DNA of 64,000 nt, taken from the IMG/VR virus record IMGVR_UViG_3300042922_000270; one strand, written 5' to 3'. This document shows, one piece after another, positions 1 through 64,000 of this stretch. Numbering within the stretch: the first letter of the stretch is position 1; the number at the start of each line of letters is the position of its first letter. The stretch is from a virus. Taxonomy: Duplodnaviria; Heunggongvirae; Uroviricota; Caudoviricetes. The notes beneath the pieces were generated by a model. That model was not told where the DNA came from and did not search any database. It saw nothing but the letters and a program-made list of their open reading frames with translations. A program made the translations under genes and the position numbers.

Positions 1-9174: not shown

Positions 9175-11229
9175 TTAGTGTGCCCAATACCTTTTAGTAG
9201 CTAGGGAGAATCCAGCAGGAACGATGCCCTTCAAGAAGTACTCTCCAGCATCCTTCATACACTCACCAACAATAGTCTCGTACCTGGTTACACAGTCTTC
9301 AACACCGTTCTCGTGACAATGATCTTTACAGTCCTGTTCACGCTTAGCGATATGCTCGGGATCTGTAATGTGACCTTCACGTACAAACTTTAGAGGACAG
9401 TTATCATCAGTCCTGAAGGTTACTAGTAACTCATCATGGATACAAGCAATAAGCTGCATCGGTAGATTATTATCCTGAATAACCTGGTCTAGCTTAATCA
9501 TAGCTAGTCTGGTCATCCAACTAGACAGTCCCTGAATCTGGAAGTTCATAGCAGCTCTATAGGCTGCATCTTTGTCACGGGTGTTCTCCGCAACAAACCT
9601 CATAGCGCCATTGGCTAACTTAGAGAAGCCCTGAGCTACACCTAGTTCACCATGGTACTTAAGCCACTTGGTAAGCTGAGGGAAGCGCTTCTCAAAACCT
9701 TTGATAAGGTCCTTGGCTTCCTTCTCGGAGATACCCCAATCATCAGCAAAGCCCTTAGCAGTCTTACCATAGGCTAGCGAGAACATTACGATCTTGCCAC
9801 GATCCCTATAGGTCTGCCCGTTACCGCCAGGAATCTTGTCTCTGACTTCGGCTAGAGAGATGTTAAACATACCCGCAGCAGCCTCACCATGTAAATCACC
9901 ATTCTCATTGAGAATCTTACACATAGCTTCGTCACCAGACATGGCAGCCATTACAGCTAGCTCTTGTCCTGAGAAGTCAGCGGAGCAAATAAGCCAACCC
10001 GGATCAGCCTCGAAACAGTAACGATAGTTAACGCTAGTCCCTGTAGACTTGTGTACCATGGTAACTTTTGAGGGGACCTGTTGGACGTTAGGAGAAGTGC
10101 AGCTAAATCTTCCGGTCGTAGCTCCTGAGATCTTAAAACCTGGATGGATTCGTCCAGTGACCGGATGGATATATTTCTCATAGTCAAACTGGGCCTGCTT
10201 GACCAGATTGTAAAAGTCAATAAGAGACGCAACGCCAGGATTGTTCTCTTTATACGCTTCCAGAGTTGTCTTCTGAACATTATCAATGTCTAGTCCTAGT
10301 TCCTGTAGCATGGGCAAGACCATTGCGGTCTTAGACATAAGTAGGTCCTTACCTGCTTTGCCTCCACCCCAAGGTAACTTAAAAGGTACAACCTCTGTGC
10401 CGTCATTATGTAAATCTACATAAGTGATAGCAATGGTCTGGCCGATCTTCTCATGGAAGAACTTACCAATCTGCTGCAACAAGCCAGGAATAGCGAAGTT
10501 AGCTGCTTCCTGACACATCGTATACATGTCTTTGTTAAAGGGGATCCCGTTATACTCCATACGAGCGGTAGGTAGGATTACCCCCATCTCTAGCTGGACT
10601 ACTTCAGGCATCTTGTAATCATTTACAAGAGTCCCATTTAGGATGTCCTTTAGCTCATGCAGGTTAACAACATCTAGGGCAGCATACTCTAGCTGTTCGT
10701 CTCTGAGGTCTGTAATAGACCAGTCAGAGATCTGTTCAGTCTTGTCTAGATTCAAACTCAAGAAGTCTCTTGAGATATCAGCTAGACCGTTACCGCGCTC
10801 CATGAATCCTACACCATTTCTGATTAGGATAGAAGCCTGCATGGTACACCAGACCTTTTTTAACCACACCCCAAGGGTGCCAGCAAACATCTTGATATCA
10901 AACTTAATGTTATGGCCAATCCACAAGACGTCATCTCTTACAAGAAGAGTCTTGAGTAGACTATGGTCTTCAAGTCTTAGTAGGTCTACCACATAGGGTA
11001 TAGTATCACGGCCCTTAAGTTGAATAAGTCTCACTCGGGCAGTATGGGGATCGAAAGCTGCAGGACCGGTCTTAGAACGATTATATTGATTATCGCAGTT
11101 AGGGTCTGAAGTCAGATATGTCTCAGAGTCGATAGCGATCTCTGTTTCTTTCTCCAGAGCAGCACACATATCTTTTAGCTGCTCAAGGGTCTCTACGTAA
11201 ATATAATCTTGGTTCTTAATTAGGTCCAT
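9175..11229 (-). CDS. DNA polymerase, family A (Pol I-like) with N-terminal 3'-5' exonuclease
   Basis: 684 aa; FSGQELAVMAAM (motif A-like), RDRGKIVMFSLAYGKTAKG (motif B R..K..F..YG), IHDELLV (motif C); exonuclease-like N-terminal domain. Confidence 0.8.
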   Translation of the reverse strand: MDLIKNQDYIYVETLEQLKDMCAALEKETEIAIDSETYLTSDPNCDNQYNRSKTGPAAFDPHTARVRLIQLKGRDTIPYVVDLLRLEDHSLLKTLLVRDDVLWIGHNIKFDIKMFAGTLGVWLKKVWCTMQASILIRNGVGFMERGNGLADISRDFLSLNLDKTEQISDWSITDLRDEQLEYAALDVVNLHELKDILNGTLVNDYKMPEVVQLEMGVILPTARMEYNGIPFNKDMYTMCQEAANFAIPGLLQQIGKFFHEKIGQTIAITYVDLHNDGTEVVPFKLPWGGGKAGKDLLMSKTAMVLPMLQELGLDIDNVQKTTLEAYKENNPGVASLIDFYNLVKQAQFDYEKYIHPVTGRIHPGFKISGATTGRFSCTSPNVQQVPSKVTMVHKSTGTSVNYRYCFEADPGWLICSADFSGQELAVMAAMSGDEAMCKILNENGDLHGEAAAGMFNISLAEVRDKIPGGNGQTYRDRGKIVMFSLAYGKTAKGFADDWGISEKEAKDLIKGFEKRFPQLTKWLKYHGELGVAQGFSKLANGAMRFVAENTRDKDAAYRAAMNFQIQGLSSWMTRLAMIKLDQVIQDNNLPMQLIACIHDELLVTFRTDDNCPLKFVREGHITDPEHIAKREQDCKDHCHENGVEDCVTRYETIVGECMKDAGEYFLKGIVPAGFSLATKRYWAH

Positions 11230-11555
11230 TAAACTGTAAATGCTAGTTCTAGCTCATCTTCTTTGAAACAAATATAATTGGAGGATACTGGACCATCTTT
11301 AACAATATAGATATGTCCGTCTTCAGTGTAGTAAGCATCATACTCATCCGAGTGATCAGCAAAGAATCCATAGGGCTCATCTAGCTCAAAGACCTTACCA
11401 ATCATGGCAAGCTTTAGCTCATAGTTGTTCTTCTGGTCTTCTTTGGAAATGTCCGGATCAATACTAGCTGCCTTAACTATAACTAGGTCACCCTCCCGGA
11501 ACTTATATCTACTTACCCATGTGCTTCTTGTAAAGGTCTCTTGCTTGGTATGCAT
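11229..11555 (-). CDS. small paralog-family protein (longer member)
   Basis: FREGDLVIVKAAS ... DELELAFTV. Confidence 0.55.
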   Translation of the reverse strand: MHTKQETFTRSTWVSRYKFREGDLVIVKAASIDPDISKEDQKNNYELKLAMIGKVFELDEPYGFFADHSDEYDAYYTEDGHIYIVKDGPVSSNYICFKEDELELAFTV

Positions 11556-11721
11556 AGTCTCTTGTCATACCGATAATCTTAGCTACATACTCCATATCAC
11601 TATCCGTTAGGTGAATAGCGTATGCTGTTAGGTAGTCCATTACCGCTTGGTGTTGGGCATCAGTAAGAACATCATTCATATTCTTAATGGCCAGTATTAA
11701 ATCTTTCTTGCTATCGCTCAT
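11509..11721 (-). CDS. hypothetical protein
   Basis: 70 aa ORF downstream of a terminator hairpin. Confidence 0.4.
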   Translation of the reverse strand: MSDSKKDLILAIKNMNDVLTDAQHQAVMDYLTAYAIHLTDSDMEYVAKIIGMTRDYAYQARDLYKKHMGK

Positions 11722-11729
11722 AATATAAA

Positions 11730-11751
11730 GGGAGCCCCCGAAGGGGCTCCC
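11730..11751 (-). terminator. rho-independent terminator hairpin
   Basis: GGGAGCCCC-CGAA-GGGGCTCCC perfect 9-bp stem followed on the minus strand by TTTATATTA; lies directly after the stop of the 11766..13205 gene. Confidence 0.7.
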
Positions 11752-11765
11752 ATAAAACTCTCTGA

Positions 11766-13205
11766 TTACTTCTTAGAAGACTTCTTAGAAGAAGCGGGCT
11801 TGCTTAGAGCCTCAGCAGCGTTAGCGATGTTAGTCGCATCTAGGCTGCTCTTCTTGTGCTGATCCATGAACTTCTTGGCTAGAGGACCCGCCTGGGTACC
11901 ATCAGCGCTCTTGTAGCGTAGGAGCTTGTCTCTCCAGAAACCGGCATTACCGTTCTCGTTGTAAAGCATCTTGCGCATCACGTCCATACCGATGTCCTCG
12001 GGGATGTACTCAATGAAGTTGCAGAGGTTCTCGACCTGCTGGGTGTCGAACTTCAGCTCTCTGTCGTTACAGACCTGAGCCATACGGAAACCAGTCATCA
12101 CGACTAGATCGTGCTTACGGGCCTTGATGTACTCTTCGAGCTTCTTCTTGGCTTCGGGCCAGGACTTGGAAGGCTTGGGAATCTCGTTCTCGTGCTGAGG
12201 ATCGTTAGAACCAAGAATCTCCCAGGGCTCGACGGGTAGATCACCCTCAAGAATCTGAGCGAGATTAGCCATCATGTTGGTGCCGAACATGGCCTCAGCG
12301 AAGTGGTTAAGCACGATACGGTCGTTCTTGATAACCGGGTACATGTGGTTGAACATCATGCGAGTACGGTCGTTGACCACGGGCTGAGGGAGGCTCTCCA
12401 TGACGGAGGGACAGGTCAGCTCGTCCTTGAACTTGTGGTAGTAGGTCTGGAGGTTGGGATCAACGTGCTGCTTGTAGAGCTGCTCGAAGTACGCCTCAAG
12501 GCTACGGCTGTAGGGAAGGTTAATGGAACGCGACATCTGCGCACCATCCAGTGAAGTGACCTTGTTACCCTTCACACCAGCAGGGTTGCTGGCTAGAGCA
12601 ATACCCCAAGTGGTGGGAAGCTTGGCATCGTTCCAGATACCAGTGTTCACAAACTCCATGAGACCGCCCAGGATGAAGCCCTGAGCACGGTTGTAGTCGT
12701 CCAGGAATAGGAGACCCATTGAATTCTCATTCATGGGGAAGCTTGAGGGAGTAGCAAGCGAAGTACGCTTGTTGCCCTGCTCGTCCTCGGTGACGGTGAC
12801 TAGACCGAATAGGTCAGCCACGTCAGTGATGGCACCGACGGTACGAACTAGGATCTTAAACTCGATGGGCTCGTCGCCCTCTTCACAGAAAGTCTCAGTC
12901 AGCCAATCCGACATGGTGTTACCGAATGCGTAGGTGATGGCTGACTTACCGTAGCCAGGAGCACCAACGAAGTTTAGAGGATAGATCTTAGGGTTGATCT
13001 CGCGAATGACACGATTGGTGATGGTACGGGTGTAGGTGTAGAATAGGGCTCTCTGATGCCAGTGAGCATTACCAGGGAATAGGTGCTGAGCAATGGCGGT
13101 GATCTCACCGGGGTTCATAGCACGAATGGCGGTTACAGCGCGTGAAACGGGAGTGGATGATACTGACGACACGGCCTTCTTAGCCTCCGATAGAGTGATG
13201 TTCAT
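11766..13205 (-). CDS. MoxR-like AAA+ ATPase (AAA_5 type)
   Basis: FVGAPGYGKSA Walker A; LLFLDDYNRAQ resembles the MoxR LLDEINRA Walker B/sensor region; Lys-rich C-terminus; GC-rich relative to surrounding DNA. Confidence 0.6.
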   Translation of the reverse strand: MNITLSEAKKAVSSVSSTPVSRAVTAIRAMNPGEITAIAQHLFPGNAHWHQRALFYTYTRTITNRVIREINPKIYPLNFVGAPGYGKSAITYAFGNTMSDWLTETFCEEGDEPIEFKILVRTVGAITDVADLFGLVTVTEDEQGNKRTSLATPSSFPMNENSMGLLFLDDYNRAQGFILGGLMEFVNTGIWNDAKLPTTWGIALASNPAGVKGNKVTSLDGAQMSRSINLPYSRSLEAYFEQLYKQHVDPNLQTYYHKFKDELTCPSVMESLPQPVVNDRTRMMFNHMYPVIKNDRIVLNHFAEAMFGTNMMANLAQILEGDLPVEPWEILGSNDPQHENEIPKPSKSWPEAKKKLEEYIKARKHDLVVMTGFRMAQVCNDRELKFDTQQVENLCNFIEYIPEDIGMDVMRKMLYNENGNAGFWRDKLLRYKSADGTQAGPLAKKFMDQHKKSSLDATNIANAAEALSKPASSKKSSKK

Positions 13206-13216
13206 TTTCTGTTAAA

Positions 13217-13462
13217 TTACTTTCTTCTGTTGTAGTTACGAGCCGCTTCAAGGGCCTCTAACTTAGAGTTGAAAAACTTGTAGAGTAGAGTTCGGTTACC
13301 CAGTAACCTTTGAGCCTCTAGTTCTTTCCAATGTACTGTTCTAGTACCCGAAGGTGAACCATACCTTGAGATGTAAGCTCCCAGAGCTTTAGCGTACTCC
13401 TCCCTAGACTGGGGGAGTGTTACAGACTTACCAAGAAGTCTATTGATTAAGTCTTTGATCAA
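13217..13462 (-). CDS. hypothetical protein
   Basis: 81 aa ORF. Confidence 0.4.
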   Translation of the reverse strand: MIKDLINRLLGKSVTLPQSREEYAKALGAYISRYGSPSGTRTVHWKELEAQRLLGNRTLLYKFFNSKLEALEAARNYNRRK

Positions 13463-13926
13463 ATGTTAATAGAACCGTTGTTGATGTAATCGTAGACCTG
13501 CTTGAGGCTAGGAAGCTTCTTGAGGTTTAGTCTACGCTTAGCGTGCTTTCTGATAGTTAGGGGATTAGGAAGCTCATCGGTAGCGGATTGGTCTTTGTAT
13601 GCCCAACCAGCAGCAACCTTAGGAACACCGTTAACATCCGAGTATTCTTTAAAGACCAGGAATACATCGTTACTGAAGTTAGTGTAGTGACAGGCAGAAC
13701 AGGCTGCTACGTTATAACCAAACGAGTCAGACCTAGTATTATACTTCCTTCTGCTAGTGTCCCCACAGTAGCCACAGGGCTCAGTGTAAGACACTACACC
13801 ACCACCAGGGAGTCTACCAATATATCTCTGAGCGTGAGTGTTACCCGCAACTGGGGTAGAAGGGAAATTTGATAGTACAGCCATTCTTCTTCTTTCTGTT
13901 TTAGAGGAGGGGACGAGCCCCTCCAA
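13459..13926 (-). CDS. Cys-rich hypothetical protein (possible Zn-binding)
   Basis: 155 aa; CGYCGD...CSACH cysteine clusters. Confidence 0.45.
   Translation of the reverse strand: MEGLVPSSKTERRRMAVLSNFPSTPVAGNTHAQRYIGRLPGGGVVSYTEPCGYCGDTSRRKYNTRSDSFGYNVAACSACHYTNFSNDVFLVFKEYSDVNGVPKVAAGWAYKDQSATDELPNPLTIRKHAKRRLNLKKLPSLKQVYDYINNGSINI
13905..13923. terminator. GC-rich intergenic hairpin (terminator or processing site)
   Basis: GGAGGGG-ACGAG-CCCCTCC, 7-bp stem; no clear U-tract. Confidence 0.4.
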
Positions 13927-13939
13927 TATTAGTTACCGT

Positions 13940-14065
13940 TTAGAGCTTGGAGTTGAGCTTGTCCATGACGTCCTTTACAGACACCATGACCCTTGTCACA
14001 AACTTAGTGACAATGGACTTACCCGTATCAACGATCTGGGTAGCAAGATCTTTAACTTGATCCAT
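13940..14065 (-). CDS. small hypothetical protein (41 aa)
   Basis: Unlisted ORF MDQVKDLATQIVDTGKSIVTKFVTRVMVSVKDVMDKLNSKL preceded by AAGG Shine-Dalgarno; fills an otherwise empty gap. Confidence 0.35.
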   Translation of the reverse strand: MDQVKDLATQIVDTGKSIVTKFVTRVMVSVKDVMDKLNSKL

Positions 14066-14078
14066 TTAGATTACCTTT

Positions 14079-15794
14079 TTAGGTGCCTAGCTTCTTGGCC
14101 TTGTTCTTGAAGTAGATAAGGTCTCCAACATATTTCTCGTTAGTGATCTCTTTACTGCCGTCAGGCCATTTGCTAGTCTCACGTGTAAACACGTATAGTA
14201 GGGGAAGGTCGAAGTTACCCTTAGACATGAAGCTGCTCTGAGGCAGCTCACCATCTGTAAAGTTAACAACACCACCAATATCGAGAGAACCGTTCCCTCT
14301 CATTTCCTGAATCATGTTGAATGCGTCAGACATGCAGGTACCGCCATAACCGTGACGGTCAAAGTTCTCAACGTCACCGTCGCCTTCCTCGTCAAACCAG
14401 TATGCAGACTGAACAGCCGCATCACAGTTGATAAGGTAAACAGCAGTGTTGAACGTAGAAGTTAGCTCTACCAGCTCGGCCATGAACTTACCGAACTCTG
14501 CATCGCTTACTGATCCAGAGGTATCACAGACCACAGCAATAGCTGAGTTGGGCTGCATTACAAACTTACCAGGAAGGTCATACTTATTTAGACGGGTACG
14601 CTTAGACTTAAGATCACAAGTACCGATACCGCCGACGAACCTTCTTAGGTTCTCCTGCCAATCAATCTCAGGCTCTAGAGCTTTGATCTTATTACCGATC
14701 TGACCAGCAATATCGCCGGGAAGACCAGTCATACCTTCGTGGTGGGACTTAGCATGAGCAGCAGCTTGAGCCTCGTACTGACGTACAATCTCCTTCTCCT
14801 CAGGGCTTAGGTCTTCCCAGTGCTTGTGGTTGGTGTAACCGTTAAGCTCGTCTAGTAGTTCATCTACCGTAGAGCCGCCGCCAGATCCTCCCTGGCCTCC
14901 GGGCTGCTGGCCAGAACCATTGCAGCAATCACAAGGTTCACTACCGCCAGCACCATGCCCGCCAGGACTAGAACCACCAGAGCCACCTTGGCCCTGACCT
15001 TCCCCGCTGCCGTCGCCGTCTCCAGGCTGGTCACCAGAGTCTCCGCCCTGCTGTCCATCTTGAGAATCACCCTTGTCACCAGGCTGTTGACCATCCTGAC
15101 CCTGCTGACCTTCCTGGGAGTCTTGACCATCTTTCTTCTCTTTCTTACCAGTACCGCCACACTCTTGGCACGGACCAGGCTTCTGCTTTTGGCGCTTCTT
15201 GTTCTCTTCCTCTAGCTTCTCTAGAAGCCAGTTGAAGTAGAATAGAGCATTCTCATCAGCCTTAGGAGGGGCACACTTAAACGCTTCTCCTAGCACCTCG
15301 GGAGTAATACACTTAACGTCTTGCTCAGGAGCTTCGTTTAGAATACCCTTACCTGCGGGCAGAGCGTACTTCATCGCTACTACCTGCTGGTTGATAGTAC
15401 AGTCGGTAGCAATGTTCCAAATCTTAGGGTGAGTACGAGCCTGCTCATAATGCAGGTGGTCATACACGATATGAAGAATCTCGTGCACCACTAGCCCTGA
15501 GGCCTGTAGCAGGTCTAGATTCATAAAGTTATCAGGATTAATAAATAGTTTACCAATGGGACTTGAAGGAGTGAAGCCCACCGCAGCCAGGGCTAGAGGA
15601 CTCTTACCACCCATAGGCAGATCAAATCCATCAGTTTCTGTATATCTTAGACTCTGAGCAAAGGTGTGGAAGAATGCGTGTGCAGGCTTCTTAACCTCGT
15701 TGCTACCCTCTACTCTCCAGCTCAGCATGATAAACGCTAGAGCTTCAGAATAACGGTCACGTGCGCTCTGAAGAGACTCTTCATCGAAGAACAT
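14079..15794 (-). CDS. metallopeptidase-VWA protein (DUF2201/CoxE-like, partner of the MoxR ATPase)
   Basis: HEILHIVYDH HExxH zinc motif in the N-terminal half; Gly/Gln/Asp/Ser-rich low-complexity linker; C-terminal vWA MIDAS motif VVCDTSGSVSD. Confidence 0.65.
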   Translation of the reverse strand: MFFDEESLQSARDRYSEALAFIMLSWRVEGSNEVKKPAHAFFHTFAQSLRYTETDGFDLPMGGKSPLALAAVGFTPSSPIGKLFINPDNFMNLDLLQASGLVVHEILHIVYDHLHYEQARTHPKIWNIATDCTINQQVVAMKYALPAGKGILNEAPEQDVKCITPEVLGEAFKCAPPKADENALFYFNWLLEKLEEENKKRQKQKPGPCQECGGTGKKEKKDGQDSQEGQQGQDGQQPGDKGDSQDGQQGGDSGDQPGDGDGSGEGQGQGGSGGSSPGGHGAGGSEPCDCCNGSGQQPGGQGGSGGGSTVDELLDELNGYTNHKHWEDLSPEEKEIVRQYEAQAAAHAKSHHEGMTGLPGDIAGQIGNKIKALEPEIDWQENLRRFVGGIGTCDLKSKRTRLNKYDLPGKFVMQPNSAIAVVCDTSGSVSDAEFGKFMAELVELTSTFNTAVYLINCDAAVQSAYWFDEEGDGDVENFDRHGYGGTCMSDAFNMIQEMRGNGSLDIGGVVNFTDGELPQSSFMSKGNFDLPLLYVFTRETSKWPDGSKEITNEKYVGDLIYFKNKAKKLGT

Positions 15795-15815
15795 GTATTT
15801 AGTTTCTACCTTTTC

Positions 15816-16451
15816 TTAGTTGTAATAATAATAGTTGTTTAAGAGCTTACCAGGTAAGAAGCTATCTAGAGCTGCGACGATCTCTAGTAAGACTTCTTTA
15901 GGCTCTTGGTAACCATCCACCCTGATGATTCTGTGTTTGAATTGTTCTGCCAAGTAATCGTAACCACGATCTACCCTGTCAGCAAAGTCTTCACCATACT
16001 TCTCGGCTAACCTAGGGGTCTCTCCCCTCTCTTTAAGCCTTCTGATTGATTCAGCCTTAGTTATATCCAAAAGTATAGTCTTCTGGGGCCTATAGTTACC
16101 TATAGCAAAGTCAGTAACCTTTACAATCTCATGTAGAGGCAGACCTCTAACAAGACCCTGGTATACATAACTAGAGTCAACGTACCTATCTAGGACAACC
16201 CATTGACCCTGATCTAGGAGAGGTATGATCTTCTCTTCTAGGCACTGAGCAAAGTCAGCATGATATAGTAACATCTGGGCTTTAGCTGTGAGGTCCTGAC
16301 TTAGCAGAACATCTCTAAAAGACCCATATGGGAACTTAATGTAAGATGCTCGCACACCACACTTGTTCATGTGATCTACGAGCATCTTGGCTTGTGTTGT
16401 TTTACCGGCACCTTCGCGGCCAGCTTCGAAACTGATTATATTATGAATCAT
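15816..16451 (-). CDS. tmk: thymidylate kinase
   Basis: FEAGREGAGKTTQ P-loop typical of Tmk; DRYVDSSYVYQG matches the Tmk DRY..SS.AYQG motif. Confidence 0.85.
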   Translation of the reverse strand: MIHNIISFEAGREGAGKTTQAKMLVDHMNKCGVRASYIKFPYGSFRDVLLSQDLTAKAQMLLYHADFAQCLEEKIIPLLDQGQWVVLDRYVDSSYVYQGLVRGLPLHEIVKVTDFAIGNYRPQKTILLDITKAESIRRLKERGETPRLAEKYGEDFADRVDRGYDYLAEQFKHRIIRVDGYQEPKEVLLEIVAALDSFLPGKLLNNYYYYN

Positions 16452-16642
16452 ATTGTAAACATCGGTTCAAGGTCTTTGGGCTTATACCAGCTACCTTTAG
16501 ATGGCTTCTCTAGTTCGATGTCGCCATCAGTGTAGATATAGGAAATCTGAAAGATCTTACCTATATCCGTAGCTATACCATAAGCACAATAACTCTTAAC
16601 TAAGACTAAATCTCCGACGTTATACCTCGCGGAAGGTGACAA
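16448..16642 (-). CDS. small paralog-family protein
   Basis: YNVGDLVLVKSY ... DLEPMFTI. Confidence 0.6.
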   Translation of the reverse strand: MSPSARYNVGDLVLVKSYCAYGIATDIGKIFQISYIYTDGDIELEKPSKGSWYKPKDLEPMFTI

Positions 16643-17036
16643 GTATATCTACCCCATAATGAAAATCATCATAGCCACCCTTAATCTCGAAGATATTAGC
16701 TTCAGCAGATAGAATCTCTTCAGCTAAGTACTTAAAGACATGCTTGGCTTGGTCCCTAGCCAAATAGGCTATGTGATTGTCCTCATCATCAAAGACAGCA
16801 ACCGCAGTGGGGTCATCATGCTTATTAGTCTTAATCCCTAAAGGATCTAGACGTAACACAACCTTCTGACCTCTGGTTAAGGTTTCGAAGTTATAACCAG
16901 ACTTGGTGGTCCCTGCAAGAGTGAAGACTCTCTTGATGGTCTGCTTAGCTTTAGGAATAGGACTCTTAGCTACTGCAGGCTCGTTGCTATCAAACTTTCT
17001 GCCGGACTTACCGCCGGTTAATTTATCAAAACTCAA
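16620..17036 (-). CDS. hypothetical protein
   Basis: 138 aa ORF. Confidence 0.45.
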   Translation of the reverse strand: MSFDKLTGGKSGRKFDSNEPAVAKSPIPKAKQTIKRVFTLAGTTKSGYNFETLTRGQKVVLRLDPLGIKTNKHDDPTAVAVFDDEDNHIAYLARDQAKHVFKYLAEEILSAEANIFEIKGGYDDFHYGVDILVTFREV

Positions 17037-17066
17037 TTTAATTAATATCTCTGATTAGTAATAATA

Positions 17067-17594
17067 TTACATTGTGAAGACTGGCTTCACGCTTGAGGGC
17101 CAGCACACAACTGTGTTAGGCTTACCGTTGCGGGGACCCTTAATTTCGATCTGGAAGTGTGTGTAGCCGCTATTATTACCGCCACCATACACCTTTGTGA
17201 TCTCACCAACCTTGCCCTTGAACCTGTCTGTACCCCCACTAGTGGGTTCGTTCCAGTAGTAGCTTGAGTACTTACCATTACGAGTATTTACAGGCCCGAT
17301 GATCTGAACAATGTCCTTCTCATTAAGGCTGTCAGAGTCCTTAGCTTCCTCGGGATAGCTTAGACTCTCTAGGTTGAAGATAAGCTTTTTATAGGAGTAG
17401 ACTTCATGAAAATCATGGTAGACTATCCCAGTACCTATGTTTTTACTAAGTTGGGTTCTAATAAGAACCTCTTTACCTTGGAAGAACTCTAGCTCTTCCC
17501 CAACAGGTGTATAGATAAGTCCTAGGTTATCATCCATTAACTGAAATGGCCCTGTGAGGACTAGATGCTCACCCGGTCTAATTCTTTCAATCAT
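17067..17594 (-). CDS. paralog-family protein, extended 175-aa form (tandem duplicate A)
   Basis: GEHLVLTGPF N-terminus; ends CWPSSVKPVFTM; paralogous to the next gene. Confidence 0.55.
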   Translation of the reverse strand: MIERIRPGEHLVLTGPFQLMDDNLGLIYTPVGEELEFFQGKEVLIRTQLSKNIGTGIVYHDFHEVYSYKKLIFNLESLSYPEEAKDSDSLNEKDIVQIIGPVNTRNGKYSSYYWNEPTSGGTDRFKGKVGEITKVYGGGNNSGYTHFQIEIKGPRNGKPNTVVCWPSSVKPVFTM

Positions 17595-18121
17595 ATACTA
17601 AACATGACCTCCACTGATGAAGGCCAACATATAGCATAACTATCGAAACTACCGTTCTTCTTAAAGATCTTTAGAGATAGATGCTGACTCAGGTTCTTAG
17701 CTGAATCAGGGTTCTTCTCAAACCAAGCTTTATGGGAGGGAGACATATAGTTCTCGACCACTTCAGCTAGCCTACCTATATACCGATTAGTATATCGATC
17801 GTCAGGCCTATCATGGTATTGGGGCGGGCCACTTCGCGTGGACACCGGTCCAGTAATTGTTACTAGTGCTCCAATCCCCAGGAAGTTGGTATCAACCTGG
17901 TCGTTGGCCTTTGTTACGTGTTGCTTGCCAGCGTAGACTCTGGTCTTTTCTTTCTTGCTAAACAGTTCTAACGTTAGTACAGGTAAGTCATATACGCTCT
18001 TCACGAATGCTCTACGGCCCTTATACTTGTCCGTTGTAATAAACATGTCGGTAGTCTCATCATATTCGTGAACTAGGTTCTCGACTATAACAATGTCACC
18101 GTTACTTAAATCTAAACTCAC
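17591..18121 (-). CDS. paralog-family protein, extended 176-aa form (tandem duplicate B)
   Basis: SNGDIVIVENLV N-terminus; ends CWPSSVEVMFSI. Confidence 0.55.
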   Translation of the reverse strand: MSLDLSNGDIVIVENLVHEYDETTDMFITTDKYKGRRAFVKSVYDLPVLTLELFSKKEKTRVYAGKQHVTKANDQVDTNFLGIGALVTITGPVSTRSGPPQYHDRPDDRYTNRYIGRLAEVVENYMSPSHKAWFEKNPDSAKNLSQHLSLKIFKKNGSFDSYAICWPSSVEVMFSI

Positions 18122-18522
18122 TCTTTACCGAGTACCCTTAGGTGTAGTCGTTCGACAGTCCGAATGATACGCCTGTAATTTTCTATCTGTAACTTCTTAT
18201 AGGGGTCCTCAAGAGTATGTAGTAGCCGCTTGAAGCCCTCTAACATCTTAGCTGTATCCTTTATGGATTGAGCTTTCTGTTCCTCATTAAGGTGGGGCTT
18301 CTCTTTGACCGGTCTTCTAAGCTTCTGCTTAGTCTCTCGAAGGACAACGTGCAGTTCTTTCTTACTGTGCACACAATCATGACACGCACGACACAGTAAA
18401 ACTTTATTAGCTGGTTCGTTAATGTTCTCTGATCCATTGGGATATGACTCCCTAAAGTTCTCAGGATGAATGTGATGCTCAGTAAGGAATTGAATACTGA
18501 AACAGACTGCACACTGTCTCAT
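18118..18522 (-). CDS. HNH endonuclease
   Basis: CAVC ... HHIHP ... N ... CRACHDCVH, HNH/Zn-finger pattern. Confidence 0.7.
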   Translation of the reverse strand: MRQCAVCFSIQFLTEHHIHPENFRESYPNGSENINEPANKVLLCRACHDCVHSKKELHVVLRETKQKLRRPVKEKPHLNEEQKAQSIKDTAKMLEGFKRLLHTLEDPYKKLQIENYRRIIRTVERLHLRVLGKE

Positions 18523-18528
18523 TTTTAC

Positions 18529-18702
18529 CTACCGTCCGCAGTTATTGCTGATCATTGGTCTTGACCCTTTTGTTGTTAGTGATAGACTTAGCAAAAGTCT
18601 TGAAGCCTTGCTGTAGCTCATCTAGAGTTACAGTCTTACCGGTATTAGCCTTTAGGAACCTAGCGGCTAGTTTCTGATTATTCTTCTCTCTCTTATCGGT
18701 CA
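18529..18702 (-). CDS. small hypothetical protein (57 aa)
   Basis: Unlisted ORF MTDKREKNNQKLAARFLKANTGKTVTLDELQQGF...; start abuts the DHFR stop (TAATG). Confidence 0.4.
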
Positions 18703-19194
18703 TTATTTCTTCTTCTTAGCGTATGTGTAGGCGTATACGCCCTCTTCACGATTAAGAGTCTCTATACCCTTAACGTAGAAGCCTTCTTCAAACTCAGGTA
18801 GCTTAACGTCGCCGTCCACAGTATTCTTAGTTAGAACAGTAAGCTCCACTTCAGAGATATAGGGCAGCGCCTCTTTAAAGACTCCAGCTCCACCGATAAC
18901 CCAGCCAGTGTTATTAGCTAGCGTTAAGGCCTCTTGTAGATCCTTAGCTACGACTAGACGCTGACCAGCTTTAAGCTTAGCATCAATCTTACCAGACGAG
19001 ATGACAATGTTCAAGCGCCCAGGAAGGGGCCTGTAAGCCTCAGGAAGGCTCTCCCAAGTCTTCCTACCCATGATGACAGTCTGACCAAGAGTAAGTCTCT
19101 TGAACCTAGCCAGGTCTTCAGGACAGTGCCAGGGTAGTGTGTTGTTATGACCAATAGTACGTAGTTCGTTCATGGCCAGGATAGCTTTAATCAT
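18703..19194 (-). CDS. frd: dihydrofolate reductase
   Basis: MIKAILAMNELRTIGHNNTLPWHCPEDLARFKRLTLGQTVIMGRKTWESLP matches the DHFR N-terminal signature. Confidence 0.85.
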   Translation of the reverse strand: MIKAILAMNELRTIGHNNTLPWHCPEDLARFKRLTLGQTVIMGRKTWESLPEAYRPLPGRLNIVISSGKIDAKLKAGQRLVVAKDLQEALTLANNTGWVIGGAGVFKEALPYISEVELTVLTKNTVDGDVKLPEFEEGFYVKGIETLNREEGVYAYTYAKKKK

Positions 19195-19487
19195 TTAGTA
19201 AATACCAACTCTATTTGTTCTGCACAGACATAGACCCAACCGACTTCATCACCATCATAATCTACCCTACCAGGGTCTGTTAGACAGATTATGTGTTCAT
19301 CCTCGTCGTGTAGAGCATACTCTTCATCAATAGATTCTATCTCTAGAATTCTACCAATCTCTCCAGGGCTAGGATAACAGGTTGTATCACTTACCTTTTC
19401 ACCCTTACGGTGGTGGTCTTGGGGAAATGGGGGAATAGGGACAAACTTAGTTATTGTAACTAGGTCCCCGACTTGAAACTTAGACAC
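19191..19487 (-). CDS. small paralog-family protein
   Basis: FQVGDLVTITKF ... EQIELVFTK. Confidence 0.6.
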   Translation of the reverse strand: MSKFQVGDLVTITKFVPIPPFPQDHHRKGEKVSDTTCYPSPGEIGRILEIESIDEEYALHDEDEHIICLTDPGRVDYDGDEVGWVYVCAEQIELVFTK

Positions 19488-19852
19488 TCAATGTCACCTT
19501 CTTTATTTTGATAATAGACAGCCCGTATGCCTGTCTCAGCCAGCATCTCCTGACAGATAGGACAGGGCTTAGAGCAGACTGTATTATCTGCTTTACTCAA
19601 ACCTGTGACATAGAGTATAGCCCCATCTAGAGAGATACCTAGTCGTTGAGCCTGTAGCACAGCGTTCAGCTCTGCATGTATAGATCTACCAAGGTTGTAT
19701 CTACTATCCTTAGCTTCAGCAATAGACTGCTTGTTAACTCCTCGTGATACTACCTTGCCAGACTTAACGATAATACAGCCCATCTTATAGGGCCAGAATT
19801 CACTTTGTCTAGCTAGTCTCAGAGAAGTATTAATCCAAGCGTTATGTCTCAT
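19460..19852 (-). CDS. dCMP/cytidine deaminase family protein (probably dCMP deaminase)
   Basis: HAELNAV ... PCPICQEM zinc-binding CDA motifs (H.E and PC..C). Confidence 0.8.
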   Translation of the reverse strand: MRHNAWINTSLRLARQSEFWPYKMGCIIVKSGKVVSRGVNKQSIAEAKDSRYNLGRSIHAELNAVLQAQRLGISLDGAILYVTGLSKADNTVCSKPCPICQEMLAETGIRAVYYQNKEGDIECLSFKSGT

Positions 19853-20106
19853 TTAGTAAATGCTGGCTCCAGGAATTCATTGGGGACCAGGAAGTAAGAG
19901 GTCCCCTCAAAGCTATCAGATATAACCCAGGTGTAGGTGTTATCATTATAGTAAGGGCTATTCACTTCTACTACCTTATTGATAACTGCCTGATACCTTC
20001 GAAGCCTATACTCGGGACCGAGAATATCGTAATGCTTCAGAGTGGCTCCGGGTTTAACTATTACCAGATCCCCTGGTCTTAGGTTTGATCCAGATGTAGT
20101 TGCCAT
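19849..20106 (-). CDS. small paralog-family protein
   Basis: LRPGDLVIVKPG ... FLEPAFTK. Confidence 0.6.
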   Translation of the reverse strand: MATTSGSNLRPGDLVIVKPGATLKHYDILGPEYRLRRYQAVINKVVEVNSPYYNDNTYTWVISDSFEGTSYFLVPNEFLEPAFTK

Positions 20107-20124
20107 TTCTATCTCTTTCGAAAG

Positions 20125-20370
20125 TCATATAGTAAATACTACCTGTAAATAATTAGTGGGTACAAGTACAGTCCGGTCCCCGTCAGGATGTTTAATTTGA
20201 TCTTTAAGCTTAAGGTGACGCATCTTCCAATCAGAACTTACACCAGACATAAAGTCTACTTCAAAGACCTTACCGATACATTCGAGATAACAGTCGTAGT
20301 CAGAAGGAATGGTAGAGTAAGGTTCTATTGGAGCGCCAGGAAGCACTAGTACTAGATCGCCATTGTTCAT
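20125..20370 (-). CDS. small paralog-family protein
   Basis: MNNGDLVLVLPG ... YLQVVFTI. Confidence 0.6.
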   Translation of the reverse strand: MNNGDLVLVLPGAPIEPYSTIPSDYDCYLECIGKVFEVDFMSGVSSDWKMRHLKLKDQIKHPDGDRTVLVPTNYLQVVFTI

Positions 20371-21194
20371 ACACTCACATCCATCTTGATATGAGAATGG
20401 GGGTTGTAGTCCTCTAGAATAAAGTCTTCCATCCTAAAGTCATTCATAGTAGTCACTGGTCTAATAATACTGAGAGTAGGTAGCGGCTTGGGCTTACGTG
20501 TTAGCTGAAGTTCCAACTGTTCAACATGGTTGAGGTAAGCATGAACGTCACCAAGAGTAATAACAAGCTCCCCAGGTTGCAACCCAGCAACGTGACTATA
20601 CATATGCAGTAGCAAAGCATACTGAGCAATATTGAAAGGTAAACCGAGTCCAATGTCTGATGACCTCTGGTACAGCATCAAGTCTAACTTACCGTTAGCT
20701 ACGTATAGCTGGTGTGACTTGTGACAAGGGGGTAGAGCCATCTCTGATAGCTCGCCAACGTTCCAGCCCTCAACAATAATCCTACGTGAGGTTGGATTCT
20801 CTTTGAGCTGTCTGACTGCCTCAGCTACCTGGTCGATATAGCCATCCTTCTTGTAGAGAGTGGTATCACCCATCTTCCTGAACTTAGGCCAGAAGCGCCA
20901 CTGACGACCATAGATAGGTCCTAGGTCACCAGTAACAGGATCAGCCCATTCATTCCAGATGTTGATGTTCTTCTCAGTAAGCTGCTTGTTGTTGCAGTCT
21001 CCCTTGAGGAACCATAGCATCTCTTCAGCGGGCAATCTGAAGGGTACCTTCTTGGTTGTCAGTAATGGAAATCCATTATCCATAGAAAACCTAATAGTCC
21101 TGCCAAAAACAGACCTAGTGCCGGTACCTGTCCTATCTGATCTATCGGTGCCATTGTCTAACACGTCCTTAACTAGTTTTAGGTATTCATTCAT
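20367..21194 (-). CDS. thyA: thymidylate synthase (ThyA-type; a dCMP hydroxymethylase-like alternative is not excluded)
   Basis: GDLGPIYGRQWRFW, RRIIVEGWN, MALPPCHKSHQLYV (active-site Cys), DLMLYQRSSDIGLGLPFNIAQYALL are classic ThyA motifs. Confidence 0.85.
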   Translation of the reverse strand: MNEYLKLVKDVLDNGTDRSDRTGTGTRSVFGRTIRFSMDNGFPLLTTKKVPFRLPAEEMLWFLKGDCNNKQLTEKNINIWNEWADPVTGDLGPIYGRQWRFWPKFRKMGDTTLYKKDGYIDQVAEAVRQLKENPTSRRIIVEGWNVGELSEMALPPCHKSHQLYVANGKLDLMLYQRSSDIGLGLPFNIAQYALLLHMYSHVAGLQPGELVITLGDVHAYLNHVEQLELQLTRKPKPLPTLSIIRPVTTMNDFRMEDFILEDYNPHSHIKMDVSV

Positions 21195-21418
21195 ATAGTA
21201 AACATTAATTCCAATTGATCGGGAGTAGCATAGTAAACCTTGTTAGAGTCTATCTTAATAATGATATGGTACTCCGGGTATTGATTCTCTAAAAAGTAAT
21301 CATAACCTAAGTTCTTTACAACCTCAGCTATAGAGTTAAGAAAATCTGGAGGAACGGTGTCCAGCTCAGGAACAAGTTCTACTGAGATAATCCTAACTAT
21401 GTCACCCGCATTAAACAC
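21191..21418 (-). CDS. small paralog-family protein
   Basis: MFNAGDIVRIIS ... DQLELMFTI. Confidence 0.6.
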   Translation of the reverse strand: MFNAGDIVRIISVELVPELDTVPPDFLNSIAEVVKNLGYDYFLENQYPEYHIIIKIDSNKVYYATPDQLELMFTI

Positions 21419-21662
21419 TAAACATTAATTCCAATTGCTCTGCACAAGCAAAGACAGGTGAGGTGTTAACAAACCCTATTACGTAAATAAACGGGTCTCC
21501 ATGCCACACTAGGGATCCAGGATATACTTTAAGTATCTCGTAGATACCGTCCACATAATCATGACCAGGGCCACCCTCAATATAGTGGGTGACCCTTATA
21601 ATATCGCCTTTAACAAACGGTGTGGGAGATAACTTAGACTCGTCGTAGTTATTCAGTGTCAT
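21411..21662 (-). CDS. small paralog-family protein
   Basis: FVKGDIIRVTHY ... EQLELMFSV. Confidence 0.6.
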   Translation of the reverse strand: MTLNNYDESKLSPTPFVKGDIIRVTHYIEGGPGHDYVDGIYEILKVYPGSLVWHGDPFIYVIGFVNTSPVFACAEQLELMFSV

Positions 21663-22095
21663 CTAAATCAAAGCGTTGGTTGCGCTTCAGTTTATTCTCT
21701 AACTCGTCCAAGAACTTCATGATGTCTTCCTGGGTACTGAACCCGCCACCAGCCATAAAGAAGTCTGCACCAGGAGCAACGCCGTTAAACTTGGAAGTCT
21801 TAGGAGCTGCAGGCTTAGGAGGGTTAGGGTTATTGGGATCCAGCTTTAGCTGTTTCTCAAGAGCAATAATCTCTGCGTCAACCTCAGCCCCTAGTTCAAT
21901 AAAGTGATTTACCTTAGCTTGAGATTCACACCATACATCGATCCACCTGGATCCTTCAATAGCTAGGTCTTTGGGACCCGAACCGATTCGATACTTAAGA
22001 GGAAAGTCATTATTGATTTCGTTTAGTTTATCTAGTACAGATACCATACGCAGGAAATCAGCTACGTCTCTACATTTAATTGATACCGGGTGCAT
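21649..22095 (-). CDS. hypothetical protein
   Basis: 148 aa ORF. Confidence 0.45.
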   Translation of the reverse strand: MHPVSIKCRDVADFLRMVSVLDKLNEINNDFPLKYRIGSGPKDLAIEGSRWIDVWCESQAKVNHFIELGAEVDAEIIALEKQLKLDPNNPNPPKPAAPKTSKFNGVAPGADFFMAGGGFSTQEDIMKFLDELENKLKRNQRFDLDDTE

Positions 22096-22110
22096 TATGT
22101 TCTTTCTTGT

Positions 22111-22323
22111 TTATTTAGTGAATGCAGGCTCAAGTCGAGCCTCGTATTGATGTGTCCAGTAATGTAACCAGCCAGTGTTAATTTCAAAGGTATAGTACCA
22201 GTCCCCATCACGCCATACGGCTTCTGATTCGATCTCTCGGATAGTGCCGTCATCTATTACAAGGTCACCGACCTTATATTTAGGGCTTGGTGCATTCATC
22301 GAGCTTGTGCATCTTTGAACCAC
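22111..22323 (-). CDS. small paralog-family protein
   Basis: YKVGDLVIDDG ... RLEPAFTK; the true start may be the internal ATG at 22299. Confidence 0.55.
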   Translation of the reverse strand: MVQRCTSSMNAPSPKYKVGDLVIDDGTIREIESEAVWRDGDWYYTFEINTGWLHYWTHQYEARLEPAFTK

Positions 22324-22412
22324 CGAAGAATACTACTTCTCCGAGGGGTTCAAGATCCTCTAGTTCTAGGTTATACTCTAGGGCCATTTCTTCTACTGTC
22401 TTCACTAACTCT

Positions 22413-23453
22413 TTATCCTTGTTCTGCATACTTCACCATCTCAGCGATGATAGTGTCTAAAGTTTGATCAGAAGGTATTCCCATACCTGCTGCATTCTTA
22501 TGTCCACCACCACCATACTTCTTACAAAAGAGACCCAAGTGAACCTTAACGTCTTCATGACACCTAAAGCTAATCTTGGGTTTATCCTGGGTAACTAATG
22601 CTACAATTCCACCGGTCTCTGTATAGATAGCGTGTGACACAAGTGACACATACTTACCGGCTTCAACTACAACAACGTTATTAGAATATTCTACCATAGA
22701 TTTACGTGCAGTAGCAATAGCTCCTGTTAGTTCATTCTTGGCTAGACGCATGTAATAAGAGAGTACGGGGTGAGAGTTAAATACTTGTGACCAGGTAAGA
22801 CCATTCCTGATGGTCTTTTCTTCGATGCACCAATTAAGGTATTCCATAAAGCTATAGCTGTCATGAAGAAGCTCACCCGCAAGTCCCAGATCGCCTGCAA
22901 GGCCTAGAGGATCTCTCCAGCAGTCTACATCTCCACAGAGTCTCATGAGGTCTATTACAGCCTCCTGGTAGTCTTTAGTGATGTTAGGGCAGTTATCTAA
23001 GAAGTACCTGCCTGCCAGCTCAGAGCCAGCTCTTGGCGTTCCTTCTGAGTCATGAGTCTCCAGGATGCTCCCTTCGTCCAGGGTATCGTGGTAGAACTCG
23101 GCCATGGGTACCGCCGTGGGATGATGGTCCAGAACGATAAACCTCCCACCAGACTCGACAAAGTTAGTGAGGGCTTCCGGGAGGGCATAATTAATGACTT
23201 CGTACTCAGAGAGTTCACCCTCGAAGCGGGTTTCAGAATTACATCTATCTCCAGGGATCTTGATTGAGCAGTCTGAGAGAATAACGATGTCATACTTCCT
23301 AGTCTCTAGTTCTCTTAACAGTTTAAACGCTACCTGATGTACCCCTACAGGGATGGTTCTAACGTGATCGTTAGGGTGGGCTAGTCTAATAGCCACACCA
23401 GCAGCATTACCGTCAAGGTCGTCATGCGTGATGTTTAGAATTCTAAGCATCAA
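22413..23453 (-). CDS. DHH-family phosphoesterase (NrnA-like oligoribonuclease / pAp phosphatase)
   Basis: ITHDDLDGNAAG (DHH motif I), FIVLDHHP (DHH motif III), C-terminal GGGGHKNAAG (DHHA1 motif). Confidence 0.8.
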   Translation of the reverse strand: MMLRILNITHDDLDGNAAGVAIRLAHPNDHVRTIPVGVHQVAFKLLRELETRKYDIVILSDCSIKIPGDRCNSETRFEGELSEYEVINYALPEALTNFVESGGRFIVLDHHPTAVPMAEFYHDTLDEGSILETHDSEGTPRAGSELAGRYFLDNCPNITKDYQEAVIDLMRLCGDVDCWRDPLGLAGDLGLAGELLHDSYSFMEYLNWCIEEKTIRNGLTWSQVFNSHPVLSYYMRLAKNELTGAIATARKSMVEYSNNVVVVEAGKYVSLVSHAIYTETGGIVALVTQDKPKISFRCHEDVKVHLGLFCKKYGGGGHKNAAGMGIPSDQTLDTIIAEMVKYAEQG

Positions 23454-23919
23454 CAGTCACCATATTAGTTTCGTTGAAGTTATTCCAAGTCTCAGCTTTA
23501 TACACCCACTGACCTGCAAACTCACTATAGAAAAGCATCTCAACAGTGTGTTCAACTTTAACACCATAAGCTAGAGTAGTATCTAGATACTCGGTTGAAG
23601 TAAACTTGTCACCCTTACTAAACTTAGGCTGGATGGGATAGTCTTCCAAACGGTAAGGGCCGCTCTTATGAATATCCATAGCACGCTTGGCTAGAGAACC
23701 TGAAGCATAGCCATCAAGACTCTCATATCTCAGAACAGTTGCTCGCCAAAACGTAGTAGATGGGCTACTTTCTGTGTACAGTAAGTGCTGCATAGCTGCC
23801 ATAAACTGGTACTCATTGGTTTCACTTACCATAGCTTGGACAAAGTCATCAATCTCTGCCTGTGACAAGGTTTCATGATTCTTGGTTGCTAGTTCTCTAG
23901 CTCTTTCAAGTAGTGTCAT
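23443..23919 (-). CDS. hypothetical protein
   Basis: 158 aa ORF. Confidence 0.45.
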   Translation of the reverse strand: MTLLERARELATKNHETLSQAEIDDFVQAMVSETNEYQFMAAMQHLLYTESSPSTTFWRATVLRYESLDGYASGSLAKRAMDIHKSGPYRLEDYPIQPKFSKGDKFTSTEYLDTTLAYGVKVEHTVEMLFYSEFAGQWVYKAETWNNFNETNMVTVDA

Positions 23920-24134
23920 TAGCTGGCCAACGCAATAGGCATCTGAGACTCAAGGACCTTCACACGTGCCTCTAGGGCAATGTAGTCAGCCCTTAGAGCA
24001 TCTAGATCATCAAAGACCTTTACGAATACTTCTTCTGCTTTGGGGTCCGGAGTACCGTCTAGCTTCTTGCTGTTAAGAAACGCATTCAGCCTTTGGGTAT
24101 TCATCTTCCAAAAGATACCAAGTTTCTCAAGCAT
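23919..24134 (-). CDS. hypothetical protein
   Basis: 71 aa ORF, coupled. Confidence 0.4.
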   Translation of the reverse strand: MLEKLGIFWKMNTQRLNAFLNSKKLDGTPDPKAEEVFVKVFDDLDALRADYIALEARVKVLESQMPIALAS

Positions 24135-24337
24135 TACTTAGACACCAGGTAATCTACCCACAGTAGCCAGTGCTCCTGACGGGCCGTAAACTTAGCTGTG
24201 TTATCTTTATCAATAAACAATACAAGATCGTTAGGATGTTCTTGATCAAGACTCTCGAACAGAACCTTCTGCTCTTCTGTAATATTTTCAAAGACCCTAC
24301 TGAGGGTCATGTCGTTAGGACGTCCTTGTTTCTTCAT
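24134..24337 (-). CDS. hypothetical protein
   Basis: 67 aa ORF, coupled. Confidence 0.4.
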   Translation of the reverse strand: MKKQGRPNDMTLSRVFENITEEQKVLFESLDQEHPNDLVLFIDKDNTAKFTARQEHWLLWVDYLVSK

Positions 24338-24648
24338 ACCGTAAATATTAATTCCAATTCATGTGCTTCACAGGACCACCCATCGTGGGACTGTTCCTGA
24401 CCGTAACCCTTTTTTCCAGAACCCAATATAAGACTATTAGGGTAAAGATCAATTCTGTATAGTAGTTTACCGGGATCAGCCCCTAGCCAATCTTCAAATA
24501 TCTCTACGACCTTACCGATCGAGCCAATCACTTTATCGTAGTTGATACAATAAAGCCCACCATCAACCTTAGTGTCTAGTTGTGTGCCATCACTAAATGA
24601 CATAGCTTTAACCACAACCAGGTCACCGACTTTAAATGCTGAAGACAA
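24334..24648 (-). CDS. small paralog-family protein
   Basis: FKVGDLVVVKAM ... HELELIFTV. Confidence 0.6.
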   Translation of the reverse strand: MSSAFKVGDLVVVKAMSFSDGTQLDTKVDGGLYCINYDKVIGSIGKVVEIFEDWLGADPGKLLYRIDLYPNSLILGSGKKGYGQEQSHDGWSCEAHELELIFTV

Positions 24649-24859
24649 GCGTTAGTTCCTCATGCTTGAAGTGAGCTTTTCTGTCCCCCTCAAAACATAC
24701 AGTATAATCGTATGTGTTATCGGCCTTAAAGAGATAGATTATCTCCCCAACAGGTCCTAAGTAATAAGGCTCTAGTGCTTTAGATAAGACCCCACCAGGA
24801 GTTATAGCGTGGGCAACCACCAGGTCACCCACTTGATATTTAGACTTTGAAGTATTCAT
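24632..24859 (-). CDS. small paralog-family protein
   Basis: YQVGDLVVAHAI ... EELTLVFSI. Confidence 0.6.
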   Translation of the reverse strand: MNTSKSKYQVGDLVVAHAITPGGVLSKALEPYYLGPVGEIIYLFKADNTYDYTVCFEGDRKAHFKHEELTLVFSI

Positions 24860-25559
24860 GATTGCGCCTGATCTTACCTAAGATCTCTTCAGCCTTAGTT
24901 ACGTTAGCCTTCTTACGAAGCACACTGTGTTCGTGACACTCAGCTAAGAACCTAAGTCTTAGGTCTAGAGCCCTGAGCATAGCAGTAGGGGATACTTCTC
25001 CATGCTTGATACTGAGATAGAAGTCTACATCTGAGGATGCAACCTTAGGGTTCATGACACGAGTAGTCAGAAACTTACAACCTAGGTCAACAACACGGAT
25101 AGCGTGCATGACTTCTTTGCCCGTTACTTTCTTACTATAGTCACCCATATGAATGTCTTCTAGGGTCTTACGAACCTTAGAGGCGTGTCCACGAACACAA
25201 TTAAAGTAATCATCTCTGGGAACAATATGAGGGACAACCCTCTGAATCTCATTGTAGATCTTTACGTGACCGATATGCTGTGGCTCAAAGAAGAGCATCT
25301 CAAGACATCCGTGGTTACCCTTAGAGACTAGCCTCAAGAACTTCTCAATCTCATGGAACTCAACATCAGCGGGTTCGTGTAGGCAGACAGTCTCAGCAGG
25401 TTTACTAAACCTAAAGAAGTCTACTGTAGGAGCAACATAGACTCCCTTATAGTCATAATCACTGGTCTCTGTAGCTAGACCAAACCCATGACTACCGCCA
25501 ACTCCCCAGAAGAGGATCTTGCCTGGTAGCTGGTCTTCATTGATTGGTAGTTTATCCAT
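24840..25559 (-). CDS. predicted nucleotidyltransferase (Pol-beta superfamily)
   Basis: GVGGSHGFGLATETSDYDYKGVY matches the GS..G....SD.D NTase signature near the N-terminus. Confidence 0.5.
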   Translation of the reverse strand: MDKLPINEDQLPGKILFWGVGGSHGFGLATETSDYDYKGVYVAPTVDFFRFSKPAETVCLHEPADVEFHEIEKFLRLVSKGNHGCLEMLFFEPQHIGHVKIYNEIQRVVPHIVPRDDYFNCVRGHASKVRKTLEDIHMGDYSKKVTGKEVMHAIRVVDLGCKFLTTRVMNPKVASSDVDFYLSIKHGEVSPTAMLRALDLRLRFLAECHEHSVLRKKANVTKAEEILGKIRRNHEYFKV

Positions 25560-25569
25560 GGTTACTTTC

Positions 25570-25818
25570 TTATAGAGAGAACATCAGTTCAATCTCATCT
25601 TGTTTAACATTCCAGTTACGTTGGGTACCTGTTTTGTAGGTAAACGTAACTACATAAGGATATGTTGCTCCCTTACGTACTCGTTTGACCTCACCAATAG
25701 ATCCAATAAACCTAACTATAGTTGACCCCCTAACTCTACCTGTACCGTATGTACCTGGAGTTACGTTGGTCATTACTACGATGTCGCCAACCTTGTACTT
25801 ACAAGACTGCTTACCCAC
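25570..25818 (-). CDS. small paralog-family protein
   Basis: YKVGDIVVMTNV ... DEIELMFSL. Confidence 0.6.
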   Translation of the reverse strand: MGKQSCKYKVGDIVVMTNVTPGTYGTGRVRGSTIVRFIGSIGEVKRVRKGATYPYVVTFTYKTGTQRNWNVKQDEIELMFSL

Positions 25819-26084
25819 TAGACGGTAAACACCGGCTCAATCTCAGCTTCAGCCAAACAATAGGACTTATCGATCTGTCTGCCAGACTTAGCTGTAAACT
25901 TGAATCTTACATAGTAAGGGTACTTAGGACTGGAACTGCGTAGATACACAATCTCTCCAAACTCGCCCTCAAAGAAGGGAAGAGCTGAATCTCTTACCGT
26001 ACCCTTACCATCACCAAAGTTCTCAGTGATCTTCTTAAAGAGAACCAGGTCTCCTTTATTATATTTACGAGGCTTCTTAGCCAA
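25818..26084 (-). CDS. small paralog-family protein
   Basis: YNKGDLVLFKKI ... AEIEPVFTV. Confidence 0.6.
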   Translation of the reverse strand: MAKKPRKYNKGDLVLFKKITENFGDGKGTVRDSALPFFEGEFGEIVYLRSSSPKYPYYVRFKFTAKSGRQIDKSYCLAEAEIEPVFTV

Positions 26085-26089
26085 TTAGT

Positions 26090-26401
26090 TTATTCCTCTG
26101 GTTTAGCTTTAGATGCCAGAATAAACTTCTTGGTGAGACCCGTCACATGACAATCAATCATATACATACAAAAGTTACAGCAGTCCCAGCCTGTTGCAAC
26201 CTTTCCTTCTACAATTATGTAGCCATCGATGTTGTCGCGGGGACAGTTAAGTGTCTTTGAATAGTTATCAGAGTCCACCAAGGATTCAATCCTGGTAGCT
26301 TTATTAGTTGGGTTATGCTGGACCATAGCATAACTAAACTTAGAGCTTAGGTATGGTAGGTCCAGCTTACCCTTTAGTAGAATAGGACGACTATCGTCCA
26401 T
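26090..26401 (-). CDS. hypothetical protein
   Basis: 103 aa ORF. Confidence 0.4.
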   Translation of the reverse strand: MDDSRPILLKGKLDLPYLSSKFSYAMVQHNPTNKATRIESLVDSDNYSKTLNCPRDNIDGYIIVEGKVATGWDCCNFCMYMIDCHVTGLTKKFILASKAKPEE

Positions 26402-26594
26402 ACATAGATGCTAGTAACATACCAGCGATGCAGATTAAGTGCAACCAGAACCGAAGTCCTGGCTGCTCAACAATCTTAGCCTCAATGGTAGGGTAGAAGA
26501 GAAGTGCTGAGACAGCACAGAAGAAAGCCACCCCGTATGACCCAAACAACAAGTTTAGGATACAGAGGACAGCCATAAGAACTGAGGAGAACAT
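26391..26594 (-). CDS. small membrane protein
   Basis: 67 aa, two hydrophobic helices. Confidence 0.4.
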   Translation of the reverse strand: MFSSVLMAVLCILNLLFGSYGVAFFCAVSALLFYPTIEAKIVEQPGLRFWLHLICIAGMLLASMYGR

Positions 26595-28837
26595 TATGTC
26601 TTTCCTTCATACTTGTTGCGGACATCTATAACAGACATCTCTTTCAGCTGCTCCGGGTCAAGCGTCTTGATAAACGCGTAGACCTGGGTGTGCTTAGGGG
26701 TATACAGTTTAGCTAGGTCAACCTTACGATTGTTAGCTACAGCATCCTTAACGGTACGAATCTGTTTCCAGAAGTTGTACCAGGGTAGCTTAATCTTCAC
26801 CATGAAGCCGGCGCTGTCTTCAATGACGTAGCCTTCTTCACGAATCATCTCATTCTCAGCATGAAGCTGGTACCACCTCAAGAAGTCCTGCCAGTTACTA
26901 ATGGTCTCGATCTTCTCCTTACAGGTGAAGCCATACCTATTAGCAGTGACCTGGGTCTCCTTGAAGTCTACCTTAGAGTAGTTCTGAGTCCTATGAACAA
27001 AGTCCAATAGGATAATCTCAGGCTTCTTGTATTCAACAATATGAGGATCGTTGACAGGCTCGATAACCTCAAACACCGCAGAGATGTTATTGGTCTTGAG
27101 CAGGTCCTTGAACTCAGTCTGAAGGTTCCAAGCTATCAGATGGTCGTTTAGCTGTTTAGTAAACCACTCAGCAAACGGACCAGTCAGACTTGTCTTGCTG
27201 GCGGTAATAACACTATCAGAAGCATTATCAAAACCTGCAAGACCTAGGAAGCCATTGGACTTAGCGTAGATCCTAATAGGGAACTGGAGAGAGTTCTCCA
27301 AGCTATGTAGCTTCGTCTCTTCTCTCTCGTTCATGTTGAAGAACTTATTGTATGACCGAATAACAATATCTTCGGTCTGAGTGTTCATGAACAACCCACG
27401 AGCTTCGATGGTAGTATCATTCCACTTCTTATCGTAAAATACATCACGAGTAAAATGAAAACTACTGATATCTCCGAACTTCTTCTCCTGAACCAACTTA
27501 CTGGATCTTAGTCTCTCCAACAGACTACTAGAAGTAGTGTCTGCATTCTGAGCCTTACCAACGGTTGCTTTAAAAGTGTTGTTCTTGATTTCGTGAGTTG
27601 TAGGAGCACCTGTTTTGTTGAATATGACGACCCTCAAGTGGCCACCGAATTCAATCTTTCCCTCTAGGTTAAATGACCTGTCCGCAGCTTGCACGGGGAA
27701 GCTTTGGATATTACGGTGTCCGTGTACCTGGTAGATATTAGATACAGGATCTTTGTCTTTAACTATAAACTGACTGATATCTGTGTATAGCTGTCCCTTG
27801 GGGGAGACCCACATGTTAGAGGTATTGTCAGTAAACAACTGATCAATATGGTCTTTGTAGTTACCTACACCCTTAACCATCTGTTCAGTAGCAATGTAGA
27901 TGAGATTCTCGGGTAGAGTGCTCAGGCCACCATGAGTGACCAGCACAGCTTTATCTCCGTGAAGGAAGTACACAATCTGTACTAGCTTACGGCTAAATTC
28001 TCTGAGTTCTTTCTTAGTGATACCCGCAGCCTCAAGCTGGGGCTGGGTGCTGTTAGTAAAGACACCACTGGTAACCGGATAGTCAAACGCATAGTTCTCG
28101 ATATGGTCATCGTGGTTACCGCGTACGAACCTAACGTTAGGCTGGTCGTACATCTTAAGTGCCCACTGAACAACCTTATCGTTTTGAATACCACGGTCTA
28201 CTAGGTCGCCTGCAAAGATATACATCTCGTTAGGGTTCTCTTTAGGATTACCATGAACATTCAAGTACTCTGAGAGGGGATCCCAGCAACCCTGAAGGTC
28301 GCCAAAGATGTGAACCTTATCGTACTGATTAAAGTCAGTGGGCTTGTAATTGAATACACTTTCCCACTCATAAGGCTTAACTACTGTAACCCAGCCGGGC
28401 ACAGGGGAGACCTTGAATCTCTCATAAGCATTGAGAATAACATTCTCAGGTACTTGCTTGTGTTCGGGTCTCAGAAGGTTCTGGACAAGAGCGGTGTCCT
28501 TATCGACATCCGAGAAGTCCAGTACGTAACATCTATAGCGGTAACGCTCACAGAGCTTCTTGTATTGGTTAATCTGATCAGCTTTCTGGTGAGTGGCATC
28601 AATAATGGTGAACTCACCCCGCTTCATGCGCTCTTCGAGAAGCTTGAATAGAAGCTCCCACACCTGTCTGTCGTGCTTCTGACTGATCTGGTACTTACCA
28701 TCGAGACCTAGCACAGGTCCCTGGTACATCATACGAATATCGTCAGCGCACAGAGCATACTGACTAAGGTTGTTATTTCTCAGAAAGGTAGACTTACCTG
28801 CGCCAGGCGCTCCACGTAACAGGACTAGTTGCTTCAT
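26594..28837 (-). CDS. Pnkp-like polynucleotide kinase-phosphatase (P-loop kinase + calcineurin-like phosphoesterase + C-terminal domain)
   Basis: N-terminal LVLLRGAPGAGKSTF P-loop; central metallophosphoesterase motifs GDLQG ... GDLVDRG ... GNHD ... THGG; about 350-aa C-terminal extension with a possible K.NG adenylyltransferase-like motif. Confidence 0.6.
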   Translation of the reverse strand: MKQLVLLRGAPGAGKSTFLRNNNLSQYALCADDIRMMYQGPVLGLDGKYQISQKHDRQVWELLFKLLEERMKRGEFTIIDATHQKADQINQYKKLCERYRYRCYVLDFSDVDKDTALVQNLLRPEHKQVPENVILNAYERFKVSPVPGWVTVVKPYEWESVFNYKPTDFNQYDKVHIFGDLQGCWDPLSEYLNVHGNPKENPNEMYIFAGDLVDRGIQNDKVVQWALKMYDQPNVRFVRGNHDDHIENYAFDYPVTSGVFTNSTQPQLEAAGITKKELREFSRKLVQIVYFLHGDKAVLVTHGGLSTLPENLIYIATEQMVKGVGNYKDHIDQLFTDNTSNMWVSPKGQLYTDISQFIVKDKDPVSNIYQVHGHRNIQSFPVQAADRSFNLEGKIEFGGHLRVVIFNKTGAPTTHEIKNNTFKATVGKAQNADTTSSSLLERLRSSKLVQEKKFGDISSFHFTRDVFYDKKWNDTTIEARGLFMNTQTEDIVIRSYNKFFNMNEREETKLHSLENSLQFPIRIYAKSNGFLGLAGFDNASDSVITASKTSLTGPFAEWFTKQLNDHLIAWNLQTEFKDLLKTNNISAVFEVIEPVNDPHIVEYKKPEIILLDFVHRTQNYSKVDFKETQVTANRYGFTCKEKIETISNWQDFLRWYQLHAENEMIREEGYVIEDSAGFMVKIKLPWYNFWKQIRTVKDAVANNRKVDLAKLYTPKHTQVYAFIKTLDPEQLKEMSVIDVRNKYEGKT

Positions 28838-28852
28838 ATTATACTTTCTTAT

Positions 28853-29203
28853 TTAGTAATAACCCGAATAGCTTGAATATATTTCATTACATTCTGAACA
28901 GGTTCCCCAGTTAAAGGTAACCATCTTACCATCAATCTCAACAACTACATCAGCGCCCATGTAGACAGTGCATAACTGAGGGCCAGTGTACTGGACTATC
29001 AGAGTACCGTTAACATCGACGTTCTTCCTATTCTTCTTACCAACACAGTCACACATCACAGAAGAGTTGGTTACACAATAGCCGGTCTTAGTAACGTGCA
29101 AAGGTTTATCAGTATTGGTTCTAGCCCTAATATAGTTAGCTATGATCTCTGTAGTCGAAGGCTTAAACTTAATGCCCAGCTTGGTCAGTAAAGACTTAAA
29201 CAT
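28853..29203 (-). CDS. Cys-rich hypothetical protein
   Basis: 116 aa. Confidence 0.4.
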   Translation of the reverse strand: MFKSLLTKLGIKFKPSTTEIIANYIRARTNTDKPLHVTKTGYCVTNSSVMCDCVGKKNRKNVDVNGTLIVQYTGPQLCTVYMGADVVVEIDGKMVTFNWGTCSECNEIYSSYSGYY

Positions 29204-29525
29204 CTTTCTTCCACCTTAGCCAGTTGTTCTTGAATAGGGACCCTTTGAACAGATAGAATGATCTCTTATCTCCAAGCTTGAATCCGTCATAGTTAGACTT
29301 AGTATCTATAGGGTAAGTTAGTTTACCGTACTTGAAGACAACCTCCCATCGGGCAGGATGATTAACAGTATCTCCATCATCGTCGGTAGTCTTGTAAGGC
29401 TTGTAATAATTGGTATCAGCTACTACAGCGTCCACTACAGTTCTAGTCGCTTGAGCATCATTGATGGCAAACGGAGCAATAGTTAGAGCTATAAAGAGAA
29501 GCCACAGAGGCATCAAGAGTCGCAT
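29196..29525 (-). CDS. secreted hypothetical protein
   Basis: N-terminal signal peptide MRLLMPLWLLFIALTIAPFA. Confidence 0.45.
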   Translation of the reverse strand: MRLLMPLWLLFIALTIAPFAINDAQATRTVVDAVVADTNYYKPYKTTDDDGDTVNHPARWEVVFKYGKLTYPIDTKSNYDGFKLGDKRSFYLFKGSLFKNNWLRWKKDV

Positions 29526-29537
29526 ATAGTCCCTTTC

Positions 29538-29996
29538 TTATAGGGTGAACATGGTTTCGAAGTCTATGTATTCTAATCCATAAATACCTGGACTAGTATG
29601 GTACTTACTTTGGGGAGGGCCTTGTACAGATACCAAAAAGGTAGAACTCCACTTAGAGAATTCTACCTTCTTAACTTCTGCTATAGAGCCATGCATAATG
29701 TGTTTGGGGTTAACTATCTGAATTAGATCTCCAGGAACCGGGTAGTCTGTTTCTTTTACAAGGGTCAGTCCCATAATTGCTGCCCTACGATAGAAGTTAG
29801 TATAGTTACACTGTTGGTAAAAGATATTACCATCGTGCATAGACCGTTGTCTGTAATATACATTGACGTGATCTTCTCCAGAGAGTCTCTCAAGAAGATC
29901 GGTCCTGATTATACTGACCATAGTTTTACGATCTTTGGAGACCCACGTCTGACCTGCTTTCAGGTCTTTGTTATAGGTCATCGTAGTCTTCTTCAT
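29538..29996 (-). CDS. paralog-family domain protein with N-terminal extension
   Basis: C-terminal half carries PGDLIQIVNP ... DFETMFTL. Confidence 0.5.
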   Translation of the reverse strand: MKKTTMTYNKDLKAGQTWVSKDRKTMVSIIRTDLLERLSGEDHVNVYYRQRSMHDGNIFYQQCNYTNFYRRAAIMGLTLVKETDYPVPGDLIQIVNPKHIMHGSIAEVKKVEFSKWSSTFLVSVQGPPQSKYHTSPGIYGLEYIDFETMFTL

Positions 29997-30149
29997 CTAA
30001 CTCGTCTTCTATAAGCTTCTTGTCGTTGTGACGGCGGTTAGACCTACGGTCCTGCTTGTTGATCTCATCTTCAAAATAGGTTGAACGAGGACGGGACCTA
30101 CCCTTCATGTTCCTCATTAACTTCTCTGTTTGCTTATCCCACATGGCCC

Positions 30150-30530
30150 TTATTCAATTTCGTAGGTAGGAGCGGTGTGAGGCGTACCCCAGTTAGTCCA
30201 GGTAGCCGGCGGCTCTTTATATCCAGGAAACATAGTCTGGTGGTAAGTAGTGATAAGTCCAGTAAGTACATCTAGGTGATAGCCTACATTGACCCTTACA
30301 GCAGGATCTAGGGACTGCTCTACCTGCATAGCATTGTACTCATCCCTATGAGCATCAAGAGCAGTCTGAGCCTCTAAGAGGGTCTTACCTGGCCAAGGCT
30401 TAGGAATTAGTATCTCCCCTTTAAGGGGAACCGTAACATTATACTTAGGCCTACCGTCTAGGTACTGCCCGTTAATGTCCGGTACGTCTGTGAACTGGGT
30501 AAAGACCCAAGTCGATAAATCTATTGGCAT
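30150..30530 (-). CDS. hypothetical protein
   Basis: 126 aa ORF. Confidence 0.45.
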   Translation of the reverse strand: MPIDLSTWVFTQFTDVPDINGQYLDGRPKYNVTVPLKGEILIPKPWPGKTLLEAQTALDAHRDEYNAMQVEQSLDPAVRVNVGYHLDVLTGLITTYHQTMFPGYKEPPATWTNWGTPHTAPTYEIE

Positions 30531-30596
30531 TTATATCTCCGAAATAACAATAATGTCATAGTATAGCATAATATCCTATGAGATTATAGTTATCAA

Positions 30597-30618
30597 GGGA
30601 GAGGCCTAAGCCCCTCCC
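30597..30618. terminator. GC-rich hairpin overlapping the PRTase stop codon
   Basis: GGGAGAGGC-CTAA-GCCCCTCCC; near-identical in sequence to the hairpin at 32119..32141. Confidence 0.45.
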
Positions 30619-31442
30619 ACCTCACGCATGTTAGCAAATCCGTTATCGTGCCTGAACCTGATCAGTTCAAACCCTTTACGGAACTTATCTTCCTTGTCAT
30701 ACTCTTGCGAGATGCAAGCATGATAAAGCTTATCAACGAAGCCATCACTGACTCTGTTGAGGACGACCTCCAGCTCACAGAGCTGAATATCGAGGAGGTA
30801 TCTAGTAGCACGCACTACCAATTGATGGCCGGGCTGTTGAATGAGATTCAGGTAATCCTCAATGGATTGCATACCACAGAAGTTCAACTGGTTCTCGATC
30901 TTGGCCATACCGCCCTTATAGGTAGTGAAGTAGCAGAAGACCGTAGGATTCTCGATTCCCTGCTGGTGCATATACTGTCTGATCTTGGCTTCATGTTTAC
31001 CGGTGATCAAGCAATCATCAACAAACAGCAGGACCTTATCTTGGATGAAGTCCTTATTGAGGTAGAACTCATCAGCCATGATAAGGGCTTCCCTTTTCTC
31101 TTCAGGAAGGGTCGAGTAGTCATCGGTGTAGGAAAGTGTTCTCTGCATGAGAGTCCAATCCAACATCGTGTAACCCTCTCGGGTGAGCTTGTCGTTCAAT
31201 TCATTTCTGAAGTGACGAGCAAGAATGGTTGCTGCGATCTCCACAACCTTGAAGGCCGAAGGGATAACAACACATCTCTGAGTGGTTAGTAAGGTCTTGT
31301 GCTCTTCCCAGAACTTCTTAGCCATCTGACGACCAAGCAGACGAGCTGCTCTATCAGAACCAAACTTCAGCTCAGAGTAGTCTCTGGGGTCGAAGTTGGC
31401 GGTCTCAATGGATTCGAAGGTATGGGCGGTGAACTGTTTCAT
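30606..31442 (-). CDS. phosphoribosyltransferase-domain protein (Ter-cluster associated PRTase)
   Basis: VLLFVDDCLITGKHEAKI matches the PRPP-binding motif (hydrophobic-DD-hydrophobic-TG). Confidence 0.65.
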   Translation of the reverse strand: MKQFTAHTFESIETANFDPRDYSELKFGSDRAARLLGRQMAKKFWEEHKTLLTTQRCVVIPSAFKVVEIAATILARHFRNELNDKLTREGYTMLDWTLMQRTLSYTDDYSTLPEEKREALIMADEFYLNKDFIQDKVLLFVDDCLITGKHEAKIRQYMHQQGIENPTVFCYFTTYKGGMAKIENQLNFCGMQSIEDYLNLIQQPGHQLVVRATRYLLDIQLCELEVVLNRVSDGFVDKLYHACISQEYDKEDKFRKGFELIRFRHDNGFANMREVGGA

Positions 31443-32095
31443 ATCTCTGCTAACACTCTCTTAATATCTTTAGGGCCATTAACGTGTCTGTAGTGCATGC
31501 CATACTGGATAGCCGAACCATCACAGATGACATTATCGCCTATATGAAGGATCTCTTGAGGCTCTGCCATGGCCAAACTGTCTGCATCACAGGAGACTTT
31601 CTCCCAGAACACAGGACTAGGCTTAGCAGCACCTATTACATCGGAGAAAACCTTGAAGGCCCACTCTACCCCTAATTGGTTCAGCACAGCTTCTGACAGA
31701 ACCTTGCCTCTAACAAAGTTAGTATTAGAAGCAATGGACAGCAAGATGTCTTTGTTGGCCTCCTGGAAGACCTGCAAGACCTCTCGAAGGCCTGGCTGGA
31801 CAGTCGGAGGATAGGCTCTGAACAAAGCCTCTACGCCTGCACGGATAGGCTCTATAGGCATGCCCTCTCTGCCTGTGTACTTCAGAAACTGATTGTACAC
31901 TCCCACAGAGCTAAGACCGATGCCTTGCTGTTCAGCGTCTTCATCCAGGGCACTCTTAAGAGCTTTGTAGACATTACCCACCTGGACAATGTCTCTACCC
32001 AAAGCTTCACCCAAGAATCTATTTCTAGCTTGGCCGAACTCAGGGTTAGGGCTTATTAGAGTATTCCAGACATCAAACGACACCACTTTAATCAT
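31439..32095 (-). CDS. HAD-superfamily hydrolase
   Basis: VVSFDVWNTLI (HAD motif I, dehalogenase-like FD..GTL variant), C-terminal IGDNVICD (motif IV). Confidence 0.6.
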   Translation of the reverse strand: MIKVVSFDVWNTLISPNPEFGQARNRFLGEALGRDIVQVGNVYKALKSALDEDAEQQGIGLSSVGVYNQFLKYTGREGMPIEPIRAGVEALFRAYPPTVQPGLREVLQVFQEANKDILLSIASNTNFVRGKVLSEAVLNQLGVEWAFKVFSDVIGAAKPSPVFWEKVSCDADSLAMAEPQEILHIGDNVICDGSAIQYGMHYRHVNGPKDIKRVLAEI

Positions 32096-32118
32096 ACTAG
32101 GGCCTTTCTTCTCTGAAA

Positions 32119-32141
32119 GGGGAGAGCCTTAGCCCTCCCCC
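32119..32141. terminator. GC-rich hairpin between terC and the HAD gene
   Basis: GGGGAGAGCC-TTAG-CCCTCCCC followed on the minus strand by TTTCAG. Confidence 0.45.
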
Positions 32142-32151
32142 GAATGGCTGG

Positions 32152-33177
32152 TTAGGTAGCTGCTTCGAGCTTCTTAGCCTTGAGGCTACTCATGAAAGCA
32201 AACGCAATGAACGCTGCTCCCACAAGGCCTGTAAAGACCTCAGGTACTCGAACAAACAAACTACCAAGCATGGCAAATGCCAAGAAACCGATACCCCAAT
32301 GGGCACCATGCTCCAAGTACTGGTACTCAGAAAGCGTACCCAGCTCGACCAGCATGATGGTCATAGACCGTACGAACATCGCACCGATCATCAGACCAAT
32401 CATAATAATCAAAACTAGGTTAGTCACTGCAAACGCACCAATCACTCCATCAAAAGAGAATGATGCATCCAGGACTTCCAGGTACAAGAAGGACATGGCT
32501 CCGCTACGAGTAACTACACCTGCAGCGTCTTCCTGTTCGAAGACCCCACTGAGCACATCGATGAGGCGCTTGAGACCAAGGCCAGCTACCGAAGCAACAG
32601 CAACAGTAAGCTGATGCTGAGCAGGAGCCAACAAAGCTAGGGAAGCACAAACCAACAGTGAGAAGCCCAAGAGAGCATTCTGATACTGGCCAGCCTTAAC
32701 TAGCAACTGTTCGATAGGCTCAAGCCAGTGATGGTCCTTCTCGGGATCAGCAGCCCATGCCATGAACACTTCGAACAAGAACATGCCACCGAATGCCGAA
32801 ATAGCAGGGTGGGCTTCATGTAGCTTGTGAGCATACTCGTTAGGATTGGTCAGAGCCATATGAACAACTTCATACGGATTCATCCAAGCTGTGACACAGA
32901 CAATGAGAATCGGGAACACCAATCTCATGCCGAACACAGCAATGACCATACCCCAGGTCAAGAACCTACGACGCCATACAGCGTCCATCTTCTTAAGCTC
33001 TTTAGCGTTGACGACAGCATTATCAAAAGACAAGCTTACTTCGAGTACCGCCAGAATAGCCGCAGAGACAACTGCTGAGATAGCCCCAGCAAGGGCCCCG
33101 CCCTGCCATCCGTAAACAGCAGCCAGAATCAATCCGATAACTGAAACAATGTAAGACCACTTGAAGAACTTTAGCAA
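32152..33177 (-). CDS. terC: TerC-family integral membrane protein
   Basis: multi-pass membrane protein with LEVSLSFDNAVV (TerC S.DN motif). Confidence 0.65.
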   Translation of the reverse strand: MLKFFKWSYIVSVIGLILAAVYGWQGGALAGAISAVVSAAILAVLEVSLSFDNAVVNAKELKKMDAVWRRRFLTWGMVIAVFGMRLVFPILIVCVTAWMNPYEVVHMALTNPNEYAHKLHEAHPAISAFGGMFLFEVFMAWAADPEKDHHWLEPIEQLLVKAGQYQNALLGFSLLVCASLALLAPAQHQLTVAVASVAGLGLKRLIDVLSGVFEQEDAAGVVTRSGAMSFLYLEVLDASFSFDGVIGAFAVTNLVLIIMIGLMIGAMFVRSMTIMLVELGTLSEYQYLEHGAHWGIGFLAFAMLGSLFVRVPEVFTGLVGAAFIAFAFMSSLKAKKLEAAT

Positions 33178-33358
33178 GCTCGTCTCTCTTTCTTATGTTG
33201 AGAAGAATAGCTGTCTCTGAATTAGGTTAGTTTCTTTATAGCCTGGATAACTTCATTAAGCTCCTGCTTAAGCTCATCGTAAGTCTCTTCTGGAATGATT
33301 AGATCATCCCACATGACATCTATATTTTTAAGCTTACTAAGAATCTCTTTAAAAGTCA

Positions 33359-33964
33359 TTAGCCGATGTTAACACCGTAGTTACGTGCTAGAGTACCAAG
33401 GTCCCAATCCTGAGGGAAGCCCTGACCAACAGCATGGAAGTTCCACTCACCAGCTCCATTCTTACGAAGCTCAGCAAAGATAACCACAGCCAGTCCAGTA
33501 AACTCGTCAGCTAGGTCATAGCGACACAAGGTATTACCTGTGTTCTCATCTACAACCTGCACAAAGGCTCTACCTACATCACCAAAGCTCTGCCTACGGG
33601 CCTTGGCTTCATGAATGGTCACAGGTAGCACAATCTTATCAATCTTAGAATCAACACGTGATAGAGAAATCTTTAGGGTCTCGCACACATCGGTGCCTGA
33701 ACCACCCTTAAGGTCATCACCCATAGTCTCGACAGAGAGGTCAATGGTCTTAGGCTGACCATAATAACAGAAATAACCGTTAGTAGGGACCTTATCATTG
33801 CTCTGCACAAGAATAGCAGATGCATCAAGGTCAAAGTCATCACCAGAGGTAACACGAGCCTTCCAACCTAGCTCGACACGAATCTTATCAAGGTTAGCAA
33901 CAGTCTTCGAAAGGTTAAGCTTCTCGCTCTTCTTGAGCGTCAGTGCAACAGCGTTAGTAGTCAT
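33359..33964 (-). CDS. terD: TerD-domain protein
   Basis: GDDFDLDASAILV ... GDD ... typical TerD calcium-binding motifs; about 200 aa. Confidence 0.75.
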   Translation of the reverse strand: MTTNAVALTLKKSEKLNLSKTVANLDKIRVELGWKARVTSGDDFDLDASAILVQSNDKVPTNGYFCYYGQPKTIDLSVETMGDDLKGGSGTDVCETLKISLSRVDSKIDKIVLPVTIHEAKARRQSFGDVGRAFVQVVDENTGNTLCRYDLADEFTGLAVVIFAELRKNGAGEWNFHAVGQGFPQDWDLGTLARNYGVNIG

Positions 33965-33974
33965 GGTTCTTTCT

Positions 33975-34253
33975 TTAGTTATAGGTAATTATGTTGTTAG
34001 GCTCTATGATTTTATAGCTTGTCTTGTTGATAGAATCCCAAATAGTCATCCCTCTAAGATGACCGTGATGATCATACTCTCTATAGGAAATTCTACCTAT
34101 AATAGTTGTCCGACCCGGAACCATTATATTATATGTTTCCTCTGGAGCTTTTGTAGTCTCAGCTTTAGCTTGCTTTGTATTATCACAACTGGCAGCAAGT
34201 AAGAGGGTGGCCACTAGGACCACCCCCACCAGTTTACTGCGCTTAGCTGCCAT
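33975..34253 (-). CDS. lipoprotein
   Basis: Trimmed to the internal ATG: MAAKRSKLVGVVLVATLLLAASC lipobox; the longer ORF overlaps terD in another frame. Confidence 0.5.
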   Translation of the reverse strand: MAAKRSKLVGVVLVATLLLAASCDNTKQAKAETTKAPEETYNIMVPGRTTIIGRISYREYDHHGHLRGMTIWDSINKTSYKIIEPNNIITYN

Positions 34254-34854
34254 ACCCGTAGGTCTGGGCGATGTCAGCCAGCGTACCAGGCAGGGCAGCA
34301 CCCTGAACCTTGGCACGCCACTCACCGTTGGAGTCCTTGTACAGCTCGCCGAACAGGAGGGCCTGTGCAGTGGGCACGTCGTCGGACAATGGAACTGACT
34401 CAGCCAGCTTGGTGCCGGTGTCCGCATCACGGAACATGATGACAGCATCCGTGACCTGGCCGAACGTCTGGTTGCGGGTAGCAGCCTCGTGAATGGTCAC
34501 AGGGAAGACCACCTTGTCAGCACCCAGAGCTTCGAGCTTCTGGAGGTCGATCGTCAGCACCTCGTCGGGACCATCAGCAGCACCATCCAGGCTGTCGCCC
34601 GAGTGCACCACCGAGCCGTCAGCGTTGCTGAAGCTGCCGTCAGGATTCTTGTTCAGGCCGTAGTAGATGACCTGATCCTTGTCCAAGAGCTTGTTGCCCT
34701 TGAGCACCATGGCCGAGGCATCCAAGTCGAACTTGGTACCGGGGCTCACCGAAGGCTCCCAGGACAGCTCCACAGCAACCTTCTTGAGGCCAGGAGCAGC
34801 TTTGGCAAGGTTGAGGTTCTCGCCCTTACCGAGGGGAAGAGTGGCAATAGTCAA
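34243..34854 (-). CDS. terD: TerD-domain protein (second, GC-rich copy)
   Basis: KFDLDASAMVL ... GDSLDGAADGPDE, TerD motifs; local GC content is clearly higher than in the other TerD gene. Confidence 0.75.
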   Translation of the reverse strand: MTIATLPLGKGENLNLAKAAPGLKKVAVELSWEPSVSPGTKFDLDASAMVLKGNKLLDKDQVIYYGLNKNPDGSFSNADGSVVHSGDSLDGAADGPDEVLTIDLQKLEALGADKVVFPVTIHEAATRNQTFGQVTDAVIMFRDADTGTKLAESVPLSDDVPTAQALLFGELYKDSNGEWRAKVQGAALPGTLADIAQTYGYGS

Positions 34855-35234
34855 CTGAATTCTCCTTCTAGACGCTCAAGCTCTGCTCGTAGCATCATGA
34901 GTTGGGATTGGGTAATACAGCGGTCCTTACGATAAGCCCACCATAGGTCGGAACCTATCTGGTTATCTGGATCTAATCCACGGACCCGGTTAAGAGGTTT
35001 CTCGACTATAGGTCCCCAGAATGTCGGCTCTGGACCCTCAGGGTCAGGCAGAAGAAACTCTGGAGGCCCAGGGACTGATGCTAGGTCTCGTATATTACGA
35101 ATCCATTCATCAATCTCTTCATCATCAAGATCACTCATGCGACCCTCCTTCTTGTTCAGTCGGAGTTTACTTGGCCTTCTTGAATCGACCAAGTAGCTTG
35201 TTGGCGAAGTAGATCCCCACCCCAATGGCCGCAA
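34851..35234 (-). CDS. hypothetical protein
   Basis: 127 aa ORF, coupled to terD. Confidence 0.45.
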   Translation of the reverse strand: MRPLGWGSTSPTSYLVDSRRPSKLRLNKKEGRMSDLDDEEIDEWIRNIRDLASVPGPPEFLLPDPEGPEPTFWGPIVEKPLNRVRGLDPDNQIGSDLWWAYRKDRCITQSQLMMLRAELERLEGEFS

Positions 35235-35346
35235 TGACCAAGATGGGTAGAAGAGCTACAGCAGCCTTAAAGACGGTATGAGCGAGAACTAGACAACCAA
35301 TAATGGTTGCTACACCCAGAGCCGCTTTAAACTTATTCTTAAACAT

Positions 35347-35643
35347 TTACACTCCAAATATCTTTTCTATGTCTCTAGCTCTAGCTGTAAAGTAGTGGTC
35401 ACCGTACTTCAAAACATACGGTCTATCTCCCCAACTACGATGGTCTATAATCTCAGCTATCTGACCTATGGCAGCTTTAGCTTCAGCAGAGAGGGTATTA
35501 ATACGTGCCCAATCGAGAGTATTACTAACTACTACAGAACTATTAAAGTCACTCAAGTATTCTGTACCCATACCATTAACTCCAGCCTGTAGGTGTTTGA
35601 TTATAACTAGGTCTCCGACCTGGAATCTCTTATAATAAGGCAT
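35347..35643 (-). CDS. small paralog-family protein
   Basis: Trimmed to MPYYKRFQVGDLVIIKHL ... DIEKIFGV; the start follows a terminator U-tract. Confidence 0.5.
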   Translation of the reverse strand: MPYYKRFQVGDLVIIKHLQAGVNGMGTEYLSDFNSSVVVSNTLDWARINTLSAEAKAAIGQIAEIIDHRSWGDRPYVLKYGDHYFTARARDIEKIFGV

Positions 35644-35650
35644 AATAAAA

Positions 35651-35672
35651 AGGACCCCTACATGGGGTCCTT
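35651..35672 (-). terminator. rho-independent terminator
   Basis: AGGACCCC-ATGTA-GGGGTCCT then TTTTATTATG on the minus strand, directly after the 35658..36011 gene. Confidence 0.7.
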
Positions 35673-36011
35673 GAATCTCTTCCAACTGTTTAAGTATAGT
35701 TCGGCTGGTGCAAACGTAGTCAGCTCCCAGTCTGGGTGGTAAAACATAAATGGTCCGTAGTCCTGCATCAAGTAGAACTTGGAGTACTGGGGCCACTTAC
35801 TTACATTGTTGATAGTTATCTTTTGAGGAGAAACTAAGTCTAACTTAGGGCTGTACTGTCCGGTGACAATAAAGCCAGGTAGAGCTTCATACTCTACAGT
35901 TTCTTCCTCTAGTGTGCCGATTTTACAGGGAGTCCACACCTTACACTTAAACTGAATACTGTCAGTGGTTGGGCTGTAATCTGATTCCCATATTTGGCAA
36001 GTAACAGACAT
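35658..36011 (-). CDS. hypothetical protein
   Basis: 117 aa ORF ending in the terminator hairpin. Confidence 0.45.
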   Translation of the reverse strand: MSVTCQIWESDYSPTTDSIQFKCKVWTPCKIGTLEEETVEYEALPGFIVTGQYSPKLDLVSPQKITINNVSKWPQYSKFYLMQDYGPFMFYHPDWELTTFAPAELYLNSWKRFKDPM

Positions 36012-36014
36012 AAC

Positions 36015-36182
36015 TTAGTCAGGCTCTACTTCAATATTGATTCTGTAGAATTCATAACACGAATTACATTCGATAGGATTAACAAACCTACCTGTAATGT
36101 TTAAGACTTCTTGGGCATCCCCACAGTGGGGGCATTCTAGTAGGAAGTCTTCAGTTGAAATATATAGCTCTGAGTTGCTCAT
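36015..36182 (-). CDS. small Zn-ribbon protein (55 aa)
   Basis: Unlisted ORF MSNSELYISTEDFLLECPHCGDAQEV...CNSCYEF with two CxxC pairs. Confidence 0.4.
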   Translation of the reverse strand: MSNSELYISTEDFLLECPHCGDAQEVLNITGRFVNPIECNSCYEFYRINIEVEPD

Positions 36183-36251
36183 GATCGGTTACCTAGGGAT
36201 TGCTGTACACTACTTTAAGATAATCTATCTGACATGTGTTTACTAGGCATG

Positions 36252-36674
36252 TTAGTCTATTAAGGGCTTATAGATGAGCCCCTGACAGTTACCCTTCACA
36301 GCTCTGTTAAGTCTGTGGACACACGTATCACATAGATTATTGCTAGCCACTACAACCTCAGGTTTATGTGAAACCATCTTGGGAGGGAAGCACGCAGCAG
36401 AGGGAACCGGTCTAGGCTCAGCGGTCTGCTCGAAATAGGCTTTATCAGCATCCTGAGGACAAGTGAATGACTGTTGCATGTAAGTCATTCTATCTTTGGA
36501 CTCTACCTTATAGTTGGGCTGTCCATCGACTTCTTCGTAATAGAGTATATACGGCTGGTTATTGATAATAGCCGCAGCGGATGCTGTACTTATACTGGCC
36601 TTGATAGAATCGGTTATATCAAAGCCTACATTAAAATGAATGCTAGAAGGGTCTAGCTCAAACTCTGGTAACAT
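36252..36674 (-). CDS. hypothetical protein
   Basis: 140 aa ORF. Confidence 0.45.
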   Translation of the reverse strand: MLPEFELDPSSIHFNVGFDITDSIKASISTASAAAIINNQPYILYYEEVDGQPNYKVESKDRMTYMQQSFTCPQDADKAYFEQTAEPRPVPSAACFPPKMVSHKPEVVVASNNLCDTCVHRLNRAVKGNCQGLIYKPLID

Positions 36675-36736
36675 TAGTGGTGAACCTCATATCTGATTTG
36701 ATACAAGTATACCACTAATGTTACGCGATGAGAAGA

Positions 36737-37402
36737 TTATTCTCTTCTCCTTTTGATGACGGTGGTCTCTGTTTCTTGCAGGTGAAAGATACAGTTGCTT
36801 AGGGTACTGACATCAACAGCAGTGAACGGAGTAGTAGGGGCTATTAGCTCTACTATTCTCGTAACGTTCTTGTCATCAGTAAAGTAGAATTCGATTCTGT
36901 ATCTTCGTTCCACACTAGAACTTGATGGGATCAGGTCTAGTATGTCCATCATCAGCTTATTGTTACGAGACACGGCGTAGTGATAGGCCCCCCGGCCATT
37001 CTCATCTACTATCTCGGTGTTGGCTCCACAATCAACAAGCTTCTGAACCATTCTTATTCTGTCACGCCTAACCGCTAGGATGAGAGCTGTCTCACCTTTG
37101 TGATTGATTGTATCCAGTTCAATGTTTGGTTCATGTAAGAGCCTATCGAACATGTAGTCTTGGTCGTTGAGTACCGCCAGCATTAATGGGGTAACGTGAT
37201 CGTGGTTACCGATGTTAGGGTTTGCCCCGGCATCTAGTAGTCCATCAAACAGTTCTTCGTTACCAGCAATAACAGCTTTGATGAGAGGCGTCTCCCCCGA
37301 GTTGCTTCTCTTGTCTAAGCGTTCAGGATGTTTTCTGACATCCTTTAGGTATTGCTTTAATGCATCTCCAGTTAGATTAGGATCGTCTAACATAGTTTGC
37401 AC
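36737..37402 (-). CDS. ankyrin-repeat protein
   Basis: GETPLIKAVIAGNEELFDGLLDAGANPN ... HVTPLMLAVLND ... GETALILAV ... ; at least 4 ANK repeats. Confidence 0.75.
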   Translation of the reverse strand: MQTMLDDPNLTGDALKQYLKDVRKHPERLDKRSNSGETPLIKAVIAGNEELFDGLLDAGANPNIGNHDHVTPLMLAVLNDQDYMFDRLLHEPNIELDTINHKGETALILAVRRDRIRMVQKLVDCGANTEIVDENGRGAYHYAVSRNNKLMMDILDLIPSSSSVERRYRIEFYFTDDKNVTRIVELIAPTTPFTAVDVSTLSNCIFHLQETETTVIKRRRE

Positions 37403-37427
37403 TCCTATCTCTGATATCTCTGAATAG

Positions 37428-37742
37428 CTAGGTGGTAAAGAGAACCTCTACCTGGTCCTCACGAACAGTAAACTTATCTTCTATCCAATAAATGGTATGA
37501 ATACTATCTGGGTACTTAGCAAGGTCAGGCTCCAACATATCAGTGATCTTACCTATATAGCCTATATACTTACTAAAGTAGGGCTCATCCTTTAGGCTTC
37601 CGTGATCTAGATCTGGACCTCTTGCCGGATCCCCCGTTATGTCTAGTACTCGCACTAGATCGTTTAAATTGATCGACAATGTATCTCCCTGAAAGGTCAT
37701 TAAGAGGACTATTGTTAGGAGGCAACTTCTTAGCATTGGCAT
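37428..37742 (-). CDS. paralog-family-like protein
   Basis: INLNDLVRVLDI ... DQVEVLFTT; overlaps the 37585..37929 ORF. Confidence 0.45.
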   Translation of the reverse strand: MPMLRSCLLTIVLLMTFQGDTLSINLNDLVRVLDITGDPARGPDLDHGSLKDEPYFSKYIGYIGKITDMLEPDLAKYPDSIHTIYWIEDKFTVREDQVEVLFTT

Positions 37743-37929
37743 GCTGATTGCAGAACCTACAGGGGTACAGCATAGCTTCTCGCTGAGACTGAATGTCTCT
37801 TATGTCTGTGTACCACCTGCGGTCAGCGCAGCCCCAACACTGTTTCTTATCTAACTTCTCAGACAACAGCCCGAGTCCGAACAACACACTGTCCGTCTTC
37901 ATTGAGCATTTCTTGCTTGGTATACTCAA
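37585..37929 (-). CDS. Zn-ribbon-like hypothetical protein
   Basis: CWGC ... CRFC pairs; the 3' part overlaps the previous ORF in another frame. Confidence 0.35.
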   Translation of the reverse strand: MSIPSKKCSMKTDSVLFGLGLLSEKLDKKQCWGCADRRWYTDIRDIQSQREAMLYPCRFCNQHANAKKLPPNNSPLNDLSGRYIVDQFKRSSASTRHNGGSGKRSRSRSRKPKG

Positions 37930-38115
37930 CCAACTGATCTAGGAGTTTTTGTGTAGTTAGGCCAGGCTGTCTGTACATAGAATTGAAGATCAACTCTCCG
38001 TTACGTTCAATCGTGCCTACTAGTATATTAGCAACCATGTTCCAGCTTACCCTCAGGAATGTAGACTAGCCATCTAGTCTTATGTGTTTAGCTGTCTCGT
38101 AGCTCTGAAGAAGTT

Positions 38116-38364
38116 CTATACCGAAAAGATTAACTCTAGTTCATATTTGTGAGCCCAAAGGCCCAGACCATCGAATACTATCCAGTACCAACTGTTTATC
38201 ATGGGGTCGCCCATTGGCCCACGAGGCATGATAACCTCAGCTATCTGACCTACGTATCGGCTAATGTAACGACCCCTACCTGTGTTATAGACTTGACCTG
38301 GTGTACGAACAGCAGTATTAACTCTCTTGATTACAACAAGGTCACCCTTATGGAATAAAGTCAT
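38116..38364 (-). CDS. small paralog-family protein
   Basis: FHKGDLVVIKRV ... YELELIFSV. Confidence 0.6.
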   Translation of the reverse strand: MTLFHKGDLVVIKRVNTAVRTPGQVYNTGRGRYISRYVGQIAEVIMPRGPMGDPMINSWYWIVFDGLGLWAHKYELELIFSV

Positions 38365-38591
38365 TTAGTAAAGAAGAGTTCTATCTCTTCTCTCCCAAAG
38401 TAATCGGCCTCATAGTCGTTATAGTCCTTATCAAACTTTAGAAAGTACTCTAGGCCTTGACGACAGCCAAGGTCTAGATGCTCAACCTCATAGATTTTGC
38501 CTATGTGGGTGCCCTTCCAGTCGTCTCTTCCAGACCTGGGGCCATCAGATAGAACTATAACCAGATCACCAGGTTTAATGTTATTCGTCAT
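38361..38591 (-). CDS. small paralog-family protein
   Basis: IKPGDLVIVLSD ... EEIELFFTK. Confidence 0.6.
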   Translation of the reverse strand: MTNNIKPGDLVIVLSDGPRSGRDDWKGTHIGKIYEVEHLDLGCRQGLEYFLKFDKDYNDYEADYFGREEIELFFTK

Positions 38592-39804
38592 ACTTGAGGT
38601 TAAACTTAGGGCTGATAACCTTGAAGCTTACGAAGCCAGCGTTTAGATCACCCAGATCAAAATCGAACTTAGGCTCGACTAGTCTGTAGACATCACCTTC
38701 ACGCTCAGTCTTCTTGTTATGAACCGACTTACCTTCGGCCATAGCCACAAGCTCGTCCACTGTGTGATTGAGAACAAAGTCTCTATCGATGATAGGAACC
38801 ATGTTAAGGCCTAGAGCTCTAACAAGCTTCTCAGTTTCTTCAAGACTATAATAGGTAAGGCTATCCGGATCGAATGCCTGAAAGACGAATAGATCCTTCT
38901 TCTTAAAGTCATACTTGTTACCCTGAATACCGGGACCACACATCTCACCCTGAATAACCAGATTGGTTCCAAAAGGAGTGCAGAGTGACCTCATCTTAGT
39001 TTCCAGGTCCAGCTCAAGGGCTAGCTCCCAGAAGGTAGGATCAACTCCAGCATCAATGTCCACAAGAGCTAGCAGCTCGTTGAAGAACTTCTTACGAACA
39101 ATACCAGTCCACTTAGGATTGTACTTGTCCATAAAGATAGTCCACTTGTACTCAGCCATCTTAATCTTCTTACGAAGGTTAAACTTAGTACAGACCTTGG
39201 ACCACCAATCATCACCAGGACGCGCTAGCTCTAGGTTACGAGAAGCAATACCGAACTTACCATCTTTGAGGTAGGCAGTGAAGCTGGAACCGTCCATCTT
39301 CTCAGCCCTATAGAATCTATGACCTCTGTACTTCTCCAGGAGCTTCTCCAAGATCTGTACACGAGTCTCGTCAGTCTTATAGATGAACGAGGGGAAGGGC
39401 ATACCAGACTTCTTCCGGAAGACACCAGCCAACTTAGGCTGACCCTTCTGAGGCTTCTGGTAGGGCTCCCACTTCTTGATACCGATGACATCAGTCACGT
39501 CAGTACCCTCAGGGCAGCCTTGCATGTTTTTAGGTAGAATAGTTACAGGGAAGCAGATACCCTGAGAGATCTGACCACGGAGCTTAATAGTCTGGACTCT
39601 GAACTTACGCTGACGCATAAACTCAAACTCAGGCTTCTCCGGTAGGAGAGAATCGATCTCAACGTAAACACACTTATCACCAGGTTTAAACTCGTCAAGT
39701 TTTACAACTACGTTCCAACCAAGTACCCTAGCTCTCTGAATAGCATCAGCGCCCTCAATGGGCTGAATATCTTTGATAGTCTGAATAGAGGCTAGTTTTC
39801 TCAT
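38581..39804 (-). CDS. RNA ligase (ATP-dependent, Rnl-family)
   Basis: AEKMDGSSFTAY contains the nucleotidyltransferase motif I (K.DG) in an Rnl-like context; 407 aa. Confidence 0.65.
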   Translation of the reverse strand: MRKLASIQTIKDIQPIEGADAIQRARVLGWNVVVKLDEFKPGDKCVYVEIDSLLPEKPEFEFMRQRKFRVQTIKLRGQISQGICFPVTILPKNMQGCPEGTDVTDVIGIKKWEPYQKPQKGQPKLAGVFRKKSGMPFPSFIYKTDETRVQILEKLLEKYRGHRFYRAEKMDGSSFTAYLKDGKFGIASRNLELARPGDDWWSKVCTKFNLRKKIKMAEYKWTIFMDKYNPKWTGIVRKKFFNELLALVDIDAGVDPTFWELALELDLETKMRSLCTPFGTNLVIQGEMCGPGIQGNKYDFKKKDLFVFQAFDPDSLTYYSLEETEKLVRALGLNMVPIIDRDFVLNHTVDELVAMAEGKSVHNKKTEREGDVYRLVEPKFDFDLGDLNAGFVSFKVISPKFNLKYDE

Positions 39805-40067
39805 TTAGTAAATACCAATTCCAAATCATCTGGGTGTACCAGTCTAGTATTATCCGAACGTCCAGGGTATGCACCCAGTGTAATATACACATGGTCTTCC
39901 CAGAGAGTAGAGCCAGTTGGATACAGATATTCGAACACAGCCCCTATATCTGCTTCTGTTGGAGCATAAGAAGTTGCTTTTCTGTATCTGCAATTATCTA
40001 GACGGGTTAGTATAACCAAGTCACCACTAGAGAAGTTCTTCGAGGCTCTCACGAATAGCTGCCTCAA
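39801..40067 (-). CDS. small paralog-family protein
   Basis: FSSGDLVILTRL ... DDLELVFTK. Confidence 0.6.
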   Translation of the reverse strand: MRQLFVRASKNFSSGDLVILTRLDNCRYRKATSYAPTEADIGAVFEYLYPTGSTLWEDHVYITLGAYPGRSDNTRLVHPDDLELVFTK

Positions 40068-40353
40068 CTTCTAGAGTGTCGATGTAATAATCCTCGTTTG
40101 CATCAAGGTAACTCAACGCAGTCATACCAAAGTTATCTTCGAGTTTAGGGTTAGCACCCTGCTGTTTGAGATAAGCATAGACAGTAATGTCAGTACTTAG
40201 GGCAGCTAGTACTAGAGGTGTTGCTCCATCACTATCAGTACAGTTAATATCTGCACCAAGAGTTAGAGCTTCGATAACATCTTCTATATTGTTCTCTGAG
40301 GCCGCTTTTAGCAGCATAGCGTTATACGCTTCTTGAAGGATTTGTTGATTCAT
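40027..40353 (-). CDS. ankyrin-repeat protein (short)
   Basis: DGATPLVLAALSTD ... GMTALSYL ; 2-3 ANK repeats. Confidence 0.65.
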   Translation of the reverse strand: MNQQILQEAYNAMLLKAASENNIEDVIEALTLGADINCTDSDGATPLVLAALSTDITVYAYLKQQGANPKLEDNFGMTALSYLDANEDYYIDTLEVEAAIRESLEELL

Positions 40354-40377
40354 AGTTTTAAGGCTTCGGGGGCTTAA

Positions 40378-40393
40378 GCCCCCTCAGCTCGTA
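40378..40393. terminator. palindromic GC hairpin
   Basis: GGGGGC-TTAA-GCCCCC between the 40404..40964 gene and the ankyrin gene. Confidence 0.4.
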
Positions 40394-40403
40394 TCTTTCT
40401 TTG

Positions 40404-40964
40404 TTAGATTAGCACGTTGGGCTCAAGGTTCTCGATCTGCTCAGCTGCTCGCTTAGCGTGCTCGAAAGCCTTGGAGGCGATCTGGCTCACCTTCTGGGTG
40501 GGGTCAATCTTAAACCCTTCGTGTAGCGCAACTGACTCGGGGTTGAACCCGATGAGACAGTTGATAGGAGTGATACCCTTGGCGAGGAAAAGGTCGCCGT
40601 TGATCCCGTAGTGGGCCAGGTAATCCGTATTCGCCCATTCCTTGAGTGAGCCAAAGAAGCGGTGAGGCTCCTGAGACAACTTAGGGAAGTAGTACTTGGG
40701 ATTGTCCTTATCGTTGGACTGCTTCTCACCAATGAATCGGTCTTCACCGATACGCCACTGATGGAACCCGCAAGCTTCGAAAGCGATGACAGAAGCGTAG
40801 TCAATGTTCTCCAGCTTCACGTAATCCGTGTTGATGGCTAGATTGACATGCTTGGGAATGATGCGCTCACCATCCTCACCGTCCACGAAGACCAAAAGCG
40901 AAGAGCGACCCTCTTTAAAGTCGATACGCTTCTTTACTCGGCCGGTGTACATCTTCTTGTTCAT
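40404..40964 (-). CDS. hypothetical protein (GC-rich island)
   Basis: 186 aa ORF with clearly elevated GC. Confidence 0.45.
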   Translation of the reverse strand: MNKKMYTGRVKKRIDFKEGRSSLLVFVDGEDGERIIPKHVNLAINTDYVKLENIDYASVIAFEACGFHQWRIGEDRFIGEKQSNDKDNPKYYFPKLSQEPHRFFGSLKEWANTDYLAHYGINGDLFLAKGITPINCLIGFNPESVALHEGFKIDPTQKVSQIASKAFEHAKRAAEQIENLEPNVLI

Positions 40965-41006
40965 CTGGGAGTTCCCCCTAATTCTTAAAATAACAAGACT
41001 AGGTAT

Positions 41007-41354
41007 CTAGTCCTTCAGGAATATTCTCGCTATCTCAGATATAAGTTTGGGGGCTTCAGTCATTAAACCTCCGGTAGACAACCATTTGATTAAACAAACG
41101 TACTTAGGCAACCTGTGGTGCTCTAAGTCTTGGATAATGGTTGCTACGACAGGTACCTCCAGTAACTCATTAGTTTTATGGTTACAATAGACCTTCCTAT
41201 TTTGGCCTGCGTACACCCCAATCTCTTTAGCAAGGATATCCTTCTCTTTAGTGGTCCAAGGTTTGCCTGGATCTTTATGGAGTTGGGCTACCGCTCTGCT
41301 GAAGTACAGGGAGTAATTAGGAAGGCTATCTGGAACTTGTAGTTCATCAATCAT
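41007..41354 (-). CDS. hypothetical protein
   Basis: 115 aa ORF. Confidence 0.45.
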   Translation of the reverse strand: MIDELQVPDSLPNYSLYFSRAVAQLHKDPGKPWTTKEKDILAKEIGVYAGQNRKVYCNHKTNELLEVPVVATIIQDLEHHRLPKYVCLIKWLSTGGLMTEAPKLISEIARIFLKD

Positions 41355-41491
41355 GTAGTATTAAGTAATTCTCCGGTTAAACAGACATAACAGTGACCAT
41401 GTAGGGTCTGCTGTCTGTTAGGTTGGATGCACACGTAACACATACAAGAATGACTAGAGGGAGGCTATAACGGCTTCCCTGAGATTAGTTG

Positions 41492-42250
41492 TTAAGCGAC
41501 GAGGCCTTTGGCACGAGCCTGCTTGAGCCAGCCGGGGAACTCGGTGAGGATCTTCCCATAGAGCTTAGGCCCATCGAGGGTCGGCTCCATGTGGAAGAAG
41601 TCAGCATTGTCCAGGAAGCGACCAGTCAGGTCGTCCAGCTTCTGGAGGAACTTGAACTGCTCGTTGCCGATGCCCACGAACTGGAAGAAGATGGCATGAG
41701 TCGAGGCGTCACGAAGAGCCTTCTCAGTCTCGGGGTGATCGAAGTTCTCACCATCGGTCAGGAAGAACACGAAGGTAGGAACCTCCGGAGTGCGCTCCTC
41801 GCTAGACACGTGGGTGACAGTCTCGGTCTTACCGAAGAAGCCCATGATGCCCTTAGCCTTCTCAGTGGTCGTGGTGATCTGCTGCTGCTTGTTGCCCATG
41901 TCAGCCACGATGGCGTTGATGGTGTAAGCAAACATGGTACCACCACTGGCACGGATGTTCTTGTTGATCCAGCCATCCGAGTTGGAGACGGACATGGTAC
42001 CAACCTTACCATGGTTGATGGTGTAGACGTCGATCTGCTGATCCGGATCCCAATGGGCCGACAAGGCGAGCAGACGGTCAGCAACGTTCTGGACCTGGCC
42101 AGACGAATACTCACCACCCATGCTACCGGAGTCGTCCAGGACAACCACAACGTTCGCTCTCAGAGTGTCGAGGTTCTTCTTCTCCAAGGTCAGCTTGACT
42201 TCCTTCTGGAGGGTCAGCTGGTCTTCCTTCTTGAGAGAAAGCATAGTCAT
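41492..42250 (-). CDS. vWA-domain protein (TerY-like)
   Basis: VVVVLDDSGSMGG MIDAS motif; about 250 aa like TerY/TerF vWA proteins; GC-rich. Confidence 0.65.
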   Translation of the reverse strand: MTMLSLKKEDQLTLQKEVKLTLEKKNLDTLRANVVVVLDDSGSMGGEYSSGQVQNVADRLLALSAHWDPDQQIDVYTINHGKVGTMSVSNSDGWINKNIRASGGTMFAYTINAIVADMGNKQQQITTTTEKAKGIMGFFGKTETVTHVSSEERTPEVPTFVFFLTDGENFDHPETEKALRDASTHAIFFQFVGIGNEQFKFLQKLDDLTGRFLDNADFFHMEPTLDGPKLYGKILTEFPGWLKQARAKGLVA

Positions 42251-42258
42251 GTAGATTA

Positions 42259-43527
42259 CTACTCCTTTTGACTTCCGAAGAAGTTATTACCAGACATAAG
42301 CTGGGTAAGCATTAGCATCTCTGAAAGGTCAGACTTACCTTCACCCTTGCCCATGAACATCATCATAGCCATAGGGTTCTTGGAGAAGTCCATAGTAGTA
42401 TTGCCGCCACCCATGAACTGAGACAACATCATCATCTCAAGTGGATCGGACTTTCCTTCGCCCATCATGCCAAACATCATGAGCTGGTTAAGGTTAGCGT
42501 TGTTATCGCCACCAAAATTCATCATAGAGACGACCTTAGTAAATAGCTTCATACCAAACATGTTGGAGCTAGGTACTAGAGTCTCTTCTTTACTGTTACG
42601 AGGATTGATACCTACAATGTTACCATTCTTCTTGATATCAGTTACAAATAGATACAGATCAGAACCACCATTACCACCACTGTTGTTTAGGATTAGATCA
42701 CCCTTCTTAACGTCAGTAGCCTGGACAGGCATATTGTATAGAAAGTCACCACCCATAGCCATCCCAGCGGGTACACGAGTAAGCTCTGAACCATTAAACG
42801 CAGCATACTCTTGATTACCTGCTAGAGCTACAGCTACGCCTGCAGCAGTGAGGCTAACTTCATTAGAAGTGTTCTTACCAAAGGTGACACCCAGAAGCTT
42901 CTTAAAGTTCATATTGTTCTTGCTTTCTTCCTTGGGCGCTTCAGCCCCAATAGTAGTCTTGTCTGTACCATTAAGAGTTGTATTAGCCGCTAGCTTAGTA
43001 CCGGTAGATTCAACTTTCCACTTACCATCTTCACCCTTAACAATACGTTTGGGGTCAGTTGGGTTTGCTCTGAGACCAAGCCAACCGACATGGTCATCTT
43101 TCTCAACAATAGTTAGTTCTAGGTCGTCAGGGTCGTCGGCACATTGTCCCCGAATATTATAACAATAAGCTGTGCCATCGCCGTCTTCAGCAGTGACTGC
43201 CCAAGGCCAGTCTTTTAGCTCATCACTGATACCAGTTACTGTAACAAAGGTGCCGTCATCATCACCAAGAACATAGGTATCACCCACACTCCAGTCAAAC
43301 TTAGGTTTAGGAATCTTGGCTGTAGGCCCGACTACACGCATAGGATCTAACATTGAATCGTAACGACCCTGTCTTCCATCCTCCATGTGCCACTCTTCGT
43401 AGGTCCCATGAATATCTTTCATTAGATATGGATATTGATCATCGTCGTCATCGTATTCTACGTATCTCAGAACGGTACCATCGACGGTCTCGTAGTACCG
43501 CCCTAGCATCCAGTTAATCTTACTCAT
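42259..43527 (-). CDS. hypothetical protein with Met/Gly-rich C-terminal repeats
   Basis: 422 aa; C-terminus has repeated GEGKSD(L/P)xEMxML segments. Confidence 0.45.
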   Translation of the reverse strand: MSKINWMLGRYYETVDGTVLRYVEYDDDDDQYPYLMKDIHGTYEEWHMEDGRQGRYDSMLDPMRVVGPTAKIPKPKFDWSVGDTYVLGDDDGTFVTVTGISDELKDWPWAVTAEDGDGTAYCYNIRGQCADDPDDLELTIVEKDDHVGWLGLRANPTDPKRIVKGEDGKWKVESTGTKLAANTTLNGTDKTTIGAEAPKEESKNNMNFKKLLGVTFGKNTSNEVSLTAAGVAVALAGNQEYAAFNGSELTRVPAGMAMGGDFLYNMPVQATDVKKGDLILNNSGGNGGSDLYLFVTDIKKNGNIVGINPRNSKEETLVPSSNMFGMKLFTKVVSMMNFGGDNNANLNQLMMFGMMGEGKSDPLEMMMLSQFMGGGNTTMDFSKNPMAMMMFMGKGEGKSDLSEMLMLTQLMSGNNFFGSQKE

Positions 43528-43764
43528 CTGTTACCTTTCCAGGTGTATTTAATATAAAGGGCGATTGAAGGGTACTGCCCCCTCTTCTCCGGCTTCACAG
43601 GCCGGCGCATCACTAAAATGCTTCAAACGCCACAAACTTACTTCAGTGCCGAAAAGATCGACAACCCGAGCCCAATGAGGCCCATACCAATACCAGCCAT
43701 AACCAGATGAGCGTAGGTAGCTGGATCCATGATACCCATACCGATACACACACCGGCAAAGATA

Positions 43765-44334
43765 CTAATCGTCTGACCTACTGAACGAAGGAATAGCACT
43801 TACTGCCCTCAACTTACTTAGATAGTCCAGGCCTTTAGCTCTGGTGTCCTTAATACTGTCTAGTTGGTCTTGTGTCAGGTTAAGATACTCTAGCCCACAA
43901 GCCCACTCATAAATTCTTCGATTGATCTCAGGAACCTTAACCATACGCTCAGGATACCCTAGACTCTTAGTTCTGTACTCTAGGGTGTATCTATTGTCGT
44001 AGGGTAGTCTTTCATCTCTGAGCCTACGAGAACCTAGCTCATAGAAACTAAGCTGGGGATCTAGACCTTTGGTGAACTTCTCAAGGTTCACAAACTTCAT
44101 CACACTGTCATCAAACAGGATATAGGTCTGAACATAGTCCTGCGCTACGTGACCTGAGCAACAGTACTGTGTCTCATAACCTTTACGGTTAAGTTCGAAG
44201 ATGGTGGGTACCATCATGTCATCTATCTCAATGAGGCCGTTCTCACAGGAAGGACACTCTTTAGGGTCAAATCTCGGATCGTGATAATACGGATGAGCTG
44301 CCTCACACTTAAGGCATACACGAAATGTTGACAT
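43765..44334 (-). CDS. Zn-ribbon hypothetical protein
   Basis: CLKC ... CPSC N-terminal zinc ribbon; 189 aa. Confidence 0.45.
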   Translation of the reverse strand: MSTFRVCLKCEAAHPYYHDPRFDPKECPSCENGLIEIDDMMVPTIFELNRKGYETQYCCSGHVAQDYVQTYILFDDSVMKFVNLEKFTKGLDPQLSFYELGSRRLRDERLPYDNRYTLEYRTKSLGYPERMVKVPEINRRIYEWACGLEYLNLTQDQLDSIKDTRAKGLDYLSKLRAVSAIPSFSRSDD

Positions 44335-44344
44335 AGGCTACCTT

Positions 44345-44575
44345 CTATATTGTGTAAATGACTTCTACGTTCTTCCAGTAAAACTCACATTCGTTACTAA
44401 CGCCCTGATAGTATTCAGGGGTATCCACTAGAATAAACCAATCAGTAACATCAAAGTCAGCACTAGACACCCAGGTGTCCACCACCCACATGACTCTAAA
44501 GATCTGACCATAGTACTTAGACTTTGTATCTTTGATGATGACCATATCATCAATATGTATAGGTTGTGGTTTCAT
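44345..44575 (-). CDS. small paralog-family protein
   Basis: HIDDMVIIKDT ... KNVEVIYTI. Confidence 0.55.
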   Translation of the reverse strand: MKPQPIHIDDMVIIKDTKSKYYGQIFRVMWVVDTWVSSADFDVTDWFILVDTPEYYQGVSNECEFYWKNVEVIYTI

Positions 44576-44579
44576 AAAG

Positions 44580-44652
44580 TCGGCCCTACGGGATTCGAAC
44601 CCGTGCTAAGAGTTTTAGAGACTCCTGTGCTATCCGCTAACACCAAAGGCCG
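44580..44652 (-). tRNA. tRNA with anticodon CUA (predicted amber-suppressor tRNA)
   Basis: Hand-folded cloverleaf: acceptor CGGCCUU/AGGGCCG, D-stem GUGU/GCAC, anticodon stem GGAGU/ACUCU, loop C-U-CUA-A-A, T-arm ACGGG-UUCGAAU-CCCGU, discriminator A; no encoded CCA. Confidence 0.6.
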
Positions 44653-44667
44653 ACAAACTTGTTTACG

Positions 44668-44916
44668 TTAGACTAGCCATATCTCCTCCAGATACCTATC
44701 TGTTTGTTCAGCATCAGCCATAAGCTCTGCTGCGTCTTTAAATAGGGTAATCCTGAGGACTAGGCCTCTAGTCTTGTTTAGGTTGGAGATGATGCCGTAC
44801 AGACCGCTCTTACTGATCTGTCCAGGTCTAAGCCTGTCACCCTTAATGTATTGATACGGCTGTATCCTAAGGGTACGGTCATCGGAGTTATCTATAATAT
44901 GCTGAGCAAGGGACAT
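44668..44916 (-). CDS. hypothetical protein
   Basis: 82 aa ORF. Confidence 0.4.
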   Translation of the reverse strand: MSLAQHIIDNSDDRTLRIQPYQYIKGDRLRPGQISKSGLYGIISNLNKTRGLVLRITLFKDAAELMADAEQTDRYLEEIWLV

Positions 44917-45001
44917 AGAGAACGTAGCTCTATGAATCTTCTTGTCTGAGACAATACAATAGACAATGTCACTGCTCTTACATGAACAGCTGATCTTGGG
45001 T

Positions 45002-45487
45002 TTAGGGTCCTAATGCATCATTTACCTCTTTCTGTAAATCATAGTTAAACTTAGTACTGTCGCTGAGAAGCTCTATCCCATCGAGGTTACGGGCGTAACT
45101 ATTAATGTAGTTTTGTTTACGTTGTTCCCACTGCTCGTCTGTGTAGTGAGAAAGTTGCTCTCTAGGGACAGCCAGTTGGTTTAGACAATAAGTTACACCT
45201 TCACGACATCTCTCAAGTTCTTTGAGCCTGATATTCTCGAAGATGGCCTTCTGATCCACCACACCGCTATCTAGTAGAGGTTTAGCTACCCTAAAGAGAC
45301 TGGTGTGCCCAAAGCTCTCACAGAACTCTTCTTTAATGGGCTTATCAATATTATCGTATGTTTCCCAGGTATGTCTACAACCTTGGACCATATTAGCTAT
45401 AAGCTCAGTGGTATCCTGAATAATCTTCTTGAGCTTATCAATCTCATCCTGTTGTTTCTGGATGTATGCTGCTTCAGCGTACGTCAT
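45002..45487 (-). CDS. hypothetical protein
   Basis: 161 aa ORF. Confidence 0.45.
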   Translation of the reverse strand: MTYAEAAYIQKQQDEIDKLKKIIQDTTELIANMVQGCRHTWETYDNIDKPIKEEFCESFGHTSLFRVAKPLLDSGVVDQKAIFENIRLKELERCREGVTYCLNQLAVPREQLSHYTDEQWEQRKQNYINSYARNLDGIELLSDSTKFNYDLQKEVNDALGP

Positions 45488-46190
45488 TAAAGTTCTCGTA
45501 CCACTCTACTATGGCCTCGGCGGCCCGTCTTGGGGGAAGTATGTCTTTGATACCCAGATTCCTAAGCCCAGGAGCATGATTAAGATCGCAAGCAAGTTTA
45601 ACGCCAGTAGCGCTGTCTTCAATATAATCAATGGCAAACACAGGCAGATAAGAATAGTGAGGTACTCTAGAAACATAGTTATCAATTATTTCTACCTCTG
45701 CACCAGAAGCATTAGTCATCCAGTTCTCAGGATTGATTATCTTGAGCATGAATGCATGCTTACCTATTTGTACGTATTTATAACTAGTAGCCACTGGTCC
45801 TGTGTTGATAAACATACTAGCCAGTTGATTACGAGGGTGACTAGATCCATCCCACTGCCCACCGGGTCTAGTAGGAGAAACTATATCTCTAACTTGTTGA
45901 GGAGTATAGAGTTCTTTGCCTTGGGCAGCATGTCTCCACTCTTCTGTATAGACTACCTGGCTTCTCATAGGGTACTTAGCATAAAGGGTGGCCATGGTTC
46001 CGTGGGGAACTACGGTCTCACCGAGAACATCCCTTAGTATCCTAAACTGGTCAGACTTATGAGGATAGCTAGTTTCAGGGCTGTTACCTGCTATACGCTT
46101 AAACTCAAAGTCATAATTTGTACAGTGCCTGGACTCTAACCAAATATCGTAATAGTCTATATAGTCAGTAGTTAACTTTACTTTGGTCAC
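45474..46190 (-). CDS. hypothetical protein
   Basis: 238 aa ORF. Confidence 0.45.
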   Translation of the reverse strand: MTKVKLTTDYIDYYDIWLESRHCTNYDFEFKRIAGNSPETSYPHKSDQFRILRDVLGETVVPHGTMATLYAKYPMRSQVVYTEEWRHAAQGKELYTPQQVRDIVSPTRPGGQWDGSSHPRNQLASMFINTGPVATSYKYVQIGKHAFMLKIINPENWMTNASGAEVEIIDNYVSRVPHYSYLPVFAIDYIEDSATGVKLACDLNHAPGLRNLGIKDILPPRRAAEAIVEWYENFNDVR

Positions 46191-46417
46191 TTGGAGAACA
46201 TAACCTCTAAATCTTTAAGGGGATACCAGAAGCCTTTGTTCAACTCTAGTGGGAATATATAAGCATAGTCTTCTTCAAGAACAGCATGATGCTTTCTAGT
46301 GGCCACATACTTAACTTCACAGATGGTCCCTAGCCTAAAGATAGCTAGTAACTGATAGAAGTCTGGATGATGCTGTTCGGGAATGTTAGCCAGCCTAACA
46401 AGATCACCGGGACCCAT
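46187..46417 (-). CDS. small paralog-family protein
   Basis: MGPGDLVRLANI ... KDLEVMFSK. Confidence 0.6.
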   Translation of the reverse strand: MGPGDLVRLANIPEQHHPDFYQLLAIFRLGTICEVKYVATRKHHAVLEEDYAYIFPLELNKGFWYPLKDLEVMFSK

Positions 46418-46674
46418 TATGTTGTGTACACCGGTTGAACATCATCAAAGCCAAACAACCAGTAACGGTCAGTGACTCTGGTACCATTCAGGTCGCAAGT
46501 GATGTCCTTCTGAGGGAATTCTACAACTAGTACACCCGCTGATCTGTATTCGTCATCGCCATTGACTATACGACCAATACGTCCCACCAGCTTAGTTGGA
46601 CTAGACACTAGCTTGAGTTTACCTACCTGTGTAGGAGTTCTTCTGATCATAACCTGATCATTTTCATTATACAT
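46417..46674 (-). CDS. small paralog-family protein
   Basis: NENDQVMIRRT ... DDVQPVYTT. Confidence 0.5.
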   Translation of the reverse strand: MYNENDQVMIRRTPTQVGKLKLVSSPTKLVGRIGRIVNGDDEYRSAGVLVVEFPQKDITCDLNGTRVTDRYWLFGFDDVQPVYTT

Positions 46675-46702
46675 TGTTATACCTATAGAGAAATATAATA
46701 AG

Positions 46703-46774
<72 letters not shown>

Positions 46775-46786
46775 CAAGAGAAGCCC

Positions 46787-48301
46787 CTACTGGGGCTTCT
46801 TAGTTAGAACAAACTCTTCAGCCTGCTCTACTGTTGAGATTAGACCATCTACAACTAGCTGCTTCATTTCCTTCATGACAGCACCTAGCTCAACACCAGG
46901 CTTCATGCCTAGCATCTTAGCTACTTGGTTACCATCAATAGGAGTCTTCACAGCCTCACCAATCAACTTGGACGTATCCAACTGACTGATCATCACTTCT
47001 AGTTTAGCAAAGCCTTCTACGTCTCTGTAGGCCTCACTATGTGCAAGCCGATCAGAAACCATAAGTTGGATATGCTCTTTCCAGAGGTGGCCCATCTTGT
47101 TGACGAACCTTCTTACATTGCGTATGTTCCACTCGCCATGGGCATAGTTAACATGTTCGCCAACCATCATGGTGATGTCTGTGATGTCTTCACCAGAGAA
47201 CTTGAGTCTCCTCAAGATCTTCTCGGTCATGTCTGCTCCCCAGTAGTCATGCTTCAAGAAGGACTTACCCTCACGAAGAGCCCATGAGCCACAAGTCGGA
47301 CACTCTATCTTGTCTACCTTATCGTACACATCACCAGGAAGCTTAGACTTGTAGTCACACCTGTCTTCTATGCACTTGTATCTGATTTGGAACGAAGTCG
47401 GTTTAGCGACGTCGTGAAGGAGGCAAGCGAGAACGACTCTATAGCTAGCACCGAGATCAACAGCATTTTCCACTGCCAGGAGGGTATGCTCCCAAAGAGG
47501 CAGATGATGATGGTAATTATCTTGATCATAGCCAAGCTGCGATACAAGTTCAGGTATAATGTGAGTGATAACTCCATCTTCCATCATCTCCCTAAAGGCA
47601 AGCGCCGCAGTACGAGTTCCAGCAATCTGCACGAGTTCGTCATGGATACGTTCCCATGAGATCTCTTTGAGATAGGGAGCCCATTGTCTGATGGCTGGAC
47701 GGATGTTATCATCAAAGACAAAGCCAAGTCTGTGTTTGAAACGATACGCCCGAAGGATCCTGAGGGGATCGTCCGAGAACGAGGTTGATGCATCGATAGG
47801 GGTTCTGAGTAGTCCCACCGAGCTTGGTCTGTCCAAACAGGAGTACCCTTCCAGACTAGTACTGTCACTGATATTCACCTCGGCGTAGTAATTGTAAGTG
47901 GGGTCCCAGCACAGGTAAGCTGCAATGGCATTACAAGTGAAGTCTCTACGCACTAGGTCATCACTGAGATTCTTGCTGAAGTTGACCTTGGGTCTACGAT
48001 TGCCACGTTCGTAGCTTTCGTTGGCCCTGAAGGTAGTGATCTCTAGTTGTTCACCTTTGTAGATACAATGTACCGTACCGTAGTTACCACCGTTCTTTTC
48101 AACAATGGAAGCACCTAGCTTCTTCATGATTTTGGTGATAACCTCAGGCTCTGCGTCGGTAGCAAAGTCGAAGTCTTTCGGTTCACGATTAAGAATCATA
48201 TCTCTGACACAGCCACCTACCAACCACAGTTCATGGTTGCCGAAGGCCTTAACGAGTGGAAACAGGGTCTCCAACTTATCGTGGAATAGCTGGGTGCGCA
48301 T
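46787..48301 (-). CDS. cca: tRNA nucleotidyltransferase (CCA-adding enzyme) with HD domain
   Basis: LWLVGGCVRDMILNREPKDFDFATDA (GG.VRD ... D.D head domain) and a LLHDVAKP HD motif. Confidence 0.8.
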   Translation of the reverse strand: MRTQLFHDKLETLFPLVKAFGNHELWLVGGCVRDMILNREPKDFDFATDAEPEVITKIMKKLGASIVEKNGGNYGTVHCIYKGEQLEITTFRANESYERGNRRPKVNFSKNLSDDLVRRDFTCNAIAAYLCWDPTYNYYAEVNISDSTSLEGYSCLDRPSSVGLLRTPIDASTSFSDDPLRILRAYRFKHRLGFVFDDNIRPAIRQWAPYLKEISWERIHDELVQIAGTRTAALAFREMMEDGVITHIIPELVSQLGYDQDNYHHHLPLWEHTLLAVENAVDLGASYRVVLACLLHDVAKPTSFQIRYKCIEDRCDYKSKLPGDVYDKVDKIECPTCGSWALREGKSFLKHDYWGADMTEKILRRLKFSGEDITDITMMVGEHVNYAHGEWNIRNVRRFVNKMGHLWKEHIQLMVSDRLAHSEAYRDVEGFAKLEVMISQLDTSKLIGEAVKTPIDGNQVAKMLGMKPGVELGAVMKEMKQLVVDGLISTVEQAEEFVLTKKPQ

Positions 48302-48311
48302 GAGTACCTTC

Positions 48312-48581
48312 CTATACCGTAAATATTATATCTATATCTTCTTCTCTGACGCCCCGTGTGGTTCTATCGTTTAGCTTTACCGAATACCAGAATTCCATTC
48401 CTGGATACTGGTGCGCATAGTCTTCACCTGCTGTGGGTACAACTTGTATGATCTCAGCTATTTTATTAGCCCATACCTCATAGAAGCCATCACCAGGACG
48501 AGCTAAGACCTTATCAGTCCATAAGAAGACATCTTTGACTACTACTAAATCTCCGACTGAGTATTTTGGTGTATTTTCCAT
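48312..48581 (-). CDS. small paralog-family protein
   Basis: YSVGDLVVVKDV ... EDIDIIFTV. Confidence 0.6.
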   Translation of the reverse strand: MENTPKYSVGDLVVVKDVFLWTDKVLARPGDGFYEVWANKIAEIIQVVPTAGEDYAHQYPGMEFWYSVKLNDRTTRGVREEDIDIIFTV

Positions 48582-48583
48582 AG

Positions 48584-48656
48584 CGGCCCCACCAGGACTC
48601 GAACCTGGGACAAAGGTTTAGGAAACCTCCGTTATATCCATCTTAACTATGAGGCC
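48584..48656 (-). tRNA. tRNA-Arg (CCU), tentative anticodon
   Basis: Acceptor GGCCUCA/UGGGGCC, D-stem GUUA/UAAC, anticodon stem GAGGU/ACCUU with loop UUCCUAA, T-loop UUCGAGU. Confidence 0.6.
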
Positions 48657-48665
48657 ATTGTGGGG

Positions 48666-49004
48666 CTAGTGCCCCGTGTTGTGGTGAGGGTCAGGACAGC
48701 GACAACGCACACCCTTATCCTCAGTCTTAGGCTTCTTTGACTCTTCGTAAGCAGCATTGGCACTAGCCAAAGTCTTAGGGTCAATCTTAGCCAAAGCCTT
48801 CTGCTTCTCGTGATCGATGGCAATGTAGAACATGATCTCATCTCTCACAAGAGAATCAATCATTAGAGGCTTGAGGGCCTCCATAATCACAGAGCCATTG
48901 ATACGACTCTCAATCTCAGGACGCTTGGTTTCAGCAAAGGCTTTGGCCTCGGCAACAACCTTAGGGTCTAGAGTCTCAAGTAGCTGGTCCAATGTTTTGA
49001 GCAT
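48666..49004 (-). CDS. hypothetical protein
   Basis: Trimmed to the internal ATG (MLKTLDQLLE...) to minimise overlap with the NADAR gene. Confidence 0.4.
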   Translation of the reverse strand: MLKTLDQLLETLDPKVVAEAKAFAETKRPEIESRINGSVIMEALKPLMIDSLVRDEIMFYIAIDHEKQKALAKIDPKTLASANAAYEESKKPKTEDKGVRCRCPDPHHNTGH

Positions 49005-49470
49005 TGCGTAGTTCCTCTCGAACTTGCATGAGGGCCTTGCCAAGAAGGTTACGCCCAGCTTTGTCACACTTAGGCAAGCGACCACAGTAGCAGTCACCCC
49101 AGATATTATCGTGATGGTAGTTACCCTCAATAAGGATAGCATCACCGGTACCCAAGAGAATCTCTCTTAGGTCAGCATGTTGACTGAACTTAGCTCTTAC
49201 AAGCTCAACCATAAGGTCGTACTTGATATCTTCCCAATCAGGCCTGAACGACTTAATGATCCCTCGGGGACCACCCATCCTCTTAGCCTTACCAGGTGTC
49301 TCAGCCAACATGATTTGAGCAAACTCTTTAGGGTCCGAAGATTTAAGAGCTTGGTACGGGTGCTCAAGGGTCTTACACTTCATGCCCCTGTAAGTAAACT
49401 CTCTTTCAAAGAAGTTACTAAAGCATTCGTACTTACCCGTGAACCTGTCTATTACTGCTACTGTAGCCAT
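48976..49470 (-). CDS. NADAR (YbiA-like, DUF1768) domain protein
   Basis: YECFSNFFEREFTYRGMKCKTLEHPYQALK matches the NADAR signature (F.SNF ... E..YQA.K); start trimmed to MATVAVIDRF. Confidence 0.7.
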   Translation of the reverse strand: MATVAVIDRFTGKYECFSNFFEREFTYRGMKCKTLEHPYQALKSSDPKEFAQIMLAETPGKAKRMGGPRGIIKSFRPDWEDIKYDLMVELVRAKFSQHADLREILLGTGDAILIEGNYHHDNIWGDCYCGRLPKCDKAGRNLLGKALMQVREELRNAQNIGPAT

Positions 49471-49493
49471 TATTACCTCTATTATTATATTAC

Positions 49494-49569
49494 TGGCCCT
49501 GGAGGGATTCGAACCCTCAACCTCTCCCGGCATAAACCAGTGAGTGCTCTACCATTGAGCTACAGAACC
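49494..49569 (-). tRNA. tRNA, anticodon arm not resolvable by hand (possibly non-canonical loop)
   Basis: Good acceptor (GGUUCUG/CAGGGCC), D-arm GCUC-AAUGGUA-GAGC and T-arm GAGGG-UUCGAAU-CCCUC; the interior CUCACUGGUUUAUGCCGGGAGAGG does not give a standard 5-bp stem with 7-nt loop. Confidence 0.55.
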
Positions 49570-49864
49570 AAGTGAGGCTGAATACACAGCCTGGCGCACA
49601 TCCCTAGGTCTATCAGGAAACCACCTGTAAAGCGTTGGTCCAGGATTTAATTACCTGTTAGCTATTACGTCTGCTTCTCTTCTAGCCTTATGTTTGATGC
49701 TTTACCTCTGATCTTTGATCTCTTATCTTTCCTCGGCAACAAATCCCCCGAAAAGGTGGAGGAATACGTTAGATTGATAAATCCAAAATCAATGTAATGC
49801 TTCATAAGGTTGAAACGGACCTTCCCGAGTTCGAGATGTTCGTGCACCCAGCCTCAAAAGTTGT

Positions 49865-50542
49865 TTAGTTGAACTTTAGCAGTTCATCCGGAATCTCGAT
49901 CTGAGTCGAGGTGTTAGCCTCAGACAGAACGAAGTCCAGAGTGGTCTCCAGCTCAACCTGCTCGTCAGTATAGTTCTTCACTACCTCACGAAGGTTGAGG
50001 GGATCGAGCAGAGCAGGCTGATACATGCTCTTGAGGTTCTTAGCCACAAGCTCGAGCTGTTCCTGCTTCACCTGTTGACCATTGCTGGCCAAGGCATTCT
50101 GCTGGTTCTCGATCTGCTGGTTCACCGCAAACTCAGCATTCTCGTATTCACGAGTAGCGAGACTGAGGCGCTGCTCCAGCTTGGTAAGTAGGGTTCTGCG
50201 GTTACCACGAACCTTGCAGTCCTTCAGACCAAGCGACTGACGGAGATACACAGCCTCAGCCAGAGTCATGACGGTACCACGAACGGTAACGTTAGTCTCC
50301 AAGTTAGCCTTCTGAATGGCGAACTTGAGCTGTGCACGACGAGCAATGAGGTCATTGACCTGTTGGAACTCAGCTTGGATGTCCTTAGCCTGCTCGTCAG
50401 CAGTCTTGTACTTCTTGGTGACAGGGGACTTTTGATCTCCGATGGTCAGTCCGATGAGCTGGAGGTTGGCAATGGCCTTCTCGATACGGTCATCGAGGCT
50501 CTTGGCTACGGTCATTGCGCGGGTGATTGATACTTTTGACAT
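49865..50542 (-). CDS. coiled-coil hypothetical protein
   Basis: 225 aa; Gln/Glu/Leu-rich heptad-like sequence; GC-rich. Confidence 0.45.
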   Translation of the reverse strand: MSKVSITRAMTVAKSLDDRIEKAIANLQLIGLTIGDQKSPVTKKYKTADEQAKDIQAEFQQVNDLIARRAQLKFAIQKANLETNVTVRGTVMTLAEAVYLRQSLGLKDCKVRGNRRTLLTKLEQRLSLATREYENAEFAVNQQIENQQNALASNGQQVKQEQLELVAKNLKSMYQPALLDPLNLREVVKNYTDEQVELETTLDFVLSEANTSTQIEIPDELLKFN

Positions 50543-50594
50543 TGTTCTCTTCTTTTAGGTTTTAATAGACGTATACTGTCTCTGAATAGTTAAG

Positions 50595-50667
50595 TGGGCT
50601 AAGAGGGATTCGAACCCCCGACTCTCTGCTTAAGAGGCAGATACTCTACCAACTGAGTTATTAGCCC
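50595..50667 (-). tRNA. tRNA-Lys (CUU)
   Basis: Acceptor GGGCUAA/UUAGCCC, D-stem ACUC/GAGU, anticodon stem UCUGC/GCAGA with loop CUCUUAA, T-loop UUCGAAU. Confidence 0.7.
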
Positions 50668-50676
50668 TAACCTAGA

Positions 50677-51213
50677 CTAAATGATTAGTCCAAGCGCTTC
50701 AATACCATCAGCATGACCTTTGGCTGCATCATTGTATGCATCCCCAGCTAGGTGCTTGAACAACTTAGCATGGTAGGTCTCATCCTTCAGGATATTGATA
50801 AATGTTTCTCTGATGTCCCACGGAGCGGTTACATCATCAGCAATTACTTTGATACGCTCTAGACGCATCTCTTCAGCATGGGCAGCAATGCCACATGCTT
50901 CTTGGTAGGATAGCTCTGAGTTACCCAGAACAGCCTCCCAGTAACGATCAGAGCTAGCGCTCTCCGTAGGAACCGGAATCTGCCTGACAATCAGAAGATC
51001 CTTAATCCAGTCAGCATGAACATCTTCTTCATACATGACCCGCTCGATGGATTTCTGGTCGATGTAGTTAGGAGCATGTGCCAGAATGTACTGCTTGATG
51101 CGGTCAGAAGCTGACAACTCTCCAGAGTACTGCTGGGTGAGCCAGTGACGGAGAGCTGAGTTATCGCTCTTAACGCCATCCCACCACTGCTGTGAAGTCT
51201 TCTTTGGAATCAT
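50677..51213 (-). CDS. hypothetical protein, possible ferritin-like diiron fold
   Basis: Three E..H spacings (EDVH, HAEEMRLE, ETYH) in a predicted helical protein; weak. Confidence 0.3.
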   Translation of the reverse strand: MIPKKTSQQWWDGVKSDNSALRHWLTQQYSGELSASDRIKQYILAHAPNYIDQKSIERVMYEEDVHADWIKDLLIVRQIPVPTESASSDRYWEAVLGNSELSYQEACGIAAHAEEMRLERIKVIADDVTAPWDIRETFINILKDETYHAKLFKHLAGDAYNDAAKGHADGIEALGLII

Positions 51214-51446
51214 TGTGTGAACATTACCTCTACTTCTGAAGGCTTGAGGACCATACCGGCATCATCACCAGTAACAATCCAATACTTCCAGTCCTCACCG
51301 GACTCACTATCTGTCTCGTAAACTCTAATATCCTTGACTTCAAAGATCTTACCTACATAACTTGCTTTGAAGTAGGCCAGTTCTTCGTTATCAAACCAGG
51401 GATCACTAACATCTTTGACTACAACTAGGTCACCCTGGTTTATCAT
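51210..51446 (-). CDS. small paralog-family protein
   Basis: MINQGDLVVVKDV ... SEVEVMFTQ. Confidence 0.6.
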   Translation of the reverse strand: MINQGDLVVVKDVSDPWFDNEELAYFKASYVGKIFEVKDIRVYETDSESGEDWKYWIVTGDDAGMVLKPSEVEVMFTQ

Positions 51447-51727
51447 TACTTCTTCTTTTTGGTCTTAGGGGCAGGTTTCTCTTCTGCCTTCTTAGAGGTG
51501 ATCTCGACGTAAGCCCCATCTACGAGCTTCTCGACCTTGATGGTCTGATTACCGAAGATGGTTCTAATGTTCTCCTTAAAGAAGCCATTCTCGTGAAGGA
51601 GAACCGTAGCTTCAGAACCAGCAGTGATGTGGTCCAGAGCAAACACTTCTACTTCCTGATTGAGACTGTCATCCAGGGGTTTGAAGTCCTTATCAAAGAA
51701 CTTCTTAGTTACTCTGAACTGTTCCAC
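51446..51727 (-). CDS. hypothetical protein with Lys-rich tail
   Basis: 93 aa, ends KPAPKTKKKK. Confidence 0.4.
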   Translation of the reverse strand: MEQFRVTKKFFDKDFKPLDDSLNQEVEVFALDHITAGSEATVLLHENGFFKENIRTIFGNQTIKVEKLVDGAYVEITSKKAEEKPAPKTKKKK

Positions 51728-52075
51728 TTACATCACCCATCCTATCGATAAGACAAACCTAACACCTTCGGTCACCAACGTAACCTCATGCTCATGGATG
51801 TCTGGCCTGAACACTTGCATGAAGGGCAAGTCTACTATCTTGGGTCCATAGCACTCAAAGTGGCCACCACGCTTGGCTTTCCACAAGAAGATATTACACC
51901 TATAGTGTTTCTCTCCTGGTTGGACTGTATCGACGTGCTTCTTAACAAAGCTACCGATAGGCCACTTAAGAAGGTACACATCTATAAACTTAATCTTACC
52001 TAGAGGCTTGCCCCTAAAGTACAGGAGCTTCTTGAGGTAGCCACTATTCTGTCTACCCGCTTCCCATTTAATCAT
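51728..52075 (-). CDS. hypothetical protein
   Basis: 115 aa ORF. Confidence 0.4.
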   Translation of the reverse strand: MIKWEAGRQNSGYLKKLLYFRGKPLGKIKFIDVYLLKWPIGSFVKKHVDTVQPGEKHYRCNIFLWKAKRGGHFECYGPKIVDLPFMQVFRPDIHEHEVTLVTEGVRFVLSIGWVM

Positions 52076-52089
52076 ACAACTCTTTCTAT

Positions 52090-52191
52090 GAGGGACAGTG
52101 GGATTCGAACCACACTACAGCCTAGGCCGGTACCAGCCCTTGCTTACGTTTATTCACAACGCATACGGACACCATTCCGTAGAGGTCCCTC
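52090..52191 (-). ncRNA. atypical ~100-nt tRNA-like element (tRNA with large insertion, or pseudogene)
   Basis: Perfect 7-bp acceptor GAGGGAC/GUCCCUC and GGUUCGAAUCC T-loop box, but about 100 nt long with extra internal hairpins (ACGGA-AUGGUG-UCCGU; UGCGUU-GUGAAUA-AACGUA; GGCUGG-UA-CCGGCC) and a poorly paired T-stem. Confidence 0.45.
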
Positions 52192-52197
52192 GGGAAC

Positions 52198-52488
52198 TTA
52201 CTTGACCCAGAACATCCACTTAGGGACTTTGGGCTTACTGAGTTCATGTGCTCTGACATTGTCCTGCAACTTAGTCACCAGGTCCCAGTCAGTATCGGAT
52301 CTTGCTAGAAGAGCATCAACAGGCTTCTGTAACTCGGTGTGAGTATCCTTCCACTCTTTGAGGGCCTTAACACCGAACTTACGATCGATGAAGGACTTCA
52401 CTGTGAAGAAGAGCATCGTGAAGAGACTTCCAAAGAACAGGACCTCGAATAAGATCAGTAAGCATCTCAGTAGCATTACTAGAAACAT
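52198..52488 (-). CDS. small membrane protein
   Basis: 96 aa, N-terminal transmembrane helices. Confidence 0.4.
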   Translation of the reverse strand: MFLVMLLRCLLILFEVLFFGSLFTMLFFTVKSFIDRKFGVKALKEWKDTHTELQKPVDALLARSDTDWDLVTKLQDNVRAHELSKPKVPKWMFWVK

Positions 52489-52489
52489 C

Positions 52490-52816
52490 TTACTTTCTCC
52501 TCTGGAAGATCAGCCAGTCGTTGTCTTTGAGACCCTTGAATTCCCAGCCGTCGTTACCATAACGTTCTATGGTAACCCACCACTGACCTTCATCAGTAGT
52601 ACTGGATTGCACCCAGGAGGTCTCGAAGGTGGCCCCAAGCTGCACATGAGAATTACCTGTGGTAGCTCTATGAACAGATGTCGTGTCCTTAAGATGAACA
52701 ACCAATATGGTTGAAAACACCATAGCAAGGACCAGTACTGAGATCATCAGGATCTTGTTCTTGGTGTAGGTGTTAAGATTGGAGATCCCCGAAAGGATCT
52801 CCTTTAGCTTACCCAA
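52490..52816 (-). CDS. membrane-anchored protein, possible NfeD-like partner of the SPFH protein
   Basis: 108 aa; N-terminal TM helix plus beta-rich C-terminus; immediately downstream of and co-oriented with the SPFH gene. Confidence 0.35.
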   Translation of the reverse strand: MGKLKEILSGISNLNTYTKNKILMISVLVLAMVFSTILVVHLKDTTSVHRATTGNSHVQLGATFETSWVQSSTTDEGQWWVTIERYGNDGWEFKGLKDNDWLIFQRRK

Positions 52817-53737
52817 CTACTCAGCCTTGGTAGCGCCCACGGTCTTACCGAGAGCACCAGCATCGATAATCGAACCACTGGGGACGATGATCAAATTGGC
52901 AGCGTTGATGATGGCGTTGGCCGTGATCTTGGCCTTCTCCAACTCGGTGTACTGAGTGGGCGACAGACCAATGGCCGAACGAGCGTTGGCCTCACCCTTG
53001 GCACGGATGAACTTGGCATCGGCTTCAGCCTTGGCCTCGATCTTGACCTTCTCAGCAGCCATCTTGGACTTCTCCAATTCCTGCTTGGCCGACAAGGTCT
53101 CCTGCTCGATCTGAGCCTTACGCTCCACCGCAGTCTTGATGGCCTCGGGTAAGTTGATGTCCGAGATGGCCACAGTTTCGACAATAGTGAAGTCGTCACC
53201 GATGCCGTCGATCTTGACGTCCTGGTTCTTAAGGCCGGCCTGCAAGATGCGGTTCATCTCGGCAGCAGCCTTAGCACCACGCGACTGATACAGGTCGATC
53301 ACGCCGTACTTCGAGAACGAGTAGCCAGCGACCTGCTGAATCACAGGGATCCAACGAGTCTGAATCAGGCCGCTGTCGCCGCCGAAGGCCTTGCGGTACT
53401 TCTTGAACAACTCAGCGGGGCGGGTGCTCGACTCACCGAAATCGGTCCTGTACTGGACTCGAACGTCAACGGTCAGCTCTTGACCTTCACGAGTGTTGAC
53501 TCGGAAGTTGTCGAGGTTGATGTTGTCGACGACACCGGCAGGGTACTCGTAGACATTCTTGAAGAAACCGACGAGGTGCATGCCAGGAGGCAGGGGCTTC
53601 TCATCGATGTGACCACTGACAGTATCAGTCACCACACCCACAGAACCAGGTTCGATGGAGGCACAGCCCTGAACAACAGGCATCACCGCCAAGGCCAAAA
53701 CAGCCAAAGCACTCACTAGAAGTCGCTTGAGATTCAC
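52817..53737 (-). CDS. SPFH/band-7 (stomatin/prohibitin/HflK/C-like) domain lipoprotein
   Basis: SPFH-like core (NTREGQELTVDVRVQYR ... IQTRWIPVIQQVAGYSF ... coiled-coil AKQELEKSKMAAEKVK) with N-terminal signal/lipobox LAVMPVVQGC; start reassigned to the GTG at 53737 preceded by AAAGGA; GC-rich. Confidence 0.6.
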   Translation of the reverse strand: MNLKRLLVSALAVLALAVMPVVQGCASIEPGSVGVVTDTVSGHIDEKPLPPGMHLVGFFKNVYEYPAGVVDNINLDNFRVNTREGQELTVDVRVQYRTDFGESSTRPAELFKKYRKAFGGDSGLIQTRWIPVIQQVAGYSFSKYGVIDLYQSRGAKAAAEMNRILQAGLKNQDVKIDGIGDDFTIVETVAISDINLPEAIKTAVERKAQIEQETLSAKQELEKSKMAAEKVKIEAKAEADAKFIRAKGEANARSAIGLSPTQYTELEKAKITANAIINAANLIIVPSGSIIDAGALGKTVGATKAE

Positions 53738-53902
53738 TAAGGATTCCTTTCTTGTACCAGCGTAACTAAAAGCTGGATCAGGCAACTGATAAGAGCCAGT
53801 GTAAGCACGGCTCCACCAATCAGTACCAGGTAGGGAGTACACGGATCTGACGCTAAGAATGTCCCAATAGAGGGGCTCTCGAAGAATGCAGCATTCATAG
53901 GA

Positions 53903-54166
53903 TTAAAGCTTCATCTTAATGGTTTGGATAAACAAAGTAATCATCTGCCAGATCTTTCTCTCAAGATCCTTTATAAAGGCATGTTTCTGAGCCTTGAACT
54001 CTTCTTGTTCTTTCTCGATCACAGCCTTACCGGCTAGTTCAACTTCTCTAAATACTTCACGAGCCTGACCGACAGCATCTTTAGTCTGTTCGGTAATCTT
54101 CTCTGCCTGAGCTTTACGTTGGAGCAGAGCTTCGTGCTGCTCGATAATACCTTTTTCGTCTAACAA
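53903..54166 (-). CDS. coiled-coil hypothetical protein
   Basis: 87 aa. Confidence 0.4.
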   Translation of the reverse strand: MLDEKGIIEQHEALLQRKAQAEKITEQTKDAVGQAREVFREVELAGKAVIEKEQEEFKAQKHAFIKDLERKIWQMITLFIQTIKMKL

Positions 54167-54198
54167 CGTTATAACCTTTCGAATGTGTAATAACTAAG

Positions 54199-54276
54199 TG
54201 GAGATGACGGGAATTGAACCCGTGTGCGTACAAGTTCCACTGTGGGCTTTAATGTACGACGAAACCAACCATCCCC
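54199..54276 (-). ncRNA. atypical tRNA-like element (78 nt)
   Basis: Acceptor GGGGAUG/CAUCUCC and T-arm ACGGG-UUCAAUU-CCCGU are fine, but the interior forms a long GUACA...UGUAC stem enclosing 20 nt instead of canonical D and anticodon arms. Confidence 0.45.
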
Positions 54277-54283
54277 AAATTTA

Positions 54284-54502
54284 TCATGAGTGACAGTTTT
54301 TACACTTCACTCGACCATTATATGTGTCTGTAACATGCTTCCAGGTAACACTATCTGTAATCTTTCCACAGAAGGTCATGTTAGAGATGCCACTCTTGGC
54401 TATGTGAACTATTTTAGTTCCAGGCTCTAGAATGGCACTCTGACAGACTCTGTATTTCTTTGGCTTCTTCTTACTCATAGACCAAGAAGTTCTCATCAGC
54501 AA
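54284..54502 (-). CDS. Zn-ribbon small protein
   Basis: 72 aa; C..C ... C..C. Confidence 0.4.
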   Translation of the reverse strand: MLMRTSWSMSKKKPKKYRVCQSAILEPGTKIVHIAKSGISNMTFCGKITDSVTWKHVTDTYNGRVKCKNCHS

Positions 54503-54842
54503 GTATCTGCTGACAATCTCTTTTATGTTGCAGATACCTGTCTAGGACACCTTGAATGTTCTTAGCACCAACAGGGTTAGCGCTGTGAACGTTGAAGCTG
54601 AAGTTATCAGGGAACGTATGGGTACCGTTAAGATCCTGCTCGATTAGCCAGTTAGCAAAGTAGTGCCCAGTCTTGATCTCACCCAGGTCATGGTCAAAAC
54701 CAATAAAGTCAGGCATACCGTTAGTAAGCACAAACATCTCTGCCTGATCTGAGTTGCGAGCAACAAGCATCATACTACCCAGTTCTTGACCATAGGTCTT
54801 GATAGGGTCTCGTTCATCATCTAGAAACAGATTCCAACTCAT
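54471..54842 (-). CDS. hypothetical protein
   Basis: 123 aa ORF. Confidence 0.4.
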
Positions 54843-55393
54843 TGGTTATCCTTCAGCATGTTAATAAACATAGCACCCTGCTCGATAGCATCGTCTAGGG
54901 CCTTATGTGTATGGGGCAACGGATCAAACCACTTCTTAGGGAAGTTACGTTTAGTACTATCACGATAGGGTTTCTTGAGCATGGCACTAGCATAAGACTT
55001 GATGTCCAGAGCTGAGTGAGAGAACTGACTCTTACCTGTAAACTTTATTAGATACCAGTAGACAAACATGAAGTCAAAGCCTGCTGGGTAAGCCACGAAG
55101 ACCGGTTTACCTGGTAAAAGGTCCAACCACTCACTGAAATCTTTCATGGCCTTCTCGGGGCTCACAGGGGCCTTAGTTGCATACTCATACGCTTCAGGCT
55201 GTGTCAGCCACCAGGCCATAGTATCAGGATGTCCTACAGCGCCTTCCAGAGGACTAAGATTAACTTCAAATGTTGATACAAGTTTCTTATCTTTTGTGTA
55301 CGCAGCAGCACCAAGTGAAAGCATAGAATGCGGTCCAGGTATTGGACCATCTGTCTCAACGTCACAACTTACGTATATTTCTTGTTTAGCCAC
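54839..55393 (-). CDS. DEDDh 3'-5' exonuclease (DnaQ/RNase T/Orn-like)
   Basis: [14 protein letters not shown] (Exo I DxE), [11 protein letters not shown] (Exo II), HKALDDA (Exo III H....D). Confidence 0.7.
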
Positions 55394-55396
55394 TAA

Positions 55397-55705
55397 TCAT
55401 CTCTTAAGTCTTTTGAACGTGAACGTAGCTTCATAGCTCTCGTTATAGGCAGGCTTATCGTATTCTACTACCCAGCCTGCCTTACGATAGACGCCCTCGA
55501 TATCGAGGTAACCCTTATCAAAAATACTCTGCCTAGGATACAGGAGAACATCAACCAAAGCATTTACGGCTTCATTCTGTTTAACCACTGATTTACCATT
55601 ACGATAGTTCTTGGTGATTAGTTCGTTCCATACTGCCAGTACTGTATCGGGTAAGGTCTGAGACTCTTCGACTTCTTCGGGTGTAATTGGTTTAATGTTC
55701 TTCAT
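55397..55705 (-). CDS. hypothetical protein
   Basis: 102 aa ORF. Confidence 0.4.
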   Translation of the reverse strand: MKNIKPITPEEVEESQTLPDTVLAVWNELITKNYRNGKSVVKQNEAVNALVDVLLYPRQSIFDKGYLDIEGVYRKAGWVVEYDKPAYNESYEATFTFKRLKR

Positions 55706-55947
55706 AGGATACCTAGTGCAGCCTTCTGAGCTGGGGTTAGAGAGTTCTTAATATCTTCACGCTCCTGAACACTCTCGTAAGCTACCACAGGCTTGACCTT
55801 TCCGTCAGGCCCTGCAGCTTTACGAGCTTCAACAGAGCAGGTGAAGAGTCCTACTTCAGTGTCTACAGTCTCTTCATCCCAATCAGTATTAGAGTAGTGA
55901 ATCTGTACAGTTGAAACCTTAAAGGCTCTATATAGTGTTATTGCCAT
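55702..55947 (-). CDS. hypothetical protein
   Basis: 81 aa ORF, coupled. Confidence 0.4.
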   Translation of the reverse strand: MAITLYRAFKVSTVQIHYSNTDWDEETVDTEVGLFTCSVEARKAAGPDGKVKPVVAYESVQEREDIKNSLTPAQKAALGIL

Positions 55948-55962
55948 AATACTCTTTCATAG

Positions 55963-56033
55963 TCGCTGCACTAGGACTCGAACCTAGATTACCCTCTTGG
56001 GGAGGGCCGCCTATTCCGTTAGCGGATACAGCA
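55963..56033 (-). tRNA. tRNA, possibly Trp(CCA) with unusual C33; anticodon uncertain
   Basis: Acceptor UGCUGUA/UGCAGCG, D-stem CGCU/GGCG, T-arm CUAGG-UUCGAGU-CCUAG; the anticodon arm folds either as GCCCU-CCCCAAG-AGGGU or with a 5-nt loop. Confidence 0.5.
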
Positions 56034-56039
56034 AGTTTA

Positions 56040-56909
56040 TTATTTGTTACAAGTGTGTCCGTACATCACAGCCAGAACGATCTCTCCCCTAGCCTTAGCT
56101 GCTGCCTGCTCACAGGCATTACACTTAAGCTCTTGAACTAGAGCCTTGTCGTAAGTCAGAGAAAGGTCTGAGCCAACTGCAGCACGAGTAAAGGCTACCA
56201 ACTTGGCATCACCTAAAGCCTCTGCAACCGTCTTACTGTCATCTAGAACAAACGTCTGGTTAAGCAGGCAAACTCTAGAGTAGAACTTAGCCATACGACC
56301 AAGAACCATCTTCTCTTTAATCTCCTGAGGCTTAGACAGATGAGCTACTTCTTCCATTAGGAAGTTATACTCCTTCTCTTCTACCTCAGAAGGTACGTCT
56401 GCTCTGGAAACATATTGAGGGTTAGCCGCAGCAATGTGCATAGCAATCTTGTTAGCTAGGTCCACGTCGCCACCCTTAAGGTTAACTAGTGCACCAATCT
56501 TCTTGTTGCTATGGACATAACTACCAAAGACATCTCCGGGCATGCCGGACATATCAACCAGTGAAGACCCTACATTCTCTTTGAAAGCATTTCTACGAGA
56601 CCACATATCTTCAGGAGGAATGTTATAGTTAACACTATCCTGAGCATATTTGATAAAGTCGGCATTACGAGCTACAAAGTCGGTCTCACACTCAGTCTTC
56701 TCGATACGGTCGCCTGTGTCACTAATAACAACCACACCCTCAGAGGTAGTGCGGTTCTGGCGCTTCTCAGCATCTGCAAGTCCGGCTAGTCTTAGAATGT
56801 CTGTGGCTTTGTCCATATCACCATTAGCAGCTACGAGGGCCTTCTTACAGTCCATCATGCCCGCACTGGTGAGCTGTCTAAGCAGTTTAACGTCTTGAGC
56901 GGTGAACAT
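56040..56909 (-). CDS. tsf: translation elongation factor Ts (EF-Ts) homolog with Cys-rich C-terminal tail
   Basis: LRQLTSAGMMDCKKALVAANGDMDKATDILR matches the EF-Ts N-terminal signature (TGAGMMDCKKAL); further collinear matches: TECETDFVARNADF, MHIAAANPQYVSRADVPSEVEEKEY, KPQEIKEKMVLGRMAKF; C-terminus CNACEQ ... HTCNK. Confidence 0.85.
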   Translation of the reverse strand: MFTAQDVKLLRQLTSAGMMDCKKALVAANGDMDKATDILRLAGLADAEKRQNRTTSEGVVVISDTGDRIEKTECETDFVARNADFIKYAQDSVNYNIPPEDMWSRRNAFKENVGSSLVDMSGMPGDVFGSYVHSNKKIGALVNLKGGDVDLANKIAMHIAAANPQYVSRADVPSEVEEKEYNFLMEEVAHLSKPQEIKEKMVLGRMAKFYSRVCLLNQTFVLDDSKTVAEALGDAKLVAFTRAAVGSDLSLTYDKALVQELKCNACEQAAAKARGEIVLAVMYGHTCNK

Positions 56910-57364
56910 TAGTCTCCACCGCCTCCGCCACCACCATCACCGCCTCCACAGCTAGATGAACCAGAGTCTCCACCATAGCTAGAGCCTGAGTCATAACTAC
57001 TGCTAGATGAACTAGAACCTGAGTCATAGCTACTATAGCTAGAAGGGGTATAACTAGAAGGAGAGTAATCAGAATGAGTATCGTGCTTAGAGTCTAGCCA
57101 GTCGCCGTGGCTATCTGAAGAACCAAAGTCGAACTCCACGTCAACGCCTTCGGACTTCTTTCTAATAGAAGAACCTCCAGTAGGGGGAGAAGACTGAGAA
57201 CGACTATAGGGATAGGGCTTAGTGTTGCGCTTAGCGAAGGCTTGCTTCTGTGCAAGAGCTTCTTTAAGTCTACGCTGCTCCTGCTCAAGTTCACCTAGAT
57301 GTGAAATATATAGGGCTACGCTAGCACCTACAAAGAATAGTCCCAGGACTACGATCAAAAACAT
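56909..57364 (-). CDS. membrane-anchored protein with Ser/Gly/Asp/Tyr-rich low-complexity tail
   Basis: N-terminal TM helix; SSYSSYDSGSSSSSSSYDSGSSYGGDSGSSSCGGGDGGGGGGGD. Confidence 0.45.
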   Translation of the reverse strand: MFLIVVLGLFFVGASVALYISHLGELEQEQRRLKEALAQKQAFAKRNTKPYPYSRSQSSPPTGGSSIRKKSEGVDVEFDFGSSDSHGDWLDSKHDTHSDYSPSSYTPSSYSSYDSGSSSSSSSYDSGSSYGGDSGSSSCGGGDGGGGGGGD

Positions 57365-57376
57365 ATCAATGTTCCT

Positions 57377-57739
57377 TTAATTAAAATAACAAAGTTTATA
57401 AGGGTTACGACCATCTACGAATTGGTTAAAGTCTGATATCTGTAACTTCTTGAGCCACTCTAAGGCTTCATACTCTGAGATAAATCTAGACCCGTAAGAG
57501 CTATCATCACAACCCTTAAAAAATATGATCCAGTCTCCTGAACACTCGCCACACTCCCAATCAAACCACGCACCAGGGTCGTGACCCAAGAATACTGGAA
57601 TGACGTAGCCATGGTCAGTACTAATCTCAGCTCCCAAGAACTCAGTAGCTGGCATATAGCCTAGTAGCTTATAGTTTCTGAATTTGGTGTAGTAAGGGTG
57701 AATGACAGGAGCCACCACCTCAGGGGATATTAAAAACAT
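57377..57739 (-). CDS. hypothetical protein
   Basis: 120 aa ORF. Confidence 0.4.
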   Translation of the reverse strand: MFLISPEVVAPVIHPYYTKFRNYKLLGYMPATEFLGAEISTDHGYVIPVFLGHDPGAWFDWECGECSGDWIIFFKGCDDSSYGSRFISEYEALEWLKKLQISDFNQFVDGRNPYKLCYFN

Positions 57740-57948
57740 AATTAAGCCTCAAACATATGGTGTGCTGCTACGCTAAAGGGATCATCAGCCTTACCATTTC
57801 TGGGGTGCCTCCGAACTTATACTTACCACATAACCACGTATAGTGTTGCAGGAGCGACCTGCTGCAAACTTAGCACACTATAAGCTTCACGTAGTCTCGT
57901 CCCACTCCTTAGAGGATGCCCGCCACTAGGGCCACCTTCCACATGTTT

Positions 57949-58036
57949 GAAGCAAGACCGCCTGCCAGGATTCGAACCTGGGTCTCCGTTCTATAGGACC
58001 TGTACACAGTCCCCGGCAGCTCTTGGCCTCTAAGCT
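57949..58036 (-). tRNA. class II tRNA with long variable arm, probable Tyr (GUA)
   Basis: 88 nt; acceptor CCGUCUG/CAGGCGG, D-loop AGAGGCCAAGAGC resembling tRNA-Tyr, hairpin GGACU-GUGUACA-GGUCC giving anticodon GUA, T-arm CCAGG-UUCGAAU-CCUGG; five unpaired nt before the anticodon stem are irregular. Confidence 0.5.
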
Positions 58037-58222
58037 ACAGACGGTTGGATTTAGGTTAGGCACTTACCGGTGATAGTCATACCAAAGGCAGCAATGATGA
58101 TGCCTATAGTAAACAACACTATACCTACAGGCTTGCCCATAGACATAAGGTTAACACCAGCTATCATGAAGGTTGAGCCCAACATGAATACACTGAAGCC
58201 CGTAAGTGCAAAAAGAGCCGAC

Positions 58223-58696
58223 TTAAACATAAGCAGGCTCTTTCTTTATTACTATGGACCTCAGCGCGTGCATGTGCTCACGAGAGATCTTATCAGCTAG
58301 GGACATGGGTTTAGAACCTTTAGCATGCTCTTCTCTGATTTCCCAAGACTTGAATTCTTTAAGAATATCAAAGACGTAGTTGTACTTATCTCTGAGAGAA
58401 ACAGGAAGCTTAGCTTGAGACTTCTTTTGCATGAAGCCCCTAAACTTTCTTCTGACCTCATCATTGTCTGTGAACATAACCAAATCGATCTCTGAGACTT
58501 GACCTTTGGCTTTACGGTAGAACCACAAGATAGCTTCCAACTGAGCAATGAACTCAATCTCAGCACCCTTAGCATCTAGTCCAGCGACTAGCATACCCCA
58601 GCGCTTCTTCTTACCACCCATGATTAGGGTAGAACCAGTGCCACCGGTCTTGTATTTGTGGCTGTAGCAGCCATCCGAGTACAACAGTGCTTGCAT
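58223..58696 (-). CDS. RNase H (type 1)-like protein
   Basis: Trimmed to the ATG at 58696 so it does not overlap the tRNA at 58715..58797; YSDGCY...GGTGS, EIEFIAQLEA, LVMFTDNDEV, EEHAKGSKP...D follow the RNase HI D-E-D-H-D motif order. Confidence 0.55.
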   Translation of the reverse strand: MQALLYSDGCYSHKYKTGGTGSTLIMGGKKKRWGMLVAGLDAKGAEIEFIAQLEAILWFYRKAKGQVSEIDLVMFTDNDEVRRKFRGFMQKKSQAKLPVSLRDKYNYVFDILKEFKSWEIREEHAKGSKPMSLADKISREHMHALRSIVIKKEPAYV

Positions 58697-58714
58697 GATG
58701 GCCCTTTCTATAGG

Positions 58715-58797
58715 ACTCGCTGAAGGGATTCGAACCCTCGAAGGAATTACCCAGCGGCTTTGCAGGCCGCTCCGTTTGACCACTTCGGTACAGCGAG
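58715..58797 (-). tRNA. tRNA with anticodon GCA (Cys) and unusually long 14-nt variable region
   Basis: Acceptor CUCGCUG/CAGCGAG, D-stem CCG/CGG, anticodon stem GCGGC/GCCGC with loop CUGCAAA, variable UGGGUAAUUCCUUC, T-arm GAGGG-UUCGAAU-CCCUU. Confidence 0.55.
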
Positions 58798-58805
58798 CAT
58801 GTAAT

Positions 58806-58991
58806 TTAAAATTCTATGGCAGTCATCAGTACAGCACAACCCAAGATACCTGCAACAGTGACCATAAGTCCTTGCATAAAGTATCCTGGAGTGAAGCACA
58901 TGATAGGCCCCATAATAGCCATACCCATGGCAGCCATAGCGAAAAGGAACATGAGCACAATAGCTACATTCCTGGCTAGTTTATTAATCAT
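58806..58991 (-). CDS. small membrane protein
   Basis: 61 aa, two hydrophobic helices. Confidence 0.35.
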   Translation of the reverse strand: MINKLARNVAIVLMFLFAMAAMGMAIMGPIMCFTPGYFMQGLMVTVAGILGCAVLMTAIEF

Positions 58992-59000
58992 AGATTGACC

Positions 59001-59186
59001 TTAATAGATAGTGAGCTTAGAGAACTCGGCACCCTCTGGGGTGATCCTTAGGCTAAACTCAGCCATGTCGATATTACCCATTCTCATCTGTGTCATGAGA
59101 AAGGCAGTGAGGTTTTCCTTGAAACCCATATAGATAGGGTCATCGAGGTCCTCCTGAGTTACGTTAAACAACTTAGTGAGTTCCAA
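59001..59186 (-). CDS. hypothetical protein
   Basis: 61 aa ORF. Confidence 0.35.
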   Translation of the reverse strand: MELTKLFNVTQEDLDDPIYMGFKENLTAFLMTQMRMGNIDMAEFSLRITPEGAEFSKLTIY

Positions 59187-59210
59187 GATGATTCCTTTCT
59201 ATATAGTGAG

Positions 59211-59295
59211 CGGGTAGTGAAGGATTCGAACCCTCGGAGGCTTTCACCTCAGTAGTTTTCAAGACTACCGCAATCGACCACTCTGCCAACTACCC
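59211..59295 (-). tRNA. tRNA-Ser (UGA)
   Basis: 85 nt class II; acceptor GGGUAGU/ACUACCC, D-stem GCA/UGC, anticodon stem GUAGU/ACUAC with loop CUUGAAA, variable arm GAGG-UGAAAG-CCUC, T-loop UUCGAAU. Confidence 0.75.
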
Positions 59296-59478
59296 AAGTT
59301 GACCCTCACTTAAGGGTCACGATTTGTCTTACCCAATCACCACAACCATGGCAACGAAGTAGTACACGATGTTGTGTTCTTGTGGCACGTCTAATGTTAT
59401 ATTCGACCCACTTATGAGTCTTACCGCACCAACAAGTAGTAGGACCAGCTAACATCATATACTGTTCTCTTTCTCTGA

Positions 59479-59751
59479 TTAGTTAAAGATGGCCTCAACA
59501 GCCAACATGGATTCCAAGCAAGGCTTGCACTCTTTGTTGGTGTGCATTACGCCATGCTTACAGCTACCCTCCAAGAAGGCCCTTACAGACATGGAGTTAT
59601 AGGTGTTACCCTTACCCATCTCGTGTACAGCCGTCTCATGATCGCATCTCTGACAATCTTCACAGATGTCCACACCGTGGACACACTTGTCTATAACCAC
59701 GACTAGAGGGTTCCTTTCTTTACTTAGAGAGTAAATACTGGGGTTAGGCAT
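59479..59751 (-). CDS. Cys/His-rich small protein (probable Zn-binding)
   Basis: 90 aa with at least 8 Cys in C..C/C...C spacing. Confidence 0.45.
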   Translation of the reverse strand: MPNPSIYSLSKERNPLVVVIDKCVHGVDICEDCQRCDHETAVHEMGKGNTYNSMSVRAFLEGSCKHGVMHTNKECKPCLESMLAVEAIFN

Positions 59752-59978
59752 GATTGCTGTGCTAGGAATTCATCGTCTCTAAAGTGGTCAGATCTAAGCT
59801 GATATCTAGGTTCTCCTATTGTAGATAGAAGATTTACTACTTCGAATATCTGATCTCGATATAGATGATGCTTGGCAGGATCTACAGGGTAGAAGCCATA
59901 TTTAGTAAGAGGCCTAGAGTACAGCCTTCTAGGTCTCTTGAGGATTACTAGGTCTCCTGTTTTAAATAGTAAAGACAA
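59724..59978 (-). CDS. small paralog-family protein
   Basis: FKTGDLVILKRP ... CLTPVFTL. Confidence 0.55.
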   Translation of the reverse strand: MSLLFKTGDLVILKRPRRLYSRPLTKYGFYPVDPAKHHLYRDQIFEVVNLLSTIGEPRYQLRSDHFRDDEFLAQQSCLTPVFTL

Positions 59979-60273
59979 CTTCTAGGTCTTCTTCTTTAAA
60001 CATCCAGGAGTGATGATCTTGACCAGGGTATTCTTTATTGGTTGTGGTCTCCCAAACATTGAGCCATATAGGAGACTCTAGTTCGTACCACTTAAAGTCG
60101 GGAGTATCAGCACTATATCTAGCTTGCTTAAACTTGAACATAAACCCAGGCTCCATATTAGCTGGTTTATAGGTTCTGTTGTAATCTGGATGAGAATTAT
60201 ATTCTCTGACTTCACCCTTAACCATTAGGATGTCACCAGGGTTGAATCTTACTTTAGCTTCACTGTCTTCCAT
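59962..60273 (-). CDS. small paralog-family protein
   Basis: FNPGDILMVKGE ... EDLEVVFTI. Confidence 0.6.
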   Translation of the reverse strand: MEDSEAKVRFNPGDILMVKGEVREYNSHPDYNRTYKPANMEPGFMFKFKQARYSADTPDFKWYELESPIWLNVWETTTNKEYPGQDHHSWMFKEEDLEVVFTI

Positions 60274-60557
60274 TAGGTAGTAAACACAATCTCTAGGTCG
60301 TCATTATGGAATATCCAATAAGGGTGACTAACTGTTGCCTCAGCTCCATCAGAGTACTTAAGACTTAACTTAACGCTATTCTCAAGCTTCAGCCATGCTT
60401 GGCCCTCGGGAACTCTGCCGTCGTCATAAGTAGGAAACTTAACTTCAATGATGTCCCCAACCTCAAGTCCTGAGATAACAGTAGCCGTACCCTCTTTATC
60501 TACAAACTCTCTAATATTCTTGATGACTACTAGGTCACCATTAACAAAATTAATCAT
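60273..60557 (-). CDS. small paralog-family protein
   Basis: FVNGDLVVIKNI ... DDLEIVFTT. Confidence 0.6.
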   Translation of the reverse strand: MINFVNGDLVVIKNIREFVDKEGTATVISGLEVGDIIEVKFPTYDDGRVPEGQAWLKLENSVKLSLKYSDGAEATVSHPYWIFHNDDLEIVFTT

Positions 60558-60713
60558 AGCGCGAATCTCCGGATCGAACGGAGTCTCCTATCTATTCCTA
60601 CATCCCTAGCCACCCTTGCAATGGTGATTCGGAGTATCTCAGGACCTAGTTAACATCAGCCCAGCTGTGGAGACCAATAGGTGTTTTGCCACTTAAACTA
60701 AACTCGCATATAG

Positions 60714-60795
60714 CGGCTGACATGGGAATCGAACCCACTGAAGCTTTCACTCCCACTCTTTAGCAAAGAGTTTCCTGACCGGTCGGGTATCAGCC
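60714..60795 (-). tRNA. tRNA-Ser (GCU)
   Basis: 82 nt class II; acceptor GGCUGAU/GUCAGCC, anticodon stem ACUCU/AGAGU with loop UUGCUAA, long variable arm, T-arm GUGGG-UUCGAUU-CCCAU. Confidence 0.65.
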
Positions 60796-60807
60796 AAAAG
60801 GTAGCCC

Positions 60808-62004
60808 CTAGGCTACCAAGATTCTAGCTAGTTCATCATCAGTAAGGTATCTGTGTGAGATACAGTACTCCTGAAGATCAGCCATAGATACATCCCTAGC
60901 AAAGAGATGGTTAGCGATAATATCCTTATGGGCACTATCAGGGAAGAACCTATCAACCATATTGGTGATCTGGTCCTGTGAAGCATTCTGGAACTCTAGT
61001 CTCTTGTCTACACGACCAGGACGACACAGAGCAGCGTCGAGCTTCTCAGGGTGATTGGTAGTCATAACAACAATACGGCCATCACGAGCTACTACACCGT
61101 CAAGGACATTCAAGAGACCACCGAAGGTAAGGGTATTAGTTACACCCGCATCATCGGTCTTCTCACGCTTGTCAAAGACAGTATCGATCTCTTCGATAAC
61201 AATAATAGACCTACTACCAGCCTCAGACATCATACTAATTAGCTTGCTGTCAGTGACCTCGTTACCGGAGAGGGACAAGAAGCAGACGTCATATCTGATC
61301 TTCTTGGCGATCTCAGTAATAATAGAGGACTTACCGTTACCAGGCTTACCAAAGAACAGGTAGCCACGACGCCAGGGAATCCCCTGCTCGCCATACCACT
61401 CTTTACTGTTTACAAAGTTCTCAGCATCGTCCATAAGTTCCTGCTGTTCAGGAGTCAGGGACAACATATTCGGAGCTGTAATGTCTTTAGTGTTACAGGA
61501 TACCCAGTAGTCTTTGTTGTAGTACTTAATACTGATGCTAGGCTTGATCTTGTTTCTTTCAAGCTCCCATGCATCGTTTAGCAACTTCTCAATGATATGC
61601 TTACCACCAAAGAATGTATTGATATAAAGCGTATCTGTGTAAGCTTTACCAGAATAGTTAGAGTTCTCAAGTTTCTCACGAGACTTGGTAACCCAGAGCC
61701 ACCTAGCTCCATCTCTGAAGATGTGCAGGCCCGGTGAAGGGATTAGCATAAACCTAGGCACACGATTGAACCATTCGGTCTTGACTGACAGTTGTGTATT
61801 CTTGTTTGAATAGGGATGTTCGTTTAGCCAGTTCTCTACGTACTGGAAGGCTTCATCATCCTCTCTAACTTCAAGAGAGGTTAGAACCTTACGCATCACA
61901 AAACTTCTCAGAGTTCCCCAGGAACTTTTAACCCACATACCGATGGCACCAACTACGCCCAGCGCAAAGCCACCAGAGAACATGGGATTAGTAAATAGAT
62001 CCAT
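60808..62004 (-). CDS. AAA+ ATPase (BCS1-like), membrane anchored
   Basis: N-terminal TM helix; FFGKPGNGKSSII Walker A; VIVIEEID Walker B; ATPase core in the C-terminal half. Confidence 0.65.
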   Translation of the reverse strand: MDLFTNPMFSGGFALGVVGAIGMWVKSSWGTLRSFVMRKVLTSLEVREDDEAFQYVENWLNEHPYSNKNTQLSVKTEWFNRVPRFMLIPSPGLHIFRDGARWLWVTKSREKLENSNYSGKAYTDTLYINTFFGGKHIIEKLLNDAWELERNKIKPSISIKYYNKDYWVSCNTKDITAPNMLSLTPEQQELMDDAENFVNSKEWYGEQGIPWRRGYLFFGKPGNGKSSIITEIAKKIRYDVCFLSLSGNEVTDSKLISMMSEAGSRSIIVIEEIDTVFDKREKTDDAGVTNTLTFGGLLNVLDGVVARDGRIVVMTTNHPEKLDAALCRPGRVDKRLEFQNASQDQITNMVDRFFPDSAHKDIIANHLFARDVSMADLQEYCISHRYLTDDELARILVA

Positions 62005-62027
62005 TGTTTACCCTTCAATTAATTAGG

Positions 62028-62045
62028 GGGCCGAAGCCCCCTTAC
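62028..62045. terminator. GC hairpin
   Basis: AGGGGGC-CGAA-GCCCCCU between two minus-strand genes. Confidence 0.4.
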
Positions 62046-62543
62046 CTAACTTGTTAGTACTCCCCATTCAGCTTCAGTAAAGAAGCGCTTATGGTGTTCA
62101 CAGGCTATCAGCTCATCTCTTCTCAGTTGTAGCCTGTTAGGCCTGAACGAGAGATATGGAGTAGCAGCCTTACGAGCATTGACAGCAGCAGTCATGATAA
62201 ACCTAGCTTCGTCACGATTGATGCTAGCATGGCTGACCGCTATGATAAATGCATTGGTCCTGTTATCGGCCCAACTGAGGTTACGTCTGCTGACCTTACC
62301 GTTAGCGTTAAACGGTTTATCCTTGCTCAGTAACATGTCCCGATAGTAGCCGAGTAGGCCAGGAGGGGCTTCGTAGACCAGTTGCTGAAGACAATAGTTC
62401 CAGCAGTAGTCATCAAAGTGATCAGCAATGCCAATCATGAAGTCTAGACTATTAAAGCTTAGCTTCTTACCCTTCTTAGCAACCATTTCGAAGTAACGCA
62501 TGATACGCTCACGCTTACGGTGATACGAACGAGACAGTAGCAT
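62046..62543 (-). CDS. hypothetical protein
   Basis: 165 aa ORF. Confidence 0.45.
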   Translation of the reverse strand: MLLSRSYHRKRERIMRYFEMVAKKGKKLSFNSLDFMIGIADHFDDYCWNYCLQQLVYEAPPGLLGYYRDMLLSKDKPFNANGKVSRRNLSWADNRTNAFIIAVSHASINRDEARFIMTAAVNARKAATPYLSFRPNRLQLRRDELIACEHHKRFFTEAEWGVLTS

Positions 62544-62714
62544 CTAAGGCCTTTCTCTACTATACGATGGGGTTATTTACGAAGGCGGCGTTTTCTTCTG
62601 AGTTTGGCTCGACGGCGACTAGCCCTCTTAGCCCACTCACGCTCGACTTTTGAGATAACACGTTGAAGCCATACGCTGAACTCTTCTGGAGCCATACATA
62701 CCTTCTTTCTAATA

Positions 62715-62785
62715 CGACCCTAGGGGGAATCGAACCCCCGACATACGCTCGACAGGCGTAGGTTTTACCATTAAACTATAGGGCC
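62715..62785 (-). tRNA. tRNA-Asp (GUC)
   Basis: Acceptor GGCCCUA/UAGGGUC, D-stem GUUU/AAAC, anticodon stem UACGC/GCGUA with loop CUGUCGA, T-arm GGGGG-UUCGAUU-CCCCC. Confidence 0.75.
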
Positions 62786-63114
62786 ACAGATATTATTGAG
62801 GCCTCTTCCTTGAGAGCCTCTCCTCTATCTCGTTGAGAAACAATCTCCTCATCACGGTACGCCCAGCAGGGTCCGAGAGGATCCTATTGACGATAGTACT
62901 GACAGAGAGATTGGTGAGGACACCCCTAAGAGCGGTTTCCTCATGTTGTTGCAGATTCACGAGACTACCTCCTTAAAGGATTTAATAAGGGAAACACAGA
63001 CCCAGTGTAAGTTTTGGAATCTCAGGCGGGTGCTGTGCCTGTGACAATCCTCATGCAGAATGATTATCCTTTCGTATTAGTAGAAATAGTGATAACAATC
63101 CTGCGTTTCCCTAG

Positions 63115-63187
63115 CTGCCCCCCTAGGACTTGAACCTAGATAGCCGGAGTCAGAGTCCGGTGCCTTAGCCAATTAGACGAAGGGGCA
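63115..63187 (-). tRNA. tRNA-Gln (CUG)
   Basis: U1:A72 acceptor UGCCCCU/GGGGGCA, D-stem GUCU/AGGC, anticodon stem CCGGA/UCCGG with loop CUCUGAC, T-loop UUCAAGU. Confidence 0.75.
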
Positions 63188-63194
63188 TTGATAT

Positions 63195-63323
63195 TTAGTT
63201 GTTGGAGATGGCTTGGAGGGCCAACTTGACCTCTTCTTTACCCCAGATGGTCTCAAGATGCTTGATGTCCACCGGGATGCCTCTTGCGAGGATCTGAACG
63301 AGGTTAGGAGAAACAACAGTCAT
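63195..63323 (-). CDS. small hypothetical protein (42 aa) between tRNAs
   Basis: Unlisted ORF MTVVSPNLVQILARGIPVDIKHLETIWGKEEVKLALQAISNN. Confidence 0.3.
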   Translation of the reverse strand: MTVVSPNLVQILARGIPVDIKHLETIWGKEEVKLALQAISNN

Positions 63324-63335
63324 TACTGTCCTTTC

Positions 63336-63434
63336 TTAGATATAAGGGTTACAGTCACACCGCCCGATGTGGTCTCTTTCCTTCTTACAGGTAGGACACA
63401 CTGGAGGATCTGCTCTGAATTCTCTTTTTAACAT
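63336..63434 (-). CDS. small Zn-ribbon protein (32 aa)
   Basis: Unlisted ORF MLKREFRADPPVCPTCKKERDHIGRCDCNPYI. Confidence 0.3.
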   Translation of the reverse strand: MLKREFRADPPVCPTCKKERDHIGRCDCNPYI

Positions 63435-63451
63435 GTTATACCTTTTATTAG

Positions 63452-63523
63452 CTCCGGCCCCTGGACTCGAACCAGGATCAGCTAGAGCCAAAATCTAGTG
63501 CCTTACCATTAGACCAAACCGGA
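63452..63523 (-). tRNA. tRNA-Gln (UUG)
   Basis: U1:A72 acceptor UCCGGUU/GGCCGGA, same D-arm as the CUG isoacceptor, anticodon stem CUAGA/UCUAG with loop UUUUGGC, T-loop UUCGAGU. Confidence 0.7.
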
Positions 63524-63530
63524 ATAGTTA

Positions 63531-63920
63531 TTATAGCTGGGTTCCACAATACTTGCAGATACCTTCACCATTGTTTGTGTGCCAACCAAGGCCCTTACAG
63601 TTAGCTTCCTCACGACAGGGAGCCATCTCTTCAAAGGCTTCCATGTTGGCTTTCATGTTAGCCTCTTGTTGTTCTTTGGTGAGTCTGTTCCACATAGCTT
63701 CCTGCTCAGCAGAGAGCTGCTCGGATATAGGTCCCCAGAACTCTTGCATCTTGTCCAGGATCTCTTGCTGCTGTTTAGCTTCATAAGCATCCTGTTGGGG
63801 CTTTACACGTTCGTGGTAGACCTTTTTAAGGCGCTTAAGAGCTTCTCTAACCTTTTTGTTCTTCACAAGCATATCCTTTCTCTGAATAGTGCCCAAGGAG
63901 AGATTTGAACTCTCAACCAC
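63531..63920 (-). CDS. hypothetical protein with C-terminal Zn-ribbon
   Basis: 129 aa; Gln/Glu-rich helix then C..C ... C..C. Confidence 0.45.
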   Translation of the reverse strand: MVESSNLSLGTIQRKDMLVKNKKVREALKRLKKVYHERVKPQQDAYEAKQQQEILDKMQEFWGPISEQLSAEQEAMWNRLTKEQQEANMKANMEAFEEMAPCREEANCKGLGWHTNNGEGICKYCGTQL

Positions 63921-63961
63921 AGCTATCTCATAACTGCCGCACTGCCGTTAGCGTACTTGGG
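63889..63961 (-). tRNA. tRNA with anticodon GAG (Leu) but class-I architecture (short variable loop)
   Basis: Acceptor GCCCAAG/CUUGGGC perfect, T-arm GAGAG-UUCAAAU-CUCUC, anticodon stem CAGUU/AGCUG with loop AUGAGAU. Confidence 0.5.
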
Positions 63962-64000
63962 CGGAGTAGAGGAGCCTTAGGGCTCCCCGTCCAGACCTTA

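Follow-up and report, generated by a model that had tools for sequence, protein, structure and literature searches.

The stretch of DNA analysed here (the window) covers 64 kb of a phage genome, and its minus strand carries several genes whose predicted products resemble enzymes of RNA repair and tRNA maturation. These features are as follows, each with the evidence on which its assignment is based.

26594..28837 (-), stop codon included: 747-aa protein, predicted trifunctional RNA repair enzyme (kinase, metallophosphoesterase, ligase); ORF, Pfam, PHROG, AlphaFold2
28358..28837 (-): its P-loop polynucleotide 5'-kinase module; residues 1-160, with G14, K15, D32, R35 and R123 invariant
27563..28345 (-): its binuclear metallophosphoesterase module; residues 165-425
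26597..27520 (-): its Trl1-like (Rnl1/Rnl6 superclade) ATP-dependent RNA ligase module; residues 440-747
24840..25559 (-): 239-aa RlaP-family Pol-beta nucleotidyltransferase; PF10127, PHROG 388, synteny
38581..39804 (-): 407-aa Rnl5-type RNA ligase, motif I KMDGSS; PF21189, PF09414, NgrRnl match
46787..48301 (-): 504-aa class II tRNA nucleotidyltransferase with HD domain, inside the tRNA array; Pfam
44579..63962 (-): 14 predicted tRNA genes with no encoded 3' CCA; ARAGORN, 11 supported by Rfam

The 747-aa protein and its family

The reading frame at 26594..28837 has 747 open codons, and its translation contains every motif quoted in a preliminary description of this DNA, namely the P-loop GAPGAGKS (residues 9-16), GDLQG (179-183), GDLVDRG (210-216), GNHD (240-243) and THGG (301-304). 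Pfam places AAA_33 at residues 4-141 (8.7e-16), Metallophos at 174-319 (6.4e-14) and RNA_lig_T4_1 (PF09511) at 478-687 (5.8e-41). The last of these identifies a ligase fold in the C-terminal region, where the preliminary description had suggested looking for one, and the match spans the whole profile (positions 1-227 of 227). On profile comparison, all three scores are well above chance level. PHROG 8238 is matched over the full length of the protein (4.9e-223), and an AlphaFold2 model has a pLDDT of 93.4 and a pTM of 0.80. The Pfam, PHROG and PDB-profile matches support the earlier reading of the protein as an RNA end-healing enzyme. A JGI gene call that starts at Met36 (712 aa) would cut off the P-loop. 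Residue 1 of the longer protein is already aligned with 79 homologues and the identical 747-aa gene is called in an independent assembly, so that the 747-aa start is judged correct from these comparisons.

The active-site candidates of the phosphoesterase are D180, Q182, D211, R215, N241, H242, H302 and H374. Position 182 is His in most homologues, including that of Staphylococcus phage Clo6. In the ligase module, the nucleotidyltransferase motifs are represented by K526 (motif I, KxNG), E590 (III), E668-G669 (IV) and K681/K683 (V), and are accompanied by an H599-K691-R694 triad and a short helical C-terminal module. The motif residues, together with R480 and K498, are invariant among 80 homologues, indicating that the Rnl1-type motifs and the N-terminal sub-module are present. 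There is no catalytic-residue variation among these homologues, which are 35-54% identical. Domain identities, folds and conservation of all catalytic residues are established for this protein.

The PHROG 8238 family includes more than 2200 homologous proteins with the same three-domain architecture. The full-length architecture is present in 113 phage records, and the ligase domain alone yields 591 representative clusters at E <= 1e-30. Members are frequent in phages of Firmicutes, and are present in Twort-like phages of Staphylococcus, which are used in therapy, and in SPbeta-like prophages of Bacillus. GenBank labels for the family are limited to 'RNA ligase', 'polynucleotide kinase', 'phosphodiesterase' and 'hypothetical'. 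Some homologues are interrupted by homing endonucleases and inteins, and it is these insertions, rather than extra repair domains such as KptA, that occupy the unusually long homologues. The exchange of His and Gln in phosphoesterase motif I has occurred in at least eight switches and tracks neither one clade nor another site, as no column covaries strongly with it. A limited literature search found neither a biochemical study of a kinase-metallophosphoesterase-Rnl1 fusion or of a prokaryotic Rnl6 ligase, nor a measured activity for any family member. When pieces of 3.5 kb and 25 kb from the window were compared by megablast with 50,697 phage records, no nucleotide relatives came up. The best matches of its DNA polymerase are from cyanophages, at an identity of just about 26%.

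Comparison with characterised repair systems

Three heal-and-seal designs have been characterised: T4 Pnkp with Rnl1, bacterial Pnkp-Hen1 and eukaryal Trl1. As the preliminary description stated, the 747-aa protein has the domain order of bacterial Pnkp (kinase, metallophosphoesterase, third domain), and it has no HAD phosphatase of the T4 Pnkp type. It has an N-terminal P-loop 5'-kinase in common with bacterial Pnkp, its kinase and phosphatase modules are most similar to those of CthPnkp, and the top structural match of the central domain is the CthPnkp RNA repair phosphatase. The protein is nevertheless not a member of the bacterial Pnkp group: TIGR04075 reaches 61.7 bits where its cut-off is 750, with an alignment restricted to residues 3-306, and the ligase belongs to another clade. 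Unlike the ligase of bacterial Pnkp, it is of the Trl1/Rnl1 type (PF09511), with Trl1 and T4 Rnl1 at the top of its structure matches and no Pnkp ligase domain listed among them. The family also differs from bacterial Pnkp in being borne by phages and prophages.

Whereas bacterial Pnkp is paired with an adjacent Hen1, no Hen1 partner was seen for the 747-aa protein. Within the window, this earlier observation is borne out: no Hen1-like or methyltransferase domain is present in the Pfam matches of called genes (1-49.8 kb) or in scans of the larger ORFs beyond 49.8 kb. Likewise, no Hen1 is annotated in the 6-8 kb inspected on each side of homologues in four fully sequenced phages. Possession of a Trl1/Rnl1-type ligase domain would explain why Hen1 is unneeded.

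The binuclear metallophosphoesterase of bacterial Pnkp has the ligand set D-H, D, R, N-H, H, H; at the motif I metal ligand, CthPnkp has His189 where the 747-aa protein has Q182. CthPnkp and lambda phosphatase, whose fold is that of the central domain, hydrolyse 2',3'-cyclic phosphates (PMC2190708). His189 of CthPnkp is required for its monoesterase activity and is dispensable for its Mn-dependent diesterase activity, and the H189D variant produces only 2'-phosphate ends, which yeast Trl1 can seal (PMC2190708, PMC1920235). H189Q does not support ribonucleotide phosphomonoesterase activity and has lowered diesterase activity (PMC3675462, PMC2190708), Gln being worse than Ala for the latter (PMC2190708). 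The candidates for the counterpart of CthPnkp Asp392 are N390 and E392, from a profile of the phosphoesterase domain only in which the alignment of this segment is not significant.

The ligase domain aligns from end to end with Trl1-LIG (Rnl6 clade; PDB 6N0T, 6N67, 8RBJ, 9QW7), and the distinctive helical C-terminal module of Trl1-LIG-type enzymes follows its Rnl1-like adenylyltransferase. Relative to CthLIG, H599 corresponds to His227 (80 of 80 homologues), K691 to Arg334 (Lys in 79, Arg in one) and R694 to Arg337 (80 of 80). The first Arg of the Trl1 His-Arg-Arg triad, which binds the terminal 2'-phosphate, is thus replaced conservatively by Lys, and N528 corresponds to Asn150. In Trl1-LIG, the triad and Asn150-type residues enforce or favour a 2'-phosphate end (PMC6379707, PMC11404444, PMC12440814). 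For CtTrl1-LIG this is a preference and not a strict requirement. T4 Rnl1 fails to join RNA that has a 2'-phosphate end (PMC12440814). The overall arrangement is different from that of the Trl1 holoenzyme of fungi and plants, which is LIG-KIN-CPD with a 2H cyclic phosphodiesterase; the phage protein is KIN-metallophosphoesterase-LIG and has no 2H domain.

T4 accomplishes the classic repair of the tRNA anticodon loop, in response to PrrC, with two proteins (Pnkp and Rnl1), of which the phosphatase is a DxDxT/HAD enzyme; the 747-aa protein is one polypeptide with a metallophosphoesterase. The C-terminal tRNA-specificity domain of T4 Rnl1 is not aligned with the 747-aa protein, the PDB alignment ending at residue 253.

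Neighbouring genes for RNA processing

The 239-aa protein matches PF10127 (1.1e-16; 61.8 bits, cut-off 23) and PHROG 388 (6.9e-29). Its gene, which was missing from the RNA repair toolkit as first described, lies 1 kb downstream of the 747-aa ligase gene. In the nearest related phage, whose homologue is 54% identical, the linkage is kept at a distance of 0.7 kb. In SPbeta-like phages and Herelleviridae, no RlaP gene adjoins the homologue. The eight small ORFs that flank the 747-aa gene have no PHROG or Pfam match. RlaP extends damaged RNA 3'-OH ends by one or two NMPs, and over-damaged tRNAs thereby regain function in vitro (PMC12776372). It is likely that the RlaP protein is a partner that restores lost 3' nucleotides.

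The 407-aa RNA ligase with a KMDGSS motif is also confirmed, by matches to the PHA02142 OB domain (PF21189, 1e-33, N-terminal OB module) and RNA_ligase (PF09414, 8.2e-19, adenylyltransferase). This pair of modules is shared with the Rnl5 ligases of Deinococcus (DraRnl) and Naegleria (NgrRnl, 5cot), and the latter is matched at 6e-54 in two stretches that cover both modules. Motif I reads KLDGSS in NgrRnl, and the 407-aa protein is set apart from both Rnl5 ligases by roughly 80 extra residues, inserted between positions 198 and 278. TIGR02306 gives 148 bits, slightly below its cut-off of 151.15. Absence of nucleotidyltransferase motifs from this protein and from the C-terminal domain of the 747-aa protein had been named as grounds for abandoning the preliminary reading; both carry the full set, so that the reading survives its own test. 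The proposal that the 407-aa ligase completes the repair pathway does not survive, because the C-terminal domain of the 747-aa protein is itself a complete ligase and sealing would thus be done in cis. By its domain content, the 407-aa protein is a separate Rnl5 enzyme, predicted to seal nicks in duplex regions.

The many tRNA genes of the preliminary description correspond to 14 found by ARAGORN at 44.5-64 kb, every one on the minus strand, and inspection of their 3' flanks showed that none encodes CCA. The set includes tRNAs for Lys(UUU), Arg and Asp, all of them classes that ribotoxins are known to target. Two of the genes (46702-46774 and 48583-48656) lie on either side of the gene for the 504-aa protein, whose Pfam domains (PolyA_pol 3.7e-30, PolyA_pol_RNAbd 9.8e-11, HD 2.9e-07) establish that the reported tRNA nucleotidyltransferase with an HD domain is real. 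Its best PDB matches are 3wfo, which we take to be an A-adding enzyme, and 1miv. With regard to the CCA-adding role that had been assigned to it, the appropriate domains are present, but all NCBIfam CCA models score under their cut-offs (best 272 against 438.8) and, given that CCA is encoded in no tRNA gene and that the enzyme lies inside the array, maturation is at least as likely a function. As judged from the sequence, the enzyme is therefore probably required no less for the maturation of tRNAs than for their repair.

The repair genes are spread across 23 kb, with about 50 other genes between them, and do not constitute a tight operon. The second RNA ligase, the tRNA nucleotidyltransferase and the tRNA genes reside in the same co-directional gene block as the 747-aa gene. 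These scattered genes may form a single coordinated pathway.

A reading of the protein as a self-contained repair enzyme draws support from the three domain matches, the invariant catalytic residues, the wide occurrence of the architecture, the insertion of homing endonucleases and inteins in some homologues, the RlaP linkage kept in the closest relative, the activities reported for RlaP, CthPnkp and lambda phosphatase, the tRNA gene set and the absence of Hen1 from the window. The change from His to Gln at phosphoesterase motif I, the dispersal of the genes and the existence of RlaP-free homologues in SPbeta-like phages and Herelleviridae count against it.

Proposed function and alternative readings

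The 747-aa protein is probably a self-contained enzyme that both heals and seals RNA, with RlaP able to add back nucleotides, and its most likely role would be to mend tRNAs that have been cut by host defence nucleases. The model that follows is a proposal with respect to the enzyme activities, tRNA as the substrate, gene cooperation and the kind of 2' end that is sealed. The N-terminal kinase would phosphorylate the 5'-OH, with D32 in the role of general base and the NTP held by K15 and R123. The central Mn-type binuclear phosphoesterase would open and remove the cyclic phosphate to leave a 3'-OH. In the C-terminal ligase, K526 would be adenylylated, AMP would be passed to the 5'-phosphate, and the ends would be joined. 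Where the nuclease has also excised a base, RlaP could add one or two nucleotides. The enzyme would function without Hen1, and may be regarded as a mosaic whose healing half is nearest to bacterial Pnkp and whose sealing half is nearest to fungal Trl1. The Rnl5 ligase would separately seal duplex nicks, and the tRNA nucleotidyltransferase would mainly supply CCA to phage tRNAs and may restore damaged 3' ends.

An unlikely alternative is a Trl1-like route, in which the phosphoesterase acts mainly as a cyclic phosphodiesterase that generates 3'-OH,2'-phosphate ends, the ligase prefers or requires this 2'-phosphate, and the 2'-phosphate at the junction is cleared by a host Tpt1/KptA or persists. 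The alignment with Trl1-LIG throughout the domain and the retention of the 2'-phosphate-favouring residues (H599, K691, R694 and N528) are consistent with this route, as are the recurrent His/Gln exchange at the equivalent of His189 and the behaviour of H189D. In addition, Macro and NADAR genes are present in the window, and such proteins process by-products of Tpt1 chemistry (PMC9503650). However, no Tpt1/KptA was found in the 64-kb window (tblastn best E 0.1; no PF01885 among the domain matches). KptA was found in 98 phage records, mostly from phages of Erwinia, Dickeya, Klebsiella and Serratia and including Clostridioides phages of about 130 kb; most among those listed are 250-300 kb. In a comparison of genus tallies, these phages and those with the 747-aa family scarcely overlap, Bacillus being the sole genus in common. 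No Trl1-like ligase is linked to kptA in its neighbourhood in phage phiCD211. The linked RlaP yields 2'-OH,3'-OH ends, which the ligase would need to accept, and CtTrl1-LIG itself only prefers a 2'-phosphate. Moreover, motif I has His in most homologues while the ligase triad is common to all, and the poor performance of Gln in the CthPnkp diesterase also weighs against this route. Thus, the triad and the His-to-Gln change hint at a need for a 2'-phosphate end, whereas the absence of phage KptA and the linkage to RlaP argue against it.

We regard as improbable that there is no common pathway and that the 747-aa protein serves in something other than tRNA repair, for example as a lambda-type protein phosphatase, as an Ap4A hydrolase or on other ends (mRNA, rRNA or DNA breaks), with the tRNA genes and the nucleotidyltransferase there for translation supply. 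The genes are indeed dispersed, CCA-less tRNA genes alone account for the nucleotidyltransferase, and homologues in temperate SPbeta-like phages occur outside tRNA-rich settings. Nevertheless, in thousands of proteins the phosphoesterase is permanently fused between a P-loop domain of the polynucleotide-kinase type and the ligase, its closest structural counterpart is an RNA repair phosphatase, and ligases of the Rnl1 and Trl1 types use single-stranded RNA ends as substrates (PMC6379707, PMC12440814). A bacterial Pnkp-type enzyme, whose ligase only self-adenylylates and whose Hen1-like activator and methyltransferase is encoded elsewhere in the 208-kb genome, would fit the domain order, the CthPnkp-like healing modules and the size of the contig, about 208 kb, of which the window covers 64 kb, but is very improbable given the TIGR04075 result and the Hen1-free inspected flanks of the homologues in four phages.

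We rate the finding as moderate, given that the sequence family has an existing catalogue entry and that tRNA repair by phages is a well-known concept. In the reading that we prefer, the 747-aa protein unites the healing half of bacterial Pnkp-Hen1 and the sealing half of Trl1 in one Hen1-independent polypeptide. It is doubtful, though conceivable, that this family gives the eukaryal Trl1 pathway its first counterpart in the prokaryotic world, with the metallophosphoesterase serving as a cyclic phosphodiesterase and passing 3'-OH,2'-phosphate ends to an Rnl6-type ligase that would recognise the 2'-phosphate via a conserved His-Lys-Arg pocket, so that 2'-phosphate junctions arise in bacterial cells. 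According to two reports, Tpt1/KptA occurs unexplained in taxa without Trl1-type splicing (PMC6097658, PMC6573784). If this proposal were true, bacterial Tpt1/KptA, which has no known bacterial substrate, would be supplied with substrate naturally. Conservation of the 2'-phosphate pocket of the Trl1 type offers a direct test for 2'-phosphate RNA junctions in bacteria, and study of this family may provide insight into how phages of Gram-positive bacteria escape tRNA-cleaving defences.

Architecture of the 747-aa protein

The frame at 26594..28837 (-) is open for 747 codons on translation, and its product carries the P-loop GAPGAGKS and the phosphoesterase motifs GDLQG, GDLVDRG, GNHD and THGG where the preliminary description had placed them. 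This confirms the observation behind its proposal of a Pnkp-like kinase-phosphatase acting with an RNA ligase and a CCA-adding enzyme; the proposal itself is partly supported. The start is right: homologues align from residue 1, and 747 aa is also the length called in an independent assembly of this phage. Residues 1-35 (28733-28837 (-)) are absent from the public JGI call (P0001, 712 aa, start Met36), an annotation error in which loss of the P-loop would hide the kinase. The window is a single co-directional block (minus strand about 91% coding, G+C about 45%) from a contig of about 208 kb from an uncultured phage, and has no close DNA relatives among sequenced phages.

A Pfam search of the protein found, in the C-terminal region for which the preliminary description had proposed such a check, a ligase that could not be seen at first reading. 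All expected catalytic residues of the three domains are invariant in an alignment of 80 homologues with 35-54% identity to the 747-aa protein.

Pfam domains of the 747-aa protein, with invariant residues
Residues 4-141: AAA_33 kinase (8.7e-16); G14, K15, D32, R35, R123
Residues 174-319: Metallophos (6.4e-14); D180, D211, R215, N241, H242, H302, H372, H374
Residues 478-687: RNA_lig_T4_1 (5.8e-41, all 227 profile positions); R480, K498, K526-x-N528-G529 (motif I), E590 (III), E668-G669 (IV), K681-x-K683 (V)

The kinase K-to-D-to-R spacing, compared by T4 residue numbers, is that of polynucleotide kinases. The general base of CthPnk is Asp38 (PMC3902929). PHROG 8238 ('RNA ligase') matches the protein end to end (4.9e-223), and a confident AlphaFold2 model from 76 sequences (pLDDT 93.4, pTM 0.80) has a linker, residues 427-436, as its sole disordered stretch. 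Against PDB sequences the family profile matched the ligase domain of the fungal tRNA ligase (Trl1-LIG, 3.9e-32), 4j6o (3e-13), 4gp7 (5.4e-12) and T4 Rnl1 (9.7e-12), in agreement with Foldseek. Because these matches place the modules with Pnkp and Trl1-LIG, the protein is a mosaic, its healing half Pnkp-like and its sealing half Trl1-like.

Membership of bacterial Pnkp is excluded: the NCBI model TIGR04075 reaches 61.7 bits, below its cut-off of 750, and aligns to residues 3-306 only, and the top structural matches include no Pnkp ligase domain. Sealing by the Pnkp ligase requires the N-terminal half of Hen1 (PMC3675462). As the preliminary description had reported, no Hen1 partner was seen: no Hen1 or methyltransferase domain occurs among the genes called in window positions 1-49.8 kb, and the inspected flanks of the Bacillus, Staphylococcus, Fusobacterium and Brochothrix phage homologues (6-8 kb each side) have no such annotation. 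Since the ligase is not of the Pnkp type, this absence leaves no gap.

Other candidate repair genes and the tRNA array

Candidate repair genes accompanying the trifunctional enzyme
24840..25559 (-): RlaP nucleotidyltransferase (PF10127 1.1e-16, PHROG 388 6.9e-29)
38581..39804 (-): second RNA ligase, 407 aa
46787..48301 (-): tRNA nucleotidyltransferase, 504 aa

The rlaP gene, missed at first reading, lies four small ORFs downstream of the 747-aa gene. The closest relative of the 747-aa protein, with 54% identity and known from two other metagenomes, lies in the same order as in the window (HAD, PRTase_3, trifunctional enzyme, three small ORFs, RlaP, DHHA1, ThyA), and we count RlaP as a linked, probable partner. 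Damaged RNA 3′ ends receive one or two nucleotides from RlaP, which has been proposed to counter base-excising nucleases (PMC12776372). A DHH/DHHA1 phosphoesterase gene (22413-23453 (-)) lies 1.4 kb downstream of rlaP, a position kept in the related phage (L010). The closest related phage also has a GmrSD-type (type IV restriction-like) gene directly upstream of the homologue (L009 3722-5524), absent from the corresponding position in the window.

The 407-aa protein matches the Naegleria RNA ligase (6e-54) over the OB and adenylyltransferase modules and is an Rnl5 ligase. Compared with Naegleria Rnl5, its adenylyltransferase domain is split into two halves by about 80 extra residues (198-278, 38971-39213 (-)). 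Rnl5 enzymes seal duplex nicks (PMC7261155, PMC1807946). The 407-aa protein is thus an additional, non-redundant ligase and does not, as had been supposed, provide the sealing step for the kinase-phosphatase.

Pfam identifies the 504-aa protein as a class II tRNA nucleotidyltransferase and confirms the HD domain given in the preliminary description, but every NCBIfam CCA model falls under its cut-off. The best solved-structure match is 3wfo, probably the A-adding enzyme of Aquifex. Because tRNA genes flank its gene and none of 14 tRNA genes encodes CCA, phage tRNA maturation is sufficient reason for this enzyme, and CCA repair is an additional possibility. A Cys-rich insert in its HD region (CIEDRC ... 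CPTC, four cysteines, residues ~301-334, 47300-47400 (-)) may be a zinc-binding element.

The second ligase and the nucleotidyltransferase are thus read here in other roles than in the preliminary description. The repair genes are scattered over 23 kb, with a tellurite-resistance-type cluster and many genes without known function between them; we infer rather than observe a single pathway. This cluster, at 30606-34854 and 41492-42250 (-), separates the two RNA ligase genes and comprises PRTase_3, a HAD hydrolase, TerC/DUF475, two TerD and a vWA-TerF-like protein; its HAD and PRTase_3 genes likewise lie upstream of the homologue in the related phage (L009).

Further features of the tRNA region
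44579-44652 (-): tRNA with anticodon CUA (ARAGORN label 'Pyl')
54196-54276 (-): 81-nt match to Rfam tmRNA (56 bits, gathering score 47), with no ARAGORN call
54839-55393 (-): RNase T / Rv2179c-like 3′-5′ exoribonuclease
55962-56033 (-): Trp tRNA call
56040-56909 (-): elongation factor Ts homologue (PF00889 5.3e-45)
57956-58044 (-): 89-nt 'tRNA-???' with a two-base anticodon
60713-60795 (-): Ser-GCU tRNA call

The CUA tRNA could be an amber suppressor; the gene block has no sign of recoding, TAG being the stop of 20 of the 118 minus-strand ORFs in the window. The tmRNA match spans model positions 1-374 in 81 nt, which leaves room for the tRNA-like ends alone. The Trp, 'tRNA-???' and Ser calls by ARAGORN score below the Rfam tRNA gathering threshold.

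The predicted 2′-phosphate pocket and the proposed route of repair

The family profile aligns through the whole module with Trl1-LIG of Chaetomium and Candida glabrata.

Residues of the 747-aa protein and their Chaetomium Trl1-LIG equivalents
K526 / N528: K148 / N150
E590: E218
H599: His227
E668: E300
K681 / K683: K323 / K325
K691-x-x-R694: Arg334-x-x-Arg337
Last helix, 'iielRkkF' in the family: 'iikLRndF'

In Trl1-LIG, a sulfate interpreted as standing in for the terminal 2′-phosphate is bound by His227, Arg334 and Arg337, a set reported to be confined to the Trl1 clade (PMC6379707); their change to Ala slows RNA adenylylation 60- to 420-fold (PMC11404444). The triad gives Trl1-LIG a strong preference, not an absolute need, for 2′-phosphate ends; T4 Rnl1 joins none of these (PMC12440814). 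H599 and R694 are present in all 80 homologues; at K691, 79 have Lys and one has Arg. We identify the third domain as a ligase of the Trl1 type whose predicted 2′-phosphate pocket is conserved; we found no published phage or bacterial member of this clade in the literature searched.

The best-supported reading of the 747-aa protein is a conventional heal-and-seal enzyme, in which the kinase module would phosphorylate the 5′-OH, the phosphoesterase module would remove the 2′,3′-cyclic phosphate, and the ligase module would join the resulting 3′-OH to the 5′-phosphate. We regard it as unlikely that the enzyme works instead in the manner of Trl1, through a 3′-OH,2′-phosphate end, though the conserved triad speaks for that route. 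A second point in its favour is the lability of the monoesterase-specific His: the Gln of GDLQG (motif I) is real, its position being His in 105 and Gln in 15 of 120 homologues, with at least eight changes on a neighbour-joining tree and no covarying site in the family. The equivalent His189 of CthPnkp is a metal ligand needed for the phosphomonoesterase and not for the Mn-dependent diesterase; H189D yields only 2′-phosphate products, which yeast Trl1 can seal, whereas T4 Rnl1 readily seals ends healed by the wild type, and H189Q does not restore the monoesterase and has diesterase activity below that of the Ala mutant (PMC2190708, PMC1920235, PMC3675462). For CthPnkp Asp392 the candidate equivalents are N390 and E392, between which sequence alone does not decide. 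Against a Trl1-like route, the ligase triad is common to His-type and Gln-type homologues, and the linked RlaP makes 2′-OH,3′-OH ends that the ligase would have to accept (PMC12776372).

The window does have Macro and NADAR genes, of families linked to Tpt1 by-product processing (PMC9503650), which would suit the Trl1-like route, but an E. coli KptA query found no match in it. Of the 98 phage records with KptA, most are of phages of Erwinia, Dickeya, Klebsiella and Serratia, with genomes that among those listed are largely of 250-300 kb; Clostridioides phages of about 130 kb add to these. Compared by genus tallies, they barely overlap the phages carrying the enzyme, Bacillus alone being common to both. 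The Macro- and NADAR-domain proteins are encoded at 3876-4493 and 48976-49533 (-), and both families are linked to ADP-ribose processing too; the NADAR gene lies inside the tRNA array and adjoins the nucleotidyltransferase gene.

Distribution of the family

The three-domain architecture is common to more than 2200 proteins. At E <= 1e-30 the ligase domain alone recovers 591 representative clusters, in which 710-800 aa is the usual length and the ligase is usually C-terminal; full-length homologues occur in 113 phage records, whose carriers include SPbeta-like Bacillus, Alicyclobacillus, Brochothrix A9, many Staphylococcus Twort-like and Fusobacterium phages. They are annotated as 'RNA ligase', 'tRNA ligase', 'polynucleotide kinase', 'putative phosphodiesterase' or 'hypothetical'. 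Homologues above 900 aa hold inteins or homing endonucleases within the same three domains. In some homologues (P0156, P0227 and P0265), HNH/NUMOD, LAGLIDADG or intein domains interrupt the phosphoesterase region. In Herelleviridae (Staphylococcus phage Clo6, L002 2649-5965; Brochothrix phage A9, L004 3418-5834) the homologue gene follows immediately on those for ribose-phosphate pyrophosphokinase and nicotinamide phosphoribosyltransferase, so that an NAD salvage pair adjoins the RNA repair enzyme.

A survey of jumbo phages noted that in a few phage RNA repair sets the phosphatase is calcineurin-like, replacing the HAD type (PMC7824862). The 747-aa protein adds a member to a catalogued family for which we found no characterization in the literature searched; measured against characterized systems, the family joins known modules in a new way. 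Repair of tRNA by phages is a well-known theme, and these sequences were public beforehand. What we did not find in the literature searched is the Pnkp/Trl1 mosaic or the 2′-phosphate question, both of them concrete and testable.

Follow-up and report, generated by a model that had tools for sequence, protein, structure and literature searches.

The window analysed here, a stretch of 64,000 nucleotides, belongs to a large, previously unsequenced phage with tellurite-resistance-type (Ter) genes. The element can be recognised as a phage, as the earlier note had assumed, from its family A DNA polymerase and helicase, its RNA-repair genes, and its 14 tRNAs, and all large genes of the window share one strand. 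One of the window proteins also appears in a JGI contig of 208,594 bp. The Ter genes are, with near certainty, a phage-borne module of the kind catalogued in jumbo and large myoviruses. The best explanation of the whole, to which we assign a probability of about one half, is a phage Ter module that combines an enzyme pair with a membrane-proximal set of proteins.

Gene content and layout of the Ter core

We assigned protein families by Pfam profile searches with scores far above the curated cut-offs. The PRTase, the HAD hydrolase, TerC, the two TerD proteins, and the vWA protein, previously recognised as co-oriented genes, are all present on the minus strand, and the profiles for TerD (PF02342), TerC (PF03741), vWA, and PRTase each scored well above cut-off, confirming a Ter-type neighbourhood. 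The gene order is vWA...TerD2-Lpp-TerD1-TerC-HAD-PRTase. The earlier note had placed the vWA gene downstream of the core; its separate position holds, but in transcription order it lies upstream, with 6.6 kb of other genes between. A terminator-like hairpin identified by a sequence scan (35650..35672, minus strand; 9-bp stem with 6 G-C pairs, T-run) ends the upstream unit just ahead of the first Ter core gene. Because the hairpin and the gene overlaps delimit it, the Ter core is probably one transcription unit of ~5 kb from 35,650 to 30,606. Besides the Ter genes, this unit contains two small ORFs and the genes for a lipoprotein and a 59-aa membrane protein.

The first gene past the hairpin (35347..35643, minus strand) encodes a 98-aa member of an SH3-like small-protein paralogue family, assigned by a local HMM and by fold, which is probably not Ter-specific. 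It is followed on the same strand by the 59-aa small membrane protein (35167..35346), known from its translation and from a gene call in a Logan assembly, in which two hydrophobic stretches and a lipobox-like IIGC can be discerned by eye. The next gene, for a 95-aa acidic protein (34851..35138, minus strand) with neither a Pfam nor a PHROG match, overlaps with its stop the start of TerD2 by 4 nt.

The two TerD paralogues, TerD2 (34243..34854, minus strand; PF02342 E 9.3e-44; TTG start after GAAGGAG) and TerD1 (33359..33964, minus strand; PF02342 E 8.3e-54), are only 39% identical to each other. The alignment of TerD1 with Klebsiella TerD, whose structure is solved (PDB 2kxt, E 1.4e-42), runs end to end, whereas the best relatives of TerD2 reach just 40% identity. 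TerD proteins are a Ca2+-binding family with the fold represented by 2kxt. As had been noticed, the paralogues differ in base composition, with a GC of 0.469 and GC3 of 0.436 in one against 0.598 and 0.74 in TerD2.

A lipoprotein had also been reported to overlap the TerD junction. The call as a lipoprotein stands, but the overlap shrinks: the ORF, listed at 33975-34448, most plausibly starts at ATG 34253, giving a 92-aa protein (33975..34253, minus strand; MAAKRSKLVGVVLVATLLLAAS ahead of the Cys) that overlaps the end of TerD2 by 11 nt only. With its KRSK n-region, hydrophobic core, and LAAS before the Cys, it is probably a lipoprotein or a secreted protein. None of the other Ter loci in the comparison has a homologue of it, it gave no PHROG, Pfam, or PADLOC match, and judged by sequence comparison it is specific to this phage.

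A 45-aa ORF (33222..33359, minus strand) separates TerD1 from the TerC-clan membrane protein (32152..33177, minus strand), which falls into the DUF475 subfamily (PF04332, E 3e-98) and also matches TerC (PF03741, E 1.6e-17; 64 bits against a cut-off of 27.8) and the NCBIfam PRK14013 models. A hydropathy scan gave about 8 hydrophobic stretches, and paired LSFDN and FSFDG motifs are visible by eye.

The HAD-PRTase_3 pair and the vWA region

The enzyme pair directly follows TerC within the same unit. The HAD hydrolase (31439..32095, minus strand; PF00702 E 1.6e-8; NCBIfam REG-2-like family IA) precedes PRTase_3, a ComF-like, Ter-associated phosphoribosyltransferase (30606..31442, minus strand; PF15610 E 2.7e-47, 161.8 bits against a cut-off of 28.7); the HAD stop overlaps the PRTase_3 start by 4 nt, which suggests translational coupling. 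It belongs to the Ter-associated PF15610 family and is not a generic salvage enzyme, in agreement with the earlier note. PRTase_3 is 56% identical to Caulobacter phage homologues, and no solved relative was found by sequence. Its PRPP loop, FVDDCLITGKHE, displays the hydrophobic stretch, two acidic residues, and T-G of type I phosphoribosyltransferases, and its residues D142, D143, T147, and G148 do not vary among five phage lineages.

Motifs I-IV of the HAD protein are likewise invariant across five phage lineages, including the nucleophile Asp8, Ser123, Lys158, Asp187, and Asp192. Motif I reads FDVWNTL, in which an equally invariant Trp replaces Asp+2; the closest solved protein, 2om6, bears the same DVWNTL motif. 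A classical DxD-type HAD phosphatase was rejected, as motif I lacks the Asp+2 general acid/base. The protein is a HAD-superfamily member whose phosphatase activity is not assured.

The remaining Ter gene, at 41492..42250 on the minus strand, encodes a vWA-TerF-like protein (PF10138, E 7e-50, 170 bits) with an intact MIDAS motif, DDSGS, recognised by eye. Its best profile identifies it as TerF-type and not as TerY-like, as formerly proposed. The TerY-P triad of a TerY vWA, a PP2C phosphatase, and a Ser/Thr kinase was also rejected: neither the vWA protein nor its neighbours gave a PADLOC match, and kinase and PP2C families are absent among the Pfam matches listed. The PADLOC scan of ten proteins matched no defence model, TerY-P included, at a meaningful level.

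Immediately upstream, a 422-aa protein with two Met/Gly-rich C-terminal repeats (42259..43527, minus strand) ends 8 nt before the vWA start. It sits where other phages have TelA, and is not a demonstrated Ter component. Between the vWA gene and the core lie two ankyrin-repeat proteins (36737-37402 and 40027-40353) and an RNA ligase with an OB-fold and an RNA_ligase domain (38581-39804), all identified by Pfam on the minus strand. Their suggested partnership with the module is not borne out: no other phage has homologues of the ankyrin proteins, the 422-aa protein, or a 186-aa ORF next to its Ter genes, and just 2 of 17 loci have an RNA-ligase homologue close to the module.

With TerD proteins, a TerC-family membrane protein, a TerF-type vWA, and a linked PRTase and HAD, the window contains most hallmarks of a Ter neighbourhood. 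TelA and/or TerB is the exception. Run against every minus-strand ORF of at least 40 aa in the 64-kb window, a local HMM for TelA reached E 0.31 at best, and both families are absent among the Pfam matches listed for the window genes. TelA and TerB are optional in published phage versions of such neighbourhoods, and the published model puts TelA in a sub-membrane structure. Missing Ter partners had been expected at 40404-40964, 42259-43527, and 45474-46190, none of which was recognised as one; the first two could be assigned to no family. The ORF at 45474-46190, without a Pfam family match, is a candidate minimal ATP-grasp-like protein: a profile of 70 relatives weakly matched synapsin (E 0.0023), RimK (0.17), and LysX (0.31), and the family has a conserved C-terminal D-x-N-x-x-P-G motif. 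Of the 15 viral loci carrying this family, none has a Ter gene within 10 kb.

Ter modules in other phages and bacteria

Phage carriage of a Ter module, thought unusual in the earlier note, is in fact widespread. By tblastn, homologues of PRTase_3, TerD, vWA-TerF, and DUF475 were found in 157, 186, 247, and 40 GenBank phage records, respectively, including phapecoctaviruses and Caulobacter, Brevundimonas, Rhizobium, and Klebsiella phages, and phage Ter systems have already been described (Iyer et al., 2021, PMC7824862; Estrada Bonilla et al., 2021, PMC8386662). Since the same module is documented in well over 100 other phages, we regard the present one as another example of a known phage accessory module. 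HAD lies immediately upstream of PRTase_3 in all 17 IMG/VR viral loci and in 21 of 25 bacterial loci. In 12 of the 17 viral PRTase_3 loci, one or more of TerD, vWA, TelA, and TerC can be found no further than 10 kb away in the same orientation.

The same gene sets occur in ESCO5, FKP3, CcrColossus, and ME3. The Stephanstirmvirinae (ESCO5/phAPEC8-like Phapecoctavirus; FKP3, phiKp34, Justusliebigvirus) share the overlapping HAD-then-PRTase_3 genes, TerC/DUF475, vWA-TerF, and TerD, with all Ter components on one strand within about 10 kb, and two TerD genes, as here, are reported for the Klebsiella phage phiKp34. However, protein identities to our phage are only 27–46%, and the order is HAD-PRTase...TerC...TelA...vWA-TerD. 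Their clusters contain TelA and a Macro-domain gene, both lacking in the cluster described here, whereas they lack its lipoprotein, 59-aa membrane protein, and 422-aa protein.

The Caulobacter jumbo phage CcrColossus has a TelA-vWA-TerC-TerD operon (Iyer et al., 2021) and, together with CcrPW, the closest PRTase_3 (56% identity), accompanied by its HAD partner. In CcrColossus, the enzyme pair is about 27 kb away from the Ter operon, unlike the single unit with TerC observed here. The Acinetobacter phage vB_AbaM_ME3 carries vWA-TerC-TerD followed by PRTase, HAD, and PRTase genes; as its PRTases and HAD gave no BLASTP match to the window proteins at E<=1e-3, these PRTases probably belong to different families. 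The gene upstream of vWA also differs, being TelA in CcrColossus, a 320-aa ORF in ME3, and the 422-aa protein here.

Bacterial Ter neighbourhoods similarly combine TerD paralogues, the TerC family, vWA, and PRTase and HAD genes (Anantharaman, Iyer, Aravind, 2012), and the HAD-PRTase_3 pair adjoins TerD in assemblies of Bacteroidales and Haliea. In contrast to these, no TerB, TelA, ATPgrasp_Ter, or C-C bond lyase was detected in the window, and the membrane protein is DUF475 and not canonical TerC. A terZABCDEF operon, as on IncHI2 plasmids and in E. coli O157, was rejected, for no TerB was found and the order TerD2-Lpp-TerD1-TerC-HAD-PRTase is unrelated to it.

Possible roles of the module

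The most likely role would be remodelling of the envelope or ion state of the infected cell, or superinfection exclusion. PRTase_3 would move phosphoribose from PRPP onto an acceptor, and the HAD enzyme would turn the product into a nucleoside-like small molecule, a dephosphorylation step made uncertain by the missing Asp+2 general acid/base; this molecule could be a ligand or signal for TerD-type proteins. The membrane-proximal set would comprise the DUF475 inner-membrane protein, two TerD proteins, and vWA-TerF with its MIDAS metal site, joined in this phage by the lipoprotein and the 59-aa membrane protein. Produced during infection, the Ter proteins would assemble at the host inner membrane and alter the envelope and divalent-cation state of the cell, which might prevent competing phages and colicin-like agents from entering or becoming established, and keep the cell stable until lysis. 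We put this mechanism forward tentatively, at somewhat less than even odds. The two small envelope proteins inside the operon are consistent with an envelope role, and Iyer et al. (2021; PMC7824862) proposed that phages use their Ter systems to compete with superinfecting phages. Early expression of Ter genes in infection has been reported for an Endozoicomonas phage. Against the mechanism stand the failure of our literature searches to find an experiment on any phage Ter module, the absence of a meaningful PADLOC defence match, the failure to detect TelA in the 64-kb window, and the unusual HAD motif I.

The module could instead consist of host-fitness genes, with TerC exporting or handling Mn2+, Zn2+, or Ca2+, and TerD and vWA buffering divalent cations, so that the infected cell is shielded from metal or oxidative stress and keeps making phage without selection for excluding competitors. 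The Ca2+-binding TerD fold would suit this reading, which we nevertheless consider unlikely. Passages in the literature tie Klebsiella terC to zinc resistance (PMC12054061) and describe the TerC-family protein Alx as a Mn2+ exporter (PMC10197570), and the XaC1 authors read TerD as an auxiliary gene for harsh conditions. The obligatory HAD-PRTase_3 pair (17/17) would be left unexplained, however, and TerC is the least conserved component, present in 5 of the 17 viral loci and in 40 phage records against 157–247 for the others.

That pair might alternatively make a non-canonical nucleoside or nucleotide for phage DNA, tRNA, or nucleotide pools, the Ter proteins being mere neighbours. In several phages it lies beside nucleotide-metabolism genes: in FKP3 and ESCO5 these code for ribonucleotide reductase and MazG, and in Rhizobium phage TM30 for DHFR, a PurA-like enzyme, and a cytidyltransferase. 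In rhizobia it has no Ter gene within 10 kb. On both counts, its product is not necessarily meant for Ter proteins. The window itself encodes ThyA, DHFR, dTMP kinase, dCMP deaminase, and many RNA-repair genes. Yet no base-exchange, glycosylase, or DNA-transferase partner adjoins the pair in the loci examined, and its co-oriented neighbours are TerD, vWA, TelA, or TerC in 12 of the 17 viral loci and TerC, in one unit, in this window, which leaves nucleic-acid modification distinctly unlikely.

Counter-defence would mean that the phage-encoded versions disrupt a Ter-type or nucleotide-signal immune pathway of the host, with TerD as a ligand sponge, for instance, or with enzymes that make or destroy the signal; this appears quite improbable. 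The module resides among further conflict genes, namely a NADAR gene (48976-49533), a Macro domain, RNA-repair enzymes, and tRNAs, Macro-domain genes adjoin Ter genes in FKP3 and ME3, and two divergent TerD copies could bind ligands; but a matching Ter defence in the hosts of these phages is not evidenced, a sponge-like expansion was not seen, and the idea is not raised in the literature retrieved.

That independently acquired genes have come together here by chance, without a shared function, is highly improbable, even though TerD2 and vWA-TerF differ in composition from the other genes and unrelated genes separate vWA from the core, because 12 of 17 independent viral loci have these families together and in the same orientation, and the combination recurs in many unrelated phage lineages.

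Local peculiarities of the module are the absence of TelA from the window and the GC3-rich TerD2, vWA-TerF, and 186-aa orphan genes, the three most GC3-rich of 118 genes. The GC3 of vWA-TerF (0.76) is the highest of all, and vWA-TerF and TerD2 are the top two outliers. The module looks like a mosaic assembled piecemeal, with TerD2 and vWA-TerF as later, higher-GC additions.

Identity and arrangement of the Ter genes

This phage, of a new lineage, carries a genuine Ter module that adds a further member to a described class. Pfam searches bore out the families that an earlier note had read from the sequence for the phosphoribosyltransferase, the HAD hydrolase, TerC, the two TerD proteins, the ankyrin-repeat proteins and the RNA ligase, all encoded on the minus strand. 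The PRTase_3 protein (30606-31442; PF15610, E = 2.7e-47) belongs to a Ter-associated, ComF-like phosphoribosyltransferase family, and the HAD hydrolase (31439-32095) also matched the REG-2-like model of NCBIfam, well under that model's cut-off. The TerC/DUF475 membrane protein (32152-33177) matched DUF475 (E = 3e-98) and, again above threshold, TerC, and TerD1 (33359-33964) and TerD2 (34243-34854) matched the Pfam TerD family with E-values of 8e-54 and 9e-44, respectively. The protein at 41492-42250 (minus strand), previously described as a TerY-like vWA protein, retained its vWA assignment but not the TerY likeness, since its Pfam match is vWA-TerF-like (E = 7e-50). Pfam also identified the two ankyrin-repeat proteins (36737-37402 and 40027-40353) and the OB-fold RNA ligase (38581-39804). 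Every Ter gene matched a PHROG family, so each of them already has phage relatives.

The PRPP loop FVDDCLITGKHE is kept in PRTase_3, where D142, D143, T147 and G148 are invariant across five phage lineages. The HAD hydrolase retains the nucleophile Asp8 together with Ser123, Lys158 and Asp187/Asp192, whereas the +2 position of its motif I (FDVWNTL) is an invariant Trp where classical HAD phosphatases have Asp; an identical motif I occurs in 2om6, the closest protein with a solved structure. TerD from Klebsiella (2kxt) aligns with TerD1 over the full length of TerD1. By eye, we located a DDSGS MIDAS motif in the vWA protein and paired LSFDN and FSFDG motifs in the TerC/DUF475 membrane protein. 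Judged from these residues, none of the Ter proteins looks degenerate, and phosphatase activity of the HAD protein does not look assured.

A strong hairpin with a T-run at 35672-35650 lies ahead of an ATG at 35643, from which tightly packed genes extend to 30606, encoding a 98-residue SH3-like paralogue, a 59-residue membrane protein, a 95-residue acidic protein, TerD2, a 92-residue lipoprotein-like protein, TerD1, a 45-residue ORF, TerC/DUF475, HAD and PRTase_3. The stop of the 95-residue ORF overlaps the TerD2 start, and the HAD and PRTase_3 genes overlap by 4 nt. The lipoprotein-like ORF begins 11 nt inside the TerD2 end, which corrects the start first listed for it. We infer that the core forms one transcription unit of ~5 kb, for which the consensus scans count as weak evidence. 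They place a sigma-70-like site after the PRTase_3 stop, and promoter-like sites were rarer in the real than in shuffled sequence. The vWA-TerF gene, placed downstream in the earlier note, actually lies upstream in the order of transcription, 6.6 kb from the core, and starts 8 nt past the stop of the gene for a 422-residue protein. Within the operon, the lipoprotein-like protein and the 59-residue membrane protein are found in this phage alone. No riboswitch was found upstream of TerC, as Rfam returned only tRNAs across 29.5-45 kb.

An unsampled jumbo-sized phage and the probable stepwise assembly of its module

The minus strand holds all large ORFs of the window. PHROG and Pfam scans identified an SNF2-type helicase, a family A DNA polymerase, a CCA-adding enzyme, thymidylate synthase, DHFR and other phage-typical genes, as well as a 747-residue kinase-phosphatase-RNA ligase. 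A megablast search with the 12.9-kb region matched none of 50,697 phage records, the DNA polymerase is only ~26% identical to its best phage matches, and a JGI contig carrying the 422-residue protein spans 208,594 bp. The phage is therefore jumbo-sized, new at the DNA level and from an unsampled lineage. A 57.7-kb Logan assembly (SRR35179700) also contains the region.

ARAGORN found 14 tRNA genes in the window, among which an EF-Ts homologue (56040-56909, minus strand; PF00889, E = 5e-45) is encoded. A further tRNA-like element at 43560-43630 (minus strand), just upstream of the 422-residue gene, was missed by ARAGORN and scored 35.9 bits with Rfam against a gathering score of 29; its fold is a cloverleaf that has a GUG (His) anticodon and an odd T-loop. 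The tRNA at 44579-44652 (minus strand), labeled Pyl by ARAGORN, has the amber-suppressor anticodon CTA. We rejected recoding of TAG by this suppressor, because TAG ends 20 of the 118 predicted genes and the four in-frame TAG junctions, counted in a window that the late genes fall outside, were judged compatible with chance (e.g., the 115- and 186-residue ORFs at 40407-41360). Conflict or membrane genes elsewhere in the window encode a NADAR protein (48976-49533), a GC3-rich SPFH/Band 7 protein (52817-53842) and a BCS1-like AAA ATPase (60808-62004), and the Pfam scan also matched a Macro domain, a cREC_REC domain, a DUF2201 VWA-like metallopeptidase and RlaP.

As noted earlier, the two TerD paralogs differ in GC content (GC3 of 0.44 versus 0.74), and the proteins are 39% identical. 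The three highest GC3 values among the 118 predicted genes belong to vWA-TerF (z = 3.6), TerD2 (z = 3.4) and the 186-residue ORF (z = 2.8); the composition of TerD1, TerC and HAD is ordinary for the genome. These values suggest that the module was built stepwise from different sources, or alternatively that the GC3-rich genes reflect the strong codon bias of highly expressed genes. A single-protein scan of GTDB genomes returned no match for a recent donor of the GC-rich TerD2, and since its best relatives are just 40% identical, no donor or host can be named.

Absent partners and the flagged reading frames

The earlier note had suggested looking for missing Ter partners among three unannotated ORFs, none of which was found to be one. 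The 186-residue ORF (40404-40964) is an orphan whose sole match among 5.8 billion sequences is itself. The 422-residue protein (42259-43527) had no Pfam, PHROG, PADLOC or NCBIfam match; its three relatives and one GenBank contig all occur in phage contexts without Ter genes, and its AlphaFold model is unusable (pLDDT 31.7). The 238-residue protein (45474-46190, minus strand) is a member of an uncurated family that comprises 382 clusters at 50% identity, matched no Pfam model and occurs in diverse viral contigs. The profile of this family matches the ATP-grasp proteins synapsin, RimK and LysX, from which its members look like minimal ATP-grasp-like proteins. Nevertheless, we rejected the 238-residue ORF as the missing Ter ATP-grasp, because none of 15 viral loci of the family had a Ter gene within 10 kb.

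A profile built from three TelA proteins found no match among the minus-strand ORFs of the window. TelA, TerB, ATPgrasp_Ter, kinase and PP2C were all absent from the listed Pfam matches, which cover almost all of the 118 predicted genes and leave out 27 small SH3-like paralogues. The ten proteins scanned with PADLOC yielded nothing beyond a weak match of the PRTase fold to ShosT (E = 0.0038). As candidate TelA substitutes, ME3 gp167 and CcrColossus gp218 were scanned, and neither had a family.

The locus adds a divergent and compact example of a Ter system, with the core genes in one apparent operon, the checked motifs present and TelA absent from the window. A more specific reading, to which we give only about one chance in eight, is that this lineage rebuilt its module along unusual lines: an old PRTase_3-HAD-TerC-TerD1 core would have gained TerD2 and vWA-TerF from a source of higher GC, and the Met-rich 422-residue protein and two small envelope proteins would have replaced TelA, giving a membrane complex that does without TelA and has a new partner for the vWA protein.

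Ter modules in other phages and their possible role

The earlier note considered phage carriage of a Ter module unusual, which is contradicted by both prior descriptions and our tblastn counts of phage records with matches to TerD (186), PRTase_3 (157), vWA-TerF (247) and DUF475 (40), with hosts including Escherichia, Klebsiella, Caulobacter, Brevundimonas, Rhizobium, Campylobacter, Xanthomonas and Bacillus. Ter systems have been described in jumbo phages, relatively complete in ME3 and as abbreviated operons in Caulobacter phages, and were also noted in related smaller phages (Iyer et al., 2021, PMC7824862). In Klebsiella phage phiKp34, terC and telA are accompanied by two terD genes and a vWA gene of the terF type (Estrada Bonilla et al., 2021, PMC8386662). 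Other genome papers mention phage TerD, and a preprint reports early expression of the Ter genes of an Endozoicomonas phage. Annotated regions of other phages hold these same gene sets: ESCO5 and FKP3 read HAD-PRTase...TerC...TelA...vWA-TerD, the order in CcrColossus is TelA-vWA-TerC-TerD and its enzyme pair sits at a distance of 27 kb, and in ME3 vWA-TerC-TerD precedes PRTase, HAD and PRTase genes. Because culturable E. coli, Klebsiella and Caulobacter phages carry the same genes, the value of the present locus is comparative.

In our IMG/VR census, HAD lies directly upstream of PRTase_3 on the same strand in all 17 loci, with TerD (11/17), vWA (10/17), TelA (10/17) and TerC (5/17) within 10 kb; a single-protein scan of IMG/VR with the PRTase gave no match. 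Bacterial genomes keep the HAD-PRTase_3 pair in 21 of 25 loci, with TerD near four and vWA near one, and in rhizobia the pair stands alone. A chance grouping of the Ter genes is contradicted by the census, where at least one of TerD, vWA, TelA and TerC neighbors PRTase_3 in 12 of the 17 loci. The locus is also evidence that phages build the module from separate pieces, which speaks for selection on the combination itself.

Family identities, intact motifs, operon-like packing and linkage across lineages are established; beyond them, the mechanism is a matter of inference. PRTase_3 and HAD may produce a ribosylated small molecule, and TerC, the TerD proteins and the vWA protein would act at the inner membrane with divalent cations, so that competing phages or toxins might be excluded and the infected cell stabilized. 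Competition with superinfecting phages has been proposed as the role of phage Ter systems (Iyer et al., 2021, PMC7824862), and the literature retrieved reports no functional test of any phage Ter module. Alternatively, the selected function could be metal or stress tolerance, or the enzymes could belong to a pathway modifying nucleotides or nucleic acids, as nucleotide-metabolism neighbors in other phages suggest; a counter-defence role is a further candidate.

We dropped MT836648.1 ("Bacteriophage sp.", 15 kb), the best "phage" match to TerD1, as phage evidence. It has three TerD genes by BLASTP and by eye resembles a bacterial chromosome fragment, with TelA-like, two PRTase-like and lyase-like genes and ORFs like MoaB, MoaC, TatD and Met-tRNA synthetase. 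The automatic annotation of FKP3 (PP895363.1) is misleading, as the PRTase_3 gene is labeled "Zot-like toxin", the vWA-TerF homologue "tail protein", the TerD homologue "HNH endonuclease" and a SprT-like protein "DNA helicase".

The window shares only Ter proteins with the 17 viral loci, except for an RNA-ligase homologue in two of them. These homologues of the OB-fold RNA ligase (L032, 674-1822; L034, 4867-6078) lie a few genes upstream of TelA, and a CcrColossus gene annotated "tRNA splicing ligase" is 1.3 kb from TerD, hinting weakly at a recurring association between RNA-repair and Ter genes.

Follow-up and report, generated by a model that had tools for sequence, protein, structure and literature searches.

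An uncultured jumbo phage that terminates genes with TAG carries an amber-suppressor-type tRNA gene in its tRNA array

A suppressor tRNA is usually the first clue that a phage uses an alternative genetic code, and recoding that is overlooked ruins both gene calling and annotation. A 64,000-nucleotide stretch of DNA from an uncultured tailed phage (hereafter the window, meaning the whole stretch that was analysed) carries a 73-nucleotide tRNA gene with the anticodon CUA on its minus strand (44580-44652). Does this gene indicate that TAG has acquired a new meaning in the phage? Our analysis shows that it is another case of a known and recurrent class of phage suppressor tRNAs, and that it is not evidence of a changed genetic code.

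The identity of the gene was established in three ways. ARAGORN calls a tRNA with anticodon CTA on the minus strand at 44579-44652. In a search of the whole window, Rfam model RF00005 is matched end to end (model positions 1-71) by 44580-44652 on the same strand, with a score of 54.6 bits (E = 5.5e-9) against a gathering score of 29 bits. The minimum-energy fold obtained with ViennaRNA is a cloverleaf with a seven-nucleotide loop C-U-C-U-A-A-A, the z-score of its energy being just -2.06. A sequence-only reading of this DNA had described a canonical cloverleaf of 73 nucleotides (stems of 7, 4, 5 and 5 base pairs, U33, A37 and the T loop UUCGAAU), and each of these elements is borne out by the sequence and by the Rfam alignment. 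The placement of CUA at positions 34-36 also holds, as ARAGORN, Rfam and the fold concur on it. That reading gave no strand for the gene, which lies on the minus strand like every gene of the window.

The acceptor stem comprises seven base pairs from C1-G72 to U7-A66, including U6.G67, and the four-base-pair D stem is accompanied by G18G19. The anticodon stem is formed by five base pairs (GGAGU/ACUCU) enclosing the loop C32 U33 C34 U35 A36 A37 A38, on which all three methods agree. A variable loop of four nucleotides, a five-base-pair T stem with the loop UUCGAAU, and the discriminator A73 complete the molecule. Position 14 is U, where A is usual, and no 3′ CCA is encoded, the trailer past A73 being CTTTAT. 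No alternative register with a sense anticodon was found for this gene; ARAGORN, one of the programs that the sequence-only reading had proposed running, returned CTA and no shifted sense anticodon. With 54.6 bits the gene is mid-range for the tRNA array in which it lies (47.8-75 bits in Rfam). By its anticodon, U33 and the purine at position 37 it is a gene of the amber-suppressor type, suppression itself being predicted. This identity is further upheld by two independent tRNA finders and by an identical anticodon arm in 33 other phage CUA tRNAs (see below).

The label 'tRNA-Pyl' attached to the gene by ARAGORN, which that program prints for any CTA anticodon, would make it a pyrrolysine tRNA. 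However, tRNA-Pyl has a six-base-pair anticodon stem, a three-nucleotide variable loop and a tiny D loop, and is devoid of G18G19 and of the T-psi-C consensus. The window tRNA is canonical wherever tRNA-Pyl is peculiar, with its five-base-pair anticodon stem, four-nucleotide variable loop, G18G19 and canonical T loop. Moreover, no PylS/PylBCD-like gene was found among the ORFs scanned with Pfam. The structure contradicts a pyrrolysine tRNA, an identity that we regard as exceedingly improbable.

Proteins identical to those of the window are on record from a single JGI contig of 208,594 bp, and the phage is therefore a jumbo phage of ~209 kb. The readable DNA amounts to ~74 kb, consisting of the window and ~10 kb of flanks from two Logan contigs of run SRR35179700, with the structural and lysis genes located in the other ~135 kb. 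No nucleotide match to the window was obtained by megablast among 50,697 phage records, the exact sequence of the CUA tRNA is absent from IMG/VR, and an exact 44-mer from the contig end is absent from 185,579 species genomes. The GC content of the window is 45%. All substantial ORFs are on the minus strand. Greedy selection of ORFs with a minimum length of 50 amino acids yields 125, which under the standard code account for 92.6% of the window. Pfam matches identify genes for replication (a family A DNA polymerase, a sliding clamp and a SNF2 helicase) and for nucleotide metabolism (ThyA, DHFR and Tmk). The DNA polymerase is at most 26% identical to that of any GenBank phage, these being Microcystis phages.

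The CUA tRNA belongs to an array of tRNA genes scattered among small ORFs (44579-63962, minus strand), of which 14 are called by ARAGORN and 11 score above the Rfam threshold. Logan contig L002 adds ten further tRNAs upstream of the window, bringing the array to at least 24. None of the 11 Rfam-supported genes in the window encodes CCA, and a CCA-adding enzyme of the phage or of the host is therefore needed. A phage gene for such an enzyme (tRNA nucleotidyltransferase; 46787-48301, minus strand; 504 amino acids, terminated by TAG; Pfam PolyA_pol, PolyA_pol_RNAbd and HD) is located 2 kb upstream of the CUA tRNA. For relatives of this protein from IMG/VR and JGI metagenomes, identity does not exceed 32-34% over alignments of substantial length, and 46% is reached over a 45-residue fragment only.

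Directly upstream of the CUA tRNA is an ORF of 82 amino acids with no family match and no PHROG match (44668-44916, minus strand). Its stop codon lies 15 nucleotides before the tRNA, suggesting that the two are probably co-transcribed. On the other side, a TAG-terminated ORF of 76 amino acids (44345-44575, minus strand) starts four nucleotides past the tRNA. No promoter or terminator signal above chance was detected in the interval 42000-49000. Given this tight packing and the lack of such signals nearby, the tRNA is presumably cut from a polycistronic transcript.

Searches with the 17-nucleotide anticodon arm GGAGUCUCUAAAACUCY retrieved 41 IMG/VR contigs, in 33 of which the arm belongs to a CUA tRNA. 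The bodies of these tRNAs are 61-77% identical to that of the window tRNA. When 23 distinct arm-sharing CUA tRNAs are aligned, compensatory double changes are seen at 15 of 21 stem pairs, whereas the invariance of the arm itself is there by construction, since the set was selected by the arm. The covariation in the other stems shows the arm-sharing CUA tRNAs to be working molecules that have been maintained. For the 3′ half of the window tRNA, neither 185,579 species genomes nor IMG/VR yielded an exact match.

Approximately ten of the arm-bearing loci look TAG-recoded, with GC contents of 0.25-0.40 and a coding coverage that rises from 0.48-0.70 under code 11 to 0.67-0.91 under code 15. These include crAss-like contigs as well as giant contigs (331 and 554 kb) with a GC content of 0.25. 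Local recoding is not shown by the other arm-bearing loci, among them all nine with a GC content of at least 0.41, contigs of 370 and 494 kb, and Cronobacter phage vB_CsaM_GAP32. The window, with a GC content of 0.45, sits with the carriers of the arm that show no local recoding.

The best BLAST matches in phage genomes are the CUA tRNAs of the crAss-like phages cr7_1 (Burzaovirus coli) and cr124_1, with 86% identity over positions 4-62 and 77% overall. These genes, and that of cr60_1, are annotated as tRNA-Gln and resemble the window tRNA in being phage-encoded, in the anticodon CUA, in an identical D stem, anticodon arm (GGAGU-CUCUAAA-ACUCU) and start of the variable loop, and in the discriminator A73. 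However, they carry U1-A72 in place of the C1-G72 of the window tRNA, and the T stems differ. The crAss-like loci are also recoded, their coverage increasing from ~0.5-0.6 under code 11 to ~0.83-0.89 under code 15 at a GC content of 0.36-0.37, in contrast to the window with 45% GC and TAG as a normal stop.

GAP32, an unrelated cultured jumbo phage (Mimasvirus) of 358,663 bp, carries within a tRNA cluster a CUA tRNA (annotated 'Sup-tRNA') with the same arm, G1-C72 and 74-79% identity to the window tRNA, and its deposited annotation gives no sign of recoding. In a 15-kb locus of GAP32, TAG ends none of 30 genes, as opposed to 16% in the window. Another match, at 81% identity, is the tRNA-Trp(CCA) of Bacillus phage Nate, whose arm is the same save for base 35. 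The window tRNA is thus of the same class as the suppressors of crAss-like and giant phages, yet it occurs in DNA of 45% GC in which TAG ends one in six genes, and a CUA tRNA alone is therefore no ground for a code-15 annotation.

Which amino acid might such a tRNA carry? A gapped search with the 5′ half found two IMG/VR tRNA-Gln(UUG) genes (3300037104_000892 and 3300009551_000014) in which acceptor positions 2-7 and the D arm (GGCCUUUGGUGU...AGCACA) are identical to those of the CUA tRNA, and one of the two adjoins a CUA tRNA. These genes differ from the window tRNA in their UUG anticodon, in U1-A72 and G73, and in their anticodon and T arms. A single change, C35 to U, converts the tRNA-Trp anticodon loop into that of the CUA tRNA. 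A Gln-like 5′ half combined with a Trp-like loop makes the body one of the Gln/Trp type.

The same loop occurs in E. coli su7/supU, a tRNA-Trp-derived amber suppressor charged mainly with glutamine, which has CUCUAAA and a U31-A39 closing pair, as here. The su7/supU loop is the tRNA-Trp loop CUCCAAA with C35 replaced by U. This suppressor is a cellular mutant allele with A1-U72 and G73, whereas the window tRNA is a phage gene. E. coli GlnRS recognises U35, G2-C71, G3-C70 and G10; amber suppressors derived from tRNA-Trp and tRNA-Gln are among its substrates. The CUA tRNA has G2-C71, G3-C70 and G10, with C-G as its 1-72 pair and A as its discriminator. Bacterial tRNA-Gln carries U1-A72 and G73 together with G2-C71, G3-C70 and G10, and the phage's own two tRNA-Gln genes likewise have U1-A72 and G73.

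The amino-acid signal from BLAST neighbours is mixed, as these are annotated Trp, Gln, Glu and Arg. Glutamine has been found to be inserted at the recoded TAG codons of phages (PMC9523058). Taking together the Gln/Trp-type body, the GlnRS determinants (U35 being the main one) and the use of glutamine in phage TAG recoding, glutamine is our best guess for the residue that would be inserted. Because the C1-G72/A73 end is unlike that of the phage's own tRNA-Gln genes, charging with glutamine is only putative.

The CUA tRNA could be a neutral or decaying by-product of array turnover, in which a duplicated tRNA-Gln-type gene drifted to CUA and is now poorly charged or expressed, with no selected function. 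Such an origin would fit the match of the 5′ half to phage tRNA-Gln(UUG) accompanied by loss of U1-A72 and G73, the presence of U14 in place of A14, the lack of a CUA tRNA at the syntenic position of the nearest relative, and abundant local TAG terminators that suggest no strong suppression. However, none of the four stems is broken and 54.6 bits is a mid-range score for the array, while the exact 17-nucleotide arm recurs in 33 CUA tRNAs with very different, covarying bodies, which argues for selection on suppressor function. We therefore consider a by-product without function quite unlikely.

The central question is whether TAG is recoded in the readable sequence. Stop codons of the 125 window ORFs are TAA in 71 cases, TGA in 34 and TAG in 20 (16%). 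The sequence-only reading had noted that UAG still terminates genes here, and indeed both the PRTase ORF (30606-31442) and ORF 35658-36011 end in TAG. The genes for a BCS1-like ATPase, an SPFH protein and the CCA-adding enzyme do so as well. The last of these encodes 504 amino acids where homologues have 493-510, so that the protein is full length at its TAG, which must be a true stop. Ordinary stop usage is also seen in the ~10 kb of flanks, and in relatives without the CUA tRNA, TAG makes up 19-26% of stops.

Coding coverage leads to the same reading. Genomes that use code 15 have a coding density of ~67-69% under code 11 and ~90% under code 15 (PMC11210395). In the window, code 11 gives a coverage of 0.91-0.93 and code 15 one of 0.94 (0.91 and 0.94, respectively, for two-strand ORF coverage), a pattern also seen in control loci without recoding. 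No coding gap of the window is filled by a TAG-containing ORF; gaps of at least 150 nucleotides hold tRNAs or ordinary alternative ORFs. No conserved gene interrupted by an in-frame TAG was found in the 64-kb window. The median distance to the next TAA or TGA past the stop is 11 codons for TAG, 12 for TAA and 9 for TGA, which is no difference, and back-up stops are not enriched after TAG genes relative to TAA or TGA genes.

Three pairs of same-frame neighbours that could have been read-through fusions look like separate genes: 341 + 108 amino acids at 52490-53842, 115 + 186 amino acids at 40404-41354, and 189 + 66 amino acids at 43549-44334. In the syntenic relative L016, the two members of the second pair occupy different frames. 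In the first, an open frame of 108 codons (52490-52816, minus strand), which encodes a transmembrane helix and a small domain, continues in frame past the TAG of the SPFH/Band-7 gene (52817-53842). This frame is absent from the Logan gene calls, and is most simply seen as a separate partner gene that would start at an internal ATG.

Six tests (stop usage, coverage, gap filling, same-frame neighbours, downstream stops and relatives) thus indicate that the readable third of the genome uses the standard code. The sequence-only reading had expected the tRNA to entail partial read-through, recoding or a countermeasure against the host. Its suppressor-type tRNA stands, whereas the readable sequence lends no support to recoding: 20 of 125 stops are TAG, nothing is gained under code 15, and TAG interrupts no conserved gene. 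The signs of recoding that it had named are likewise missing: TAG is not depleted as a terminator (20 of 125 window genes), no gene in the window needs read-through, and no release-factor gene is present among the scanned ORFs. A Pfam search for release factor or aminoacyl-tRNA synthetase domains was negative for window ORFs of at least 250 amino acids and for other scanned ORFs of at least 148 amino acids.

These results weigh on the proposal that the code switches in late genes, as in crAss-like and Lak phages, with a tRNA encoded in a standard-code early region decoding TAG, probably as glutamine, in structural and lysis genes elsewhere in the genome. Approximately 65% of the genome, including the late genes, is outside the readable ~74 kb. 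The anticodon arm is identical to, and the whole tRNA 77% identical to, the suppressors of clearly recoded crAss-like loci. Moreover, 52% of code-15 phages carry Sup-CUA (PMC11210395), recoding machinery has been placed in standard-code early regions (bioRxiv 10.1101/2021.08.26.457843), and recoding restricted to hallmark genes has been reported for jumbo phages (PMC13037316).

Against a late-gene switch stand the GC content of 45% and the undepleted TAG terminators, which are, if anything, enriched near the CUA tRNA. Recoded-looking loci among the 41 IMG/VR arm loci never exceed 0.40 GC (0 of 9 with GC of at least 0.41), the readable sequence holds no in-frame TAG candidate, the scanned ORFs include no RF2 or synthetase gene, and the nearest relative has no CUA tRNA at this position. 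With an intermediate GC content, TAG terminators that are not depleted and no accessory factors among the scanned ORFs, we view a late-gene switch as unlikely, although it is the chief rival reading. If the late genes do contain in-frame TAG codons, the phage would be a case in which recoding was not preceded by a depletion of TAG.

TAG stops are clustered around the CUA tRNA (40027-48841, minus strand), where they end 8 of 18 genes within 5 kb compared to 12 of 107 elsewhere. The clustering gives p = 0.0017 in a Fisher test and p = 0.02-0.04 in a scan-statistic permutation, figures to be read with the ±5 kb interval having been picked after inspection and the effect being modest. Of four orthologues of the clustered genes in relative L016, three have TGA or TAA as their stop. 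TAG might have a timed double meaning in this phage, serving as a stop early and, once the suppressor has built up, either as an amino acid codon in late hallmark or lysis genes, or as a point at which neighbouring TAG-ended early proteins are extended or shut down. We hold this to be rather doubtful. If true, it would represent recoding outside the known low-GC, TAG-depleted route, by a Gln-like body with an unusual C1-G72/A73 end.

Related phages, located through the CCA-adding enzyme, reveal how stable the locus is. Two of them, L016 and L017, have CCA enzymes 57% identical to that of the window and are syntenic from the CCA enzyme to an ankyrin gene. At the place of the CUA tRNA they carry tRNA-His and tRNA-Thr and no suppressor. 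In L022 (CCA enzyme 46% identical) there is a tRNA with the anticodon UCA (15384-15456, plus strand, Logan SRR20462228; Rfam 43.9 bits), which is of the opal-suppressor type with C33 instead of U33. TGA ends 17 of 57 genes in that region, and code 4 adds no coding density; coverage there is 0.74 under code 11 and 0.85 under code 15. A more distant relative, L012 (CCA enzyme 32% identical), carries an unrelated CUA tRNA. Taken together, the contents of these four loci indicate that stop-reading tRNAs are gained and lost by the arrays of this broad group, among genes that end in the cognate codon.

The explanation that we prefer, with a probability of roughly 55%, is that the CUA tRNA is a genuine and probably functional accessory amber suppressor, one of the array tRNAs of an uncultured phage of ~209 kb that uses the standard code wherever its genome is readable. 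The tRNA would be transcribed within long early or middle polycistronic transcripts, excised by host RNase P and 3′ nucleases, and given its CCA end by the phage or host CCA-adding enzyme. A host synthetase would then charge it, most plausibly with glutamine, given U35 and an acceptor segment (positions 2-7) and D arm like those of tRNA-Gln(UUG). Once charged, it may compete with release factor 1 at UAG and cause partial read-through. We envisage a sporadically acquired accessory of the array, and not an engine of code change. Candidate benefits include tolerance of amber mutations, minor protein forms with extended C termini, and a first step to recoding.

An accessory role is suggested by the use of TAG as a normal terminator, by the lack of any gene in view that depends on the tRNA, and by the presence of other tRNAs at its place in the closest relative. 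GAP32 offers a precedent. On the other side, the sequences that it matches best overall are the suppressors of crAss-like phages in which TAG is recoded. Surveys report a strong association of suppressor tRNAs with recoding (bioRxiv 10.1101/2021.08.26.457843), and a concentration of recoding in the hallmark-gene regions of jumbo phages (PMC13037316). As an accessory suppressor, the gene would add an environmental jumbo phage to the standard-code carriers of CUA tRNAs, a possible starting point of recoding.

The window also encodes an RNA-repair and tRNA-maturation set (24840-28837, 38581-39804 and 46787-48301, minus strand), comprising RlaP, a second RNA ligase of the PHA02142 type, the CCA-adding enzyme and a kinase-ligase fusion. 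The fusion is a protein of 747 amino acids with kinase, phosphoesterase and Rnl1-type ligase domains (Pnkp-Rnl1-type). A homologue of EF-Ts (56040-56909, minus strand; Pfam EF_TS, 5e-45) is at most ~40% identical to bacterial EF-Ts from many phyla and therefore gives no clue to the host. An 81-nucleotide match to tmRNA (54196-54276, minus strand) scores 56 bits in Rfam against a gathering score of 47, and is not called by ARAGORN. It consists of the tRNA-like domain only (an acceptor stem with G3.U70, a T arm and a short connecting hairpin). An mRNA-like tag region is missing, and the RNA may be a mini-tmRNA that accepts alanine or a decoy for SmpB.

The richness of the window in functions that maintain tRNAs and translation, namely the Pnkp-Rnl1-type fusion, the second RNA ligase, RlaP, the CCA enzyme, EF-Ts and the tmRNA-like RNA, would suit a CUA tRNA that serves as a weapon or in counter-defence. 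It might perturb UAG termination in the host or in a competitor phage, or act as a spare or decoy against tRNA-directed defences. However, a CUA tRNA is not known to be a target of any anticodon nuclease, and the phage's own genes would suffer equal read-through. A role of this kind seems to us very unlikely.

Several other features of the window were observed. A stress cluster of the Ter type (tellurite resistance; 30606-34854 and 41492-42250, minus strand) contains a ComF-like PRTase, a HAD hydrolase, TerC/DUF475, two TerD proteins and a vWA-TerF-like protein. A family of small proteins (75-108 amino acids), characterised by the motifs GDLV (N-terminal) and (D/E)LExVFT (C-terminal), is present in at least eight copies in the window (11229-11555, 19849-20370, 24632-26084, 39801-40067 and 60273-60557, minus strand) and in more copies in the flanks (L002 3530-3772 and L001 12587-12799). 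A profile search of 5.8 billion proteins, which recovered only six of the eight window copies, found no homologue of this family outside the phage.

The array itself includes three unusual members on the minus strand. A 'tRNA-Cys' (GCA; 58713-58797) of 85 nucleotides has a long variable arm and scores 55.8 bits in Rfam. A tRNA-like gene of 89 nucleotides (57956-58044) is called by ARAGORN only, which assigns it no determined anticodon. The tRNA-Leu(GAG) at 63889-63962 has a short variable arm.

Follow-up and report, generated by a model that had tools for sequence, protein, structure and literature searches.

All of the NADAR classes that have been tested remove ADP-ribose from guanine, both in DNA (PMC11125620) and in RNA (PMC11833690), and the Glu-type NADARs also take it off cytidine (PMC12945103). 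The glutamate that names this type occupies a class-defining position of the active site, which is held by aspartate in DarG1-type and by histidine in T4-type NADARs (PMC11543638). In phages, T4 AdfN and two unrelated NADARs (Bas32 and Bas60) reverse the guanine ADP-ribosylation made by DarT1 and rescue phage growth in DarTG1 hosts (PMC11257639). E. coli YbiA is a riboflavin-intermediate N-glycosidase that also hydrolyses guanine-ADP-ribose in vitro. Both YbiA and the T4 NADAR show this in vitro activity, yet neither protects cells from DarT1 (PMC11125620); therefore, the in vitro chemistry leaves the physiological target unfixed.

Here, a NADAR gene is described that forms an intact open reading frame in an uncultured jumbo phage. 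The stretch of DNA analysed, referred to as the window, has a length of 64,000 nucleotides. The gene is a new member of a family of known kind, as large phages commonly carry NADAR genes, for which an anti-defence role has been published.

Family membership, predicted fold and active site

The gene (48976–49470, - strand; ATG start at 49470, TGA stop at 48976) encodes a protein of 164 amino acids that had been assigned to the NADAR family from the letters of the sequence, and a profile search bears this out. Pfam PF08719 (NADAR; DUF1768, COG3236) was matched at E = 5.4e-32 with 111.7 bits, where 35.1 bits would suffice, with protein residues 13–155 aligned to profile positions 9–163 of 163. 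A match to phrog_1017 was also obtained (E = 5.5e-39). Among sequences in the PDB, the protein matched YbiA (PDB: 2B3W, E = 8.4e-19) and the NADAR of Phytophthora nicotianae, PnNADAR (PDB: 8BAU, E = 1.3e-8). Homologues were found in 756 phage records and 474 IMG/VR stretches, and the closest relatives are at most about 55% identical to the window NADAR.

The AF2 model of the protein (pLDDT = 96, pTM = 0.89) presents the YbiA-like α-helical core fold with two small β-sheets. With the predicted structure as the query, a Foldseek search of the PDB returned the same two entries as the sole significant matches, 2B3W with a TM of 0.79 and 8BAU with a TM of 0.76.

The hallmark motif on which the family had been called, YECFSNFFEREFTYRGMKCKTLEHPYQALK (residues 14–43; 49342–49431, - strand), contains the catalytic residues E36 (49363–49365) and K43 (49342–49344). 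These align with E43 and K50 of PnNADAR, for which the residue roles have been described (PMC11543638). From the alignment with 8BAU, K63, G66, R69, W79, K83, E115, D121 and W124 are also present, and the E-x6-K motif and the diphosphate-binding Arg/Trp/Asp/Trp set are complete. Thus, a NADAR match and the catalytic positions were both found. In an alignment of 32 homologues, E36, K43, K63, G66, W79, E115, D121 and W124 are invariant. The class-defining glutamate is E115 (codon 49126–49128, - strand), which corresponds to E125 of PnNADAR in the alignment with the PDB match and places the protein among the Glu-type NADARs ("NADAR" and YbiA families, Schuller 2023 / Mikolcevic 2026). Judged by its sequence, the window protein is a core-only, Glu-type NADAR.

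Assignments to narrower groups were rejected. The score for the DS-32 NADAR anti-phage protein model (NF053876), 56.2 bits, is below its cut-off of 240, as is that for the family of AdfN / T4 gp30.3 (PF08010; 20.1 bits, cut-off 36), where the glutamate is retained and no BLASTP alignment was obtained. Membership in DarG1 was dismissed since the class position is Glu and not Asp, there is no N-terminal extension, and Pfam, PHROGs and PADLOC gave no ART or DarT match in the window. DarG1 is thought to bind DNA through a basic N-terminal extension; in the window NADAR this extension is absent and the domain starts at about residue 7.

The protein also passed TIGR02464 (riboflavin biosynthesis intermediates N-glycosidase, an equivalog_domain model) with 106.7 bits against a curated cut-off of 73.7. 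Together with YbiA as the top PDB match and the JGI name of an identical protein, "ribA/ribD-fused uncharacterized protein", this result would suit a housekeeping N-glycosidase which, like YbiA, breaks down reactive intermediates of the riboflavin pathway. Such a role is highly improbable. TIGR02464 works at the level of the domain and picks up the core that NADARs share, phage NADARs are nearly absent from the YbiA-like branch (Johannesman et al.), and the benefit to a lytic phage is not obvious. The window protein is a single domain, unfused to RibA or RibD, and neither RibA or RibD nor any further riboflavin gene was present among the window ORFs scanned; the role was rejected because this genomic context is missing. 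The annotation of such genes as "ribA/ribD-fused protein / swarming motility protein" is misleading.

The loop after D121/W124 carries a motif, H120-x6-C127-x-C129-x5-C135 (49066–49113, - strand), that is nearly invariant in the 32-homologue alignment. The histidine and the cysteine triad covary, with both present in 161 of 188 homologues, and with G, N or T accompanying the loss of the triad in 16 of the 188. In the clade of the window NADAR this motif is probably a zinc knuckle, its four residues being the putative metal ligands. By alignment, the motif is absent from YbiA, the T5-like NADAR and T4 AdfN. Neither zinc nor cysteine is mentioned in the NADAR literature examined; de Souza and Aravind 2012 may have noted the Cys motif. 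The dominant viral form of the clade would have a probable zinc site that these three known proteins lack, which is relevant to the choice of a phage NADAR for structural study.

The gene and its surroundings

The longest version of the open reading frame starts at 49533 and would run through a tRNA-Ile gene (anticodon TAT; 49493–49570, - strand) identified by ARAGORN and by Rfam (tRNA, 54.9 bits). Its 21 extra residues (MPGEVEGSNPSRAS...) are a product of this overlap. The sequence-only reading had trimmed these 21 codons to reach the ATG at 49470, 22 nt downstream of the tRNA, and this start is considered correct because the longer version runs through tRNA-Ile. A Shine-Dalgarno-like AGAGGT (49475–49480, - strand), as read from the sequence, precedes the trimmed start with a 4-nt spacer, and the homologues begin at the same place in the alignment. 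An independent gene call in another assembly of the same phage (L001) yielded the same 164-aa product (6939–7433).

That gene call also reproduced the overlap of about 29 nt with the next open reading frame that had been remarked upon earlier, since a 112-aa downstream gene (7405–7743) overlaps the NADAR gene by 29 nt. In the window, the corresponding 112-aa reading frame (48666–49004, - strand) shares 29 nt with the NADAR 3' end and has GAGAGGA located 9 nt upstream of its ATG. The last ~9 NADAR codons that are overlapped (NAQNIGPAT) lie outside the conserved domain, and the least confident block of the NADAR model is the last one (residues 161–164, pLDDT = 72). No match to the 112-aa product was found in Pfam, NCBIfam, PHROG or PADLOC, a tblastn search of the phages collection gave no homologue, and none was present in 80 NADAR loci of viruses. 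As a result, it was rejected as a conserved functional partner and treated as an ORFan.

A tRNA-Arg gene (anticodon CCT; 48583–48656, - strand; ARAGORN, Rfam tRNA 60.4 bits) follows 9 nt past the ORFan stop and ends 1 nt before the ATG of the following open reading frame. The CCA-adding enzyme gene (46787–48301, - strand), with a PolyA_pol head, RNA-binding and HD domains in Pfam, is located 0.7 kb downstream of NADAR. The tRNA/CCA neighbourhood that had been described for this gene is therefore confirmed. A terminator-like hairpin occurs just upstream of tRNA-Ile (49744–49763), and none was found on the - strand between tRNA-Ile and the CCA-adding enzyme gene. NADAR may be co-transcribed with tRNA-Ile, the 112-aa ORFan, tRNA-Arg and the CCA-adding enzyme gene. 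A promoter scan was uninformative, as sigma-70-like sites were fewer than in shuffled sequences.

What surrounds the NADAR gene in the window is more unusual than the gene itself. The tRNA array includes a suppressor tRNA, and the window also contains a mini-tmRNA-like RNA, a Ter cluster, a homologue of EF-Ts and a large set for RNA repair. A megablast search of the region from 46 to 52 kb against 50,697 phage records identified no relatives, and the phage is novel at the DNA level. The PolA of the phage reaches an identity of only ~26% with that of any isolate, and cyanophages provide the best matches.

A search for partner enzymes was performed with Pfam for the 65 ORFs with a length of 100 aa or more and with PHROGs and PADLOC for a selection of the unknown ORFs. 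It identified no ADP-ribosyltransferase or DarT in the 64-kb window, a search that very divergent ARTs could escape and that covers part of a genome of at least 208 kb. The sequence-only reading had combined NADAR with the Macro protein into a two-enzyme kit against ADP-ribosylation. The gene for this MacroD-type macrodomain protein (3876–4391, - strand; Pfam Macro, 102.6 bits) is 45 kb from NADAR with ~85 ORFs between them, and the two are neither adjacent, nor fused, nor in one operon. The best PDB match of the Macro protein was TTHA0132 (PDB: 2DX6, E = 1.8e-24, 89.6 bits), compared to 51.4 and 39.4 bits for the DarG macrodomains (among them PDB: 5M3I, E = 1e-12); the PADLOC DarG model was matched with 63 bits in its macro part only. 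In large DNA viruses, Macro and NADAR are already known to co-occur statistically at the level of the genome (PMC9503650). With the distance between the genes, a MacroD-like Macro and no ADP-ribosyltransferase in the window, a dedicated kit is doubtful.

Proposed function and alternative substrates

From its family, predicted fold and residue set, we infer that the window protein is an active, stand-alone NADAR-family ADP-ribosyl N-glycohydrolase which would erase ADP-ribose linked to the bases of phage DNA and/or RNA in opposition to host ADP-ribosyltransferases, with a probability of roughly 0.55. This hydrolysis is the most likely function. A mechanism may be modelled by homology on the ADP-ribose-bound Phytophthora NADAR structure. 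The diphosphate of a nucleobase-attached ADP-ribose would be held by K43, R69, W79, K83, D121 and W124, with the distal ribose flanked by E36 and E115, and the C1''-N glycosidic bond would be hydrolysed to release ADP-ribose and an intact base. The expected target is guanine N2, and cytosine is also possible since the window NADAR is Glu-type. Host DarT1-like or pierisin/ScARP-like ADP-ribosyltransferases would mark the phage DNA and/or RNA, and NADAR would erase the base-linked ADP-ribose regardless of which toxin wrote the mark. A role against DarT-type toxins had been proposed at the outset; an anti-DarT1 role is plausible because of the phage precedents T4 AdfN, Bas32 and Bas60 (PMC11257639), and in the present phage it is homology that suggests it.

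The gene neighbourhood, both here and in the relatives, points more broadly, since RNA repair and NAD/nucleotide metabolism would fit it as well as DNA de-ADP-ribosylation. The window encodes 14 tRNAs, two RNA ligases, RlaP, cREC (54471–54842), EF-Ts and a kinase-Metallophos-Rnl1 fusion. The viral loci of homologues include Metallophos (8), NAD_synthase (6), NAPRTase (2), RlaP (2), RNA_ligase (2), YqeY and PTH2 as neighbours, and the cellular loci include HAD (7), HD (7), YAcAr SLOG (4) and IU_nuc_hydro (2), all of these being counts from crude ORF calls and non-independent loci that cover the top 25 families only. Among these top 25 families, no ADP-ribosyltransferase was present in either the viral or the cellular loci. 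In one homologue (P0002), a SLOG match (YAcAr, PF10686) and NADAR are joined in one polypeptide.

It has been proposed that phage NADARs act on small molecules (PMC9503650, PMC7824862), in which case the substrate would be a low-molecular-weight ADP-ribose or NAD-derived molecule and not a modified nucleic acid. Candidates are cyclic ADP-ribose variants, other N-glycosidic ADP-ribose derivatives that serve the host as immune signals or as toxins, and side products of RNA repair that depends on NAD, and NADAR would act alongside the phage Macro, cREC and phosphoesterase proteins. The cREC, the MacroD-type Macro, the kinase-Metallophos-Rnl1 fusion, RlaP and second RNA ligase of the window are consistent with such a role, as are the SLOG fusion and, within the limits of the counts, the Metallophos, NAD_synthase, NAPRTase, RlaP, RNA_ligase, HAD, HD, SLOG and IU_nuc_hydro neighbours. 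However, a soluble ADP-ribose derivative is nowhere demonstrated as a NADAR substrate in the NADAR literature examined, and the phage NADARs tested experimentally all act on DNA-linked ADP-ribose in vivo. Moreover, the window ORFs scanned included no gene for KptA/Tpt1, a sirtuin, TIR or NAD salvage. On balance, a small-molecule substrate is unlikely.

A location within a tRNA array, directly after tRNA-Ile and before the CCA-adding enzyme gene, brings RNA of the translation apparatus into consideration. NADAR would then clear guanosine or cytidine ADP-ribose from tRNA, rRNA or mRNA, with the marks made by host RNA-targeting ADP-ribosyltransferases, and would be a module of an island through which the phage protects its tRNAs or replaces them. 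The tRNAs, RNA ligases, RlaP, cREC and EF-Ts of the window agree with this scheme; in addition, no hydrolase family other than the NADARs has been found to undo the ADP-ribosylation of guanosine in RNA, and tRNA is modified by ScARP (PMC11833690). In the 80 closest IMG/VR loci, a tRNA is found within ~6 kb of NADAR in 25, within 1 kb in 14 and within 200 nt in 8 (raw counts). However, the tRNA-adjacent loci examined (L022, L023, L029, L042, L050, L057 and L061) belong to the sub-clade that lacks the Cys triad, so tRNA adjacency is not a trait of the closest kin of the window NADAR. Large phages cluster tRNA arrays with accessory early genes anyway, and the protein has no RNA-binding domain. 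To our knowledge, none of the phage defences described so far is an RNA ADP-ribosyltransferase directed at guanine or cytosine; the target of CmdT is adenine. The substrate is quite unlikely to be RNA of this kind.

An extension of this scheme to the putative zinc knuckle is less probable again. The knuckle clade would represent a structurally uncharacterised, mainly viral sub-family which, in this phage, repairs base-ADP-ribosylated RNA of the translation apparatus, with the knuckle aiding nucleic-acid recognition. If true, NADAR would work as part of an island together with the tRNAs, the CCA-adding enzyme and RNA ligase.

Comparison with known NADARs

The preferred reading, an eraser of base-linked ADP-ribose, may be considered against the characterised members of the superfamily. 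The NADAR of a T5-like phage (Tequintavirus; WOZ54417.1 of phage vB_EcoD-Elw) is 38% identical to the window protein (E = 8e-31). NADAR-Bas32, a protein that counters DarTG1, comes from this phage group (PMC11257639). Like the window protein, the T5-like NADAR is stand-alone and core-only with Glu at the E115 position. Its gene lies in the early region, and the T5-like phage shares with the window DHFR, ThyA, cREC, an exonuclease and a phrog_1491 protein. The T5-like NADAR differs in that it lacks the His-Cys-Cys-Cys motif, and there is otherwise no DNA-level relation between the T5-like phages and the window phage. For a comparison with the Bas60 type, NADAR was sought in the first 50 kb of phage rV5 and was not found there.

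Of the solved structures, YbiA is the best match, with 34% identity in the Foldseek alignment and 38% in the sequence alignment. It shares the Glu-type active site and has no N-terminal extension. In contrast to the window protein, YbiA has no Cys triad, and the loop after W124 is 7 residues longer in the window protein. YbiA belongs to a LexA-controlled host operon, and the two proteins differ in genomic setting and probable substrate.

T4 AdfN (gp30.3, PF08010) was the first phage anti-DarTG1 NADAR and, like the window protein, is small and core-only. The catalytic Glu and Lys even have the same numbers (E36 and K43), and both are presumably early genes. However, no BLASTP alignment between the two was obtained at E ≤ 100, and AdfN-type proteins have His at the position of E115 and are adapted to hydroxymethylated DNA.

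The DarG1 antitoxins (BC4488-type; E. coli C7, G. lovleyi) belong to the same superfamily and are expected to share the same chemistry. The lysine that is essential for the antitoxin (C7 K115, equivalent to PnNADAR K75) is kept in the window protein as K63. DarG1 has an Asp at the class position and a basic β-β-α extension at its N-terminus, and its gene lies next to darT1, whereas the window NADAR has none of the three.

The PnNADAR paper mentions neither zinc nor cysteine. While PnNADAR is only 26% identical to the window protein and has N-terminal and internal extensions, it has the same Glu-type active site, and its ligand-contacting residues in the ADP-ribose complex map one-to-one onto the window protein, with the exception of the adenine-stacking Tyr. 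The window protein is a further divergent NADAR in a family that is very common in large phages and has already been shown to defeat DarTG1.

Family assignment, active site and gene boundaries

The protein encoded at 48976-49470 (- strand, 164 aa) had been assigned to the NADAR family by a sequence-only reading, and profile searches support the assignment. The Pfam NADAR profile (PF08719) is matched over the entire domain with 111.7 bits against a cut-off of 35.1 (E = 5.4e-32), NCBIfam TIGR02464 with 106.7 bits (cut-off 73.7), and phrog_1017 with E = 5.5e-39. A sequence search of the PDB identified only E. coli YbiA (2B3W, 8.4e-19) and the Phytophthora nicotianae (Pn) NADAR (8BAU, 1.3e-8). When an AlphaFold2 model calculated with 32 homologues as input (mean pLDDT = 96, pTM = 0.89) was compared to the PDB with Foldseek, the same two structures were returned (2B3W, TM 0.79; 8BAU, TM 0.76), and no other match fell below E = 1.

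Residues were mapped by sequence alignment to 8BAU, whose chain numbering equals the published numbering plus 2, using the roles described by Schuller et al. 2023 (PMC11543638). The alignment recovered the full catalytic set: E36 (Pn E43), K43 (Pn K50), K63 (Pn K75), G66 (Pn G78), R69 (Pn R79), W79 (Pn W89), K83 (Pn R93), E115 (Pn E125), D121 (Pn D130) and W124 (Pn W133). All ten residues are present, the majority being invariant across the 32-sequence alignment, and only the adenine-stacking tyrosine (Pn Y84) lacks a clear counterpart. K63 also corresponds to K115 of the E. coli C7 protein, which is required for antitoxin function (PMC11543638). Position 115 defines the class; it is reported to be Asp in NADARs associated with DarT1 and His in phage NADARs of the T4 type (PMC11543638, PMC12945103, PMC11257639). 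With Glu at this position and no N-terminal extension, the protein is a core-only, Glu-type NADAR.

Nearly all coding in the window lies on the - strand, where the NADAR reading frame extends from an ATG at 49470 to a TGA at 48976. The longest form of the frame starts at 49533 and runs across tRNA-Ile(TAT) at 49493-49570 (ARAGORN; Rfam tRNA, 54.9 bits), making its first 21 residues (MPGEVEGSNPSRAS...) a product of the tRNA overlap. An AGAGGT sequence stands 4 nt before the ATG at 49470, and homologues start at the equivalent position. Another assembly of this phage (Logan SRR35179700, locus L001) has an independent gene call with an identical 164-aa product and, downstream, a 112-aa gene with a 29-nt overlap. 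Thus, the factual statements of the sequence-only reading (the ORF, a start trimmed by 21 codons, and an overlap of about 29 nt with the next ORF) were all borne out. The overlapped codons encode an NAQNIGPAT tail that is outside the conserved domain, and residues 161-164 are the least confident block of the model. The 112-aa ORF itself (48666-49004, - strand) has its own SD-like GAGAGGA and a Cys/His-rich C-terminus (CRCPDPHHNTGH); no homologues were detected in any collection searched.

The tRNA and RNA-repair neighborhood

In order of transcription on the - strand, a gene for a phrog_1491 protein (49865-50542) is followed by a terminator-like hairpin (49744-49763), tRNA-Ile (49493-49570), a 22-nt spacer, the NADAR gene, the overlapping 112-aa ORFan, a 9-nt spacer, tRNA-Arg(CCT), a 1-nt spacer, an 89-aa ORF and a CCA-adding enzyme gene (46787-48301). 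The proposed tRNA/CCA setting is correct, with NADAR lying between the two tRNA genes. No terminator-like sites were found from tRNA-Ile to the CCA gene. With the genes packed so tightly, they may well be transcribed as one unit, the tRNAs then being excised.

The 225-aa ORF matches phrog_1491 (E = 8.9e-48), whose "tail fiber protein" label is probably mistaken; the genes around this ORF are early genes, tRNAs and RNA-repair genes. In a T5-like phage (L082:7630-8268), the same label is attached to a gene near NADAR and cREC. A gene set in common (NADAR, the phrog_1491 protein, cREC, an exonuclease, DHFR and ThyA) may reflect remote kinship with the early regions of T5-like phages.

The window carries 14 tRNA genes as well as nucleotide-metabolism and replication genes. 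A 747-aa fusion (26594-28837, - strand) combines a P-loop kinase (AAA_33), a calcineurin-like phosphoesterase (Metallophos) and an Rnl1-type RNA ligase in a Pnkp-like domain order. Together with RlaP (24840-25559), a second RNA ligase (PHA02142 OB domain, 38581-39804), cREC (54471-54842) and an Rv2179c-like 3'-5' exoribonuclease (54839-55393), it makes up an unusually extensive RNA-repair set. An EF-Ts homologue (56040-56909, - strand; Pfam EF_TS, E = 5.3e-45) is found within the tRNA-rich region. A Ter cluster (30606-34854 and about 41500-42260, - strand) encodes a ComF-like PRTase, a HAD hydrolase, a DUF475/TerC membrane protein, two TerD proteins and a vWA-TerF-like protein; greedy ORF calling wrongly favored a + strand ORF (41489-42271) over the TerF-like gene. 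Such tellurite-resistance-type clusters are known from a few jumbo phages (PMC7824862).

Several RNA features were also observed. An 81-nt RNA (54196-54276, - strand), which was not called by ARAGORN, aligns to the Rfam tmRNA model (RF00023) from one end to the other, at 56 bits against a gathering score of 47. Its tRNA-like domain is complete (acceptor stem GGGGAUG/CAUCUCC with a G3:U70 pair, T-arm), and 14 nt stand in for the 306-nt mRNA/pseudoknot part; it looks like a phage mini-tmRNA consisting of the tRNA-like domain only. An amber-suppressor-type tRNA (anticodon CTA) is encoded at 44579-44652 (- strand), and TAG is the stop codon of 20 of the 112 called ORFs. A tRNA(CTA) also lies 3-560 nt downstream of NADAR in three IMG/VR loci (L023:6987-7059, L042:3631-3702, L050:6509-6583). 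At 57956-58044 (- strand), ARAGORN reported a "tRNA-???" of 89 nt whose anticodon has only two bases (ga), and Rfam found no tRNA there at its gathering threshold; the ARAGORN calls of tRNA-Trp (55962-56033) and tRNA-Ser (60713-60795) were likewise not listed by Rfam.

Candidate functions

The best supported reading, to which we give a probability of roughly 0.55, is that of an active NADAR that cleaves the N-glycosidic bond between ADP-ribose and a nucleobase on DNA and/or RNA, erasing marks made by host ADP-ribosyltransferases (ARTs). It is preferred since the catalytic residue set is complete, all NADAR classes tested are active on DNA and RNA (PMC11125620, PMC11833690, PMC12945103), and three unrelated phage NADARs are anti-DarTG1 factors in vivo (PMC11257639). 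The enzyme would hydrolyze the bond from C1'' of base-linked ADP-ribose to the nucleobase nitrogen; guanine N2 would be the expected site and, the enzyme being Glu-type, cytosine may be another. Confidence is moderate because the gene context fits other roles equally well. YbiA and the T4 NADAR also show that in vitro activity is no guide to the target that matters in cells (PMC11125620).

The protein had also been paired with a Macro protein as a two-enzyme kit. The Macro gene (3876-4391) best matches the MacroD/TTHA0132 type (2DX6, 89.6 bits), with DarG macrodomains at 51.4 and 39.4 bits. Since MacroD-type enzymes remove phosphate-linked rather than base-linked ADP-ribose (PMC11833690), the chemistry of the two proteins would be complementary; however, the genes are 45 kb apart and do not form a linked module. 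Co-occurrence of Macro and NADAR in large DNA viruses has already been documented (PMC9503650).

Neighbors of homologues (two genes on each side, crude ORF calls, Pfam, 25 most frequent families) were surveyed in 67 non-redundant viral loci (139 ORFs) and 55 cellular loci (150 ORFs). The viral set was led by Metallophos (8), NAD_synthase (6), Band_7 (4), DUF7788/DUF2828 (3), YqeY (3), RlaP (2), NAPRTase (2) and RNA_ligase (2); the cellular set was led by HAD (7), HD (7), H+-PPase (4), YAcAr SLOG (4), rhodanese (3) and nucleoside hydrolase (2). No ART was among the 25 most frequent families of either set. Phage NADARs have been described beside NAD-salvage and RNA-repair genes before (PMC9503650, PMC7824862), and these counts are in line with that. 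A tentative second choice is that the enzyme processes soluble derivatives of ADP-ribose or NAD, a role that the NAD-related neighbors fit. No NAD-salvage gene was found in the window, nor any DarT or other ART, KptA or riboflavin gene (Pfam on 65 ORFs of 100 aa or longer; PHROGs and PADLOC tried on unknowns). Less probable still is that it removes ADP-ribose from RNAs of the translation machinery, a role that the placement in a tRNA array would favor. Among the 80 closest IMG/VR loci, raw counts place a tRNA within about 6 kb of NADAR in 25, within 1 kb in 14 and within 200 nt in 8. A YbiA-like glycosidase acting on riboflavin intermediates is very improbable.

A cysteine-rich motif and relationship to known NADARs

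Following W124 is C127-x-C129-x5-C135, and H120 directly precedes D121 (49066-49113, - strand). Across homologues the motif takes the form His-x6-Cys-x-Cys-x(2-5)-Cys. The His and Cys triad occur together in 161 of 188 non-redundant homologues, while 16 have Gly, Asn or Thr at the His site and lack the triad. Six have the His without a canonical triad (at least four of these carry variant Cys/His clusters, while L037 and L052, at least, show no cluster), and one keeps the triad with Cys at the His site. Because the His and the Cys residues covary, they probably form a His-Cys3 zinc knuckle, which would lie in the loop after two diphosphate-binding residues. The 188 sequences are not phylogenetically independent, and metal binding by the motif is putative. 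Neither zinc nor cysteine is mentioned across the NADAR literature searched, outside which the founding 2012 paper falls. Those tRNA-adjacent loci checked for the motif all belong to a sub-clade without the Cys triad.

The exact protein was found only on one JGI contig (208,594 bp) and the Logan contig, the next-best proteins having at most 55% identity. Homologues abound: candidates included 1,484 homologous proteins at E <= 1e-10; 756 phage GenBank records carry homologues, every one below 60% identity, and 474 IMG/VR stretches carry a confirmed homologue. Taken in its entirety, the phage is new: megablast with 46-52 kb found no hit among 50,697 phage records, and its PolA is only about 26% identical to that of the nearest isolates, which are cyanophages. 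In bacterial and archaeal genomes (one per species), the motif pattern of the clade was found at only 59 loci, many on MAG contigs. A group of deltaproteobacterial loci from Desulfobaccales/Syntrophobacterales MAGs (L087-L093), several on large contigs of up to 832 kb, carries a NADAR of this clade at about 45% identity, in most adjoined by an ORF of about 2 kb; HAD, HD and H+-pyrophosphatase are frequent among cellular neighbors pooled rather than counted per locus. These loci may be a cellular home of the clade.

Two other groups were considered and rejected: T4 AdfN (gp30.3) did not align in BLASTP, and the Pfam family to which it belongs, PF08010, stayed below its cut-off of 36 with 20.1 bits; the DS-32 anti-phage NADAR model scored 56 bits against 240. 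The NADAR of the T5-like Tequintavirus vB_EcoD-Elw is 38% identical (E = 8e-31); Elw belongs to the same phage group as Bas32, whose own NADAR neutralizes DarT1 and rescues phage growth on DarTG1 hosts (PMC11257639). The His-Cys3 motif is absent from YbiA, the T5-like NADAR and T4 AdfN. The window NADAR is a divergent new addition to a known family, and what it adds is modest: a probable zinc knuckle and a position within a tRNA array.
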